Source: a virus. From it: a stretch of 64,000 nucleotides of DNA. This document shows, piece by piece, positions 1 to 64,000 of this stretch (its first letter is position 1; the number at the start of each line of letters is the position of its first letter). The notes beneath the pieces were generated by a model that was not told the DNA's origin, ran no database searches, and saw only the letters and a program-made list of their open reading frames with translations. The stretch lies in the IMG/VR virus record IMGVR_UViG_3300025133_000026, one strand, 5' to 3'. A program made the translations under genes and the position numbers.

Positions 1-339
1 CGATATTCCCTTCTAGGGAACATCCTGCACTCCTTACCCATGTGTACGCATGTGGGTAGGGAGATCAGGGTGAAATAGTTTCACTCTCCTTGCACAGAGG
101 TCCTGTGTCTGGTCTTAGACCAGGGAGACACCATGTCTACGGACATGGACATCCTGGCTGTATATGCCCTAGTAATAGGGTTTACGGCCTGGATCCTCTG
201 GCCTTGGATTTCCCCGTACCTGTCCCTTTTGGGGCCGGTACTGGGACTCCTTGGCTAGAGGACGTCCTAGTCTCTCCATCCATGCTTCTGGTGTGGGTGG
301 GGAGGATAGGGTGTAAGTAGTTTACATCTTCCGTGCATA

Positions 340-950
340 GCATAGCGAACAGTGTGCTGTGTATGGATTGCTGCCAGCTGGACGGCTGGTTGGCTTAAAT
401 CTGTTCAAATAACACAAGTAAAATTAGTTTTTAACAAGAACTAATCAAGCACGTGGCTACGCGGTTCAGCCGTTAGGACTCTAACCAAGTCCATGTAGAC
501 ATCCCGGTGTCTGGAAAAGCCTCTCCTCCTTCTTAGGATCGAGGAGGGGCTGTGCAGACTGCGGGGTGCAGTCGCGTAGGTCACAGTGCGTTTCTGTGGC
601 ACAGTCCCCTTTTGGAGAGACTGTTATGGATCCTGTCTGGGTTCTGTGGCTGCGTGCTTTGATTGGTTTTCTTGCTGAAACGCTCGATATCGTCGCTCTG
701 ACGATTAGTAGCACCAGTGAGTGCGGACTGTTTGACGACACCCCGTTCTCCCCCTTCACCTCCGTTGCCAGCGGAAGTGAGTCCCAGGCCATGAAGGCCA
801 ACCTGTATGCCAAGGATAAGGACAGAGTCCTGAGTCCGCAAGCCAGTGAGTGTGGGCACCTCACGATCCTCTTCAGCCATGCACTGAAGGGTCTCTACCA
901 TAACGGACTGACCATTGGTACGGTCGATTGCATGAGTCCACAACTCCAGA
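340..950 (+). ncRNA. candidate large structured RNA or leader
   Basis: Dense hairpins (AGCCTCTCCTC 519-529 / GAGGAGGGGCT 541-551; long-range TGCGGACT 722-729 / AGTCCGCA 833-840). The downstream gene's real start appears to be 962. Boundaries approximate. Confidence 0.4.
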
Positions 951-961
951 AAGGAGATACC

Positions 962-2773
962 ATGTCCCGCATCATCAACGACCTGACCGCCGCGTTCGCC
1001 CTCATCGACGAGGGGGCTAACCCGGCCCTCGTTTACAGGGCCAGCGATACGCGGGGGGTGCTCATGGCCCTCACGCGGGCGATGGAGGAGACGGTGGCCG
1101 AGACCGGCCACGTCAAGGTCTTCCACCCCAACACGGGGGTGATCGTGGTCGACACGATCGACACGGGGGAGGGCGAGGCCCTGACCGCCATCGGTCGGGT
1201 CTTGGCCTCCTACGAGGCCTTCGAGGGCCGGGACGGTAAGGTCCGTTTCCGCTCCAAGGAGACGGCCAAGTTCGCGTCCGTGCCCAAGTGGGCCAAGGCG
1301 CTTCTGATCGACACCATGTACCAGGAGCAGAACCTGGTGGAGGAGGCCATGAGCGCCATCGGTGGTATCGGTGTGCCCATGACGGGTGAGGCCGACGCCG
1401 ATGATGGCGAGGCCAACGCTGGTGGGCTGGTCAACCAGTCCATGCCCGAAGGTTACGGCATCTTCGGCCAGGGCGTGGCGTACGGTGCCATCCGTGAGCG
1501 GGAGATCGAGGCCTGGGGTCAGATCTCGCACCTGGCCGAAGACGGCAACCCCGTCTACGAGGTCGTCAAGACCGAAGACCCGCTCGAGGCCCGTATGGTC
1601 CACGAGGTCTACGGAGAGGGCAGCTGGAAGCAGGTGAGGGCCAACCGTTCGACCGACAGCCTGCAGGCGTGGGCCAAGAAGGTCGAGACCCGTAACTGGA
1701 TCTGGGCTGCGTACTACGGCTGGAAGAAGAAGCTGCAGGACGCGGACGGGCCCGAGGTCGAGGCCTACTACAGCCACACCCCCGAGGTCGAAGCCTACCA
1801 GGCCAAGATCTGGGAGCGGACCCTGGGCATGACGATCCAGGATCCGACCAAGGTGGCGGACGCTGCCGGTTGGTGGCAGAGCGTCCTGAGCCAGCTGGAG
1901 GAGACCAAGGTCATGCGCCGGATCATCACCAGCCTCAAGCACCAGGACACCGGAGAGGCGACCCCCGTCACCCTCCAGCAGCGGGTGAACAGCAGCCCGC
2001 TGCTGGGGGAGGCCAACGAGTCGTTCGAGTTCTACTCGACGACGCAGGCGGCCTACGAGCAGGGCCAGGACACCACCCTGACGTCCAAGGAGGTCTTCCT
2101 TCAGGCCCACATGGAAGAGTGGGGTGAGCTGGAGACGGTCTTCACCAAGGCCTACCAGGCCAAGGTCAAGGCCAGCATCCAGCGGGCCAAGGACGGCTCG
2201 AAGGGCCGGGACAAGGCCGGTCGGGGCTTCGACAACAGCTACACGGCCAAGACCGAGGTGGATGCCAAGAACATCCGCCTGGCCGTGGGTTGGGCCATCA
2301 GCCAGTTCCGGCTGGTGACGGAGTCCTCCAACCGTCGTACCCTCGGGCGGCTCGTCCAGGTCGCTGAGCGGGTCGGGGCGGCTCTGGTGTACGCCAGCAC
2401 CAACCGCTGGGACAGGGAGGCCGGCACCTGGATCATGGGCTCCTCCCGCATCCCGTCCTGGGGTGCCATGAAGGCCAGGAAGGCCATCATGACCTGGCTC
2501 TTCATCGAGCTGGGGGACAAGGTGCCCAACGGCACCCTCGAGTCCTGCGTGAAGGCGCTCTGCTCCTTCCGGGACAAGAGGTCGGGTAACCTCCGCCCCG
2601 GCTTCTACTTCTGCGAGGACAGGAGCAGGACCAACGACATCGGTAAGATCAAGGCCGATGTCAGGAGGAGCTGGAAGGACCGGCTCGTGACGAACGAGGA
2701 GACCAAGAGGGTCTCCAAGAGGACGGGGAGCAAGACGCTCCTCCAGAGCCTGGGGTACTTCCCCCGGGACTAG
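962..2773 (+). CDS. 603-aa hypothetical protein (GC-rich early region)
   Basis: AGGAG RBS just before ATG962; strong GC3 bias begins there; in frame with track ORF 566..2773. No family recognised. Confidence 0.85.
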   Translation: MSRIINDLTAAFALIDEGANPALVYRASDTRGVLMALTRAMEETVAETGHVKVFHPNTGVIVVDTIDTGEGEALTAIGRVLASYEAFEGRDGKVRFRSKETAKFASVPKWAKALLIDTMYQEQNLVEEAMSAIGGIGVPMTGEADADDGEANAGGLVNQSMPEGYGIFGQGVAYGAIREREIEAWGQISHLAEDGNPVYEVVKTEDPLEARMVHEVYGEGSWKQVRANRSTDSLQAWAKKVETRNWIWAAYYGWKKKLQDADGPEVEAYYSHTPEVEAYQAKIWERTLGMTIQDPTKVADAAGWWQSVLSQLEETKVMRRIITSLKHQDTGEATPVTLQQRVNSSPLLGEANESFEFYSTTQAAYEQGQDTTLTSKEVFLQAHMEEWGELETVFTKAYQAKVKASIQRAKDGSKGRDKAGRGFDNSYTAKTEVDAKNIRLAVGWAISQFRLVTESSNRRTLGRLVQVAERVGAALVYASTNRWDREAGTWIMGSSRIPSWGAMKARKAIMTWLFIELGDKVPNGTLESCVKALCSFRDKRSGNLRPGFYFCEDRSRTNDIGKIKADVRRSWKDRLVTNEETKRVSKRTGSKTLLQSLGYFPRD

Positions 2774-3254
2774 CCTGGTCCACGTCCTAGGCATGACGTA
2801 AAACTGCCTACCTTCTCCTTTCTCCTGGGTATCCAATAGGGTATCCAGGGGTTGGGTGAGGGTTAGCATGGTGCTAACTCAATAACCTCTAACTATAGGA
2901 GGTGAGAACCTATCTTTTAACCCAAGACCCTGATTTGTTAATCAGAGCGCAGCTAATGCTATGTCCCAGCGTTTATATCAACGTAGAGGCTGGGCGAAAA
3001 GGTCTACTAAACTAGGTTGAGTTGGAGTTGGAAGGGAGGAGAGGCGCGCGTCAGTGCTAACCCTATACATAGGAGAGAAAGAGAAAGGGCGAAGCCTCAC
3101 AGATAAGAGAAAGGTAGAGTGCTAAGAGAAAAGGTATACCAAAGAGGCGCAGAGGGAGGAAGAGAGGGCGCGAGGCTGAAGAGGCCTGGCGAAAAGCTCT
3201 TCCAAACTTGTGAGGGTCTCGGATGGACTGGGACTCGTTTCTTCGGGAGAAGAA

Positions 3255-3461
3255 GTGAAGGAATACAAGGCGGGCGACCGCTTGTCTCACATGGGGGTGG
3301 TGTGCCCCCCGTTGGGATTCGTGGTCAGCGCTGAGCCGCTCAGCATCTGTGTCCTGGTCTGGGACCAGGATGGAGACGACTCCATGGAGACCTGGGCGTA
3401 CGCGCCCGAGGCTGGGGAGCCGGACTGGCTTCTCGTCAGCGTGGAGCCAGTGGAACTCTGA
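3255..3461 (+). CDS. hypothetical protein
   Basis: GTG start after GGGAG; GC3 bias; follows motif copy 2. Confidence 0.65.
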   Translation: MKEYKAGDRLSHMGVVCPPLGFVVSAEPLSICVLVWDQDGDDSMETWAYAPEAGEPDWLLVSVEPVEL

Positions 3462-3512
3462 GGCAACTCGGGTTCCACGGAGGTAGGCCGAAAGGTCTAC
3501 CTAAACTTGTGA

Positions 3513-4212
3513 GAGGGATGGCTAAAAGGTAGGTGGTTCGATTCCACACTCACTCCCATGGGGTGGTTGGTACTCCTGGATGGTCAGTATGAAGCTGCTT
3601 TGGCGAGCAGTGGATGCAAAGAAGAAAGCACCTACGCCAGGGTGTAAGTAATCGGAACCCTCGACTTCCGTCAAACTGAAAGCATATGTCAGGCGGTTAG
3701 GGCACCTTAGGGTGGTTCCCATTGATGTAAAGGCTTCGGGGATTCCCAGCGGGATGACCGTGTTGCTGTAGTGGGTTGAGGAACTATCGCCCACACCCTT
3801 TAAATCTCTATCGTAGAGATAACTGGACTTGGCCAGTATAAAGAGACTATTAAGCCAAGAGCGTCTACGAGAGTAGGGTAGTGAATGGTGTTTAAGCCCG
3901 CGAAGGGAGGGAGTTACTGCTCCCGCGACTTACCCTGGGTTCATCGTGCAAGGCCATACTGGTGCTGTACACCCAGCATCGTCCTCCTTGTCGGGAGGTG
4001 GTTTGATCTTTCGAGATCGAATAGTAACCAGGAGCCGCTTGTGCCCTGGGAGACGAGCCGAGCCCCTGCGGTTCCCGCAATCAGTCTACTGAGACTTGTC
4101 ATCTCTTCAGTAAGTAGGGTGGTTGTGAATGAAGACACTGGTTAGGGTAAATGGAACTACCCGCAGGAGATTAGACACCTCCGAGACACCAGCGTTCTCT
4201 TATAGCACGAGA
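3513..4212 (+). ncRNA. candidate ~700-nt structured ncRNA
   Basis: No credible ORF; more than ten hairpins; bracketed by motif copies at 3481 and 4213. Confidence 0.55.
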
Positions 4213-4256
4213 GGGTAGGCCCGAAAAGTCTACCCATACTCATGAAGGGAGGAAAC

Positions 4257-4370
4257 ATGGAAAAGAAGCGAATTCTGAAGACCGTGGCCGAGGGGATTCT
4301 CCTCGTCGGTTGGGGATGGATCATGTGGATGGCGTTCATCCATTCCGTCTTGTTCCTGGGCGCTCAGTAA
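4257..4370 (+). CDS. 37-aa membrane peptide
   Basis: GGAGG RBS; MEKKRILKTVAEGILLVGWGWIMWMAFIHSVLFLGAQ; below track length cutoff. Confidence 0.65.
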   Translation: MEKKRILKTVAEGILLVGWGWIMWMAFIHSVLFLGAQ

Positions 4371-4541
4371 GGGCGTCCGGGGGAGGGTAGGCCAAAAGGT
4401 CTACCTAAACTTGTGAGAGTTCGAGACCGCCACATGGGTTCGTGGACGCCATAGGTCACATGCGACCTTGCGATAAAGTATAGGCGAAAATCTATACAAA
4501 GAGTTTCACTCTCTCATCTTCGATTCAATCAGGAGAATAGC

Positions 4542-4922
4542 ATGTACACACCCACGTTCCCGACCAGCATGAAGCAGCTGGGGCTTCGCGATGGCATCAC
4601 CAAGTGCCAGGAACAGATCAAGGAAGCCGAGGCCTTCCTCAGCAGCCTCAAGCGGGACAGCCAGGGCAAGTGGCGGAAGAATGGCAAGTTCGTGGCCAAG
4701 GCCAAGATCGACGCCATGGTCGACCAGCGCCACGGCGCCGAGGAGGGGCTCAAGTCCCTCAAGCTCCAGCTCCAGAAGCTCACGGGTCGTGTCTGGCGCG
4801 ACAAGCAGGTCCGTGGCCCCAAGAAGAAGAGCCACAGTCGGCGCGATCGGGAGCACACCACTCCCGAGCTGAAGGGGCGCATCCACGTTCCCGACAGTGT
4901 GCAGAAGATGCTGGCACAGTAG
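4542..4922 (+). CDS. basic hypothetical protein
   Basis: AGGAG RBS; GC3 bias. Confidence 0.8.
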   Translation: MYTPTFPTSMKQLGLRDGITKCQEQIKEAEAFLSSLKRDSQGKWRKNGKFVAKAKIDAMVDQRHGAEEGLKSLKLQLQKLTGRVWRDKQVRGPKKKSHSRRDREHTTPELKGRIHVPDSVQKMLAQ

Positions 4923-4969
4923 AGAGAAACAAGTAGTGGTAGGCCGAAAGGTCTACTATTACTTATGAG

Positions 4970-5350
4970 AGTCACCAAGCAGGACATCACCTCTGACTAC
5001 CAGCTGCGTCAAACAGGCCTTAAGACAAAGCACAGTGGGCGTATAGTACCTCTCGCTGAACTCTCAACCGGTAACCAAGCGGTTGCCGATCTTTGAGACT
5101 AACACCATGGCGACCACTGAAGATGGAATAGGTGGTTGAGCTTTAGGGTATCGTACGCATCCCTCATGGTCCTATTTTAGAAGCCCCCAAGTATGAAGCA
5201 ATGGTATATGTCAGGGGGGTAGATGCGCCGCATAGGTGACATCTATAAACGCTTCCAGAGAGACCGGAAAATCTCTGGTAAAACTGACATAAAGGACTAT
5301 GGCTTATCCAGCCATCTCAGGTCCATGGTGGGGTAAGAGTATTCCCCACA
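4970..5350 (+). ncRNA. candidate multibranched ncRNA upstream of tRNA-Arg
   Basis: Nested helices CACCATGG 5103-5110 / CCATGGTG 5323-5330, GTCCT 5169-5173 / AGGAC 5293-5297, TATGTCAG 5207-5214 / CTGACATA 5284-5291. Confidence 0.5.
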
Positions 5351-5355
5351 CCCAC

Positions 5356-5432
5356 GCACCCATAGCTCAGATGGATAGAGCATCGCTCTTCTAAAGCGAG
5401 GGTCTCAGGTTCGAGTCCTGATGGGTGTGCCA
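5356..5432 (+). tRNA. tRNA-Arg(TCT)
   Basis: Full cloverleaf; anticodon loop CTTCTAA; GGTTCGAGTCC T-arm; encoded CCA. Confidence 0.95.
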
Positions 5433-5632
5433 TGACTGTCTTCCCAACGTGTACACATAGATGGGTACGGAAAACGAGCGTAGTGGGGCGGCACCACAGA
5501 GACAGTAAATGATAGCGTCGTAGCTACTAACGCCCAAGTGCATTGCGCGTCTACGACAGGTGTTGATTTACCACCTAATGCACAGTAAATCGGATAGCCA
5601 GCACAATACCTGTCGTGGGTGTGTATGGCACA
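5433..5632 (+). ncRNA. candidate pseudoknotted RNA
   Basis: GTGCATT 5538-5544 / AATGCAC 5577-5583 crosses CTACGACAGGT 5551-5561 / ACCTGTCGTGG 5608-5618. Confidence 0.4.
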
Positions 5633-5635
5633 GAC

Positions 5636-5699
5636 GTTAGAGTAGTTTAATTGGTAAAACGCCCAGCCGGCAATGCAGGTTCGAATCCTGTCTCATACG
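5636..5699 (+). pseudogene. tRNA-like element with truncated anticodon arm
   Basis: Canonical D-arm (GTTTAATTGGTAAAAC) and T-arm (GCAGGTTCGAATCCTGT); only ~11 nt of anticodon arm; two acceptor-stem mismatches; no CCA. Confidence 0.6.
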
Positions 5700-5894
5700 T
5701 TGAAGTGATCGACAAAAGAGGAAAACGCGTAAGTACTCCACAAAGCGATCCCATAGCCATCTCAGGCGAAAAGGCTTGAATCCTGGGAACCATGTGCAGA
5801 GTCTTTCCCGACCCATAGTAGCCAATCTTCTCCCATAGGGCTCACAGGGTGACAGGTGAAAGGCTCTGTTACATGTATGAACAAAGGAATAAAC

Positions 5895-6071
5895 ATGAAG
5901 ATCATCACCATTGTCGCAGAGCACCTCGACTACCGCAGCGCCTGCGAAAACGGGCTTGTCGAACACTTCTTGACAAAGGGCTACAGGGTCCACTCCATCG
6001 TCCCTAAGATCAGCAGTGACGGCAGTAAGCCCATCACCACTGCCTTCATCGTCTTCATGGTCAAGAAGTAG
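5895..6071 (+). CDS. hypothetical protein
   Basis: AAGGA RBS before ATG5895. Confidence 0.65.
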   Translation: MKIITIVAEHLDYRSACENGLVEHFLTKGYRVHSIVPKISSDGSKPITTAFIVFMVKK

Positions 6072-6157
6072 GTTTCTACAACAAACAAGGAGAACAGCAT
6101 GACCAGCATCAAGCCCTACTGGACCATCGTCTGCTGCATCAAGCCCGGAGGTGGAGA

Positions 6158-6367
6158 GTGACCTCCGTCAAGCTCGATCTGAAACTCATCCAAGACAGCT
6201 ACAAGAATGCTTCTATCGAGGAGCAGAAGAAGTTGGTCGGCTGGATGGCCCTGGCAAAGCAGGCGGCAGAGAAGACTCTGCGTATCGTCAAACCATGGCC
6301 TGGGCGATTCTTCAAGCATCGCAAGGAACAGTACTGGAAGGCCTACGAGGTGATCTGTGAAGAGTGA
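6158..6367 (+). CDS. hypothetical protein
   Basis: GTG start with GGAG RBS; operonic overlap. Confidence 0.65.
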   Translation: MTSVKLDLKLIQDSYKNASIEEQKKLVGWMALAKQAAEKTLRIVKPWPGRFFKHRKEQYWKAYEVICEE

Positions 6368-6590
6368 GAACCTCCTACTGGCTGTGGTAGGAATCGCAAT
6401 TGTAGCTCTGTTCCCCACCATCCTGAAGGCAATTGCATTCGGGTTGTTCATGGGGCCAGTGTACTATATCGCGGGTAAGGTAGCAGCAGCAATGAGCGCC
6501 AAGGAGAAGCAAGTCGTTACGGGCGCTAAGCGTGTCTACGTCCAACAGACAGGCACGACAACGGAATATAGCGGGAGAGTCAAGGCATAG
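6357..6590 (+). CDS. small membrane protein, paralog of 24467..24718
   Basis: Shared LKAIxxGLFxGPVxYxA segment. Confidence 0.7.
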   Translation: MKSENLLLAVVGIAIVALFPTILKAIAFGLFMGPVYYIAGKVAAAMSAKEKQVVTGAKRVYVQQTGTTTEYSGRVKA

Positions 6591-6648
6591 AGTCACTGAG
6601 TAGGCCGAAAGGTCTACTCATACTCATGAACTTTTTTAGGGAGAACGT

Positions 6649-6903
6649 ATGAATTCCTTCTTCGAACTAATTTCGCTCGTGCTCGTCGGCGTCCTTGTCC
6701 TGTTCGGCGTCTCGGCAGGCGCTCACTACCTACAAGGACACTGGGGTGATCACATCATCCCCCATGAGTCTGGTGCTGCAGTGTACATCGCAGGAGACTC
6801 CTGTACGGTGAACATGAAGCAGGAAGAGAACCTGGAGGAGATTCAGGAAAGGCTCAATTGGTGTATGAGCAAGCACTTCGTGTGGAAGGAGTGGGTGGAG
6901 TGA
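6649..6903 (+). CDS. membrane-anchored hypothetical protein
   Basis: GGAG RBS; N-terminal hydrophobic helix. Confidence 0.7.
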   Translation: MNSFFELISLVLVGVLVLFGVSAGAHYLQGHWGDHIIPHESGAAVYIAGDSCTVNMKQEENLEEIQERLNWCMSKHFVWKEWVE

Positions 6904-6962
6904 AAGACATCATCATCCTCATCGGCATCGTCGGAGCAATCTACTTCTTCTTTGTCGGTTAG
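6900..6962 (+). CDS. 20-aa hydrophobic peptide
   Basis: GTGA overlap with upstream stop; MKDIIILIGIVGAIYFFFVG. Confidence 0.4.
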   Translation: MKDIIILIGIVGAIYFFFVG

Positions 6963-7007
6963 GCGAAAAGGTCTAATCAAACATTCAAACAACAACAAGG
7001 AGAGCAT

Positions 7008-7304
7008 ATGGCGCTCGTCAGTTCAACCTACCCCGACCTGGTGGTAGCAGCAGAAAACCAGGGCTTGGCTCTGGACCAAGTCTTCGCAGATGTCAGTACC
7101 GACCCTGGCACCGGTGAAATCACGGCAGTCGACCCTCTCGTCACCCTCACGGATGACGGCGAGATTCCGATGACCGACGATGGCACTGTCATCACCAACA
7201 GCTACATGGAGGCTCTCGCAGAAGGAGCCCCCGAGGGTGAGATCATCGAAGGCATGAGCGGGGCCAGCGATGGTGGCATGCTCAGCTTCCTCCCCTTCTT
7301 CTAG
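7008..7304 (+). CDS. highly acidic 98-aa protein
   Basis: AAGGAG RBS; 18 D/E and no K, R or H. Confidence 0.8.
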   Translation: MALVSSTYPDLVVAAENQGLALDQVFADVSTDPGTGEITAVDPLVTLTDDGEIPMTDDGTVITNSYMEALAEGAPEGEIIEGMSGASDGGMLSFLPFF

Positions 7305-7349
7305 AAAAGCTCTGAACAAATACTCGTACTAAACAACAAGGAGTACAAC

Positions 7350-7739
7350 ATGAATAAGGTCATTCTCATGGGTCGCCTCGGTGCAGACCCGGAGCTGCGT
7401 TCTACCAGTGGTGGAACCGCAGTCTGTAATCTTCGAATCGCTACCAACGAACCCCGCAAGAACCAGGATGGCACCTGGGGGCAGCACACCGAGTGGCACA
7501 GCGTCACCGTCTGGGGCAATCGGGCCAAGGCCTGCGCTGACAACCTGAGGTCGGGCCGTCAGGTCCTGGTCGAGGGCTCCATCCGTACCCAGAAGTGGCA
7601 GGACAGCGAGGGTCGAGACCGGTACACCACCAAGGTCAACGCCAGCAACGTTCAGTTCCTGGGCAGCAAGAGCGGAGGGTCCAGCTCTTCGGCAGCACCT
7701 GCGGCCGAGGACATCCCCTCCGACGAGATTCCCTTTTAG
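7350..7739 (+). CDS. ssb: single-stranded DNA-binding protein
   Basis: MNKVILMGRLGADPELR, HTEWHSVTVWG, acidic C-terminal DEIPF tail. Confidence 0.97.
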   Translation: MNKVILMGRLGADPELRSTSGGTAVCNLRIATNEPRKNQDGTWGQHTEWHSVTVWGNRAKACADNLRSGRQVLVEGSIRTQKWQDSEGRDRYTTKVNASNVQFLGSKSGGSSSSAAPAAEDIPSDEIPF

Positions 7740-7785
7740 AGGGTGAGTGAGGGTAGGCCCAAGGGTCTACCTTTACTTGTGCCAC

Positions 7786-7859
7786 AGGGGTGTCGTCAAG
7801 TGGCCTAAGACGCTGGTTTTTGGTGCCAGTATACGTAGGTTCGAATCCTACCACCCCCA
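7786..7859 (+). tRNA. tRNA-Gln(TTG)
   Basis: Cloverleaf; loop TTTTGGT; 3' end reads ACC-T (CCA incomplete). Confidence 0.9.
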
Positions 7860-7892
7860 CCTATCAACCCCTTCAACCTATAGGGACAAGCC

Positions 7893-8165
7893 ATGCACAT
7901 TCGTCTTTTCAAGGGTGACCTTGTCATCTGGGTTGGTTTCGAGGCAGCAGAAACTGTCCTGAATGATTCCATGTGGGCAGACTACACCATCTGTATGTCT
8001 GGTGGAGAATACCAGTACTACGGTATTGGCAAGAGCGAGGAGGAGGCGCTCGCTAACTTCCTCTTCGAAAACCTCAAGGACACCCCTATCTGTAACCCAA
8101 AGATGGGTGGATGGGCATCACACGGCGAACCCTACGACGAGGACTACGAATTCTCTATCAGATAG
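7893..8165 (+). CDS. hypothetical protein
   Basis: ORF with GGA RBS between two tRNAs. Confidence 0.7.
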   Translation: MHIRLFKGDLVIWVGFEAAETVLNDSMWADYTICMSGGEYQYYGIGKSEEEALANFLFENLKDTPICNPKMGGWASHGEPYDEDYEFSIR

Positions 8166-8206
8166 GTCCTAGAAGTAGAGAAGACGAAGATTCACATTAA
8201 CCTTAT

Positions 8207-8278
8207 GGGTCTGTAGCTCAGCGGTAGAGCAAGAGTCTTTTAAACTCAAGGTCGAGAGTTCGATCCTCTCCAGTCCCA
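8207..8278 (+). tRNA. tRNA-Lys(TTT)
   Basis: Cloverleaf; loop CTTTTAA; 3' end reads ACC-T (CCA incomplete). Confidence 0.9.
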
Positions 8279-8296
8279 CCTTTTACAGGAGAAAGC

Positions 8297-8737
8297 ATGA
8301 ACAAGTGCTACTGCGGCGAAGGGCGCTGCACTACTGTATACGACACTGCAGTCGTAGACGCTATCAACAGTGCGGCCAAGCTTCTCACCGCTCTGGGCAC
8401 CCTCCGAGACATGATGACGGAGGAAGAACCCTACACCAAGAAGATGCTCACCAAACATCGGGTCGAGCTGCGTGTACTTCTCAACAACCTCAAGAACCTA
8501 TAGGGATAATATATGAAGACCATTACCAGAGAAGAGATTGACATGAGGCTGCCCAGTGGAGCGGCTCGTGATGTAGGGAAGATTCGTGGAAGTGCAGGAG
8601 GCTGGCGCGCCGAGTCGCGGTACACGGCCAACTCCAAGGACCTGGGTATTGACAAGGACCACATCTGTGCAGAGACCGGGGCCTTCGTGATGGGCCTCAA
8701 GAAGAAGTACAGGGTTGGTGGAGCCATCCGACACTAG
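8297..8737 (+). CDS. two hypothetical ORFs (8297..8503, 8513..8737)
   Basis: RBSs and GC3 bias; last GC-rich genes of the early block. Confidence 0.7.
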
Positions 8738-8862
8738 TCCCTTGACAGCCCCCTCCCCCGGAGGGGGTACAGGGGGAGGTAAAGTAGTAGAGTAAGCCCC
8801 GAGCGAAGCGAGGGGAACACTCTACTCTTTTCTATTCTAAACCAGTAACAAAAGAAATAAGG

Positions 8863-9423
8863 ATGTTTTATCAATTTATTGCTCTTATTTGGTTCTTCGC
8901 AGCTATTATCCAATTCAGTACGGGTGGAATCATAGAAGGTGGTATCTTCGTTTGCGCAGGTTATCTTGCTCTTATCACTGCAGAACAACAAAAGGAATGG
9001 GTTGACGGCATCATCTTGCCGCCAAGAAAGCTTCTACCCCGTGTATAGAGAAGCTTTTCCTCTGTTTGAAGGAGAAAGAATCTGCTAAGTGTGTGAAATC
9101 ATTAGACTATTCCGCACCCTACCGCGTACATCCCCTTGTAGAGGGCATCTAGAGGAGATATCATGACTTTGTTGGAAGAAATCAGAGAGATTCAGAAGTT
9201 CGCCCAGCTCAAAGAAGAAGAATTGGCCTTTAAGAATGAGAAGAAGACTGTCTGGAAGGAGCTTATTACAGCGGCGAAGCGCTTTCCCTATTCAAAAGGA
9301 ATGAGATATGAGGGTGCTCTCAGCCACAGAACAAGAGAATGGTTGAGAAAGCAGGAACTCAAGGTAGAGATACCTGATTTTGATATCACTAGAAAAGTCT
9401 ACCACATCATCTCTTGGGATTAG
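8863..9423 (+). CDS. two hypothetical ORFs (8863..9048 membrane; 9163..9423)
   Basis: Track ORFs with AAGGA/GGAG RBS. Confidence 0.65.
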
Positions 9424-9527
9424 GTAGACTAGCCTGTAGAAGGGGACTAAGCCTGTTTGAAGGATATACAAACCTGTGTTTGAGAATAGGGGGTATATAG
9501 GAGGAAGGATAAGAGAGGGAAGGTATA

Positions 9528-9552
9528 CTTCTCTTCTCTTCTCTTCTCTTCT
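9528..9552 (+). repeat. (CTTCT)x5 microsatellite in a polypurine/polypyrimidine tract
   Basis: Read directly; purine-rich 9490-9522 followed by pyrimidine-rich 9528-9632. Confidence 0.9.
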
Positions 9553-9850
9553 CTAGTCTTCTCTAATCTAGTCCTCTCTCATCCTCTAGTCTTATCTCAC
9601 CCAACCTTCTCTAATCCTATCTTCTTCTCTTGTCTAGGAGATAAACTATGTATAACTGTACCTGTAGTGAAGAGCATGAGATGCATCTTTGTTCTAGTAC
9701 TAGTGGTGAAGATGATGACTCTATGTGTATGTGTTGTGAGTACTGTACTCAAAGGTGTAATAGAAAGGATGAAGAGGAAGAATAGGCGCGGGCTAGTGCA
9801 CTAAACTATCTCTTGTATTTCACCTTCAACATATTTTAAAGGATATAAAC

Positions 9851-10592
9851 ATGCTGTTCAAGAATGCCATCAAACCTGCTTCCTTTACCGAAGGAGAGCA
9901 GTACAGTTTCTATTGTGCAGAGTGTGACAATGCGGTAATTGATAGTTCGCGCGCTGGAACTGGAACCTTTTACTATGTCTTCACTCACAGCAGGGACAGG
10001 GTTACCCCTCTCTTCACTAAGGAATACAAGTTTAAGATGGGAGAGTACAGACAGAACATGTTTGCTCTTTGTCCTGATTGCGACCATTTGAAGAAGAATA
10101 CTCAGTAATCATGCCTATTAAAATTGATGACTTCTACAAAAGAGAACTCACTCCCAAACAGCTTGAAGAGCTAAAACAAGAAACTCAAAAGATAGTAGAG
10201 TTTATTGAACTTTGTGACTATTGTAATGGGCCTCCTTATGCAGAACATGCATATCAGTGGAGTTCTGATGGACCAGAATGCAATTTGTGTGGCTTTATCC
10301 ACAAACTTCCTAATCCATGTTCAGTAGCCGAGGATGGTGAATGCCCACATACCATTTTAAAATAAAGGTAATGCTCAATGGAGAATACTTTGATCAAGCT
10401 ACTTTAAGTGTAATTCCTAGAGCAGGTGATATTCTCCAACTCAAACCTTATCAACTTAAACCCATTGCAGAATATACTGTAAGAAAGGTTATCCTTTTCG
10501 ATTCACATGTCGTACCTTATAAAGATAGGAATTATGCTGCTGCAGTCCATATTATGACTGAATATGAAGAGCTTATGGTTCAAGAAACATGA
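9851..10592 (+). CDS. three hypothetical ORFs (9851..10108 and 10111..10365 with CxxC pairs; 10341..10592)
   Basis: CAEC/CPDC and CDYC/CNLC motifs suggest Zn binding. Confidence 0.7.
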
Positions 10593-10897
10593 AGACATAC
10601 CTTGTGCTCTATCCTTTCACATCGGAAAAAGTAACAGTAAATCCTTATTCTGGGAAACAAGCCTCTAGAGAAAGTGTAAAAGATAAACATTTTCAAGGTG
10701 CGGGCCTATATTTAGTAAAAGAACATCTTTCTTTCTATGTAAATGCAGAAGGATATTTGCATAGAGAAGATGGGCCTGCTGTTGTGGGCTTAGGTGACTA
10801 TGAAGAATACTTTATCGAAGGCTATTGTTTTTCTGACCTTGAAGCTTACAATACAGGTCTTCTTCAATATTTGATTAATGAAGAAAAGAATGATTAA
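10589..10897 (+). CDS. FQGxG/LHxxxxPA paralog family member
   Basis: HFQGAGLY and YLHREDGPA. Confidence 0.8.
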   Translation: MKTYLVLYPFTSEKVTVNPYSGKQASRESVKDKHFQGAGLYLVKEHLSFYVNAEGYLHREDGPAVVGLGDYEEYFIEGYCFSDLEAYNTGLLQYLINEEKND

Positions 10898-10953
10898 ATC
10901 TACGGACAACTTTCCTGTATTTCCTTAGAGAAAAGACCTACCCTTAAACCCCC

Positions 10954-11154
10954 ATGAACACTATCATTTTCAAAGACTATTCTGTCCGTAAAAAGTTAAA
11001 GATTAGACTTCTTGTTTGCGGGCGTGACATTTGGCCTGGATGGTCTAAAGCTCAACTTTTAAAGAGATCAGCTGGGAAAGTAAAACCTGGGTGCTATTTT
11101 ATAAGGGTCCGCACTAAACCATTCCGATCTCTAGTCAAAGAGATACTCTCGTAG
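10954..11154 (+). CDS. basic hypothetical protein
   Basis: Track ORF only. Confidence 0.5.
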   Translation: MNTIIFKDYSVRKKLKIRLLVCGRDIWPGWSKAQLLKRSAGKVKPGCYFIRVRTKPFRSLVKEILS

Positions 11155-11232
11155 AATTACGGGCGACAGGTCTGGTTGGTTTAAGTAGCGGTGATGTTAG
11201 TTCGAATCTAACCCATTGTCACTTTTCAATAT

Positions 11233-11328
11233 GAGTTGGTACGCCAAGATGCAAGTCGAGCGGCTGGGATATAAACCAGTGTCTCCGATATAAGGAGAGG
11301 CTGTAGGGCTTGACCCCTACCCAACTCA
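11233..11328 (+). ncRNA. non-canonical tRNA-like RNA with long variable arm
   Basis: Perfect acceptor GAGTTGG/CCAACTC; GCTGG/CCAGT arm with 8-nt loop GATATAAA; TCTCC/GGAGA extra arm; atypical T-loop. Confidence 0.5.
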
Positions 11329-11484
11329 TTTTGTCCCCGATGAGGCCCGGAATCCAGGGTGGTATGCGTCACATGCAAATGTCTTGTATATCAAACCAGA
11401 ACAGAGCCGGTCTATTAAGTCTGAATTAACAGCTGCATGCTAAAGAGGATACTGATAGAAAGATTATACCATATGGGTGTCTGT

Positions 11485-11564
11485 TGGGCTGTATCCCCTC
11501 AAGCTTATATCTTGTAGAAAGGGTAATCGGTTGCATGCGGGTTCAAGTCCCGTCAGCCCTACCA
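11485..11564 (+). ncRNA. non-canonical tRNA-like RNA ending in ACCA
   Basis: GGGCTG/CAGCCC acceptor; GCGGG-TTCAAGT-CCCGT T-arm; CAAG-CTTATAT-CTTG hairpin; no D-arm. Confidence 0.55.
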
Positions 11565-11569
11565 TAGTC

Positions 11570-12320
11570 TGGAGTCCTGCCAGGCGTACCTTTTAAATCC
11601 ACAGTCTCCTATTACTGACTCTGGTTCCTCCATTTAAAACCTAATGCAATGGGATAAAGGATAATAAGGTCAAAGGGAAATGCGAGCTGTGTCCTACAGT
11701 TGGGTGATTACTCTAGTCCCAACATCTCTTATTAAGTACTAACTTTTTCTCCTAATTTATCCCAATATAAGTTGGGCTTGTTTGAATATCATTAGGAGAC
11801 CCTAATCCTTTCTGGTGGGTTAAAATCAGACGGTGGCGAGCGTATTTCTTAGTTCTAACGTTTACCCGTTACGATCCGTAAACTATGTACGCTGGAATAG
11901 TTGCGCACTCCAGTTAATGAAGCAGACGCAATGTTGGTAGTAGATTAGCAATCTCATGTTGTGCACAAACATGTACTAGAAACTACACAAAGGGATCCGA
12001 CTGTATAAAAAACAGAGCGGGTGTTGGAAGTCCTAACGAGTGGCTTGACTAACCACTCACCCTCATCCCCTAGAGGTACCAAGGGGTTTTAGAATTTAAT
12101 GCTCTGTATGATTCTATGTAAAGTGTTTTAGCATGCACACTATACTCATCTTTAAGATCAGTTAAAAGATCATGCGCGGAGTTGAAGCAATTCAGCGGTG
12201 TTTAAGACCCACCGATAGATGTATCGCTTGCAGGTATTGGTTACTGAATTTACCGCCTGCTTACATCTATATGGGAGGCACCAGGACATACTAGTTTAGT
12301 TCCTCCTGTCTCCCAGTTTT
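11570..12320 (+). ncRNA. candidate ~750-nt ornate ncRNA
   Basis: ORF-free with many helices; ends in TGGGAGGCA/TGTCTCCCA stem followed by GTTTT. Confidence 0.55.
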
Positions 12321-12491
12321 CCTACAGATACTATCAATACCTAATGACACAGGAACAAACATGAAGAGAACAATTATTGTTAAGCTCCATCTAGCCGAAG
12401 ATGGAAGTGTTGAAGATCAAGAAGACATTAGTCTCAATGATAAGCAAATGGAACTTCTTCTTAAGCTAATTGCTGAATTGGAGACAACAAC

Positions 12492-14260
12492 ATGATTTTC
12501 CTTATTCTTTCTCTCGCCTGTGTATCTCCTGACAGGGCTGTAGAGTACACTGAGCGCGCATTTCCTGAATGCACAGATCACCAGTATCTCTCCCATCATT
12601 ATGGACAAGGCGGAAACCCTGCTCAGACAGAAGTGTCTATGACATGTGATGGACTTACTAAGTCTGTCACTGTCAAATGTGTGCATGGTTATGGCTGTAT
12701 TTCCAAGACTACCTGTCACATTAATAATTAGGAGATAACATGATTCCCTTTATCTGTCTTGCTATTGATACTTATCTTTATATGTATTCTACTAAGATGT
12801 TTGGATATACCTAGAGAGAATAATGAGACCTGGTAAATACACAGTAATTGTTACTGACAAACAACAACAAATATGGAAAAGAGAGAATACTAGTGGGCAA
12901 TCGTGTAAGCGGTGCTCCTCCGACACTATGAAGAAGTTTATGTGGTGGGAAATACCTGAACGTCAGAATTATCTCTTCTGTATCAATCCTAATTGTAAAC
13001 ATGTGGAGTTTATTTAATGCTTATTCTTCTATTTTCCTGCCTTCTGCCTACTTATATTCCAGTCTGTCAGGTAGATCAATGTTTTGAGACTTATCAAGAA
13101 CATGAAGGAATGAATAGTCTTAAAACTTCACCCGTGAATGAAAATGCTTGGGATCTTTATTGTTATTGTAATGATAACTATACAGTTCGAGAAGAAGATT
13201 TTGCACCCCTTAAGAATGGGACATGTGAATCATGATAAAGTTTATTGTAGATACACTTCTAACGGCCCTTGGTACCACCCTTTTTGGTGGGGTACTAGGT
13301 GGCGCAGCTTACTGTTTTTATCTTCTTGGACAAGCTAGTGTATGGTTTTCTATCCCTGTTGGTATTATTGGAGTTAGTGCTGTTATCACTTTGATTTCAA
13401 ATTAAACTTATTCTAGGAAAAGAACAATGATGTTTCTTCTGCTCTCTATTGCTTTTGCTAACGAAGTTCATCTAGTCAACAAGACTTGTGAAGACTATAC
13501 ATATGTGGTAAGAGTAGGAGATAATGTTACAGCAACACATGTTACTGCATGTTATTGGGATGAGGATAAGATGCCCGGCGAAGCAAGCTGGACAGCACTC
13601 GCCAAGTACTTCCTATTCTTCTCCGGTGTTAATCTTTACACCATCGACCACTCGTCGGTGGCCTTCGAGGGCCACCTTCCTGTCTCCTCCCTAAAGGCAA
13701 CCTACCCCATCTCTACTGTTGGATATACAGAGGATATGAATATTCCTCTACCAAAGAGAGGAGAGAAGCAAAATAGCTATTACTGAAGAGACCAGGTAGG
13801 ACATATCTTTTTACCAGGACAATAAAAGCCTATGACCTCTACACAAATAGATAATATAAAAACATTAGATTAATTCTATAACACTAGTTCTAAGATTATC
13901 TTTCAAGTGGTTAAAATTATTCAAGGTCGTATTGGACCAGAATATCTACTTAAAGATATTAAGACTGGCATAGAACATGGTCCAGTCTTTCATACATGGT
14001 TGTGCAAAGATGAATGGGAAATTCATATACATATAGGTTAAATTATGATTATCTGGCTCGCAAGAGTAGCTATCACAGCTACTATCTTCTCTTCTTTTGT
14101 ACTAATTGTATTTGGAATAGGAGCACTTATAGCCTGGCTTGCTACTGTACTCTCTGGAGCAAGTTATTGGTTTGCAGTCTCCGCTGTAATCATCATCCCT
14201 GTATCTATGATAATGGTTACAGTAGATGAAATAAGTGATTCCTCTTCATGGAGTAATTGA
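12492..14260 (+). CDS. run of small ORFs (12492..12731 and 13017..13235 lipoprotein-like, 12823..13017, 13427..13786 secreted, 14045..14260 membrane)
   Basis: LSLAC/LFSC lipobox-like ends of hydrophobic leaders; Cys-rich. Confidence 0.65.
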
Positions 14261-14275
14261 TCATTCTAACATTAT

Positions 14276-14352
14276 AGGTCTCTAGCTCAATGGTCTAGAG
14301 CACCAGCCTCTTAAGCTGCGAGATCAGGGTTCGAGTCCCTGGGGACCTACCA
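14276..14352 (+). tRNA. tRNA-Lys(CTT)
   Basis: Cloverleaf; loop CTCTTAA; CCA. Confidence 0.93.
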
Positions 14353-14395
14353 TCTATGTGGGCTACAAGGATGATGTCGAAACTCATCACTGTGG

Positions 14396-14513
14396 TCCCC
14401 TCTCTCTATTCTATAGTTCTTAATCCTATCTTTCTTCAGATAGTAGTGACCCATGGCGGGAAAAGGTTCAAATCCTTACACATGATTAAGACGAAGATAT
14501 AGAATAGAGAGAT
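14396..14513 (+). ncRNA. long-stem RNA with internal T-arm
   Basis: 15-bp TCTCTCTATTCTATA/TATAGAATAGAGAGA stem, TCTTAATC/GATTAAGA stem, AAGG-TTCAAAT-CCTT. Confidence 0.5.
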
Positions 14514-14652
14514 AAACTTTAATAAAGAAGGGTGCGCCGGGAGAAACCCGGAAGCAGTAGACATAGAGAATGGATTAATCTATGAAAGCAAGACCCCTAT
14601 GACTATCCACCAGAAGGGTTGATACCTTCTTAATTTATATTGTGAGAAAAAC

Positions 14653-14949
14653 ATGACAGATCTAAAAGAAATATTCGCAACATTGGGAATATTTGCCTTT
14701 AGTGCAATGATATTCTTTCTGGGTTACTCTATATATGATTTCATGAATAGAGATTTTCGATCCTCTTTTGAAATTGAAAGAGATAATCAATTACAAGAAT
14801 GGCGTAAAGAAAATGTAACAGATCTTTATCAAAATGAAAACTATCACTTTCTCAGAATTATTGATCCTAAATACAACATAGTTTGTTATGTTTATGGAAA
14901 TAAAGCTATTAGCTGTATAGACAATAATTCAATACAAATGCCAGATTAG
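14653..14949 (+). CDS. membrane-anchored hypothetical protein
   Basis: N-terminal TM helix; C-terminal VCY...ISC. Confidence 0.7.
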   Translation: MTDLKEIFATLGIFAFSAMIFFLGYSIYDFMNRDFRSSFEIERDNQLQEWRKENVTDLYQNENYHFLRIIDPKYNIVCYVYGNKAISCIDNNSIQMPD

Positions 14950-15014
14950 CTGAGTTGGTTTAGCAGCGCCTTCGTAAGGCGCCGACAACGGTTCGAGTCC
15001 GTTATCTGGCTCCA
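14940..15014 (+). tRNA. tRNA-Thr(CGT)
   Basis: GCCAGAT/ATCTGGC acceptor; loop TTCGTAA; CCA. Confidence 0.92.
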
Positions 15015-15025
15015 TTTTAATATAC

Positions 15026-15110
15026 GCTGCCATGGCCGAGTGGTTAAAGGCACATGACTGTTAATCATGCGGGTTATCCTACGTAGGTTCGAATCCTACT
15101 GGCAGCGCCA
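15026..15110 (+). tRNA. tRNA-Asn(GTT) with long variable arm
   Basis: Loop CTGTTAA; G discriminator; CCA; class-II-like D-loop and ~13-nt variable arm. Confidence 0.88.
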
Positions 15111-15171
15111 TAAAACAAGAGACAAGAAGTAGAATACAGAAATCTTATATTAAAGACAAAGAACCCTAATA

Positions 15172-15492
15172 ATGGAGAAAACCATGGGTGAATATGCAGA
15201 CAAGATGGCCGCCGAGCGGCAGTCTCAATATCCTGGACTTTATGACCGTCGACCCGTAGTTCGTCATGGCGATGGCTCTATTGGTCCTTCAAAGACCCGT
15301 CATCCCAAGACTGGCTACCCAGAGATGCGTAAGCAAGAACGTATGGTAGTAGTGGAAAGGAATCGTGCCGCGCGCGCAGACCGAACTCCACAACAACAGC
15401 TTGCTCTTCTTAACAAGCGTCTTGGAAAGAATGTAGGAGCTCAGCGAGAGCGTGCTCGTCTTCATTCTCTTATCGAATCCTCCTCGTCTTAA
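15172..15492 (+). CDS. basic hypothetical protein
   Basis: RTPQQQLALLNKRLG..GAQRERARL; followed by terminator. Confidence 0.75.
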   Translation: MEKTMGEYADKMAAERQSQYPGLYDRRPVVRHGDGSIGPSKTRHPKTGYPEMRKQERMVVVERNRAARADRTPQQQLALLNKRLGKNVGAQRERARLHSLIESSSS

Positions 15493-15506
15493 TCTACCCC
15501 TAAAGA

Positions 15507-15541
15507 GTAAAAGGGAACCCTTTTATAGGGTTCCCTTTACT
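15507..15541 (+). terminator. intrinsic terminator-like hairpin
   Basis: AAAGGGAACCCT/AGGGTTCCCTTT. Confidence 0.7.
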
Positions 15542-15553
15542 TATCCTCTCCTT

Positions 15554-15943
15554 ATGAAAACTTATCCAATAATAGAAACTGAAACCCCATTGAGTTGCTT
15601 TCATAAAATTTTTCCTTATCTAATGAAAAAGGAAATATTTCAAGGACCTGGAAGATATATCTTTAGGAGCAAAAATACAACAATTCTTCGAACGATAAGT
15701 GCAATAATTAATCAAGATAGACTTGTTCATTCACTTGAAGAACCAGCTTGGGTTACTCAAGCTCGTTCATACTATTATATTGAGGGAAAATTTCTTCTTG
15801 AAGAAGAATGGAAGCAAGAAATATATAAAAGAATTATGTTAGAAATTCCAAACCAGGAGCAACAATGGCTAAGCAAGGAAGAAATGCTCGTGCAAGAGCA
15901 AAGCAACGTCGTGACAGTGAAAAGCGTAAGCGTAAGGCCGTGA
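15554..15943 (+). CDS. FQGxG paralog family member
   Basis: IFQGPGRY, VHSLEEPA, YYYIEG, EIYKRIML. Confidence 0.8.
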   Translation: MKTYPIIETETPLSCFHKIFPYLMKKEIFQGPGRYIFRSKNTTILRTISAIINQDRLVHSLEEPAWVTQARSYYYIEGKFLLEEEWKQEIYKRIMLEIPNQEQQWLSKEEMLVQEQSNVVTVKSVSVRP

Positions 15944-17405
15944 TGAAGGCGCGTTATCGTGAGTGGACAGATAAGGGAATGAACCAAAAGAGCAAGCGTG
16001 TACGTCTTGCCAAGGGTCGGTCTACTGCTCTTCGCACCAGAGAGCGCCGCCGTAGTCCCGGTAATCTTGGTGACTACAAGTGTCATCCTGATATCAATAT
16101 GCCATTCTTCGCGCGCATGCTTCTTCTTGAAAGACAAGGACATCGGAATCAGTACACCAGCAAGTGTTCTCATATTCAGGTTGATGCCTGGATTCAGCAG
16201 AATAACTTTACTCTTTAGGAGACTTAATGACTATAGTTTATGTCATTCTTCTCTCTTTTCTCCTGGGCACTTGCTTTACAACTTTATTTGGAGTAAGGCA
16301 AGAATCTCTTATCATCATTCCTATTATCTTTATAGGCTTGTTTCTTGTTCTTTCTGTGTCAGGACATATGAAAAGTATTAAAAATAATAATCATTGTACT
16401 CTTCTTTGTGAAGATATCAATGCAGAGATGAAAGCAAAAGAATGCTGGATTCCTCTATATGGTGAAGACCAGAAGGGATGGGAGAAGTGCTCGTTTGGTA
16501 GATAATGAAAACCTTAATAGAAAGAATAGAGCAGTTTAGTACACCAGGCACAACTATTATTAGCCCCTGTGGTGGAATCGGTTTACACAGAAAACTCAAA
16601 ATTTTCCGTCCGTTATAAGGACATGCACGTTCAAGTCGTGTCAGGGGTACCATAACCATCTGCCCACAGGTTGTATCAGGACAATGTTACCATTATGCCA
16701 CATACGTCTCAGACAAAGGTAAAGCCTTTTCTCTCAGACTGAAACTTAAGAAGTATCAATTACTAGATTGCAAGCGATGGTGAAAGAGCTGAATGGAATA
16801 AGCTCAGAACAAGGTGATTATCCTACTCCTTGTACATTTTACAGGTTTATATATGACATTAGAAGAATTCCGAAATGCTCTTCGACATGGCCACCTTTCG
16901 CCTAGAAGCTACGGATTCTCCCGCTTCATAGGTAATACCCCTTATACCTTTACTTTAAGTCAGCAATATTTCATAAGTCAACAATTCACTTGCTATATCA
17001 AAAAAGATGATACTGAAGAAATCCTTACTCTAGAGGCTCTAGATACCTATGAAAATGCTGTACAGTTTATGTATAAGATTTATCAAGAGTTAGAATATAA
17101 GGAATTAATGATTTCATCATCCTCTTACAATAAGGAAAACAATGACTCCAATCCAAGCACTTCAGAAAATTATTACGATTCTTGAAGAACACCCTACTAA
17201 CGGCCCTAATGGACAAAGACCTCTCTTCTACGGAGAAGAAGGGTATGATGCTAGAGCAAGGTATGCTTACCTTGAAGCCAAGGATGCTGTTGTTTCCTAT
17301 AAGCCAGAAGATGATTATAATCAAAAGGCACTTCATTTTATTCTCAATGATTCTGAACTTAGAGAAAAACTTCTCTCAAAGATGAGGGAAGCAAACCTTA
17401 TCTAA
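15865..17405 (+). CDS. run of hypothetical ORFs (15865..16218 Arg/Lys-rich, 16227..16505 membrane, 16853..17185, 17142..17405)
   Basis: Tightly packed + strand ORFs with RBSs. Confidence 0.65.
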
Positions 17406-17418
17406 CTAGGAATTAATC

Positions 17419-17796
17419 ATGCAAGAACTCAAGGGTAACATGTGGGACCATCTTGGTACTGCTAATGCTATTTGTATTACCACTAATGGATTCGTTAAGC
17501 GTAATGGCCAGTGTGTTATAGGTAAGGGATGCGCTCTCCAAGCGAAGAAGATGTGGCCTAGTATTCCCACTCTTCTGGGAGATACCATTGCCAAGCGAGG
17601 TAATCTCCCTGCCTGTCTTCTTCGATCCAAGGGTACCTGGGTAGTCTCATTTCCTGTCAAGAGCGAGTGCAAAGTTACTCAACACGAGACAGGACCTGTT
17701 CTTAAGCTCGTGGTGATGGATACTGAAGTAGATGGTCTTGCCACCTGTTCTCTAGGGCAGGCCAGTATTATCGACATTGAGATTGTCAGAGAATAA
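17419..17796 (+). CDS. macrodomain-like (ADP-ribose-binding) protein, C-terminally truncated
   Basis: ICITTNGFVKRNG..IGKGCA..AK..WP and SFPVK typical of phage macrodomains; the usual C-terminal PRPGCG segment is missing. Confidence 0.65.
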   Translation: MQELKGNMWDHLGTANAICITTNGFVKRNGQCVIGKGCALQAKKMWPSIPTLLGDTIAKRGNLPACLLRSKGTWVVSFPVKSECKVTQHETGPVLKLVVMDTEVDGLATCSLGQASIIDIEIVRE

Positions 17797-18035
17797 TGGT
17801 TTTCTCTCTGTGCATTAGGAAACAAGATACAAAACCTGTTTTTGTCTCATTCTTTACTAATCAAGAATTAGAAATTTTGTTTCCTTTAGTTCAAAAGATA
17901 TATGGGGATGTTATCCCAAAATGTACAGAAACGACTGAAGAATGGATTTTCCCAGCATCAGATGAAGTTAAAATAGAAGCGATACAAGATGCTATCCAAA
18001 AAGCTGTAAAAGCTACATGGGATAAACACCAATAA
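17796..18035 (+). CDS. hypothetical protein
   Basis: TAATG overlap with upstream gene. Confidence 0.6.
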   Translation: MVFSLCIRKQDTKPVFVSFFTNQELEILFPLVQKIYGDVIPKCTETTEEWIFPASDEVKIEAIQDAIQKAVKATWDKHQ

Positions 18036-18129
18036 TTTGCCGGGTCTGGTACCCTGGAAAAGTCCTTACAAATGAGGTCAAAAGGACAATGTAAGCTGCA
18101 GTGGCCTTATACTTACACAATATACATTG

Positions 18130-18287
18130 CAGATCATGGCGAAATGGCATACGCAAGCGTGGTCTAAGCCTACATGAATAGGGATTAACTCGTAAGACTA
18201 ATCTTTCAGACTCATGGCGAAAACTGCTGCTCTTGTTTAGTCTGACAAGCAAAGAGCGTGAAGGTTCGAGTCCTTCTTTTCTCCAAT
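18130..18287 (+). ncRNA. tRNA-Leu-like element with large pseudoknotted insert
   Basis: Leu-type D-arm GCGAAATGGCATACGC; T-arm GAAGG-TTCGAGT-CCTTC; poorly paired acceptor; insert with pseudoknot. Confidence 0.55.
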
Positions 18288-18302
18288 GTATTCTAAAAAC
18301 AT

Positions 18303-18328
18303 AAAGCCAGGTCTTCGGGCCTGGCTTT
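18303..18328 (+). terminator. intrinsic terminator
   Basis: AAAGCCAGGTC-TTCG-GGCCTGGCTTT. Confidence 0.8.
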
Positions 18329-18439
18329 AACTATGCCTTGTCTATAGTTAGAAAAAGAACATAAGTATATAATCTCTTAAAAAATATGAAAGTTAATAAA
18401 AAAGTATATGAAATTCAAGGGTAATCAAAGGAGTACCTT

Positions 18440-19006
18440 ATGCGCATTTCTATTATTGGAACAGCAGGTAGACGAGAAGATTACGATAAGCTAAGTAAAA
18501 AGCTTTATATTAATGCTGTGGCTCGACTTAGAGCAGAGCTTCTTCCTTATCAGGAGGAAGAGTTGATTGGAGTAAGTGGTGGCGCCGCATGGGCTGACCA
18601 TATGGCGATTTCCCTCTTTCTTCTTGGTGTGTTCTCTTCTCTTGAACTACACCTCCCTGCCTCTTGGGACCAGCAAAAGAAGCAATTCATTGAAAACAAG
18701 ACTGATTGGCGCTCCTCAGGAAACATTTCTAACTATTACCATCGTCAGTTTAGTAAGAAGATGGGGAAGAATACTCTCTTGACTCTTAATAGTCTTCAAG
18801 GAAACGACAAGGTGGTTTTCTTTACAGGTGGTGGTTTCAAGCAGAGGAACACCACAGTAGCAGAAGCATCAGACAGGATGTTTGCTCTTACCTTCTGCAA
18901 TCATCCTTGGCCTAAGGTCGGGAGCGGCACGGCAGATACTTGGAAGAAAGCCTCTCATCTTCGAGTAGGGGAAGAGAAGATTCATATTAACCTGTGGGAT
19001 CTCTAA
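18440..19006 (+). CDS. SLOG-superfamily (YspA/DprA-like) protein
   Basis: IIGTAGR, VSGGAAWAD, FKQRN, GSGTADT motifs. Confidence 0.75.
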   Translation: MRISIIGTAGRREDYDKLSKKLYINAVARLRAELLPYQEEELIGVSGGAAWADHMAISLFLLGVFSSLELHLPASWDQQKKQFIENKTDWRSSGNISNYYHRQFSKKMGKNTLLTLNSLQGNDKVVFFTGGGFKQRNTTVAEASDRMFALTFCNHPWPKVGSGTADTWKKASHLRVGEEKIHINLWDL

Positions 19007-19056
19007 TGATTTAAGAGAAATGCCGCCGAATAGACAGAAACAAGGAAAAGAAATGT

Positions 19057-20702
19057 ATGTGGTCTGAGTATGATTATTACATTAGCCTAAAAGACTACAA
19101 CCCAAAGAGAATAAAAAGAGTATCGGTGTGGTCTTCAGCTGGTTTGCATAAATATGTTTTTCAAGACAAAGGAACACACTATATAGAGTGGCTTGATGAC
19201 AGAAATAGAATAATTCCAATTCTATTGACATGTAATGAACAAGCTCTCCTGCACTCTTATGATAAGCCTGCCTACATCGGTTGGAAAAGACAAAACAATA
19301 TATGTGTTATGCATTATTTAAATGGTCACTTTTGTACACTTGAAACATGGGCACAAAAAGTTTATAAAAACCTTATGGTTTCAAATGTGTGAACTAGTAT
19401 GTGAAGACTTTTTCGGATGGAAAGTCTATAGCCTTGACTACGATCCTAGTAACGGCGGCTTATTCCCCAAAGGAAAAGCTCTATATATTATAGATGCCTA
19501 TCCTTATGAAAAGATAGATCGGCGAGGGCGGCGGCGAGGCTCTTGTGAGAGCTCACATCCCCACCATGGATGGATACCTGATTTAGTCTTAACAGACAGT
19601 CATGGATATATGCATTCTGATTTTTGCCCAGCACATGTTGAACTTTATGTTGATTCAACAAAAAATAGTAGTGACCATTATATTCATGGCGAATATCTAT
19701 TCAAAAAAGACTTTGAACTTACTGTTCATTATAAAAAGATAATGCTTGGAGAAGAATGAAACAAAAGCTTTTTCAAGAATTTGACTATTACGTTTCTTTA
19801 TATGATTATAATCCTGGCTTTCAACCATATCAAGCACTTTATGTTGATGGTTCTATTGAAAAGGAAATATTTCAAGGCGCAGGACGTTATCTTATTGAAT
19901 ATAAAACAGCAAAAGAAGAGATTCTTCTTCTTTTGCTTATTGTCTCTTTTAATAGACAACTTCACTCTTATGAAGAACCTGCTTATCAGGGTTTTAATAA
20001 ATACAAAAAACCCTCTATAACAAGTCACCATTATATTAATGGACAACTATACCGAAAGAAAAAATGGTTTGAAGAAATAGAATATAGAAAGATAATGCTG
20101 GGTGAAGAATGCCTGAAAAATATGTAAATGTTCTTATTGGTATATCCAAAAAAGAAATCAAACCTAATCTGAAGAAATACAATCCAGATGATTGGGAGAT
20201 TCCTCCTCAAATATGGTTTGAAGACAATTGGAATGATCCACTAGCTTTGGATGATTTAGATTTAGCTACCTATGAAACATATGGAGCTGCTACATTAGCT
20301 CTCTTTGATATTCCAGATGAAGCTATTATTAGAAAGGCCGTATCTTGTCCTGTTCATTACTTTGAAGAAAGAATACATTAAATGATTTATCAACTCCCTG
20401 ATGGGAAATGTTGGCAAAGAACTTGGCCTTTTCTTTTGGAATCAAAATATTTTAAAGGACCAGGGATATATATTAATAAAACAAGCTTAATTCGAGAAGT
20501 TCTGACCATTGATAAAGACGGTTATTTAAAATATTTAATAAGTATTCAAGGTTCGGCAAAAAAAAGACTTCTTAAACGCAAATTCTATTTAACATACAAA
20601 GAAAATCCTCATCTTTGTGAAGATGAAATTGATTATCAATCACTCACTGAGTATTACTATAAACGCGACTACAAACGACTTATTTTAGGATTAGATAAAT
20701 GA
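19057..20702 (+). CDS. tandem paralog-family ORFs 19057..19392, 19385..19759, 19756..20127, 20382..20702, plus unrelated 20109..20381
   Basis: LHSYDKPA, MHSDFCPA, FQGAGRY/LHSYEEPA, FKGPGIY; C-terminal YKxIMLG. Confidence 0.8.
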
Positions 20703-20938
20703 AGCGTATTCAAGTACAAAAGTCTTTGGCACAAACTCAATTCAAGAACCTTCCTCAATGGATTCAAACACCATTTGGATCCATTCATATCAATAAGATT
20801 CTTACTTCTTATGTAAGAAAGCTTATTCCCGCTAACAGTTAAACAAATAGGAAAAACAATGAAGAACATGTTTTTTGCAACGTGCTGCGCAGTAGCACCC
20901 TTTGCTCTTGTCGTCATCCCTCTCTTCTTCCTTTTCTA

Positions 20939-21424
20939 ATGGAATACACTCTAGTTGTATTAGCCATTCTTTTAGTCTATTGGCCAATTTCATACATGGG
21001 AATTTTATTCCATGAGCTTGGACATTACTACATGGCAAGTAAGCTAGATATTGAAGTAGAGGTAATCGAAATAGGAATGGGTCCTGTTCTTTTAGAATGG
21101 GGTCTATTCGCTTTTAAATTATTTCCCTTTGCTGGCTTGATGAAACCAAAAGAAGTCAAGTGGGCTTTCAAAGACCCATCTAAAGGAATTCTTGTCTTTT
21201 TGGCAGGTCCTGCTCTTGGAGCTATTCCATGGGTAATTCTATCTGCAATAACATCTAATCCAATTTTACTGCTTATTGCAACTATTGAAATACTTGGAAA
21301 CTTACTTAACCTCTTTCCATGGCCTGGGTCTGATGGTTTCGGTTTTATTGTTTCTATAATATGTTTCTTTATTCCCAAAAAAACTAGAGACTTAGCTTTA
21401 AAAAGAATTAAACAAAATGACTAA
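20939..21424 (+). CDS. site-2 protease (peptidase M50 family)
   Basis: HELGH in TM segment, LAGP, NLLNLFPWPGSDG. Confidence 0.9.
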   Translation: MEYTLVVLAILLVYWPISYMGILFHELGHYYMASKLDIEVEVIEIGMGPVLLEWGLFAFKLFPFAGLMKPKEVKWAFKDPSKGILVFLAGPALGAIPWVILSAITSNPILLLIATIEILGNLLNLFPWPGSDGFGFIVSIICFFIPKKTRDLALKRIKQND

Positions 21425-21586
21425 AAAAGAAATACAAGAAATTATTGAGGAATATTTAAAAGAAAATCTTGAAATAGAAATCGAAACGTGGGGCCTTCAT
21501 CTTGAAGTTAAGTTAATGTTGAATTCTAATGTAATAAGATTAATAAGTTCTTCAAAAATAGAATTAAAAGAATTAGAGTAATTTAT

Positions 21587-21660
21587 GCCTTTGTAGCTGA
21601 GTGATTTAGCAAGGTCCTTGTAAGACTTAGACGTCGGTTTGATTCCGTCCAGAGGCTCCA
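21587..21660 (+). tRNA. tRNA-Thr(TGT)
   Basis: GCCTTTG/CAGAGGC; loop CTTGTAA; CCA. Confidence 0.9.
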
Positions 21661-21663
21661 TAT

Positions 21664-21741
21664 ACGGATATAGCGCAGTCTGGCTAGCGCACCTGCTTTG
21701 GGAGCAGGGGGTCGTAGGTTCAAATCCTACTATCCGTACCA
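21664..21741 (+). tRNA. tRNA-Pro(TGG)
   Basis: Cloverleaf; loop TTTGGGA; CCA. Confidence 0.95.
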
Positions 21742-21743
21742 TT

Positions 21744-21832
21744 AAAGACAGGCTATAGATAATCTTCCTTCTAAGCACTTTGTGCATTTGACTTTTAATC
21801 AAAACTATTAGATTGTCTGCTTTCCTGTCTTT
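21744..21832 (+). ncRNA. Y-RNA-like stem, copy 1, displaying tRNA-Lys anticodon stem-loop
   Basis: AAAGACAGG/CCTGTCTTT, CTAT/GCTTT internal loop, AGATAATCT/AGATTGTCT, TCCTTCTA, TTTGA-CTTTTAA-TCAAA. Confidence 0.7.
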
Positions 21833-21840
21833 TCCCTTTT

Positions 21841-21913
21841 GGGGTAGGCTATTAAAGATCTTCCTTCTATTTTATTTACAATGCAAAATCAGATCTTTGG
21901 CTTTCCTACCTCA
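21841..21913 (+). ncRNA. Y-RNA-like stem, copy 2
   Basis: GGGGTAGG/CCTACCTC, CTAT/GTCTTT loop, TAAAGATCT/AGATCTTTG, TCCTTCTA; stems differ from copy 1 while loops are conserved. Confidence 0.7.
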
Positions 21914-21935
21914 TCCTTTTTAATCAGGAGATATT

Positions 21936-24002
21936 GTGATTACACTAACCTTTGTCCTTGCTAACCATGGCTACATAGACCTCCCAAGTAATCTTTCTTC
22001 CTTGGGCTTCTCTGCTCCTGTAGATGAGCTTGGTACTGTAATAGCAAATATGGCCTATTATGGTTATGCCCCCTCTGCTGAGGCCATAACTCTTCTACAG
22101 CAGCTAGACAGCGAAGAGCTGCAGTCTTACTGGGTAGAACTTGAGCCGGTCTTGGCAACACTAACTGGTGATGACAAGGACATTGAGTTAGGGATAGTCT
22201 ACAAGAACTTTCCTGCTGAAGTTCTTTCTATGAGCCAGGCTGAGTACTGGTTTAATCAAGTCTGCATGTATGTCGGTTTCTCTAAGGAACTTTTTACTCA
22301 AGAGGAAGAGGAGCGTGCTCCTCTAAATGAAGCTATCGATCTTAAGATTCTTCATGTTGAAAAGAGTAATACTCTTGAGCAGATTGCATCAAGTCTACTC
22401 AAGTCTCCTGTTCGCTGGAACAAGACTGAACAAGAAGAGATCGAATTTATTATTAAGCATGGCACTGTTGCCGTTCTAAGCGAAATCTCCTTTAAGGAGA
22501 ATTTCGCCTCTCTTGCCGAATCCATTCTTGAGATGGAAAATATTCCCTATATAAACTCTACAGATGTTCTTCGAATGGGTGCTGCTCTTTCTGGAGCAGA
22601 CCTTTCTAATGGACCTGTAAGGTTTCGTAAGTTTAAGCGTAGTGAGCGGCGACAGCTTCTTGGAATGCTTTCAACCAATCATCTTCTTAAGAATGATGTT
22701 GCTATGCGGCCTGAGGTCTGGAAGCGATTCCTATACAGTCTACACCCTGGCGACTACAAGGCTCATTATCCTGTTGTCGTAGAAGCTTACAACCAACTCT
22801 ATAAGAAGTCTCTTCCGAAAAGCTATAACTCTAAGATAGAGATTATGCTTGCAGAAAACAACCCAGAAGTTCTTGATCTTCTCGTTACTCGTCCTGGAGT
22901 ATTTCTTCGTAGATTTGTTAAGACTGCTAAGACTTTTGGAAATCTAGCTGCTATGCGATTCACAGAAGTTATTCCAGAGCTAACTATAATGCAACTTGTT
23001 AAGTTTAAGGCTTATCTGGATACAATTTCTTTTCGAGAGACTCGTATCTTTCCTCCAAGAGGCAATTGGACAAAGGCACAAATTGGCGAACCAGTTGGAA
23101 ATATTCCTGGTCGCATTAAGATTATTAGTGCTATCGAAAATGAGCTTAACAAGCGTTTGAGTTTTCGTTATCCTCAAGGTGTCAGTCTTGATCCAATGAG
23201 TTCAGATATTACTTTGCCAGAAAACGACAGCACCCTTACTGAATATAATCGAGGGACTGTATTCCATATTCCTCAAGAAGCCAATTTCGTAAGAACGGCT
23301 TCTTTTTGGACTAGCCCCCGCCACACAGTTTGGTTTGATAATGGTTGGAACTTCTTTAATGAAGAATGGATTGGAATGGACAGTGTTTGCTGGAACAAGA
23401 CAGACGCTATAGGTGCTCTCTTTTCTGGAGATCCATTGAGTTCTAGGACCAAGGATGGTCACGCTTGTCAAGTCATTGATCTAAACATTGATGAACTCAA
23501 GTCTGCTGGTGTCAGATATGCAGTCTGGAACATCCTCTGTTTCTCAGGGAAGAAGTTTTCTGAAGCTCCAGAAGGTGTATTCGGCGCACTTCAATGGGGA
23601 GAAAATGCACAAGAAGGTAAGATTTTCGAACCTTCTCGCGCACAACTTACTTTTACTATTAAGGACGAAGCTCTTACTAAGTACATTGCACTTCTTGATG
23701 TAGAAACACGAAGTATTGTTTATCTTGATGCAAACTTAAAGGGGCATACTCACTCCGCAAAGTCTAACCAAAAGATTCTTACAGAGTTTATGCCTCCGTA
23801 CATGGAGTATATCTATTCTCTACCAACAGTAATGGACTTGTTCGATACTCTTCCCAAGAGTGCAGATGGAACTAAGATTCTATATGATGACAAGGAAGCT
23901 GTTCTTCAAGACGAGGAAGACGCTTATGTCTTTCAGAAATTAAATCCAGAAAGTTCTTTCACTCAAATAAATCTTAACGAAATTCTTTCATCAAAGGAAT
24001 GA
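21936..24002 (+). CDS. ROT/TROVE-like repeat + C-terminal TerD-domain protein
   Basis: AGGAG RBS; VYKNFP..V, RPGVFLRR, RIFPPRG, YNRGT..., FSGD, VIDL..L...GVRY; architecture recalled for the Prok-RING_4-associated family, here without an evident RING. Confidence 0.75.
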   Translation: MITLTFVLANHGYIDLPSNLSSLGFSAPVDELGTVIANMAYYGYAPSAEAITLLQQLDSEELQSYWVELEPVLATLTGDDKDIELGIVYKNFPAEVLSMSQAEYWFNQVCMYVGFSKELFTQEEEERAPLNEAIDLKILHVEKSNTLEQIASSLLKSPVRWNKTEQEEIEFIIKHGTVAVLSEISFKENFASLAESILEMENIPYINSTDVLRMGAALSGADLSNGPVRFRKFKRSERRQLLGMLSTNHLLKNDVAMRPEVWKRFLYSLHPGDYKAHYPVVVEAYNQLYKKSLPKSYNSKIEIMLAENNPEVLDLLVTRPGVFLRRFVKTAKTFGNLAAMRFTEVIPELTIMQLVKFKAYLDTISFRETRIFPPRGNWTKAQIGEPVGNIPGRIKIISAIENELNKRLSFRYPQGVSLDPMSSDITLPENDSTLTEYNRGTVFHIPQEANFVRTASFWTSPRHTVWFDNGWNFFNEEWIGMDSVCWNKTDAIGALFSGDPLSSRTKDGHACQVIDLNIDELKSAGVRYAVWNILCFSGKKFSEAPEGVFGALQWGENAQEGKIFEPSRAQLTFTIKDEALTKYIALLDVETRSIVYLDANLKGHTHSAKSNQKILTEFMPPYMEYIYSLPTVMDLFDTLPKSADGTKILYDDKEAVLQDEEDAYVFQKLNPESSFTQINLNEILSSKE

Positions 24003-24005
24003 ATA

Positions 24006-24236
24006 ATGGACTCTACATTTAATGACTATAAGCTCAGAGTAAGAGCAGCTTATAACAACAACCCTGGTTGGCGATATGGACAAACTATATTCAATGTGCT
24101 CTGTAAAATGAGGCCAGACCTAAGTGAACAAATTAGAGCCACTAAGCTAGACCCATTCTATTCAGATCATCGACCAAAACATGAAGCACAAGCCTTGCAG
24201 GCGAAATGCTTCGAGTGGATCGCCAGTAATTGGTAA
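24006..24236 (+). CDS. hypothetical protein
   Basis: WRYGQTIFNVL...DPFY motif; directly follows the TROVE-like gene. Confidence 0.7.
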   Translation: MDSTFNDYKLRVRAAYNNNPGWRYGQTIFNVLCKMRPDLSEQIRATKLDPFYSDHRPKHEAQALQAKCFEWIASNW

Positions 24237-24243
24237 TCTGCTA

Positions 24244-24383
24244 GCTCTCTATTAGTCTTTCTATTGGGTTATCCGGACGCCACGTAGAATTGATTAGGTT
24301 AGATTGAAACTAAAGTTTCTCTAATAGGTTTAGTTAAGTCGCGCTGCACCTTGACAACCTCCCTAATATCATTAATAGAGAGC
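24244..24383 (+). ncRNA. candidate long-stem RNA
   Basis: GCTCTCTATTA/TAATAGAGAGC, internal loop, TATTGGG/CCTAATA. Confidence 0.35.
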
Positions 24384-24466
24384 ACCTTTTACTATAAGAA
24401 AAAGCAAAGGAGAAAAATGTATTCATATCTATTACTAACAGTTAATAAGATTAATGGGGGTATAGT

Positions 24467-24718
24467 ATGAGTAAACCTACACCATATTCTTTGGTAAAGG
24501 GAAGTATTCTTCTTTGTCTTATTCTTTCCATTCCTCTTTGGTTAGAGCTTGCTCTTAAAGCAATTGTTCTTGGTCTTTTCTTAGGTCCAGTTTGGTATGT
24601 GGCAAAACATATTATGAGCTTCTTGACCAAAAATGAAGACAAGGCACTTGACTGGGCTCAAGATAAAGCATTAGACTATTGGGCCGAGAAAACTAAAGAT
24701 GGATTAATTCCTGAATGA
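24467..24718 (+). CDS. small membrane protein, paralog of 6357..6590
   Basis: LKAIVLGLFLGPVWYVA. Confidence 0.7.
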   Translation: MSKPTPYSLVKGSILLCLILSIPLWLELALKAIVLGLFLGPVWYVAKHIMSFLTKNEDKALDWAQDKALDYWAEKTKDGLIPE

Positions 24719-27359
24719 AAAAACCTATTTCGATTTTCCAAATAAAAACACTTTATCAAAATCTTTGGGAATTCCAAGACCGTTTTTTCAAAATATTTAG
24801 AGAAATATTTCAAGGACCAGGAACCTATGTAGTAGAGATTATTGATTTTGATCTAGAACCCAAGCCGACCCACTGTAAACAAGTTATAGTTCGAGTAAAT
24901 AAAAATAGAACAATTCATTCCAAATTAACACCCGCCTGGATTGAGATTAATTTTAACAAAACTGTATACTGTGAGTGGTGGTGGCATGGACAGCGAATTC
25001 CCTCTGAACAAGGCAAAAATTTGCGTCGACAACTCTTATATAAAGAGATAATGATTGGAGAAAACAATGGCTGAAAGTAAAAAGAGAAATAATGATACTA
25101 AAATACTTCACTGCAGTCCCTGCAAGTCTCATATTTTCCAAGATAAAAGATATGGAAATAAAATGAGAGTGCACAATGGGTGTGCAGGGCCTGCTTATCG
25201 ATGTACTATATGTAGCAATACACGCAATTAGCTTTCCTCAAAAAGATATCCCGTCCCAATGATGGTGGTGCTAGGGAGCAAACCCGACAATAGTTGCTTA
25301 TGAGCTTTATCCGGGGTCGTTGAGGGAGTTGGGGGACTCTTCCTAAGAGGAGAAAACAAAAGTCCCTACCATAGGTAAATTATGGAATTATTTGGCACAA
25401 AAGTTTATGGTATTTTTAACACACAACGTTTTTACCATTATAAAGACCATCCTTTAATGCAAGAAGATCCTTATAAATGGAAACTAAAAGCTTCTATGTA
25501 CCAAGGGCCTGGTCTTTATTATTTTTATAATTATGATAAACAATTGGTTTTGACTTTGGTTAATGAAAATAGAGAAGTCCATTCTAAAGAAATGCCAGCA
25601 TGCACTTGGAGACTGGGGTCATCTCTTAAGCTTAACTGTCAATATTTTATAAATGGAATTATTATAAATAAATCTGAATTTCTTCATCAATTTTATAAAG
25701 AATTATGGAAAGAATAGAAAAACTCTAGAAGCTAACTCTTAGTGGTTGGATTTAACATTAACAAAAGAAAATAATATGACACAATTTCCTAAAATTCTAT
25801 GGGAAGGACCTATTTCACAAGGTTCTTCAACCTTTGGACGAATAGTTGTTGTTAGCAATGACTATAGAATTAAAATACACACTCTTTTTTCTCTTCACAA
25901 GTCAGTGATCGTAGAATGTTCGTCAACAAGAGATTGTATGGGGCAAAGAATCTGGAGAAAAGCCTCTACAGGCTCTTCTGGAACTCAGACACCAATGCGC
26001 GAGCAGGTTCTTACAGCAGCAGTGTGTTCTTTCCTTCCATGATTCTGACTTACTATACAGTCTCTAGATCTTATCTATTTATAGACAATTGGTTTGCTAT
26101 AAAAGAAGACGCCTTTCAAAAGGCCATGGAAGAGAAAAAGAAAGAAGATCAACAAGAAATACCAGATAAAGTTATGTGGGCTTTTCTTACTGTTCTGTCT
26201 CTTGTTCCTATTCTCGGAGAGTATTTTCTTCTTGCAGCAATTGTAGAAAATATAAATAATACATTTGGAAAAGAAGAGGTACAAGACTAAATAGTCTTAA
26301 TGGTATACTCTATGTATGCCACAACCGGTACCCATTTACACTATTTTTATTAAAGATCCACAGACATCATCTCGTTGGGTCAGAATAAGAACACATACCA
26401 AGACAGAAAGAATTCATGGACATCTTGGTCAAAGATATTATAAAGGTCCGGGAACATATATAGTAAAAGATAGCCAAACAGGCCGACCTTTTGCTATTGC
26501 AAGAGTAAATGAAAAAAGACAACTTCATTCAGACACTCTTCCTGGTGTATTGCTTCTTACCAAAAGTACAACCTGGCCCTTCTATTTCACAAAAGGTATT
26601 TATCTTTCAGATACTGAATGGGCAGATCACCAATACAAACTCCTTATGACTTAAAGAATATCTTCTTTAAAACTTTATTATGAAACCAACTCCTATTTAT
26701 ATTATCAAGACAGGATTGTGGCATATTTATCTTTTAGATGAAAATATGCAACTTAATCTGACTATCTTTAAAGGGGCTGGAACATATATTATTCAGCGTA
26801 ATAAAAGTCAATGGATACAAATAGTTAGAGTTAATGAAAAAAGAAAACTCCACTCTCCAAGTTTCAGCAAACCCTCATCTGTTCTTATTCATAAAGATGA
26901 TCTTACACAAATACAAAAAACATATCATTATCATGGACAACAAGTTGAAAGAGAAGAGTTACGTTATCAATGGCTAATGATAAAAGAAAAATCTATATCA
27001 TAGAGAATTATTGGTCCAAAACAAATGCAGGAAGTTTTCAAGAAGCTTTAGATAAAGGACTCTTTCAAGGCTCAGGTGTCTATGTCTTATGCTCAATGAA
27101 GTTAGCTACTGATAGTGCAGAAAACACATGGATTGAAATTATAAAAGTAAATAGCCTGGGAGAAGTTCATTGCTCTCATGGTCATGTTGCAGAATGGTAT
27201 TCTAGTGGCTTCCCAGTACCCCCTAAAAATAAAGAACAATTTTATTCTTTCCATGGGAAGACAATGTCGAAAAAAGAATGGGAAAAAGAAGTATATAGAG
27301 AAATAATGCTTAGAGAAACAAATGATTGTCTGGATAACCCCAAGGAAGAAAAGAATTAG
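24715..27359 (+). CDS. paralog-family ORFs 24715..25074, 25382..25717, 26316..26654, 26680..27003, 26970..27359, interleaved with 25067..25231 (Zn ribbon), 25776..26042 and 26039..26290
   Basis: FQGPGTY, YQGPGLY, YKGPGTY, FKGAGTY, FQGSGVY and (L/I/V)H(S/C) motifs; 25067 ORF has CxxC...FQDxxYG..RVHN..CxxC. Confidence 0.8.
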
Positions 27360-27760
27360 GTTCTATTCTTCTAATAAAGAATGGTTTCATCTTGTCCATG
27401 TAGCAAGAAAAGTTGATGGCAAATGGATTCTTCCTCTTGATTCAAATATTCTACAAGCAATATTTGTTGCTTCTAAAGAAAAAGAATACAAAATGCTTGT
27501 AACAAATAACATTCCAAACAAACACCAATTACTCTTGGGACAATTAATAGAAGAATTAGAGAGAATATTTAATGAGCAAAAGACATCCCCGTAAAGACAA
27601 GAAAAAGTCTAGACAACATACCAAAGACGAACCCGTCTTAGTTAATATAGGGAAATACACTCCCAGCGCAGCTGAAATTCACTCTGATGGAACAATGATT
27701 TATCTTCTCCATCCTACTGGTCTCAATCGTAAACAAAGGAGAAAACATGGCCTGTATTAA
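27322..27760 (+). CDS. two hypothetical ORFs (27322..27594, 27572..27760)
   Basis: Operonic overlaps. Confidence 0.6.
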
Positions 27761-28127
27761 TCAAGCTATGGAGTGGCTCGATAAAGGCCAAAAACTTTTT
27801 AGAGCCGAATGGGCAGCAAAGTCTGCTTATATCTATTTAGAGCAGGATGATCAAATCTTTGTTAATTGGGATGGAACTATACATGAATATGGTCTCAGGC
27901 TTAGTGATCTCACAGCTACAGATTGGGAAATTTATAAAGAAATAAATTTTCAAACTGTAACTAGCTTCAAGGAAGCTTGCTCCCATATGGACCAGGGTGG
28001 ACTTGCTGAAAGATCAGGCGTGAGTCCAGTTAAACTTTGGAGAAATAACTTTTATATTGAAGCTACTTCAGCTCGCTATGCTTTGACTTATCTAGATGTT
28101 ATGGCAACAGATTGGGTTCTTCTTTAA
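27747..28127 (+). CDS. tandem DUF2829/Tad2-like domain protein
   Basis: Two copies of A..L..G....R..W......L...D..A.DW. Confidence 0.6.
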   Translation: MACINQAMEWLDKGQKLFRAEWAAKSAYIYLEQDDQIFVNWDGTIHEYGLRLSDLTATDWEIYKEINFQTVTSFKEACSHMDQGGLAERSGVSPVKLWRNNFYIEATSARYALTYLDVMATDWVLL

Positions 28128-28375
28128 TCCTATCTAAAACTTTAGAGGATGGACTCTTAGAAGTCCATCGCTCTTCTTGCCTTCATCCTCCCGACAATAC
28201 ATATGGTAATCATATGTGTGTATGGGGAGAAGGTGGGTCATGGTTCAGATGGCAAAACAATTGGTACACTGGGTGGCCAAAATCTCAACATAAAGTAAAA
28301 CTTATATTAAAGGATTGTGACAATTGGGAAGAAGCACAAGAGTTTCTTTCCCTAAATCCATACTTAATAGGATAG
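28112..28375 (+). CDS. hypothetical protein
   Basis: Track ORF. Confidence 0.55.
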   Translation: MGSSLILSKTLEDGLLEVHRSSCLHPPDNTYGNHMCVWGEGGSWFRWQNNWYTGWPKSQHKVKLILKDCDNWEEAQEFLSLNPYLIG

Positions 28376-28378
28376 ACA

Positions 28379-29017
28379 ATGAAGATCTTTACTCATAGTG
28401 CACAAGGACAACGCGCCTATCAAGAAGATAGACTTCTTATTCAAGACTCTCTTTTAGTTATTGCAGATGGAATGGGTGGCCACCCCAATGGAGATAAGGC
28501 TGCTACACATGCTGTAGAATGCCTCTCTGCCGTCGCTTCTGAAGTAGAAGAGACCAAGGGTCTCATGAATACTGATGAGCTAACCAGAGGGATTAAGAAC
28601 GCAAATACGCTATGTATTCAAGCGGGCGACCGACGAGGTTCAACAGTTTCTACTGTTTACATTGATAAGGACACTAGTTCTCTTCAAATTGCACATGTAG
28701 GTGATACAAGAATTTATCTAATGCGCGGCCCAAATCTTATCTATCGTACAGATGATCATGGTTATGGCCATACGCTTACAAATTGTCTTGGCTTTCTTGT
28801 CCAAGTAGACACAAAGGTTCTCTCCTATCAGGAAGGAGATATCCTCCTCATGACTACAGATGGTATTCATGATGTATTTGATGGAAGTTATCATCTATAC
28901 TCTGAAATTCAGAAGGCAATTGAACTAGGTTTTAATCCTGCAGAGAAACTATGTAGTCTTGCTATTGACGAAAGAGAGTCTAGAGACAATTGCACTGCAA
29001 TAATATGCCTTCTATAG
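28379..29017 (+). CDS. PP2C/PPM-family Ser/Thr phosphatase
   Basis: RAYQED, IADGMGGH, HVGDTR, TTDG, RDNCT. Confidence 0.93.
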   Translation: MKIFTHSAQGQRAYQEDRLLIQDSLLVIADGMGGHPNGDKAATHAVECLSAVASEVEETKGLMNTDELTRGIKNANTLCIQAGDRRGSTVSTVYIDKDTSSLQIAHVGDTRIYLMRGPNLIYRTDDHGYGHTLTNCLGFLVQVDTKVLSYQEGDILLMTTDGIHDVFDGSYHLYSEIQKAIELGFNPAEKLCSLAIDERESRDNCTAIICLL

Positions 29018-30241
29018 TAAAAAACATCAAAGTCATCAAATTAGATGAAGCTATTCTGTATAAAAATAAGCATAAAATAAAATTACTTTCTTGCCATTTT
29101 CTTAGAGCAGGGCGCTATAGAATAGATTTTGGAGAAAAAGGAATAGCCTGGGCTTGGTGTGATGAAGAAAGACAACTCCATTCTTTAAAAGGGCCTGCTC
29201 TAAAAATATTTTATGGATATGAATTACCCCATGAATATTTTTATATTAATGGTAAGTCTATTTTGAAAGAAGACTGGATAGTAGAAAAACAATATCGAGA
29301 TCTTATGACCAATGGATGAGTATCAATTAGAATATGTTTTTTTTAAACATACCCCACAATATAAAAAAGGTCGCTTTAAACTTGAAGAACAGCATTTTAA
29401 AGGGCCTGGAAAATATTCTTATATCAATGAATATAAAACTATAGATTATTGTATTGTTGATGAAGCAGGGTATTTGCATAATTTAAAAGGACCTGCCTGG
29501 GTTTTAGGAAGTCTTCAGGAAGATAATAAGATTCCTTTTTCTAGTATTTATTATATTCATGGAATAGAAATTACAAAAGAAAAGTTCTTGTTTGAAAAAG
29601 AATACAAAGAAATAATTATAGGAAAACAAAAATGAATACACCACATGTAGTTCTTGGCACCCACACTGATCCCTTCACCGCTACAGTCTTCCCTTCTTTA
29701 GAGGCTGCAACAACTTATATTGAAGGATCTCCATTCAAAAACTGTCTTTCTATTCTAGAAGCAGAAATGGGTAGTGAAACAGGAGCACTTTCTAATCCTG
29801 GAATCTCTTTTTCAGAAGCTTTTATGAAGGCACTAACTCATGGAGATATGATTATGAGAGGAGATTATAAGTATCGGTATCATTCAGATACAAGTACTTG
29901 GTATAGATCCGCCGCCACCTCTACTGCTTACGAAGAAGAATATGAACTTACCGAAGAAGATCGTACACGAACAGACTGGCGGATCTACTCAGAATAAGCC
30001 TTTTAAGATGTTTTATCTTGGTCTTAGAAATACTAAAGAATGGCCTTTATTCTCTGTACAAGGTACTCTTCTTAGAATTAATGAAAAAAGACGTCTTCAT
30101 TCTTTAGATGGCCCAGCGCGAAGAGATGTGCGATTGGATGACAAACGAGCAGACACTCTTTTTTATGTTATTGAAGAAACATCACTCAACCCAAAACAAT
30201 GGCGACAAGAAATTTATAAAAGACTTATGTTAAAATCTTAA
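29005..30241 (+). CDS. paralog-family ORFs 29005..29319, 29312..29635, 29942..30241, plus 29632..29997 with a C-terminal DUF2829-like segment
   Basis: LHSLKGPA, LHNLKGPA, LHSLDGPA; FSEAFMKALTHG...DRTRTDW. Confidence 0.75.
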
Positions 30242-30589
30242 CTATGGGCCGGTACTGGCTTCGACTTGGTTATTGGAATAAACAATACAGGTAGTCCTTG
30301 TAAGAAAAGACTTTAAAGACTTACATAAAACTAAACGGCAACGATAACGTAGCTCTCGCTGCATAGCGAGTGGGGTTTCTAACTACCCTATGTCCAAAGT
30401 TAGATGTGCACTTGGTCTTAGCAGAGAAATAATAGACTAAAATGGTTACCCTGTTTTTGGCAGGTGGAATTCACTTTTCCTGGTTCCGAATTGGTTGGAA
30501 ATAGAACCTAGATGACTTGTTAGTTCAAAGCAACTAAACTAAACTTGTGACAATATTGTTTATAAAGAAACTGAGGACATGGGTTCGAT

Positions 30590-31252
30590 TAACAAAATGG
30601 TCGCTTCAGTGAGTAATCACTGTCGAATAAGAGAGCTCATACGGTGAACGCTCAGCATGTAATGATGGTGCCAACGCCGTACGGTGAATCCGAAAGGAGT
30701 AAGCCGTCTAGAGACTTATAGGTTCCTAAGACTAAATGTTAAGGAATACTAGGATGCAAAAAAATCTTCTTCAAAAAGAAGTTTTTTGGCTTTCATTTCA
30801 TCAGAATATTTTCCATTTCTAGGGGTCACTTCTAGATAAGTTGTGCAAATAAGTTTAGCTCTTCTTATCTTTGATTTTTCTCTTAAGTAAGGAGATATCT
30901 CTAATAAAAAATTAATTGCAGTGCGGTGTTTTAAACGCCAAGACCAAGATTGTTTGTGATGAGATTTGTAAACCTTTTGTTTTACAATAAATCCTCCAAA
31001 TTCTTGGACTAAGAAATCAAGAAGTTCTTTACTTGTTGATGTCATAGATACTGTTGGCGCACGATACTTGTCCCGACTATGAGGGCGGCTTAACGTTACA
31101 GTTCCTTCCCCATCAAACAATCCTGCAGTATAAGCCAATTTTAATTCTTTTTGCATAATACGCTCTCCTCTTCTTGGATATAGTATAACATAAACCCTGT
31201 CCAAGAAGAAGAAGGAATAGTCCACGCCATAATGAAAATTATGGAATACGTG
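30590..31252 (+). mobile_element. group I intron in tmRNA T-loop
   Basis: Exon ends in U pairing with GTCG guide (30600-30603); terminal G31252; P4 TACGGTG/CGCCGTA; R-like GAGACTTA 30711; S-like GAAGGAATAGTCC 31211. Confidence 0.88.
30749..31156 (-). CDS. single-motif LAGLIDADG homing endonuclease, antisense within the intron
   Basis: YTAGLFDGEGTV; 135 aa; own GAGGAG RBS and TGnTATACT extended -10 on the minus strand. Confidence 0.9.
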   Translation of the reverse strand: MQKELKLAYTAGLFDGEGTVTLSRPHSRDKYRAPTVSMTSTSKELLDFLVQEFGGFIVKQKVYKSHHKQSWSWRLKHRTAINFLLEISPYLREKSKIRRAKLICTTYLEVTPRNGKYSDEMKAKKLLFEEDFFAS

Positions 31253-31373
31253 TCCCATCCGGTCCACCATATTGAGATGCACATATAATCGCTATTTCAC
31301 ACGGCGATGCAGCTAAACCATAGTTGTGCATCCCCGGAGACGCTGGGCTCCGTATGGTTACCCAGCAATTTAT

Positions 31374-31449
31374 GCGATCTTAATTCAGTTGGTAGAATTT
31401 CTGGTTTCCAACCAGATTGTCGTCGGTTCGAGTCCGACAGGTCGCTCCA
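31374..31449 (+). tRNA. tRNA-Gly(TCC)
   Basis: Cloverleaf; loop TTTCCAA; CCA. Confidence 0.95.
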
Positions 31450-31508
31450 TTAATTTCTTTCATGTTTTTGTTCTCGCTGCAATACAACAATCTTAAACTA
31501 GAACATTA

Positions 31509-31838
31509 ATGCCTCTACATTATATAGACGAATGGCCTTTGATTCTTTCAAAAGATACCAGGTTAATATGGGATGCAAGACTCCTTTTTTAAGGAGCTGG
31601 AACATATCTCTATAAAGATCTCAGTAGCCGTTATTCTTGGTATCTTAAAATCAATGCCGAGGGTATTCTTGATGCACCCATCCCAGTACCTGCAGTTATT
31701 ACCAAGTACACTATGAGTGGAAATATTAGAATATTAAAAGCATACTATTCTAATGGTAATTCATTGCCTTCTTTTAACTTAGAAAATTATCTATATAAAA
31801 AGTTGTTACTTAGTCCAAAGACAAATAAAGGACTTTAA
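31509..31838 (+). pseudogene. paralog-family gene with in-frame TAA at 31590
   Basis: TTT TAA GGA GCT GGA ACA TAT reads F*GAGTY; frame continues to YLYKKLLL. Confidence 0.75.
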
Positions 31839-31897
31839 GCCACCTTGCCCCGGGAATATGGGGTCTGGAAATACACCAATAAAACAAGGAGTTAATT

Positions 31898-32230
31898 ATG
31901 AGCAACCAGGTACATGACATTCAGAGTTTTCTGAAGGATGGCGGAAACATTATGCGTAGACGCGAAGGGCGACGGGTCGTCACTGTTGCTTATCGATGTA
32001 ACCGTGATAAGACTGTAACCTACGCAGGAGTTATCTTCCGTAAGGATGATCCTCAGGAAGAGTATTCCAAGAAGGGACACACCCACACCGCTGTTCAGCG
32101 TTTCTACATGCGTCCTGTCATTATCCCTCATCCTTCGGTTGTAGGTCCAGCACATGCTATTCAGAGCGCAGTAGAACACAGTATTCGTACTGCCATGGGC
32201 ACTGTTGGTGCATACGGCCCTCGCACCTAA
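31898..32230 (+). CDS. hypothetical protein
   Basis: AAGGAG RBS; followed by terminator. Confidence 0.8.
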   Translation: MSNQVHDIQSFLKDGGNIMRRREGRRVVTVAYRCNRDKTVTYAGVIFRKDDPQEEYSKKGHTHTAVQRFYMRPVIIPHPSVVGPAHAIQSAVEHSIRTAMGTVGAYGPRT

Positions 32231-32252
32231 TCTATTCTATAAATCTAATCCA

Positions 32253-32290
32253 AAGGGGAGACTTAAACGTCTCCCCTTACTTTGTTTCTT
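32253..32290 (+). terminator. intrinsic terminator
   Basis: AAGGGGAGAC/GTCTCCCCTT followed by T-rich tail. Confidence 0.75.
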
Positions 32291-34271
32291 ATGTCACCAC
32301 CTATTAAAATCTTCTTTTCAGCTTATATTTATAGTGCTCTTAAAAAAGATAAACTTATTCTTAGAGATCGATGGAAGTCTCATGCTACAGAAAATAATCA
32401 ACAAATTTTCTTCTGTAGATTTACAAAAGAGAGAACTCTTCAATATTTAAAAGAAGATCGTGTTGTATATCAGTTGGGGCACTTTACAACTTTCAATAAA
32501 AAAGGTCAAATAAGTAAACCCTATGCTCCTTTTTCTATTGAAAGTGTTTCTGTTAATTTAGATAAAAGCTGTTATGTCTTTCCAGACTGGTCTTCTCAGA
32601 CTTATGTTTATCATGGAATATCATACGATTCAAAAGAAAAAATGGAAGTTGTTCTGTTTAAAGAACTAATGCTAGGAGAACAAAATGCCAGTAATCAGTA
32701 ATTGGAGCATTGTCCAAAAACATGAAGATAAAATAGATGGAGTGTGCCGAATTAAAGGCACTGTTAAAAACCATCGTTATATTCTTGACGGTAAACTTAT
32801 CGTCTCTTCTCCAATTCAAACTATTGAATGGAAACAAGGTATTGTCATGACTCTAAATACCGCTTATATGCTTAGTGATTCTCCAAGTAGAGTCTGGGCA
32901 CTTTGGACTAAGAAGTATGACAAAGAGACATATGACAATCTTTTAGAATTGGGCTTTACAATTCCAAAAAAGAAAGAGAAGAAAAATGATTCTTGACTTT
33001 CTTTTAGGAGCTTTAATAACTTTGGGAATAAATACATTTCTCGGGTTGTTCTCTGCCTCAATATTTATGTCTACGCTTATGGAAACTGCCGAAACTAGCA
33101 AGGCTATTGTCTTTCTTGAAGGTCTTCTTAATAAAGCAGAAATATATCTAAAAAAGACTTGGTTATTTAGAAACTTTCCAGAAATAGCAGCATATATTGT
33201 TTCGTTGATATTTATGAATCTTTGGGCTTTTTGGACACCAGTCTGCTTATATCATTTTTTAACTAATGGATAAAGCTTTACAAATTATTTGGTGGATAGT
33301 TCTAATACTTATAATTGGAATGGGCGGTGCCTATCTAAAACTGATGGGTATTCCCCAAATACTTCTATTTATATTTACTATCTTCTTTATATGGCTTTAT
33401 CATTTAACACATCCATTCATTCCATTCATTAAGTCTGATAAGGAAACACAATCAGATGAATAAGATAATCACTGTACTTTATGCAAAAGAATTTAATTGT
33501 TTTAGAGTTAAGACAATTACTGGCAAAAAAGTAAGAACACAATCTTTCCCTTGTAGTAAAGGGTTGATGACTTGTTCAGAACAAGAAGTGGCGGCTGTCG
33601 CAAGGCGTGAATTCTTCAATTCTTCATTCCGACCGCGTCCTACCTTTAACTTTATTTATAAGGAAATAGGGTGGAGATTCTAAAACTAGATAAAGCTGAT
33701 GCTGTTCAATATTTAGAGGTTCATGGCTTTTCTTCAGATGCTATTCAATATATGTTGCTTTCTATGAAAGAACACCCAGAATGGGGAATATATAAAGGAA
33801 TTTATAAATGGCCAGAAGAAGACGAGCCAATTTATGTTGACAAACCAGGATGGTGGCTTTTTCTAGACTACAAACCTCGACATTTGGATTATATTGTTTT
33901 ATTTCCTGACATAAAAAACAAATTCACACAAGAAATAGATAAAGAATTACTACCTCCTGATTTTCTTTTCATTAATTGCAATGCTCACCCAAAAAGACAA
34001 CGAAGAGTTTGTTTAAAAACTCAACTTCTTGAATTAGAATACAAACAACTCTTAACTAAAGATAAACCAAATGAAAACTAAAAGAATAAAGGGCCGTGAC
34101 CCTGTTCATCTAGCTGCTATTCAACACAGTGGCGCTGGAAGACATAAGTCTGAACAAGACTATTCTCGTAAGAAAGAGAAATACCAAGCTCTTTTTGATG
34201 AAATGGACGAGTTCTATGATGATCTAGAAGACGAAGATCTTTCAGAGTGGGAGGAAGAAGATTATGGCTGA
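32282..34271 (+). CDS. run of ORFs 32282..32701 (family-like C-terminus), 32685..32996, 32986..33273, 33266..33463, 33456..33683, 33671..34081, 34071..34271
   Basis: Overlapping start/stop chain; two membrane proteins; last ORF basic with acidic tail. Confidence 0.7.
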
Positions 34272-34837
34272 GAAGTGCCACGCCTGCGGAAGCGACCGGC
34301 TGATGCCGGTGCGCGACTTCGCAGTGTCTATTGAGAGACCCGACCCTGGCTATGGAATGGGTCGCTACGACAGACAAAAGGTCTATGCCTGCCGAGACTG
34401 CGGGGCGCTGCGGATTGATGACGCTGAGAAGGATTGGATGGACGGGACAAACGAAGAGGAGGAAAACAGTGGCTGACCTAACGATTGAGCAGGTGCGCGA
34501 ACTATTGGAGGCGGCCGACCGACCGCATCCCCCGAAAACCGACCTGCAAGCCGTGTACGCCTGGGCAGATGCCCACCACACCCTCGCTAAGCAGAAGTTC
34601 GACCTTGCTCGTCTCGTGCTGGAGCAAGCCGAACGCATCGAGGACCTGGAGGCAGGCCAGGAAACACTTCCGATCCTGAAGCGTCAATGCGAGCGCATCG
34701 CCACGTTCGAGGGGCTGCTACGCGAGCTGGAGTGGGAGATATGCCCAATCTCTGAGCAAGAGGAGTGCGTGTGGTGCATGAATCGCGCACCAGATCACGC
34801 CAACGACTGCCGCTTAGCCGCTGCTCTTAATTCTTAA
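34264..34837 (+). CDS. GC-rich two-gene islet (34264..34476 Zn ribbon; 34469..34837)
   Basis: CHAC/CRDC; GTG34469 with GAGGAGG RBS; abrupt GC rise. Confidence 0.75.
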
Positions 34838-34884
34838 TATTTATTACCTTTTATAATATATCAATTTAACAAGGCTTTCAAATA

Positions 34885-35601
34885 ATGGTAACACCACTCC
34901 TCGCCGCATTCTTTGTTGGCCTCCTTCTCGTTGGTAGTTCTACTTTACGTGTAGTAGAAGTAGCAAAAGGGGAAATTCTCAACACCTTTCTAATTTCTAT
35001 CATTATTAGCTTTGCTTATTGGTTCTCTATTCAATACATTGCTCAAAACGATATTGGTTCTTATGTAGCATTTTCTCTTGGAGCCTGCATTGCCACTGTC
35101 TCTCTTGCACATAGAGAAAGCAACAGTCCTAATAAAGGACTATTGGCTAGACATGGTGTTCGAGGAGTTGGTTCAGAAATGCCAGAAGAGAAAACATCTT
35201 CAAAAAGAATAAATGGATTTTTTAGAGAAGAAGAAACCTCTTGACTAGAAACAAGCATGAATGAATATTATCTAAACAACTATAGTCGTTCTCGTGGAGA
35301 AAACCCTTATTCTGCAGCATTATGGCTATCTATAGAATGGGCCAGAATTGCAAGAATGAGCGGGAAGAGAGAAGACAAGCACAGCAAAGAATTCTCTGCC
35401 AAGCACAATGAATTGTCTTTACATATGCAAACTTACATAGTTAATGCAAGAACACCAGAAGACTTACGTCAAAAGTTCTTTCAAATGAGAAAGACGATTA
35501 TTAAAGACTTTCATAAAAGTACAAGTGGCACCAAAGATGCTTACGGTATGTGTGGTGCAGAACTCGACAAGGTTATCAACAAGTTCTTAATACAGGAGTA
35601 A
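34885..35601 (+). CDS. membrane protein 34885..35244 and hypothetical 35257..35601
   Basis: Three TM helices in the first ORF. Confidence 0.65.
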
Positions 35602-35611
35602 ACGATGCCAA

Positions 35612-35992
35612 GTGTATTACAAGGCTAAGGATCAGGCGCTTAATAACGATCATGACTATCATATCGCAGCTATCTTGTGGAGAAAGAAGTCTCCTATCAG
35701 AATTGGTGTCAATTCTAAGAAAACCCATCCTGCTGCTCGTCGTCAATATTCTTGTGGGCCACGATTTGTTCATCACCTTCATGCCGAAATGCATGCTCTC
35801 TTGAATACAGATACTACAAAAAATGATGTTCTTGAAGTCATGAGATGGACTAAGGATGGTCAACGGACAATGAGCAAGCCTTGCGAGCACTGTATGAAGG
35901 TTATTAGAGCTTCTGGAATTAAAAAGGTTCGTTATACAGACTGGGATGGAACCTGGACAGAAATGAATCTCTGCGCAATAAGTATGAGATAA
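35612..35992 (+). CDS. Zn-dependent cytidine/dCMP deaminase-fold protein
   Basis: HAE...SKPCEHC; start uncertain. Confidence 0.88.
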   Translation: MYYKAKDQALNNDHDYHIAAILWRKKSPIRIGVNSKKTHPAARRQYSCGPRFVHHLHAEMHALLNTDTTKNDVLEVMRWTKDGQRTMSKPCEHCMKVIRASGIKKVRYTDWDGTWTEMNLCAISMR

Positions 35993-36405
35993 GAAAAACT
36001 ATCTTTCAATGGAAATCTGCCCCTTCTCAAAAAGAAGTATGGCAATTTATAGTTAACATAAAAGGCCATATCGCCTTCAAACCTGCGTTCAGAATTCCAT
36101 GCGCTGCTGAGGATCCTCTTCTTCTTCCAAGTAAACAGTTCCAGGGATCTGGTATTTATTGTTTAAAAGAAACGACAGTAGACTTTATTTATTATGTCTC
36201 TCTTGTTGGTTATGTAAATGAAAATAGTTTATTTGATAATATTCCTGGGAAAAACTATTGTGGGTATATAAAAAATAAAAAATTCAGTGCCTGTGATGGA
36301 ATCACTGCTTCTTGGAGTATAGACAACAAGAAAATTATCCCCTGGAAGGGTTATCGAAAAGCCCTGACCAACAAAGAATATAGAGAATTAATGTGTCCCA
36401 AATAA
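35941..36405 (+). CDS. paralog-family ORF lacking an upstream ATG/GTG/TTG start
   Basis: Open frame with KQFQGSGIY and KEYRELM; only CTG codons (35941, 35953, 35971) near the 5' end. Confidence 0.55.
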   Translation: MGWNLDRNESLRNKYEIRKTIFQWKSAPSQKEVWQFIVNIKGHIAFKPAFRIPCAAEDPLLLPSKQFQGSGIYCLKETTVDFIYYVSLVGYVNENSLFDNIPGKNYCGYIKNKKFSACDGITASWSIDNKKIIPWKGYRKALTNKEYRELMCPK

Positions 36406-39065
36406 CTCATAAAGAACTAAAAGAAATTTTATTTGATTGGCCTTCTGCATTTGCTCCTACACATAAAGAAATAAACCAATTTATAATAGATATTCAAGAT
36501 ATTCCTTGTTATCTTATTCCTGTAAGAATACTTGAGTCTATGGACCGAACAGAGAACAGGATTATTAAAGATGGACAATATTGGGCTTTACCATTAGAAT
36601 ATTTTGAAGGACCTGGAATTTATATAACTGACGAAAGACCTTTAACAAAAAATCATGACAATGACGTTTCATATTATGGAGCAGATCGTCGTAATAGAAA
36701 CATTCCAAACAAAAACTATTCTGGTTTTTCTGGAGAAGAAAAGTTTTTAGCTGTTGAGGGCTACATTCATTTTCCATACTCTGGGGGTAGTCTTCCCACC
36801 TATATAGAATCACTTCTTTTAAAAGAGTTAATCTTAGATGACAGTTGAAACTTTAATCGCCAAGCTTAAAAAACTTCCATCAAAAACAATAGTTATTGTT
36901 CAGGAATATGACAGCTTAGATAATATAGCTAGACCAATCAAAGTAGTTGAAAAGATTACTAAAGCTGACTTACCCGAACACTTAAGAGATGTTACAATTA
37001 AGAATAAAAAAAACTTAATTATCTTAAGTGCTTGGGGTAATGGCGAAGCACCTGCATCGCAATTTATTCCAATCAAGACAGAACAGAAACTTCAGTCTTT
37101 CATTCTTCATGCAAAAAAGAATGGCATTCCATTATCACTAATCAAGGAATGGATTCAAAAGAATGAGCTGCCTCCGAAGAATAAAAAGAAAGCTACTCGT
37201 AAAGTTCAAAAGACCTCAGGACGCACAGAAATATTACCTAAATCCGCTAAAGAATTACACAGTGATAATGCTAAGCGGCTCACCCCCAAACCCAACAGTC
37301 CAACTCGCAGAAAGAAGAGGAGTGTGGATCCCAATGTGGGAACTGGAAATAATAGATGACTCTTGATACTGAACCATATAATAAATTTATAGAAATATCT
37401 AATATTCTCTTTGGCGAAGCAGAGATTGTTTCGGTGCAAGAATTCATGAAACGAACTCTTGTTCAGGGAGCGCCGCCTCCGGAAAACCTTAATGTTTGTG
37501 TTAACTCTTATATGAGAGTTATTCGAAATTTTAAAACAGTTGCTCTGGGTCGACCCGACAGTATCTGTCTTCAAAAAGAATCACCTTTAGACCTATGGGC
37601 TTGGCACAAACTCATTGACATAGAATATAAACTTACAATGACAGAGACAGATAATGCCTGAATCAGAAGAAACTACTATTCTTTCTTGTAAAGAATTCTT
37701 AGAAGATGACATATTTAATGCTATTGGCATTGCCATTGGATATAGGTTCTTAGTAGAGAGCTGGGCTCCACAAGATCTTGACTTTCGACTTGCTCTTTTC
37801 GATGGAGAAAATTCTTTTGGACTTGACCATAGTTTTGAAATTGCTTTAGAACGAGTAAATTCAACAACATCTAAAACTTTTATCGAAGACCAAACCAAAT
37901 CTTTAGAATCTAGTTTATCAGAGTTGAAAAATCAAGAAGAGTTATTGACGAAAATAACCAAACACTTTCAGATTTGTCTTGATATTACTCATAAACTTGA
38001 AAAGGTTTTGGAGGAGAATATAAAACTTTCCAAAGCCCTAGAAACCGCAGCACCCCATTAAAGGACATCATGAAGTTCCTTCTCCTCTATTATATAATTA
38101 GCAGAATCTTTGCTGTCTGGGCTATATTTCCAGCATTAAAACAAGAAATAGAAGAGCTTCTTAATCCTATTGAAGGTCGGCCCCGAATCTATAATATTTT
38201 TACTATGTTAATAATTTTATTTATTACATATATTCCACCAATATTAGATATTATGGTTCTTATCCTTGGAGGGCTCATCCTTATAGAAAAGGTTAAAAAA
38301 TGGCAGAAATCAATTTAAATTCAACACCGCCCTTAAAAGACTTACTTCCTAAAGATATTGAGCCTCAACCTATCTGTCCAGAAGGTATGCGAAAATTCAC
38401 TATCTTTCGACGTGGAGATGAGTCTAATGTTTCAGGTACTGGAAAAATTATTCAAGGAGTATTGTTTGCCGATGGGAAAGCAGTCATTCAATGGCTTGCA
38501 GGACCAGACCCTGGTGACACTCAAGTCAAAAATAGTTTTGAGAAGTTCTTAGAAACACACATTATTCCCCATCCGGGGAATAGAACTATTCTAACCTGGG
38601 AAGATGGTATTCAAATATTCTTTCCGGAGGAAGACAACGAAGCCACAGGGTCCACAACATCCTAAGATAATAGGTGAGGGAATTTCTAAAGACCCTTGGC
38701 TTTTAAACGGCTATACTCTTAGAAACCTAACACACGAAGACACTATAGCAAAATATATGAAAGACACTGGGTTAGCATTTTCCATACCCCTTCTAACTAG
38801 AAGACCTCGAAATGGAAATCACCAAACTTTTCATAAGTTTAAAAACAACACCCCTTCTGGTTGGTATCTTTTAATGGAGACTCGGACACTATTCAAAATA
38901 ACAGATGGTTATCTCTGCAATAAAGGAGATATTGGGATTTGGGCAGTTTCTGTATTTGGTCTCAAAACTCATGGACTATATACTTATAAGTCATGGGTCT
39001 CTTCGAATGAAATTGAGATTAATTCCTTACTTTATAAAGATATGATGATTGGTAAAACATTGTGA
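36393..39065 (+). CDS. run of ORFs 36393..36848 (FEGPGIY family), 36838..37359, 37356..37661, 37654..38061, 38070..38318, 38300..38665, 38604..39065
   Basis: Overlapping chain; several end in YKxxM-like helices; 38300 carries DESNVSGTG...FADG..V..W. Confidence 0.7.
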
Positions 39066-39083
39066 TAAAATTCCAAAGGAGGA

Positions 39084-39989
39084 TTGATGCTAAGACTATT
39101 ATTCTTACTAATGTCATCTTTAGGATGTAACGACACCACTTTTACCCATACAGTTATCGAGGAAGTTCCAACTTATATCGAACCACAAGTAGAAGTCTTT
39201 AATGCAGGAACTTCCATTACTCGCGCAGACTTTCTTGTAGTTCTTGATGTTTCTGGCTCAATGTCACAAGTCAACAACCACCTTTCAGAAGGACTTACTC
39301 CTTTTGTAGATGCTTTACTAGCCATACAGGATGACCTTGACTGGCGACTTACTGCAGTAAGTGCTGATTCTGATTACGTCGAAATAGATGATTGGATAGA
39401 AGCACACGATGTTGAATTCCCCTCCATGGCCGTGGCAGACTTGCAGGTTATGGTAGAGAGAGGTGGAGCTGAAGAAGGATTCTTAGCTGGCTACTCTGCT
39501 TATCATTTGGACACAGAGTTCTTTAGAGACAATGCGGACTTGTTGTTCATCTTTATTTCTGACGAAGACGAGCAATCAAGTATTCCTGTCTCCGATTGGA
39601 CAGGGTGGCAGGCAACATTGCGTTCTTATCCATATGAAGTACACAATAGTGCTATCACAACTTTTTATGAAAACTCCTGTGGTTATGGAGTAGGTCAAAA
39701 ATATATTGATGTATCTTCTGCAACAGTTGAAATTTGCAGTCCAACTGGTTGGGCTGAAGCCGCCAACCCAGTCTTAGACAGAGTTAATCCTCTTGAAGAT
39801 GTTTTTTACTTAGATCAAGAACCAGATCCAGATACGATTAGAGTATGGGTTAATAATACAGAGTATTCTCAACCTAATTGGCAATATGATATTAATGAAT
39901 GGAAAGTAGTTCTGTCTTTCACACCACCTTCAGGGAGTTCTGTTGTCATCTCATACTACCTTGTTCAAGGAGATACTGGAGCTTCTTGA
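39084..39989 (+). CDS. vWA-domain lipoprotein
   Basis: SLGC lipobox; LDVSGSM MIDAS; FISDEDEQS. Confidence 0.8.
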   Translation: MMLRLLFLLMSSLGCNDTTFTHTVIEEVPTYIEPQVEVFNAGTSITRADFLVVLDVSGSMSQVNNHLSEGLTPFVDALLAIQDDLDWRLTAVSADSDYVEIDDWIEAHDVEFPSMAVADLQVMVERGGAEEGFLAGYSAYHLDTEFFRDNADLLFIFISDEDEQSSIPVSDWTGWQATLRSYPYEVHNSAITTFYENSCGYGVGQKYIDVSSATVEICSPTGWAEAANPVLDRVNPLEDVFYLDQEPDPDTIRVWVNNTEYSQPNWQYDINEWKVVLSFTPPSGSSVVISYYLVQGDTGAS

Positions 39990-40311
39990 AAAAAGCGATA
40001 AATATATCCTTATAAGAAAGGTGGCCAGTTACACTAAGCCACATTATATAAACGTTTATAATAATAAAACAGCAGATACATTTACTCTTCATTCAGATCT
40101 AGATGTGGTTTTTTCTAACTTTGGGAAAATTTCTTATGAAGACTTCTATTATCAACTTCTTATGGAGGAATCTCCTATAGAGACCCAAAAAGTTGATAAA
40201 AAAGATGAAGTTAAATATAAAAGAACTTACTTTATTCATGGTGTTCCTTATGAAAAAGAAAAATTCTTAGAAGAACTTGAATATAGAAAAATAATGTTAG
40301 GCAAAACATGA
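39943..40311 (+). CDS. paralog-family member (C-terminal motif duplicated)
   Basis: YYQLLM and YFIHG...EYRKIMLG. Confidence 0.65.
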   Translation: MSSHTTLFKEILELLEKSDKYILIRKVASYTKPHYINVYNNKTADTFTLHSDLDVVFSNFGKISYEDFYYQLLMEESPIETQKVDKKDEVKYKRTYFIHGVPYEKEKFLEELEYRKIMLGKT

Positions 40312-40928
40312 AAGACTCTCCTATGTCCACATCTACAGCACCCCTATCTCTTCCTCAACTCAGAACTTTAATGTTTAAAGAAGGACTTAAGGTCTTTGAA
40401 ACTGGAGCTTACAATCTTAACCTTGTTGGGGTTAGGAATATGTCTAAGCTTCATGAGAATAAGTTTAATGACTGGTTCTATTGTTTCTATAAAGATGTTG
40501 ACGGATATTGGAGTACTCATAGATGGGCATGTACGACCGACCCAGGGACTTACTGGCGTCTACACCCAACTAACCCCAAGGGAACAGCCATATTAGCTCC
40601 TGGACAGTACAGAGCGGCCTACATGCTAGGCAAACACAAGGGCAAGTATGAAGCTCTTGTCCAACAGGGCAAAATGCCAGTAGCTCATTTCAGAGACTCT
40701 GATAGAAATGAAGACCTGAACTTTACTGGTGATTTAATCACAGACACTTACATAGGTGCTAATATTCACAGAGCTAGTGCGACTACTGTTACAGAAAATG
40801 TAAATAAATATTCAGCAGCTTGTCAAGTAATTCAGAACCCTCTTCACTTTTATCTTTTAATAGCTCTTGCTAAACTTTCTTCGAGTATTCATGGACCCTA
40901 TTTTACATATACACTTCTAGAGATATGA
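40308..40928 (+). CDS. YkuD/L,D-transpeptidase-fold protein
   Basis: TTDPG, L.PGQY, NIHRA...SAACQV catalytic-type His/Cys. Confidence 0.6.
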   Translation: MKDSPMSTSTAPLSLPQLRTLMFKEGLKVFETGAYNLNLVGVRNMSKLHENKFNDWFYCFYKDVDGYWSTHRWACTTDPGTYWRLHPTNPKGTAILAPGQYRAAYMLGKHKGKYEALVQQGKMPVAHFRDSDRNEDLNFTGDLITDTYIGANIHRASATTVTENVNKYSAACQVIQNPLHFYLLIALAKLSSSIHGPYFTYTLLEI

Positions 40929-41122
40929 GTATTCACTATATTTACAAAATTACAATGGGTCCTTACTTTTATTACGGACGGTCAGGGCAAAAACTAGGTG
41001 CGCGTGAACAGGAACATCTCAGAACATTAAAAGCAAATCGACATTTTAATCCGAAGGTACAAGCTGTCTTTAACAAACACAACAATTCCTGGAAAATGGA
41101 ATCTTTCATCTCCCGACAATAG
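40925..41122 (+). pseudogene. truncated GIY-YIG endonuclease
   Basis: YIYKI...YYGRS...R..EH...L..NRH.N..VQ; stops after 65 aa. Confidence 0.65.
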
Positions 41123-41131
41123 AGAAACAAT

Positions 41132-41545
41132 ATGTTTAGTATTTATACAGATGGTTCAACGCGTCCAACCAATCCAGGACAAATGGGCGCTGGCATAGTC
41201 ATTTATGCATCTAATGTGACCAAACCTATTATGGAACTCTCTATTCCTTTAGGACATGGAACAAATAATCAAGCAGAAATGCTAGCTATTTATATAGCCT
41301 TAACCCATACCGTAGAGTTACCTTCAATTACTACTACTATCTATACAGATTCAAAGTATTGTTGGGGGCTTCTAACCCAGGGGTGGAACGCTAAAACTAA
41401 TAAAGATTTAGTGGAAAAGACGCGGGCGCTGCTCGCAACCAAAACTAATATCTTTATCAAACACATCAGAGGACACCAGGGAATAGAGGGTAATGAAATA
41501 GCGGATAAGCTTGCTTATACAGCATGTATTCATGACCTTTCTTAA
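41132..41545 (+). CDS. rnhA: ribonuclease HI
   Basis: YTDGS, TNNQAEM, YTDS.Y, HIRGHQGIEGNEIADKLA. Confidence 0.95.
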   Translation: MFSIYTDGSTRPTNPGQMGAGIVIYASNVTKPIMELSIPLGHGTNNQAEMLAIYIALTHTVELPSITTTIYTDSKYCWGLLTQGWNAKTNKDLVEKTRALLATKTNIFIKHIRGHQGIEGNEIADKLAYTACIHDLS

Positions 41546-42191
41546 ATCAAATATGGAACTAATACATAGAAGATACTCTTTTTACTCTTTTGCTAAAACA
41601 AATTATCTTCCTACAAGTCTTACTTTTTATACTTCAGAATTGCCAGATGCTACTGAATACAAATTAATTCTTATAGAGTCAGAGTTTAAGACTAAAACTA
41701 AGATAAGGTTCTCTTTCTCTTTAGATAAATGTATTCCAGATTTCAGTATTGTTAAATCTTTTTTAGGCATTTTCTTTCTCTCACCAAAAGAACGTAAAGT
41801 ATTTACTCATAAGAAACTAAAAGAATATCAACTCTCTATTCCTCAAGATATAAGAATAGAACTTGAAGAAAGTTGGAATCTTATTAAAGATAATGAAACT
41901 CACCTTGCCTTTTTTAACGATATTATGAAAATAAAAAACAAAGAATGTAATGCAATAATGGTAAGAAATGGACATAGGGAATTCATAGAGTCCAGATCTG
42001 GAGTATACAAAAGACTGGCATTAAACGAGCGATCACTCATACCGTTATCTCTAACAGTTTATCGTTCTATTGATGATATTAAATTTATGAAGTCTCAAGC
42101 TGATGAAATTATTTATCAAAGACTTATGCAGGGAAAGAAATTACCTACACACTATCTTAATTACGAAATAGATCTTGGAGAAGATATATGA
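41532..42191 (+). CDS. hypothetical protein
   Basis: Track ORF; IYQRLM near C-terminus. Confidence 0.65.
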   Translation: MTFLKSNMELIHRRYSFYSFAKTNYLPTSLTFYTSELPDATEYKLILIESEFKTKTKIRFSFSLDKCIPDFSIVKSFLGIFFLSPKERKVFTHKKLKEYQLSIPQDIRIELEESWNLIKDNETHLAFFNDIMKIKNKECNAIMVRNGHREFIESRSGVYKRLALNERSLIPLSLTVYRSIDDIKFMKSQADEIIYQRLMQGKKLPTHYLNYEIDLGEDI

Positions 42192-42934
42192 TTTTCTTAC
42201 TAGCAACACTTTTAGCATGTAGCCCCGAATGTCCTATTGACGTTACTGTAGAAGAAGCTATCATTAATGTAGAACAGCCTTCTACTGAAACAGACACAGA
42301 CGAAAGAGAAGTGTCAGATGAGGCAGAAACCATTACTGATACCGAAGAGCCTCTTGTTGTAGATACAAATAGCGGTGATACCGCTGATGAAACAACAGAT
42401 TGGACTGAATATATTGCAGCCAAAAGCGTCAAGGACTGTAATAATTGGCTCAAGAATATGGAAAAGCCAAAGGATCCAAATTTTTCATGCAATATGTGGG
42501 GAATGAATCAAGCTGGCGAATACATAGAACTGTATGACCTGAAAGGACAAGTTGTTCTCCTTGAATTCAGTACCGTCTGGTGCAGTGTTTGTAATTATAT
42601 TGCTCCTGGAACACAGGAAGTACATGATTCTTTTCAAGACTTTGTTTACTTAACAGTTCTTGTTCAAGATGAAAGTCGAAATCATATCGAACCTAGCGAT
42701 GGAATTGCCTGGGCAAAATATTATAATATTACAACAGCTCCAGTCTTAGTTACTCCCTATGACTCGGTCATTACCGAAACCCATGATGGTTCCGAACCCA
42801 CATTGTGGGACGTCAGCGCATGGCCTTCCTTCTATCTTTTAAATAGAGATGGACAAATTGTCTGGCGTAGTGATGGTTACAATGAAGAAAGAATCTTGAC
42901 CTATATTGAAAATGAAATAAATGAAACAGATTGA
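42188..42934 (+). CDS. TlpA/thioredoxin-like lipoprotein
   Basis: LLAC lipobox; acidic linker; LLEFSTVWCSVC; WP.FY. Confidence 0.85.
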   Translation: MIFLLATLLACSPECPIDVTVEEAIINVEQPSTETDTDEREVSDEAETITDTEEPLVVDTNSGDTADETTDWTEYIAAKSVKDCNNWLKNMEKPKDPNFSCNMWGMNQAGEYIELYDLKGQVVLLEFSTVWCSVCNYIAPGTQEVHDSFQDFVYLTVLVQDESRNHIEPSDGIAWAKYYNITTAPVLVTPYDSVITETHDGSEPTLWDVSAWPSFYLLNRDGQIVWRSDGYNEERILTYIENEINETD

Positions 42935-42983
42935 ATCAAAAAATTAAAAGGAGGAGCCCCTGGAAAGTTTACTCTGGGGGTTC

Positions 42984-43635
42984 TTGCTTTTCTTTGCGGC
43001 AGTGTCCATCCTTGAGGCGATAGCCTCTTGGACAGATAAAAGATCTATTAGAAAAATAGGCACACGCATCCTTATTTGGATAGCAATCACCCCAATCATT
43101 ACAGAATTACTTGGCATCAGTCTAGGACTATTAGCAGGTGGCACAGCAACCAAAGCTGGCCTTGAATATGCTATTTCAACAGGACTAATTGCTTCAGTAT
43201 TTAGATTAATTAATACTAAATTCAAAGTACAAAATATGAGCCTAATTGAATGGCTCCACAAAGAAAAACTCTATAAAACTGACTGGCACCACGACGAATC
43301 ATTGTTACATATTATTTTTAAAACCAGGAATAAAAATGAACGAACCGAGACAGGGCTGGATAAAGATTCCATTTAATAATGGAGTTGTCATTCTCTGCCA
43401 ACCACAAGACTATCCTGAAGTTCTTGTTAATACTTTCCCTGCACTAAATTTTAAACAAGCTCAGATTAACGTTGATACAAAAACTCTTGTTTACTCATCT
43501 ACTGATGGTGAAGAAGAAGCTCCAATCATTGCATATAAAGAAGACATCGAAGCAGCACGGAAAGCAGCCATCGACTGGCTTCATGAAATCCTCAAATCAA
43601 ATCTTCCCACTCCTCCTCCAAACCAGGATAACTAA
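42984..43635 (+). CDS. membrane ORF 42984..43376 and hypothetical 43336..43635
   Basis: Track ORFs. Confidence 0.6.
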
Positions 43636-45222
43636 ATGGATACCCCCACTTCATTCCTCCAGGCCTTCGAAGAAGGTGTTTCTGGTATTGAAGCAAGCGT
43701 CACTGATTACAAATTTAGTGACTCTGGCTACCTTCTAAGCAGCAATGGATATACCCAAGCAAACGATATGAGATACGACAAGAAGGGTCAGCCCCAGCCT
43801 TTCGTATTTCATACTGCTGATGGACAAACTCTCACCACTCCATATCGTAAGGTATATCAAGGGTGGAAGGAAGCTTATTCATTCCCTCAAGGCGCTGAAG
43901 AATCTTACACCAAGGATGAGGGTGGAGAAATGCTCCATTCGTCTGCAGCCAATGCAGACCAGCGCTCAACTTTGCGTGAATCTTCTTGGCAAGATTGGTT
44001 CGACCTCAATCATATTGTTCAAAAAATTGTTGTGTCTGCAGCAAGCCATGAACTGTCTTACAAAGACATGTGGTCTTATCTTTTCAAATGGATGAATACC
44101 GCCAAAGAACAAGGTAAGCTTGATTTTGAATTCATCTTGCTTCCAGAAGAAGTTCAAATTATCAAGAATGCTTGGCGTCAAATTGACCGACAAGGTCTTA
44201 GTCAATTCCAATCCAATATGGAAAACTATCTCCAGCGTGTAGATTCTGAAGGCAACTCTATTGATGACTTCAATATGTACTTTACACGACCTGACGTAGG
44301 GGACGCAGAACTACTGCGTACTCCCTTCCCTATGGTTACTCTGCCTGGTGGGCAGGTGGTTAAAGACGGATGGAATGTAGACGACATTCTGTGGCCAGGA
44401 GAGCAAGAACGACTTAGTGCAGAGAGAAAGTTGAACTACTCTGCTTATGAACTCTATGGAACCAGTACAGATAATGAGACAAAGAAAACCCAATGGTTCA
44501 ATAACACTGATAACTTTGATAGAATCAAAAACTCAAAGGTTATTGCCGAAGAGAAGGTAACAGAGTGGCTTCACTCTATTACTGGTAAGCTAGAAAGCTT
44601 GCCCTATCTCTTGGGTGTGTCTTGCTACCTAGATACTCTTCAGAAAAATGTTGCCATTTATTTCCAAGATGTCTTCCCTGATGTAAGTACTAATGCCGCT
44701 GTACTACAGGCACGACTGTATCACGCAGACAATCGAGTCGTCTTCTTTCTTGAAGAAAAGGGATGGATGAGTATCAAGCACTACCAAGAAGAAGACCGAT
44801 ACACTATGGTTGAACACAAGGGAAGAGTGGGTCTTCCTATGGTTCGAGCTAACAGTGCGCGCATCACAAAGAGTGCCTGGCTTAAAGCTAAGCTATATCT
44901 TACTCAGATTCTTCTCACTCAGCATGAACAGTCAGAAAAAGAGGCAATCAACCTTACCTTTGCTCACCTAGACAAAGAAGGGAAGCCTATTCGTAACCAA
45001 GGACAAACACAAGCCTTTCTACCCACCAGAGAAGGAGCACGCATTATTAACACTACTCCGCGTTCCTTTATCAAGCGATGGGGAAGAGAAGCCCAACAGG
45101 AAGCAGGCGAAACAACTGAAGCGGTAGTCAAGAAACTAATTTCATTCAAAATCCGTAAGCACGAGCACGATGTAAAGACTGCCTATGCTTACCTTTACAA
45201 ACAACTTACCAAAGGAAATTAA
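43636..45222 (+). CDS. 528-aa hypothetical protein
   Basis: Long ORF abutting neighbours; no family recognised. Confidence 0.85.
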   Translation: MDTPTSFLQAFEEGVSGIEASVTDYKFSDSGYLLSSNGYTQANDMRYDKKGQPQPFVFHTADGQTLTTPYRKVYQGWKEAYSFPQGAEESYTKDEGGEMLHSSAANADQRSTLRESSWQDWFDLNHIVQKIVVSAASHELSYKDMWSYLFKWMNTAKEQGKLDFEFILLPEEVQIIKNAWRQIDRQGLSQFQSNMENYLQRVDSEGNSIDDFNMYFTRPDVGDAELLRTPFPMVTLPGGQVVKDGWNVDDILWPGEQERLSAERKLNYSAYELYGTSTDNETKKTQWFNNTDNFDRIKNSKVIAEEKVTEWLHSITGKLESLPYLLGVSCYLDTLQKNVAIYFQDVFPDVSTNAAVLQARLYHADNRVVFFLEEKGWMSIKHYQEEDRYTMVEHKGRVGLPMVRANSARITKSAWLKAKLYLTQILLTQHEQSEKEAINLTFAHLDKEGKPIRNQGQTQAFLPTREGARIINTTPRSFIKRWGREAQQEAGETTEAVVKKLISFKIRKHEHDVKTAYAYLYKQLTKGN

Positions 45223-47032
45223 ATGAGTACAGGGATTCCTCCTCGTCTCGCAGGAAAGAAGGTTTTAGTCCTTCAAAACAATGTCGTGGTGCCACGACCA
45301 AAGTGCAAAGACAAAAATGATAGAGAAAGAGTTCTAAAAGAAATTGGAGAGAAATCTACAATGGATCTTGGAGCTGCTATCAATCAAGGCAAAATAACTT
45401 TAGCAGATGCAAAGAAAATGTTTCCAGCATCTGTATTGTTCGATCATTCAACACGCAACCCTCAAACAAACTCCTTACGAAGAAATGATGTTCGACTTGT
45501 AGAAAAGAAAACCCAAACCTATTGGGGCTTGACTAATACTCGATTCCCACAATGGGTGCCCATTATAGGAAGAGATAGCCAATCAGATTATCTTGTTGTA
45601 CAGAAAAGAGTTGTCACTATGTTATGTGCTGTCTCTTCATCTGGAACTCAGGTAATCAATGTCCTTAACACTAAAACAACCACCACGAAGAGACGTACCT
45701 AGGAACCCCATTGGAGTAAAATGGGATCACTAGACTTACTTCTAATTACAATAACATTAACAGTTATAGGAAAATTAAGTGTCAAGAGAAACTAATACCA
45801 GAGTATCTAGAATTGAACAAGGTAAAAATATTGCCGCTACGCGCGGACATGCAAAAACCTATGTCAATACTGGATCACTAAAAGAAGTCTTTCAATTCGA
45901 ACACTCTGAAGAAACAGTCCTCGCAGGCGAAGTCCTAATAGGTTATGATTCTTCAGGACAACCAATATGGAAATATGCAGAGCACACCTTCTATTTCAAA
46001 GCACCTGAAACCCAGCTAGTAGTTTATGATTCTAACTATCTAGATGTTTATCCTGGAGAAGATAATGAAAATTAATATCATTCCCGCAGAAAAGTTACGG
46101 GAGTTTCAAGCTCCCACTGCACAAAAGCTAGCTCAGAGAGTTCAAAATACTTTTAAGCGCTTACATCTTCATGACGGACAACGGTTTGTTGATGTCCCTC
46201 TCTACCTTGAAAATGATACAATGGTAAATGAGGTGACTGATGCAATCAAAACAGCCGACGCGGAGTATTCAGTCCAGGTGGTTAACACTGAAGAAGAACA
46301 GTACTGCTCTCGTGTACTTCGTATTAGCTGGTATCCAGAGAACAATGAGTAAGGTATTTAAATTCATTGTTAAGAAAGTATTAAATAAATTGGACGAGAA
46401 ATATCCCGTCCAGCAACCCTCTCCTCTTCCTCCAAAAGAAGTAAAAACTAAAACCATAGAGTTTCAAAACAGAGACTTTAAAATGGTAACAAGTTCGAGC
46501 GGCAATCCAATCATTAAAGAGATTGAAGTTACAATCAACTCTTTTAATGGTAAGAAAGCTCCTTACTTATGTTATAAAGTTTCTAATGGACTCGAAACAC
46601 AGTGGTGGGCTTACTGTCCTGTGGAGGACACACGCTATAAGGGATGATATGAACATCTTATTAGGATTTTACTTTACAGTCACTACATTTCTTGTTCTTT
46701 ATTCTTGGCTTGTTCTTAGGCCTGAGTTAAAAGAATCTAAAGAAAGATTAAAGAATCTTTCTAGTCGTCTTGCTCAAAATTATTATGATTTAAATTTCAT
46801 TGTTGGAGAAATAGAAGACGCAGATATTCTAGTACGTAGTGATGTATATAAGTTAAAGCAACAAATAGATGCTATTTGGAAAGGATTTGGCTGGGAAGAT
46901 GAGGTTTTTATCTCCTCAGTCAAACAAGGTCAAACAGAATGGCGCATACCTATACCTCAAAAGAAGGAAGGTCAAGTAATTAAAAGGGTTACCTCTAACG
47001 TTAGGGTTCTTAAAACACCAAAGAATCGTTGA
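45223..47032 (+). CDS. run of hypothetical ORFs 45223..45702, 45779..46075, 46065..46352, 46345..46647, 46649..47032
   Basis: Packed + strand ORFs. Confidence 0.65.
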
Positions 47033-47689
47033 TTAATGTTTTAGCAAACCCTTATTAATACTAGAAAGCTTTACAACCCAAACTCGTGTTGGATCAAACT
47101 GTTCAAGACCTATACCTATAGCACTTATAACTCCAACTAGATCTCCTTTGTGGTTATAAACACCGCCGCCACTAGAACCAGGAAGAGCATAGGCTTGTAA
47201 AAGAGCTGCATTACTAAAGCTCTCTCCATCAGAAACCATTCCTCGTGTAACTACATTACAGTCTCTCGAAGGGCAACCAAGAAGCCAAACTTCTTGACCT
47301 GTCTTTAGCTGTGCTGAAATTTTAGCAGCCTTTGTTTTCTTTGGCTTCTTTGGTAAATCAAAGATAGCCCAATCATCAAAGTCATTAGGTCTTGTTACAT
47401 ATCCTATCGAGTCTAATGTTACACAGCCTTCTTTCTCAAGATCAAGAAAGCCACAAACTCTAGTTGCATGTTCTTTAGAAATATCTGCAACATGAGCGGC
47501 TGTCAAAAGCCTATAGATTCCATGAGATTTTACAATAGTCCCAGACCCTACTGGAATCCATCCAAAGACAGCGTGATCAACTTCAAAAGACACTGCAGAG
47601 ACTTTCATATTTTTAACTTGAGGAACAACGTCGGGCGCTGCGTGGCATGACTGAGCGAACAACAATAACAGAGTAAAAAACTTTATCAT
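47033..47689 (-). CDS. secreted trypsin-like serine protease
   Basis: Signal peptide; GSG..., LTAAHV, DDWAI, PGSSGGG; GGAG RBS on minus strand. Confidence 0.9.
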   Translation of the reverse strand: MIKFFTLLLLFAQSCHAAPDVVPQVKNMKVSAVSFEVDHAVFGWIPVGSGTIVKSHGIYRLLTAAHVADISKEHATRVCGFLDLEKEGCVTLDSIGYVTRPNDFDDWAIFDLPKKPKKTKAAKISAQLKTGQEVWLLGCPSRDCNVVTRGMVSDGESFSNAALLQAYALPGSSGGGVYNHKGDLVGVISAIGIGLEQFDPTRVWVVKLSSINKGLLKH

Positions 47690-47728
47690 AAACAACACTC
47701 CCTATTACTATTATGCCATAAGGTAGCC

Positions 47729-48487
47729 ATGAATCCGATTCCTAACTTTGTTAAAGAAAAAACAGCTTGTTATTTTTCTCTCTTTAATACTTCTTTTCTT
47801 CCTTTTAACAAAGAAGAATCATTAAGAAATACTTTTCGGCAATTAACAATCGCAATTCCTGAAATTCTAGTTACTGGTGGTTACGTTAGAGATAATCTAG
47901 CAAACGCAAGTATCTTGCCAAAAGATATAGATTTAATTATTCCTTTTAAAGGGAAAACTCAGCAGATTGTTCTTCAGAATACTATTACCAACCTTCTTTC
48001 TTGTCATGGAGCTGTTCAAAATATATATGAAGATAAATATAATAATATTTTTGAAGAAAAAATTATAGTTAATAAAGTTAATATTCGAATAGGCCAAACT
48101 ATTGTTTTTAGTATTGACCTTATCTGGACAGAAGAACCAGAAAAATATATTAAATCTTTTGATTGGCTTTGCTGCATGGGGACAATGTTTTTAAAGGATC
48201 TCGTGGATTGTAGTTCCCTATATCGAGATATATACTTTCCATCGCCTGAAGAACTTGAAGAATACAAAGAAGAGAAAATCTCAAAATTTGGATCATCACC
48301 TCTTACACATTATTATCATTATAGAAAAACTCTTCGCCTCAATAGCGTTAAAAATCCCGAGTCAGCACTGAGGCGTGGGTTTTACTTGGCACATCGCTTA
48401 GGTAAAAAGATGAGACAAGAAGACTTCAATACATTAGTCATGATGACTAATCTCTTAGACAATAACAAATTAATCGAAAAGGATTAA
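47729..48487 (+). CDS. CCA-adding enzyme / poly(A) polymerase family nucleotidyltransferase (head domain)
   Basis: VTGGYVRD...PKDID; FDW; R..RG near C-terminus. Confidence 0.75.
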   Translation: MNPIPNFVKEKTACYFSLFNTSFLPFNKEESLRNTFRQLTIAIPEILVTGGYVRDNLANASILPKDIDLIIPFKGKTQQIVLQNTITNLLSCHGAVQNIYEDKYNNIFEEKIIVNKVNIRIGQTIVFSIDLIWTEEPEKYIKSFDWLCCMGTMFLKDLVDCSSLYRDIYFPSPEELEEYKEEKISKFGSSPLTHYYHYRKTLRLNSVKNPESALRRGFYLAHRLGKKMRQEDFNTLVMMTNLLDNNKLIEKD

Positions 48488-48488
48488 C

Positions 48489-49175
48489 ATGCAAGTCCCC
48501 GAAGGTTATGAGCTAGTCTCTGACTTACAAATAGATGTACCTATCTTAAATCCTATTACATTCAGTGCGCTGGCAAATCCCGAGGCTCTCCAACATGTTG
48601 GTAAGCACCTTATTGCAGGTCCAGCCCTTACTGCAGATGTAATGGAATTAGATACTGATGCAGACGGAGGAAAACTTTATTGTATTTTCACAGAACATCC
48701 TAAAGAACTAGAAGATTTCTTCTCAAGCTATGGGATGACTGAGATAACTCATTCTGTTCTTCCTCGTTTATGGAAAGACCAAGATTACGCATTATCTATT
48801 ATTGTTCCTTCAGAACATAGTCTTAACAATATGAGAAAAGAGAACATGCGCATCTTTGATTGTGACTGTCTTGCTGCAGAGATGCCCTCAAGTATTGAGT
48901 TAGGAATCACTGAAGGTACTTATATTCTTAAGCCAAAAGAGATGCCCCAAAAGATTAGACTAACCAAGGTTGGAAGAATGCTTCCAGTTGACCTGGTAAA
49001 GGTCTACACAAAAGCCTATCATCGAATGGGTTTTAAAATTGACTACTTTGTATTTCATCACTTTTGGAGACTTAGATGTGCATTCAATTTTAGAAATGAT
49101 CTAATAGATGACCTAAACGCCTTTGAGGAATGGCGTAGTGATTTCCTCGATGAACCAATTACCTTTACTTACTAA
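48489..49175 (+). CDS. hypothetical protein
   Basis: AAGGA RBS. Confidence 0.75.
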   Translation: MQVPEGYELVSDLQIDVPILNPITFSALANPEALQHVGKHLIAGPALTADVMELDTDADGGKLYCIFTEHPKELEDFFSSYGMTEITHSVLPRLWKDQDYALSIIVPSEHSLNNMRKENMRIFDCDCLAAEMPSSIELGITEGTYILKPKEMPQKIRLTKVGRMLPVDLVKVYTKAYHRMGFKIDYFVFHHFWRLRCAFNFRNDLIDDLNAFEEWRSDFLDEPITFTY

Positions 49176-49193
49176 GAACCAGGAGAAAGAACA

Positions 49194-50378
49194 ATGGATT
49201 CAAGAAATTTTCAAAGAGTACTAGATATTTACTTCGAAGCGGATGTGCCTCTTCACGTCTGGGGCGCCGGTGGAATCGGCAAGTCTCAAATCATTGAAGC
49301 AGTTGCTGAAAGGAAAGGTCACCACATGGAAGACCTACGTCTCGCAACACAGGAAGTGGGAGACCTTATTGGTATTCCCAAACGTACAACCCAAGAAGCT
49401 TTACGCATCTCTGGACATGATGAAGAAGGCAATGCCATTATCGAAACCTACACTGCTGATGTCACTACTTGGACTCAGCCGACTTGGTTCCGTCGTATTT
49501 GGAACAAGTATGCCCTTGGGTTCCGAACCGTGCTTTTCCTCGACGAAATGGACCGTGCCAACAAAGAAGTTATTCAGGTAGCTTACCAGCTAACAACGAA
49601 AAAGCAACTTCACGAGCACGAGCTGCCCCCTGGGACCATCATCATCGCAGCAGGTAACCCTCCAACTGAAGATTACATGGTAGAGACTTTCGACGACGCT
49701 ATGTGTACTCGTTGGGCACACGTTAAGCTTGATGCTAACGTCCCTGCGTGGCTTACTGAAGTCGGACCTCGTATGGATGAAGAAATCACAGGCTTCATTG
49801 CAACTGCAGGCAAGGAATATCTTTTCCACAAAGCAGCTGCTTGGGATATTGAAACTGTTAGAATGCCTACGCCTCGTGGTTGGGAGTTCGTAAACCGAGT
49901 TTACGGTGCTTGGAAGAAGCACGGTGGCGGCGACCAACTACTTCTTATGACTTGTGTCGGTTCTATCGTTGGCGCTGCAGCTGGTCGAGAATTCGTTCAG
50001 TCTCTTGAGACTCAGTGGATTACCAGAGATCAGATTCTTTCTGGAGCAAAGAACTACCAAGACCTTAAAGCAAGCTCTGCAGCTTCTGGTCAGATTCTTC
50101 GACTCGTTAACGAATGCTCTCTCTATCTCGAAAAGAAAGACTTTAAGAGCAAGAAGAAAGAGAAAATGGTTGTTGACGCAAGTAAGGTTCAAGCCTTTGG
50201 TGCATTCCTCGATGCCCTTACTCAGGATAAAACCGAGCTTTCTGTCTCTCTAACCAAGAGCATCATGAAGCGCGAGCGTGAAGTACTCAAGCTTATTCTC
50301 ACGAAGGTTTCACCTTCCACGAGAAGTCGCTACAACGAACTCTTCACTCTCAGTCACAAGGTTAACGCATCTTATTAA
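49194..50378 (+). CDS. MoxR-like AAA+ ATPase
   Basis: GAGGIGKS, DLIGIP, LFLDEMDRA, AAGNP, PTPRGW. Confidence 0.92.
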   Translation: MDSRNFQRVLDIYFEADVPLHVWGAGGIGKSQIIEAVAERKGHHMEDLRLATQEVGDLIGIPKRTTQEALRISGHDEEGNAIIETYTADVTTWTQPTWFRRIWNKYALGFRTVLFLDEMDRANKEVIQVAYQLTTKKQLHEHELPPGTIIIAAGNPPTEDYMVETFDDAMCTRWAHVKLDANVPAWLTEVGPRMDEEITGFIATAGKEYLFHKAAAWDIETVRMPTPRGWEFVNRVYGAWKKHGGGDQLLLMTCVGSIVGAAAGREFVQSLETQWITRDQILSGAKNYQDLKASSAASGQILRLVNECSLYLEKKDFKSKKKEKMVVDASKVQAFGAFLDALTQDKTELSVSLTKSIMKREREVLKLILTKVSPSTRSRYNELFTLSHKVNASY

Positions 50379-50383
50379 CACAC

Positions 50384-50414
50384 GAGAAGGGGAGGGTAAC
50401 TCCTCCCCTTTCTC
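50384..50414 (+). terminator. hairpin between the AAA+ and vWA genes
   Basis: GAGAAGGGGAGG/CCTCCCCTTTCTC. Confidence 0.55.
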
Positions 50415-50445
50415 ATTCAAAACTACTACACAAGTAGGAGAATAA

Positions 50446-51657
50446 ATGAGTACTTTTAAAGACCTTCCTGCTGAAGAAAAAGTCAGCAAATGGCTTGCTA
50501 CTGTTCTTGTAGGGAGTGATGCAAACATGCAGTGGTATGCTGCTGCACTATCTCAATTCGCCTTTGGAACAACAAGTGAAGTTCCTACGATGGCTCTTAC
50601 TATGAGCTTCGAAACTTTACAACCAAAAATTGTTTACAATGTCAAGTTTGTTAAAGACCTTGACTTTCCTGAATTCGGAGCAATTCTAATTCATGAACTC
50701 TGGCACTTTCTTAATCGCTCATTTATGCGTCAAGAATTTCGTGACCCAACTGGGTGGAACTTTGCAACTGACAGTGCAATGAACTGGCATATTGAGAGAG
50801 ATTTTTCTCATAAACCTCTAGTTCAACTTCCAGACAATTGTCTTCAAGCTCCTAAGGAAATGAAGCAAGAAGACGTTTACTCAGAAAATCTTTACAAAGT
50901 AACAACAGGCCAAGGTAAAGACAAACAATCAGGACAGCCCGGCGCGGGTTCTCCCCTAGAGCAAGCCTGGGATGATTTTCAGGCTGGAAAGACTAAGCTA
51001 GTTGATGACCACTCTCTTTGGGGTACATTCAACGACGTTCCTGAAGAAGCGATTGGAAACAAAGTTGTTGAGATTATTGACAACGCAACAAGATTTGCAG
51101 GAAGCGAACCTCATGGAGCAGCAAAGATTCTTCGTGAGTTGCTTGAGTCTAAGGTTCCTTGGGGTCAACTACTTCGTAGATTTGCAGGTGACTACCTTAA
51201 GATTGGTAGCAGGCCATCCTGGAAGCGTTATAACAGACGTATGGGAGAAAGCCAGCCCGGCAAAATTATTAAGCGTGGTGGAAAGCTTGTTATCCTTGTA
51301 GATACTTCTGGCTCTACAGCTGGAGACCAAGCACAGTTCTGGGGAGAGATTGACTTTGTTGCACGAAGTTTTGAAACCTGGGTCATCCAATGTGATGCTG
51401 CAGTTCAAGGCAAGCCCATTAGATATCATAGAGGGGTTGGGAAATCTCTTGAGATTAAAGGCTATGGCGGCACCGATATGAATCCAGGTATTGAAGCAGC
51501 AAAGAAGTTAAAGCCAGATCTCTTTGTTTGTTTTACTGACGGATACCTTTTCGGAGAACCTGTCCCAACTGGAAAACCAGAGCTTTGGGTTATCTGTCAG
51601 AATGGCGTAGAAGTCAAAAACAGACGATGTATCTTCATCGAGAGCAAAGATAAATGA
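50446..51657 (+). CDS. DUF2201-type metallopeptidase + vWA protein
   Basis: HELWH; VDTSGS; GGTD; FTDG; the usual partner of the MoxR-like ATPase. Confidence 0.9.
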   Translation: MSTFKDLPAEEKVSKWLATVLVGSDANMQWYAAALSQFAFGTTSEVPTMALTMSFETLQPKIVYNVKFVKDLDFPEFGAILIHELWHFLNRSFMRQEFRDPTGWNFATDSAMNWHIERDFSHKPLVQLPDNCLQAPKEMKQEDVYSENLYKVTTGQGKDKQSGQPGAGSPLEQAWDDFQAGKTKLVDDHSLWGTFNDVPEEAIGNKVVEIIDNATRFAGSEPHGAAKILRELLESKVPWGQLLRRFAGDYLKIGSRPSWKRYNRRMGESQPGKIIKRGGKLVILVDTSGSTAGDQAQFWGEIDFVARSFETWVIQCDAAVQGKPIRYHRGVGKSLEIKGYGGTDMNPGIEAAKKLKPDLFVCFTDGYLFGEPVPTGKPELWVICQNGVEVKNRRCIFIESKDK

Positions 51658-52098
51658 AGGCATATAGTACCAAAGAGGGAAACTTCTTTGGTATTCCTTA
51701 TACAAAAAGGCAATGGAATAGTTTTCAATATAAACAAACCATGTGTCCTGATTTCTCCTTATAGAAACCCAAAAAGTTACTAAAAAATATGACAGATTTT
51801 ACAGAAAACATTTATGCCTTTTTTCAATAAATCTCTGAACTCTTTAAAGGCTCATGTAAACAAGAACAGGGTAGCTAGAATTAAATCTCATATTCAAGAA
51901 AGTCATTTCTCTTTTTCTTCTTGGGCTGGAGATTATCGCGAAGACTGCTCGTTTCTCCTTGAGAAATAAAAAGTTTACAAAAACAACTTGATTATCAAAC
52001 AATGATGACAACAAATCATAATGATTTACCCGAAAAGAATGCAGATGAGCAAAGCTCTACTGCAAAAGAATAACAAACAAAGATAAACAGGAGTAAAT

Positions 52099-52359
52099 AT
52101 GACGTCACATCAAAGAAGTACACTTAGTCGTGTATCACGTCAGCGCTTTACCCAGCGTTATGGTTCAACCAGTTACAATATCATCAGCTCCTATGTTGCT
52201 TCAGACCGCAGCCTTAGCTCGCAAGAGCTTGCACAGACGCTTGGCGTCGCTGTCGGTACTGTTCGTACCACTCTAGGTAATTTTACCCGTGGTGCTTATG
52301 GCAGCATCGTTGATGACTGTAACTTTACTAGCCGTCACTTCCGTCCTGCTGTACGATAA
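52099..52359 (+). CDS. helix-turn-helix protein
   Basis: LSSQELAQTLGVAVGTVRTTL; AGGAG RBS. Confidence 0.65.
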   Translation: MTSHQRSTLSRVSRQRFTQRYGSTSYNIISSYVASDRSLSSQELAQTLGVAVGTVRTTLGNFTRGAYGSIVDDCNFTSRHFRPAVR

Positions 52360-52423
52360 ACAGCTTTCTCCAACCAAAAGAGAGGGGAACACAAATTTGT
52401 GTTCCCCTCGCAGGTTTATAACA

Positions 52424-53734
52424 ATGGACTCTATTGCTTTTACCCCAACATATAATCTGAAATCTAGTAATCCTATTTCAAAAATGGGAAAAAAGTATCT
52501 TCAGTCAATTCATCAACTAAGTGCTTTGTATTGTGTAACTAAATCTCAAAGAATAGATGCAGAACTATTGAAAAATGAAATGTATAGTACTTTAATATAT
52601 CCAATATTATTTACAGTAACTACAGATACAGACATTTTTCATAGAGTGGTCGCTTCACAAAATGTACTTACAAAACTAATTAAAAATACAGAACAAGGAG
52701 ATATGTTTTTGAGTCTTCCTCCTTGGGTGAATGATTTAGAAGATCAAAGCGATGCCGAAATCCATGGGACAACTATTTTTACCCAAATTGAAGGGAAAAA
52801 TATAGTCTTCTCTCATCCAGAGACAGTTGTGGGCCTTGCAGATTTTGGGATACAACTTACAAAAGGATGTAATTCAAAATACTGGGCTCTTCCCATTTCT
52901 TTAAAGAAAGATTTTACAATACCTTTATCTATAGGAGAAACAGTAGCTGCATTTACAGAAGCAGAACACCAACAATTTCTTAAAATTTATCAACAAACTT
53001 TACAGGGAAATATATATGTTGGAAATCTTATTCATAATGCTGCTCCTAGTACTTTAAAATATTCTCTTTTTTCTATCAAAGAAATAGGATTATTTCTTGG
53101 GTATATCAATTATATACTTCTTTATTCAAGCAGTTACCCCACCCTTGGTGCTGAACTTCACAATGCATTGCTAGATTCGAAAAGTACTTCAGATCAGATC
53201 AATAATTTGTTTGATCAAGTTAATAAAAGAAAATCATGGATTTCCTCGATTGCTTCTTATCCTACAATTAAAACAAATATAATTCAAATTCAAAACATTG
53301 CAAAACAAGTATCGATAGCAAGTCTTTCTTACTCAGCCTGTATTGGACCTGTCAGTCTCCCTGAAAACTCAATGCAAACAAAAGAAAAGAAAGATATTAA
53401 ATATAATATTCAATTCAGAATTCTCGATAAAAATAGACTAAGGGTTCAGTGTAAAAAGACTGGTGGATACGCATCAGAAGCATCTTATATATTTGACCTG
53501 TCCTCATCTTCAATCCTCTTACAAGCAAAGAATCTTTCTGACTTTAAAGAAAGAGATGTTCAGTTACTTATTCAAGAAAAACAACTTCAACATCTTTCTT
53601 ATGAAAAATCTTCATTTTATAAAGGCAGTGACCAATATTATTGTAAAGGAATATATGACCCAGCAAAAGGTCTTCTTGTCAGTATCAACGGAACAAAAAC
53701 ATTAATTGCAAAAGCAACAGAACTACAATTCTAA
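52424..53734 (+). CDS. 436-aa hypothetical protein
   Basis: ATG after the 52380-52409 hairpin. Confidence 0.75.
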   Translation: MDSIAFTPTYNLKSSNPISKMGKKYLQSIHQLSALYCVTKSQRIDAELLKNEMYSTLIYPILFTVTTDTDIFHRVVASQNVLTKLIKNTEQGDMFLSLPPWVNDLEDQSDAEIHGTTIFTQIEGKNIVFSHPETVVGLADFGIQLTKGCNSKYWALPISLKKDFTIPLSIGETVAAFTEAEHQQFLKIYQQTLQGNIYVGNLIHNAAPSTLKYSLFSIKEIGLFLGYINYILLYSSSYPTLGAELHNALLDSKSTSDQINNLFDQVNKRKSWISSIASYPTIKTNIIQIQNIAKQVSIASLSYSACIGPVSLPENSMQTKEKKDIKYNIQFRILDKNRLRVQCKKTGGYASEASYIFDLSSSSILLQAKNLSDFKERDVQLLIQEKQLQHLSYEKSSFYKGSDQYYCKGIYDPAKGLLVSINGTKTLIAKATELQF

Positions 53735-53744
53735 AGGAAAATCA

Positions 53745-54506
53745 ATGAGTAGCGGATATCATTATGGCGGATCAGGCTTTGGACAAAATATTGGTTGGTG
53801 TTTTGACACCAAAAATATAGAATTTTGGGGCTCATCAAAATCAAAATTAGATGATGTGTTAGATTCCACAGGTGAAGACTTTGCAGATACTGACCTTATC
53901 ATTAACTGCACTGGGCTCCCCTATACTATTAAACCTTTTATTAAGTCTGCTCCGACATGGCTTTTAAAAGAAAACAAAACAGAAAAAAGTTTGTCTCTTC
54001 CGCAACCACATCAATTAGTTCTTGAATGGAAAGACTTTAGTCCTCCCCCTAGGCATTATGAAAACCTAGATTTTTGGAAAAATATAGTAACAAGAGCAGA
54101 AGAACATGGAATCAAACGAATTTTTGTTTGCTGCCAAGGAGGTAAAGGACGTACTGGGACTGCTCTTTCTGCTCTTATGATGGCGACAAACATGGCCGAG
54201 GATCCATTCCAGGCTATTAATCGAGTTAGAGAAAACTATACAGAAAAAGCAGTAGAAACAACTAGTCAAACTAAATATCTCATCAACTGTTTCTATCCAG
54301 AAGGAGAAGAAAGAACTGAAGTTTATGATTATTTAGATCAGTTAGAAAAACAACGCCGAGCAGCTGAAAAATCAAAGACAACCACTAAATGGAAGCGTCC
54401 ACAATCAAATCAAGCTATAGCCGATGATGATCTCTATGAGGATGTTCTTGATGATGATACAGAAGATTCTGTCTCTTTTAAAACGTCTTATTCCAGCTAC
54501 AAGTAA
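53745..54506 (+). CDS. Cys-based (PTP/dual-specificity) phosphatase
   Basis: CX5R loop CQGGKGRTG; AI..VR..Y...AVET..Q. Confidence 0.9.
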   Translation: MSSGYHYGGSGFGQNIGWCFDTKNIEFWGSSKSKLDDVLDSTGEDFADTDLIINCTGLPYTIKPFIKSAPTWLLKENKTEKSLSLPQPHQLVLEWKDFSPPPRHYENLDFWKNIVTRAEEHGIKRIFVCCQGGKGRTGTALSALMMATNMAEDPFQAINRVRENYTEKAVETTSQTKYLINCFYPEGEERTEVYDYLDQLEKQRRAAEKSKTTTKWKRPQSNQAIADDDLYEDVLDDDTEDSVSFKTSYSSYK

Positions 54507-54534
54507 AGAAGAATTGCAACTAGGTGCAAAAACA

Positions 54535-56373
54535 ATGTCTTTTATTAAAAAGAAAAATATTGATGATGAGGTTCATCTATATGAAGAATATGCCCAAAAG
54601 GGAAATATCTTTCAGCCATCTAAAAATGTGAAAAAGATTAAAACTCAAAAAGCAAAAGGTGTCCTTGCTATTGAAGAGTATGCAATCCATGTTCAGTCTG
54701 TTAGGTGGAGCATTAACAGACATCTCTTGTTTGAGGCTGGGAGAGAATTTACTAAAGAAAATTTTAATTACCCTGTCTTTGTAAGACCGTGTCCTACAGT
54801 ACCCAGACATGGTTTTGTAGACTCAACAACATGCAAGACAGCCACACAATTAAACAAAATCTCTAAACAAACCCATAAGGTTGAACCTAAAGCAGAATTA
54901 CTTATTACCAAACCTATTCCTGCTACATATAGTGCGATCATCTCTGGTGATAGAATTACTTTTGGACCAGGAAATGATGGAGCTACTTCCGGCAAGCAAT
55001 GTCAATCTTTATATATCTCTGAGCCAGATTATCTCAGGCAACATATTATTAAAGACAATTGCGGGATAACCGAAGACCAGATTCCTTATTATGAATTAGT
55101 TTGTACTCAAAGAGAAACATTTCTTGTTCAAGTACGTGGGGGACCAGAGCTTCCTACATCAAAAAACTTTGTTCCGAATCAACTTATAGTAAACAAAGTA
55201 GTTAAAGCCGAGGGTGACCTTTTAAAATGGGAAACCATTGTAAGATCACTAAATCCTAAAACTACAGTTATTGATCACACTGAAGGAACCCTCTCCTCTC
55301 ATTACGCTGTTCACGCTATTCTAAACAACATTCCTATTTTTACTGAAAACTGTCCTCGGGTTGGTGACTTGGTTGTTCCTACCGAGGCTGCAAATGAAAT
55401 TACAGATGAAGAAAGAAAAGAATTTGCTAATGCTTACCTTTTCGGTCTCTCTAATATCAATACAGTTCTTAAAGAAAATAATGGGGGAGTAGATTTCTTT
55501 CGCCGCTCAACCAGACAGATTGTAGAGCTTGCTGTTGCATGTTTACATAACTTTAGTGCTCTCTATCGTCACAGAGACTGGAAGCTCTTAGGGACGACTC
55601 TAGGCTTGTTCGCAAGGGTTTGTTACTCTGTCTCTGCAGGAGAAATGAGACACGCTAACTCTAAAGCAAATAAAGAGTGGAAGAATATAAAAGCTTGTCA
55701 TACACATGAAGAGCGTGGGAAAACTTACCGTAAAAATTTATGTCTTAGTGCCCCAGATGTTCAAACAAGCATTGAAGATATTTGCAAAGGCTTTAGCATT
55801 AAAGGTTGGGAGTCAGGATTTGGAGGAAAAGCATGGGCTAATTGTACTTCTTCAATCATGGAGCTACACAATCATTGTGTTGACGGGGATATCAAAGAAG
55901 CAGTTGCTCAATTCAATAATGTTATTCATGAAGAACATAACGGTGGCCTATATCTTAACAAAGTAGTTAATTCTGGTATCTTTGATACTGCTGCTAGAAA
56001 CTCAACTCTGTTTATGTTTCAGAATTTAAAAAATAGTATTCATATTCTTGGTAGTCTTTATAATCAATCACAACCAAAAGAATATTGTCTTCGCAAACTT
56101 TTTATTTCAGCTTCTGCTCAACCAAAAACTCAACCAAAAAAGGCAGAGCCTACAGATATGACAATTAAAAGAACAGGAAAACAAACACTTCTTACTTCTC
56201 CCGATATTTGTATTGACCTTACTAATGATTACAGTTGGGATTTATGGAATACCACAGAAAAAGAAACTCCACTTTACTCTGGAAAGATTCCTTATTGGTA
56301 TACAAATAGCAAAGGAAAGAAAGTTATATCTAAAGCAAAGGTAACTAAACTATGCAAACAAAACAAGTCATAA
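54535..56373 (+). CDS. dikinase-like protein (ATP-grasp-like + PEP-utiliser His-swivel + helical C-domain)
   Basis: RPCP..PRHGFVDS, G.GNDGAT, LVQVRGGP, GTLSSHYAVHA...IP, FGGKAW, HNGG.YLNK. Confidence 0.6.
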   Translation: MSFIKKKNIDDEVHLYEEYAQKGNIFQPSKNVKKIKTQKAKGVLAIEEYAIHVQSVRWSINRHLLFEAGREFTKENFNYPVFVRPCPTVPRHGFVDSTTCKTATQLNKISKQTHKVEPKAELLITKPIPATYSAIISGDRITFGPGNDGATSGKQCQSLYISEPDYLRQHIIKDNCGITEDQIPYYELVCTQRETFLVQVRGGPELPTSKNFVPNQLIVNKVVKAEGDLLKWETIVRSLNPKTTVIDHTEGTLSSHYAVHAILNNIPIFTENCPRVGDLVVPTEAANEITDEERKEFANAYLFGLSNINTVLKENNGGVDFFRRSTRQIVELAVACLHNFSALYRHRDWKLLGTTLGLFARVCYSVSAGEMRHANSKANKEWKNIKACHTHEERGKTYRKNLCLSAPDVQTSIEDICKGFSIKGWESGFGGKAWANCTSSIMELHNHCVDGDIKEAVAQFNNVIHEEHNGGLYLNKVVNSGIFDTAARNSTLFMFQNLKNSIHILGSLYNQSQPKEYCLRKLFISASAQPKTQPKKAEPTDMTIKRTGKQTLLTSPDICIDLTNDYSWDLWNTTEKETPLYSGKIPYWYTNSKGKKVISKAKVTKLCKQNKS

Positions 56374-56442
56374 TAGACCTTATTAGAATAAACTATAAAC
56401 AATTTTCAACACTGTTAATTAAAGATTTAATTAGGAATAAAA

Positions 56443-56871
56443 ATGAATGTAAAGCAGGTTATTGTTGTAAGAACAAAATACCCCGATAATAAAGGGGGAA
56501 CACGAAAATTAAGAACGGGAAAACTTATGGCACAAGCCGCTCATGCTTCAATGAAAGTCTTTCTCGACATGATGGCTGAAACAACTTATGAAAACAGTCC
56601 ATACAGTTCCTTTTTTATGGAACTAAGCCACACAAGCCCTGTATATCACTGGCTGTCTGGTCCTTTTGCAAAGATCTGTTGTTATGTAGAGAGTGAAAAA
56701 GATCTATTGGACTTATATTACAGAGCCCGCGCAGCGGGCCTTCCTGCTAGTCTTATTAAAGACTCGGGCAAGACTGAATTCCATGGTGTTCCTACCAATA
56801 CATGTATTGCTATAGGACCAGCAGAGAATAAAGATATAGATAAGATCACTGGAGATTTGAAACTACTATGA
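56443..56871 (+). CDS. pth2: peptidyl-tRNA hydrolase 2 (archaeal/eukaryotic type)
   Basis: KQVIVVR, GKLMAQAAHAS, IKDSGKTE, TCIAIGP, IDKITGDLKLL. Confidence 0.95.
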   Translation: MNVKQVIVVRTKYPDNKGGTRKLRTGKLMAQAAHASMKVFLDMMAETTYENSPYSSFFMELSHTSPVYHWLSGPFAKICCYVESEKDLLDLYYRARAAGLPASLIKDSGKTEFHGVPTNTCIAIGPAENKDIDKITGDLKLL

Positions 56872-57623
56872 AAGAAAATTGGAGAACAGACCCTCTTCCC
56901 AAAAGAAGGTTTTTCTTCTGGGGAAAGGGAGAAATAGATGGTGTCTTTTGTCACTCTATCTTTATAAGAGAACAAGACTTTCATCCTGATGATCTCAAGC
57001 TTCCATATCGTCGAAGAAGAATGGTCTGGGGGCATAGAAGAATAGATATAATCTCTTGTCGTTGGAGTAGGGGAGAGCCTTACAGAATGAGGGGATGGTC
57101 TGAAATAGAAGAACCGCAGGATTAGAATGATATTAAAAAATATTATCTTAGATCTCTTGGAAAACAAGAGTAGACTTAAAAAACATAATCAATTACGTTC
57201 TCGAATAGAAAACTTTACTCCACCTGGTCAGCCAAATTATAGTTGTTCATTTCAGTTTGGTGGTTCACAATTAAGATGGAAGTGTGGTTGTGAACGAACC
57301 ATCATGAACAAAACACACTATAACGAATTATGTCAGACACACCTAAATCAACTGAAGTAAAAGCTTACAAGAGACCACGCCCTACACGTAGACAACTCAA
57401 GAGAGAAATACAGATAGGACGTGAACATATTGGAGAATTAGCAAGTTGGCAAAAAGGACGTGAACAACGTATAGCTATTTGTCTTGGTCTTTCAAAGAAT
57501 GCAACTCTGCCAATGATTGAAAAGGAGGCGCGGAGATTATACACTATCTCTCAGAAACAAGCACAGGGCACTTCTCTTCTTCCTAAAAAGACTAAAAAGA
57601 AAAAGACAAAATCCAAAGTATAA
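56868..57623 (+). CDS. three hypothetical ORFs 56868..57125, 57127..57360, 57330..57623
   Basis: Overlapping chain. Confidence 0.6.
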
Positions 57624-57670
57624 TATTCTTGTAGCCTTCAGGGCTCATAGACATAAAGGAGTAACTAGCT

Positions 57671-58549
57671 TTGGTTCAAGAGACTCTTCATACCGTTCAC
57701 GTTGATCCCAACACATTGAATAATCTTTATAACAAGAATGCTGTTAAGATCAGTGATGTTAATTCTAACTATCCAATCCTTTCATCAGAAATTCTTTATC
57801 CTAATGCACAGCTTATCCTTAAGCATGAATCACAAAGTGCATTGGCTGTTATTGATCCCGCTTGCAATTTTATAGAGCTATGCTTTAGTAATAATGCACC
57901 GTTTGGCATTAGTCCTCGCAACACAGAACAAACAGTTCTAATGCATCAATTACAAAATGATGATATTAAGTTACAGATTATTGCAGGAAAAGCTGGCTGC
58001 GGCAAGTCTCTGCTTGCAATGGCTTCAGGCCTTAGTAAAGTTCTAGAAGATAATCTGTATAAAAGACTAGTTATTACTAAGCCTACTTATCAAGTGGGAG
58101 AAAAGGGTGCCTTCGCCGCAGTCCCCGGTAATATTCAAGAAAAGTATGAACCTTATCTTATGAACTTCATGATGACTCTTGAAGAGTTAGGCATGGAGAG
58201 AGCTTATCTAAATATTATTAAAGAGAAAAGATTAATAGAATTTGTACCTCTGCAATTAATGAGAGGAATGTCTTTTAAAAACTGCATGGTAGTCGCTGAT
58301 GAAGTACAGTCTCTATCAAGACATGAGATGCAAACTCTTTGCTCAAGAATTGGAGCTAACTCCAAGCTTGTTTTGCTTGGTGATCCAAGACAAATAGATA
58401 GAAGCATATCATTTAATGAAACAGGCCTTGCCCGTTTAATCAAATCTGACAGAATAAAATATTCTGATCTATGTGCTATGACTCATCTAACAAAGAATGA
58501 AAGAAGTAGACTTAGTACATTATTAGATGATGTTCTTTTAGAAGACTAA
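57671..58549 (+). CDS. phoH: PhoH-family ATPase
   Basis: GKAGCGKS, MRGMSF, ADEVQ, SKLVLLGD..QID. Confidence 0.93.
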   Translation: MVQETLHTVHVDPNTLNNLYNKNAVKISDVNSNYPILSSEILYPNAQLILKHESQSALAVIDPACNFIELCFSNNAPFGISPRNTEQTVLMHQLQNDDIKLQIIAGKAGCGKSLLAMASGLSKVLEDNLYKRLVITKPTYQVGEKGAFAAVPGNIQEKYEPYLMNFMMTLEELGMERAYLNIIKEKRLIEFVPLQLMRGMSFKNCMVVADEVQSLSRHEMQTLCSRIGANSKLVLLGDPRQIDRSISFNETGLARLIKSDRIKYSDLCAMTHLTKNERSRLSTLLDDVLLED

Positions 58550-58599
58550 TCTTTTTCAAAAGATTATGGGAAAGGAAGAGGGTAAAACCTCTCCCTGTT

Positions 58600-60037
58600 T
58601 TGTTTATGATTATAAAATCTTACACTGATTCAGAATGTGTTGTCCTTTGTATCTTCTGTACTATAACTTATCGTTTAATAAGTAATTTTATTTTAGAGTG
58701 TTCTCTTGATCATGGCAATGGGGCTCATGATTATATAATCATGAGGCCTGGCGATAATATTATTCCAGGAGATCTTATTGCCTCAAACTGGTTATACCCA
58801 CTCACCAAGTGGCAAGAAAATCTTAAGAAAGAAATAATAGAAATTGAATATAAATATATAACTATAGGGAAAGAGTTTCCTAAGATACTTCAAATACTGC
58901 AGGAAAGGATTAAACGATGGGATACATCAGAGAATTAGACCTGCCACCTGGCAGTAAATATAGATGTATATACGGTGTTCATCTTAAAATTAAAAGAAAG
59001 AGGGAGCACTATACTGGATGGACTTTTTATGCTTCTGCAGACCATCTCAACAGATGGAGACTAACACCTACTCTAGGGTATGGAAAAACATATTTGTCTT
59101 CCGAAGCACAAGAAGAATTTGTAAAAATTCTCCTTAACCTAGAGTATGAGCACCTAACTTCTGGTGATAAGACTTACTTCCCTAATCTATATCCAGTACT
59201 GAGAAAATTAGAAAATGATGCAGATAAAAAAGGTTGAAGATATCTATGAATGGAAACCTATCCATATTCATATAGAAAAAAATAGTTATCAACTGTCAAC
59301 AGAGTGGTCTCGAAATGAATCGGTAACAAACCTCTCGCCTTTTTATCGAAAAGATTTATTAAATTGCTTGCAAAACTTACAATACAAAGCTATAATAACT
59401 GAAGATAAAGAGTTCTTTCCAGAACTCTTACCACTATTAAAAGCATTAGAAGAAATAGATCAATAATTAATGACTGAAAAATATATTCTCAAAGTAAAAA
59501 CCTGGGCCCCAATTAGTTTTCATAAAAATGAAGATGATAGAATCATTGCTTTCGCAGACAAGCCGCGCAAAAAATATATTCTATCAGAAAAACCACTCTA
59601 TCTTTCAGGGTTTGACGGCTGGGCTGATCATTGGTTATGCAAAACAAAAGAAACTTTAGAAGATTCAATATATGAGTCTCTTCTTTGTGGCAATAAAGAA
59701 CAATTAGATTTAATAGAAAGACTTTTATTTCTTACCAAGAAAGCAATTTATTTTCAAACTATTAGTAATCGAAAAAATATATATCAAAATGAATAGAGAA
59801 GAATTAATCCAAAGTATAGAACACTCCTTAAACTCATCTGGTCTATCAGACAGAGAGAAAGTACGTGCACTTAGCAATGTCTTGATTGACTATGGATGTG
59901 CACTTGAGTCTATATCTGAACCAGTTACCACCACCACACTTAAAAAGATAGAGCAAGACTATTATCAGTCCCCAACCTTGGGTAAAGCTCTTATCATGCA
60001 AGGAAGCCTCATGCTTACATGGGGTGCAACACATTAA
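58600..60037 (+). CDS. run of ORFs 58600..58938, 58917..59237, 59215..59466, 59470..59796, 59789..60037
   Basis: First four share a late E/L-x-Y-x-x-(I/L)-x-x-G/E helix. Confidence 0.65.
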
Positions 60038-60066
60038 ACACAAATAAAAATAACAGGATAAATCAT

Positions 60067-60594
60067 ATGGAAACATTGTATATCAACCGTCCCAATCAGT
60101 ACGCTATTTACAAAGGCATTAAAGGAAATAACGGAGCCATTCAATTTAACTTGATTCCGTTTGACCCCGCGCGTGCAAACGTAGATGATGATCGCAAACT
60201 GCAAGAAAAAGACAAAAAAGGTTGGTTGCTTATCGATGCAGCCAGTGCTTCTGGACCCAATCAATATGATTGGAGCACAGATATTAAATTCTCTATGTCT
60301 GAAACAGATATTGGCAAGTTTCTTGTTGGTATCGGTCGAATGGGGAGTGAAGGAGACACTTTAGTTAATATCTTTCACAAACATGAAAAGACAGGGGCCA
60401 CTAAGAAACTAATCATTACACAAGGCAGAGTGTATCAAGGTAATCCAACCTGGATGTTTGCTCTTCTTTGTACAGACAGTACAGGCACTCGAAATGTCAA
60501 TGTACCTATTAGCAAAGACGAAATGCTTGTTCTGAAGCTTCTGCTTGAAGCAGCAGTTCCCTCTATTCTTGGATGGAGTGCTCGTAGTGTCTAA
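60067..60594 (+). CDS. Whirly-like ssDNA-binding protein
   Basis: YAIYKG, A.A.G.NQYDWS, FS.SET.IG, VPISKDEMLVL...VPSILGW. Confidence 0.75.
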   Translation: METLYINRPNQYAIYKGIKGNNGAIQFNLIPFDPARANVDDDRKLQEKDKKGWLLIDAASASGPNQYDWSTDIKFSMSETDIGKFLVGIGRMGSEGDTLVNIFHKHEKTGATKKLIITQGRVYQGNPTWMFALLCTDSTGTRNVNVPISKDEMLVLKLLLEAAVPSILGWSARSV

Positions 60595-61274
60595 GCCAAT
60601 TGTAAATGCACATATCTTCGCTCAACTTTTTGACGAAATGGCTTGGGGTGGTCTAGTCTTACTAGAAAGTTCTGAATTTGAAAAACAACAAAGATTAGAA
60701 TTTACACTTCCCTTACCCGCTAACGCTGATCCTTCTTATGCTGAAGAGTCAGTTGTTTATGAGGCTAGCAAAATGCTTCCCATGAGATTAAAATGGCCTG
60801 ACTATATTGTCACAAATTTTATTGTCTCTTCTGAAGAAGTAAAGAAAAGAGTTGAATCTAACGAACACATAAGTAAAAATATGAAACAATATGCCTACCA
60901 AACAACCGTCAGAAAAAACGATAGCACTGGAGAATGAAAAGGGAGAGATGCTTAACCTCTTAGATTTGGTCTCACAAATCTTAGACAAAAGCACATCATC
61001 TCAAATAGATGAAAAATCTCAACTTCTTTCAGCAATTAGTGCAACTCAAATTGTTAAAGATATGGGACAACGAGGATCAGATGAGGTTATTGCCTTATAT
61101 AAAATCTATCCAAACTTGATACCTTTACTGGCTGGTGTATTCCAGACAGGGCTTAAACTTGGCCTATTCATTGCACGAAAAAACATTAAGATTACATTAC
61201 AGGAATCTAATGCAGAAAGTGATCAGTCAAGTAGCCAAACTAATAGTTCCAATAGTCATACCGATTCTAATTGA
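60587..61274 (+). CDS. two hypothetical ORFs 60587..60937, 60948..61274
   Basis: RBS GGGAG before 60948. Confidence 0.65.
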
Positions 61275-61345
61275 GATGACTCTTAAAGAGTTCTTCGGAT
61301 TATCTGAAGACAAAATAAAACAACATGTAGAAAACAGGAGAAAAA

Positions 61346-61687
61346 ATGAGTGATTTGAAAGTAACCAATGTAAAGTTCTGGCCGCGCACCGGTAACGGTG
61401 CCCTCAAGGCTTTTGCCGATGTAGAGTTTAACGGAGAGATGACCGTCAAGGGATTCTCTGTGTTCTCTGGTCAGAACGGCATCTGGGCGAAGGCCCCTTC
61501 CGACAGAGTAGAAAAGAATGGTGAGACGCAGTATTACCCGCGTATCATGTTCCGTTCTACCGGCGAGGAGAAGAGTACTCATCCAGTGCTCAAGGCCATT
61601 GTCGATGCTTATACTGGTGGTTCGTCTGCCCAGACTAAGTCTACCCCTCAACCGGCAGATGCAGGTCTTGGTAGCGATCCCTGGTAA
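61346..61687 (+). CDS. spoVG: SpoVG-family nucleic-acid-binding protein
   Basis: VTNVK, LKAFADV.F, V.G..V..GQNG.W...PS; AGGAG RBS. Confidence 0.85.
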   Translation: MSDLKVTNVKFWPRTGNGALKAFADVEFNGEMTVKGFSVFSGQNGIWAKAPSDRVEKNGETQYYPRIMFRSTGEEKSTHPVLKAIVDAYTGGSSAQTKSTPQPADAGLGSDPW

Positions 61688-61708
61688 ACATAGAGTAACT
61701 CTCAAAAC

Positions 61709-61742
61709 AAGGGGCGGGGAGAAATCTCCGCCCCTTTGTTAT
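61709..61742 (+). terminator. intrinsic terminator
   Basis: AAGGGGCGGGGAGA/TCTCCGCCCCTT followed by TGTT. Confidence 0.75.
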
Positions 61743-61915
61743 TGAAAAGAGAACGCGTGGACAAATTCAAAAATATAGAGCCCAACCTTATTGAATTGTT
61801 TAAATTTATTCGTCAGTTCTATCCTAAATTAGAGCAAGAAATTGTATACAAAGCTCTTCTTACCGACAAGAAGAGTAAATTTGTACAATATATTCTAGAA
61901 GAAGGAGAAGAATAG

Positions 61916-62576
61916 GTGATAAACTGGGGAAGTCCTTCCAATATAGTTTTATCCAAGATTGATTTAAGACCTGGATTCTCCTGGAGACTTACTTACAAAT
62001 GTTGGGGTTGGCATATACACTTCTTTCATAAAAGCAATGGTACTTGGTATTGGCAACACAATCCAGACATACTTAGCTACGCACGACCATTAACAATTCC
62101 CCCCGAGCCTGTACGTCGAGAGGAATTTAAAAATTGGATAAAAGATAAACTTTATATTCAGTTAATAACCCCAACAAAAAACAATGAACTTATAGAGGTT
62201 TTAGAAACAATGCTTGTTGAAGCAGAGGATTGAGGTGGGTTTGCCACCACCATATAAAATGAAGCTAGAGAAAGTTAAAAACACTTGGGTTTTAACTTTT
62301 CGTACATTTGGAAACCATTGTATTTCTATTAACAAATCACAAGAAGGATGGTTCTTCGAGACTATCGGCAGAGGTCTTGCCATAACAGATTCTATCGACA
62401 AGCTTCTTCTTCGAACATATCTATCTCATTATCCATATCTATATAGATTTAAAGCATGGCTAGAAGAAGAACTCTATACAGCATGGATGACAGATAATCC
62501 CGAACACTTAGAGATTTTGGAAATTCTATTAAATAATACTAAAAAGCATATACAGCGGTGGGAAACAAAACTATGA
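61916..62576 (+). CDS. two hypothetical ORFs 61916..62233, 62214..62576
   Basis: W-rich N-terminus; late LY.QLIT/LY.AWMT helix. Confidence 0.65.
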
Positions 62577-63079
62577 AAGAAACACTTGAAACCCTTAAAA
62601 AAGGGAAAGAAAAACTTAAAGAATTCTCTACTCTTATTGGGACTCACTATCTTGTTGATGGGAAGACTCCCGATCAGTGGAGACAAGAATTTACTATTAA
62701 CATAGGAAAAGACCCGAACATTGAAGAAGTGCGCCGGACTTCTGCCGCTCTTGTTCGGCTCATCAATATTGCATCTTTCTATAAAGCTAATGCTCAATTA
62801 GTCTTTGATGGTATTAGTCATGGTTCTCACGACCAGTACCTCAGTGCTTTTGAAAAGCAAGTAGACAAATATAAGGTTGATGGTAAACGACTTCCATCAC
62901 AGAAAACACTTGAGTCTCTAGCAGAAAGCTCAATGAAAGATCTTAACTCTGCTAAAGCTAATGCTGGAATGAAGCTTCGCTTCTGGAAAGATATTGTCCA
63001 AGGTCTTGTTGAGCAAAGGAAAAGCTTAGAAATGATTATGTGGTCAATCAATATTGAAATGAAGAAAGAAACATACTGA
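62573..63079 (+). CDS. helical protein, possibly UvsY-like recombination mediator
   Basis: Coiled C-terminal ...QRKSLEMI...EMKK pattern; weak. Confidence 0.4.
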   Translation: MKETLETLKKGKEKLKEFSTLIGTHYLVDGKTPDQWRQEFTINIGKDPNIEEVRRTSAALVRLINIASFYKANAQLVFDGISHGSHDQYLSAFEKQVDKYKVDGKRLPSQKTLESLAESSMKDLNSAKANAGMKLRFWKDIVQGLVEQRKSLEMIMWSINIEMKKETY

Positions 63080-63081
63080 TT

Positions 63082-63450
63082 TTGTTCAATATGTCTGTTA
63101 CTTACTCATGGCCGCCACCATCACGAGTTAAATACTATTTTTTCTTTGAAGAAAAAGAACTCTCTTTAAAGAGAGTTCTTATTATCTCTTCCTCTAGAAA
63201 ACCTGCTTATTTATGTAAAGTAAGCTCTCTTATCTATGGAGGAAAGAATCGCTGGCGTGCGCCTGAAGATGTTGTGTGGAGAAATCTTGAAGAAAGTCTT
63301 GCATTGAAAACATCTTTTTATTGCAAAGCTCTTCAAGAGGCAGCAAAAGAAAAATATTACAAGCTCATTATGAATAATTTAGATAATTGGATACTTCAAC
63401 CTCTTCAAGAATTGATAGATATAGACCTTAGTCAGATTGTGAGAGACTAA
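63082..63450 (+). CDS. hypothetical protein
   Basis: KYYKLIM helix. Confidence 0.6.
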   Translation: MFNMSVTYSWPPPSRVKYYFFFEEKELSLKRVLIISSSRKPAYLCKVSSLIYGGKNRWRAPEDVVWRNLEESLALKTSFYCKALQEAAKEKYYKLIMNNLDNWILQPLQELIDIDLSQIVRD

Positions 63451-63601
63451 TGGGTGCTCCTATAGTCAAACCACTTACATCCCATATACCCATATGATGA
63501 AAGAAAAAGAAGATACATTAGAAATTTCTATTCTTACAGCTTTGTATAAAGCTTTACTAGAAGTTCAGCATACAGTATAATAAGCACCCCAAGGAGAATA
63601 A

Positions 63602-64000
63602 ATGCCAACAACTTTTCTATTACTATTGAGCTGTACTCAAGACATTTTCGATACAGCAGCAGAAGAAGACGGTTGGCTCGGAGGATCACCGGAGACTCCT
63701 ATCATTGTAGACTTTACAGAATCTGAAGTAGAAGATACCGGGGTGGTTAAAGAAAACAACCTAACTGAAATAATAGAAGAAAATTGTTATGTTCAAATGG
63801 GTACAAAACTTTGTGACTTCACCTTGACAAATCAGATGGGAACAGATATTACTCTTTCCGATTATTCAGGATCTTATATTCTATTAGATTTCTCTGCAAT
63901 GTGGTGCGGACCTTGTCAAAGTGCAGCAGCTGCAGCCCAGGATCTTCAAAATAATTATTCTGACAAGAATGTTAAATACATTATTGTCTTACTTGAGGAT
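63602..64000 (+). CDS. TlpA/thioredoxin-like lipoprotein (runs off window end)
   Basis: AAGGAG RBS; LLSC lipobox; DFTLTNQ.G, LLDFSAMWCGPC. Confidence 0.9.
   Translation, partial: MPTTFLLLLSCTQDIFDTAAEEDGWLGGSPETPIIVDFTESEVEDTGVVKENNLTEIIEENCYVQMGTKLCDFTLTNQMGTDITLSDYSGSYILLDFSAMWCGPCQSAAAAAQDLQNNYSDKNVKYIIVLLED

Follow-up and report, generated by a model that had tools for sequence, protein, structure and literature searches.

Plant Whirly proteins are single-stranded DNA (ssDNA)-binding tetramers that guard organelle genomes against error-prone repair (PMC3245945), and structures reveal that the ssDNA is held between the sheets of neighbouring chains in a sequence-independent manner (PMC7549692). 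In addition, lysine 67 of the plant KGKAAL motif drives assembly into 24-mers (PMC3245945), and according to a 2026 preprint, strand exchange by bacterial-type organellar RecAs is stimulated by WHY1, WHY2 and WHY3 but not by the canonical mtSSBs (10.64898/2026.10.24.761589). In plant papers these proteins are called plant-specific or "eukaryotic components" of organelle nucleoids (PMC11359715, PMC11712025, PMC4758235). Trypanosome MRP1/MRP2 and PUR-alpha contain the same general beta-beta-beta-beta-alpha repeat, and MRP1/2 also assemble into a four-chain whirligig (PMC7549692); these proteins bind RNA or serve other roles. A Whirly-type fold has also been described for a phage-encoded protein, ChmC of the Chimalliviridae (PhiPA3 gp61; PhiKZ gp67), a homotetramer that binds single-stranded nucleic acid with a preference for RNA, is required for infection, and handles mRNA at the phage nucleus. 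ChmC differs from Whirly proteins in having three-strand instead of four-strand repeats and a disordered, N/G-rich, condensate-forming C-terminal tail, and it shows no detectable Whirly sequence similarity (PMC11077065). In the literature that we searched, no publication dealt with phage proteins related to Whirly by sequence; the phage papers found there concern ChmC. What was already known is an automatic UniProt label, "Whirly transcription factor", on one protein of an uncultured Caudovirales phage (A0A6J5NR37), and we found no paper describing that protein.

A Whirly-family protein encoded by a large phage

The gene under study lies in a window of 64,000 nucleotides (the whole stretch of DNA that was analysed), which is read from the minus strand of an IMG/VR virus record (IMGVR_UViG_3300025133_000026; 151,482 bases; estimated 85% complete) and spans its positions 87162-151161. 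The carrier is a large uncultured tailed phage, being a virus record of 151 kb with genes for a baseplate wedge subunit and for virion proteins on the other arm. At 60067-60594 on the + strand we observed an intact frame with a stop-free translation of 175 residues (P0001). A Shine-Dalgarno-like AGGA is located 8 nt 5' of the ATG at 60067 (60055-60058, + strand), and the closest homologs have their start there as well; for these two reasons we preferred this start over an alternative ATG at 60019, which has no Shine-Dalgarno site and would result in an overlap with the upstream gene.

The initial annotation, made from the letters alone, proposed that this protein resembles plant Whirly proteins from end to end. 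All of the strings that it quoted from the phage protein are present in the order given (YAIYKG, ASASGPNQYDWS, FSMSETDIG, IFH, KKL, VPISKDEMLVL and VPSILGW), and the plant strings that it set beside them proved correct and in the same order upon MAFFT alignment with Solanum WHY1 (P0190; YSIYKGKAALTVEP, APAAGVRQYDWS, FSLSVTEIG, FFHDP, IPVTKAEFAVL and PYLLGW). The ordered motifs common to phage and plant proteins are YxIYKG, YDW, FxLS..(D/E)IG, FH, K.L, PI(S/T)..E..VL and LGW. A HMMER comparison with the Pfam Whirly model, one of the checks that had been suggested, returned PF08536 at 43.1 bits (curated cut-off 23; E = 4.7e-11), and the same match was recovered on the whole genome record. When all PDB chains were searched with phmmer, the significant matches were to Whirly proteins only, namely AtWHY3 (4koq) and AtWHY2 (4kop; both E = 1.7e-8), AtWHY1 (4koo; E = 5.6e-7), p24 of potato PBF-2, i.e., StWHY1 (1l3a; E = 7.9e-7), and StWHY2 (3n1h). 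At the level of sequence, this resemblance is far beyond chance. The Pfam alignment is limited to residues 45-157 (profile positions 24-134 of 136). It does not reach the N-terminal strand, owing to an insert of 4 residues within the YKG motif and to a first loop that is longer. At the place of the plant KGKAAL motif the phage protein reads YKG-IKGN-NGAIQF, such that an Asn and not a lysine is aligned to the position of K67; two other phage members (P0064 and P0082) retain YKGKGA/YKGKAA. Despite the shorter HMM alignment, the term "end-to-end" is justified by the fold comparison, in which the Foldseek alignments cover 166-178 columns against the 175 residues of the protein.

A first AlphaFold model built from three sequences (pLDDT 71) was replaced by one built from 147 homologs (pLDDT 94.9; pTM 0.87), which is confident up to residue ~170 of 175. 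The model contains two sheet-plus-helix repeats: strands 12-15, 24-30, 53-63 and 73-77 followed by helix 79-90, and strands 98-105, 112-119, 129-137 and 140-148 followed by helix 150-168. The predicted chain thus has the two four-stranded antiparallel sheets, with a helix after each, by which a Whirly fold is recognized. The Whirly domain begins at residue 12 and the chain ends 5-7 residues past the last helix; in comparison to plant Whirlies, to which it is homologous in sequence over the whole domain and 21-26% identical, the phage protein lacks both the transit peptide and the C-terminal tail of the plant proteins, and an acidic C-terminal docking tail is also absent. The best Foldseek matches in the PDB were 4koq, 1l3a, 4koo, 4kop and 3n1h (E = 1e-9 to 1e-8; TM 0.66-0.79), and those to PUR-alpha and MRP1/2 were far weaker (TM 0.38-0.57; E = 5e-5 to 1.6e-3; identity 6-14%). 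The best viral structural match, found in BFVD, was the auto-named A0A6J5NR37 (E = 7.3e-11; TM 0.70/0.86; 30% identity), which is phage-borne and of the same family and belongs to another, shorter subgroup (141 aa). Quantification of conservation across the 147 homologs, 146 of which individually pass the Pfam Whirly model, revealed that H104 is invariant and that G52, W69, D81, K113, E152 and W170 are conserved in at least 90%. A search of PHROGs with the protein gave a "tail protein" family as its sole match (E = 0.14), which we treated as noise.

A tetramer prediction had also been suggested as a check. Four copies of the chain were predicted to assemble into a ring, with an ipSAE of 0.92 compared to 0.09 for the best of three controls, a contact agreement between runs of at least 89% and a partner pLDDT of at least 88. 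Helices 79-87 and 150-172 make up the predicted interface, through which every copy meets its two neighbours (copy 1 contacts copies 2 and 4); this resembles the helix-centred four-chain ring of plant Whirlies. When the tool was calibrated, 20 of 30 proteins solved as one-chain pairs attained this mark, compared to 1 of 23 solved as single chains; since plant Whirly tetramers have already been solved, the result may reflect likeness to them and is not proof, and we refer to the helix-held homotetramer as a predicted one. Judged by the Pfam match, the PDB sequence matches, the predicted fold and the predicted tetramer, the product of 60067-60594 is a true member of the Whirly family in an unexpected host range. 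It is set apart from ChmC, going by the published description of the latter, in being a Whirly protein at the level of sequence and in lacking the condensate-forming tail.

Gene neighbourhood and conserved company

The Whirly gene is the second gene of a local block that consists of a small ORF (hereafter F1), Whirly, two further small ORFs, a SpoVG-family gene and a terminator-like hairpin, and the closest relative (L027; 55% identity) has its genes in this order too. F1 (59789-60037, + strand; 82 aa) lies immediately upstream of Whirly and has no Pfam or PHROG match. An all-against-all blastp comparison of 11 phage loci revealed that Whirly is directly preceded by an F1 homolog in nine (L003, L004, L013-L018 and L027), the two genes often abutting or overlapping. 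The F1 proteins share the motif GNLGYxLGASIxG...YY..PTLG.ALMLQG..T.W, and the F1 product is a candidate partner protein of Whirly. The two ORFs that follow Whirly in the ORF list (60545-60937, 130 aa from a TTG, with a later ATG start possible; and 60891-61274, 127 aa; both + strand) have no Pfam or PHROG match either. In L027 an ORF of similar size to the former comes next after Whirly, and a 129-aa gene occupies the position of the latter. The last gene of the block (61346-61687, + strand) matches the SpoVG family (PF04026; E = 8.1e-8; 32.7 bits, cut-off 29.6), members of which bind DNA as well as RNA. SpoVG genes are found near Whirly elsewhere too (L027 2449-2799; L004 3385-3855; L020 647-976; and the contig that encodes P0082), at a distance of one to three genes in the window, L027 and the P0082 contig, and of several kb in L004 and L020. 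The block is closed by the hairpin at 61709-61736 (+ strand; 12 pairs, 8 of them G-C), a pattern match from a consensus scan.

A second conserved gene, F2 (62558-63079, + strand; 173 aa), is syntenic with Whirly, being located a few genes downstream of it in 8 of the 11 loci (alignment A5) and also present on the mis-binned contig described in the next section. It encodes a helical protein with no Pfam, PHROG or PDB match, and an F2 profile gave chance matches only when run against the PDB. A hint from a protein atlas that F2 could be UvsY (21% of one cluster carry UvsY) was rejected, as hhalign against T4 UvsY gave a probability of 0.14 and Pfam UvsY is absent from the genome.

Beyond the 3' end of the window, and co-directional with Whirly, the record encodes ribonucleotide reductase (RNR), RecA, a DnaE-type Pol III alpha subunit, an Mre11-like phosphoesterase and a PD-(D/E)XK nuclease; ThyX, GMP reductase and a DnaG-DnaB primase-helicase are carried on the same arm. 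The Whirly gene heads this co-directional replication/recombination arm. The RecA is of the bacterial type (E = 2e-107) and its gene (record positions 82574-83620) is ~7 kb from Whirly. We also noticed inteins in the primase-helicase, where a LAGLIDADG endonuclease is present, and in the Mre11-like phosphoesterase (record positions 60560-64267 and 74999-77083, outside the window). A canonical OB-fold SSB is encoded at the other end of the window (7350-7739, + strand; PF00436, E = 1.6e-36), with 45-54% identity to phage SSBs. It is the sole PF00436 match of the genome, and the Whirly protein itself does not match this model.

Two scans of IMG/VR yielded ten further viral records with a Whirly homolog, nine of which are fragments (24-65% complete). 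All ten encode RecA, and DnaE was present in each of the five Whirly records tested. RecA and Whirly are not adjacent; they are separated by ~9-12 kb in the four records compared. A HIRAN-domain protein (L003 10072-10623; Pfam E = 1.3e-6) is encoded two to three genes downstream of Whirly, with homologs in L013, L015, L016 and L018. In this sub-lineage the HIRAN gene is followed by genes for a 590-aa AAA ATPase and a DUF1257 protein, and ClpP is present as well; tblastn detected no HIRAN protein, 590-aa AAA ATPase or DUF1257 protein in the 151-kb phage. Since DnaE is common to all of them, and ClpP and F2 are partly shared, the Whirly phages look like one lineage, which in turn means that the co-occurrence of Whirly and RecA may be inherited and not functionally enforced.

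Distribution and origin of the phage family

A word-indexed protein search returned two relatives only. In contrast, an exhaustive HMMER search with a three-sequence profile recovered 503 clusters (50% identity) at an E of 1e-3 or below, of which 160 had an E of 1e-10 or below. Nearly all members are 140-200 residues long with a domain start near residue 5-40, and hence nearly all lack a transit peptide. The sole eukaryotic-looking members are P0100 and P0114, which have long Ala/Gly/Arg-rich leaders and the motif YKGKAA(V/L)QF; P0159, from the same cluster as P0114, is encoded on Tara marine metagenome contigs with an FtsJ gene adjoining. In a subgroup of phage Whirlies (P0016, P0018, P0023, P0091, P0095, P0099 and P0109), the first hairpin contains an insert rich in cysteines (CxxC...C) that resembles a zinc ribbon added to the Whirly domain. 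Family members are also encoded on metagenome contigs of 25 kb and 194.5 kb, which are large-phage-like.

Among 50,697 GenBank phage records, neither a DNA search nor tblastn with P0001, P0015 and P0074 as divergent queries gave a match. Whirly, together with DnaE, RecA and often ClpP, SpoVG and an AAA ATPase, appears to mark a coherent lineage of uncultured large phages that is absent from the GenBank phage records. In 185,579 species genomes, patterns for the close family matched nothing, and a consensus-motif DNA pattern matched one contig of 25.7 kb, QMTU01000002.1 (L010/L023), assigned to a "Thermoplasmata archaeon" MAG. This contig is co-linear with the phage, encoding Whirly, F2, RNR, RecA (49% identity), GMP reductase, DnaE (35% identity over 1137 residues) and the Mre11-like protein; because of this co-linearity we consider it most likely a mis-binned phage contig and not an archaeal copy of Whirly. 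No genuine cellular prokaryotic Whirly was seen in this sampling, which was limited by the patterns and not exhaustive. The phage homolog singled out by the initial annotation is real, but it is neither unique, as ~500 clusters exist, nor unlabelled, as UniProt auto-names one member.

In a quick tree of 167 rows the eukaryotic sequences formed one clade (SH-aLRT 93), as they did in a careful tree of 70 rows (94/93; 95% of bootstrap trees); the plant homologs named in these trees are angiosperm WHY1 only, with WHY2 and named algal sequences missing. The IMG/VR sequences are scattered through the remainder of both trees, and in the 70-row tree the window protein groups with P0002 and P0005, outside the eukaryotic clade. 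Support for the branch that positions the eukaryotes relative to the phage groups was 77 in the 167-row tree and 22/81 in the 70-row tree. Without an outgroup the root cannot be placed, and given this weak backbone as well, the trees do not indicate the direction of transfer, although the earlier claim that a phage homolog bears on the origin of Whirly was fair. The greater diversity on the phage side fits a long residence in phages, although the sample was drawn with a phage profile. It is conceivable, albeit on the doubtful side, that Whirly was originally a phage family and partner of bacterial-type RecA, and that the ancestor of green algae and plants acquired it from such a phage. If so, the cooperation of Whirly and RecA in plants would have been inherited from phages and would not be a plant invention. 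There is accepted precedent for such a phage origin in the phage-type organellar RNA polymerase and in Twinkle. The existence of a large and diverse phage-borne branch raises the question of the source from which plants obtained the family.

Probable role and further features of the window

We think that the phage Whirly probably binds ssDNA as a tetramer and serves the phage RecA as its cognate accessory in recombination-dependent replication or repair; we infer both its binding to ssDNA and its cooperation with RecA. We favour this reading because the phage has a plant-like trio of Whirly, bacterial-type RecA and canonical SSB, which coexist in plants as well (10.64898/2026.10.24.761589). 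The role in phage replication or recombination suggested at the outset is also in keeping with a gene that heads the RNR-RecA-DnaE-nuclease arm and with the finding of RecA in 10 out of 10 other records. Several points speak against our reading: Whirly and RecA may co-occur through common descent, their genes are ~7-12 kb apart, the KGKAAL motif is altered, an acidic docking tail is absent, and Whirly-fold proteins such as ChmC can prefer RNA (PMC11077065), with SpoVG, from a family that binds both DNA and RNA, in the same block. In the mechanism that we envisage, each chain would adopt the two-repeat beta-sheet plus helix Whirly fold, and four chains would close into a ring via helices 79-87 and 150-172 in the manner of plant Whirly tetramers, with the beta-sheets free for ssDNA. 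Whirly would be produced together with its small upstream partner F1 and SpoVG, would coat resected or displaced ssDNA, and, as an accessory to the bacterial-type RecA, would promote accurate strand exchange and suppress spurious annealing. The ordinary OB-fold SSB of the phage would serve the replication fork, and in relatives in which no canonical SSB was detected, Whirly may cover both jobs.

Alternatively, Whirly could be the main replicative SSB on the lagging-strand template at the DnaE replisome, in place of the OB-fold SSB. The Whirly gene does share its arm with DnaE and the primase-helicase, and PF00436 was found in none of the ten other Whirly records, including a complete genome of 197.7 kb with direct terminal repeats (G001), which also gave no gp32 or Enc34/gp2.5-type match in searches whose controls were both silent. 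Because of these silent controls, the seeming lack of any other SSB in the relatives is a weak point in favour of such a role, and nine of the ten relatives are fragments. Moreover, the 151-kb phage carries its normal SSB, and Whirly has no SSB-type acidic tail with which to dock replisome partners. We consider this role unlikely here, and more likely in relatives without an OB-fold SSB. Even less likely, in our opinion, is that Whirly mainly binds RNA and acts on the stability, processing or translation of phage transcripts, in the way of ChmC or of the RNA-related role of maize WHY1. The precedent of ChmC, a Whirly-fold homotetramer that prefers ssRNA and is needed for infection (PMC11077065), speaks for it, as do the SpoVG gene in the same block and the richness of the window in RNA elements (tRNAs, tmRNA and a Pistol ribozyme). 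However, ChmC has no detectable Whirly sequence similarity (PMC11077065), and the phage protein is directly homologous in sequence to the plant clade that binds ssDNA; the disordered C-terminal region of ChmC has no counterpart in a model that is confident almost to the chain end, and the conserved company of the gene is DNA-metabolic (RecA, DnaE, RNR and HIRAN). We find it highly improbable that Whirly is a sequence-specific transcription factor or a nucleoid-compacting protein acting on phage or host genes, the former being the function first proposed for PBF-2. The Pfam family bears the name "Whirly transcription factor", and PMC4758235 cites work in which PBF-2 was described as binding a single-stranded promoter element and acting as an activator, and work linking plant WHY1 to nucleoid compaction. 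Binding of ssDNA is, however, independent of sequence in the structures (PMC7549692), and the neighbourhood gives no hint of transcription control, the co-occurring genes being those of recombination and replication.

Whirly, RecA and SSB of this phage make up a natural minimal system for the 2026 claim that it is Whirlies, and not canonical SSBs, that partner bacterial-type RecA (10.64898/2026.10.24.761589). Phage Whirlies are small and lack a transit peptide, and so they should express easily, which would lend them to the study of how the tetramer handles ssDNA.

The SSB gene at 7350-7739 is placed in an atypical segment of the window (1-9000), with 50-66% GC compared to 35-40% GC elsewhere. 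Frames that are open on both strands and have no Pfam match were seen in this segment (566-2869), which also holds a Pistol ribozyme (3822-3883) and four tRNAs; it may represent an acquisition, a region rich in RNA elements or a chimera of the assembly. The window as a whole contains 10-11 tRNA genes, all on the + strand, with ten sites between 5356 and 31449, and a tmRNA at 30254-30591 (Rfam RF00023; 58 bits, gathering score 47). Further downstream, a MoxR-like AAA ATPase gene is followed by one for a DUF2201 metallopeptidase/VWA protein (49194-51657), with a protein-tyrosine-phosphatase-like gene nearby (53706-54506), and DUF2201 was found on the P0082 Whirly contig too.
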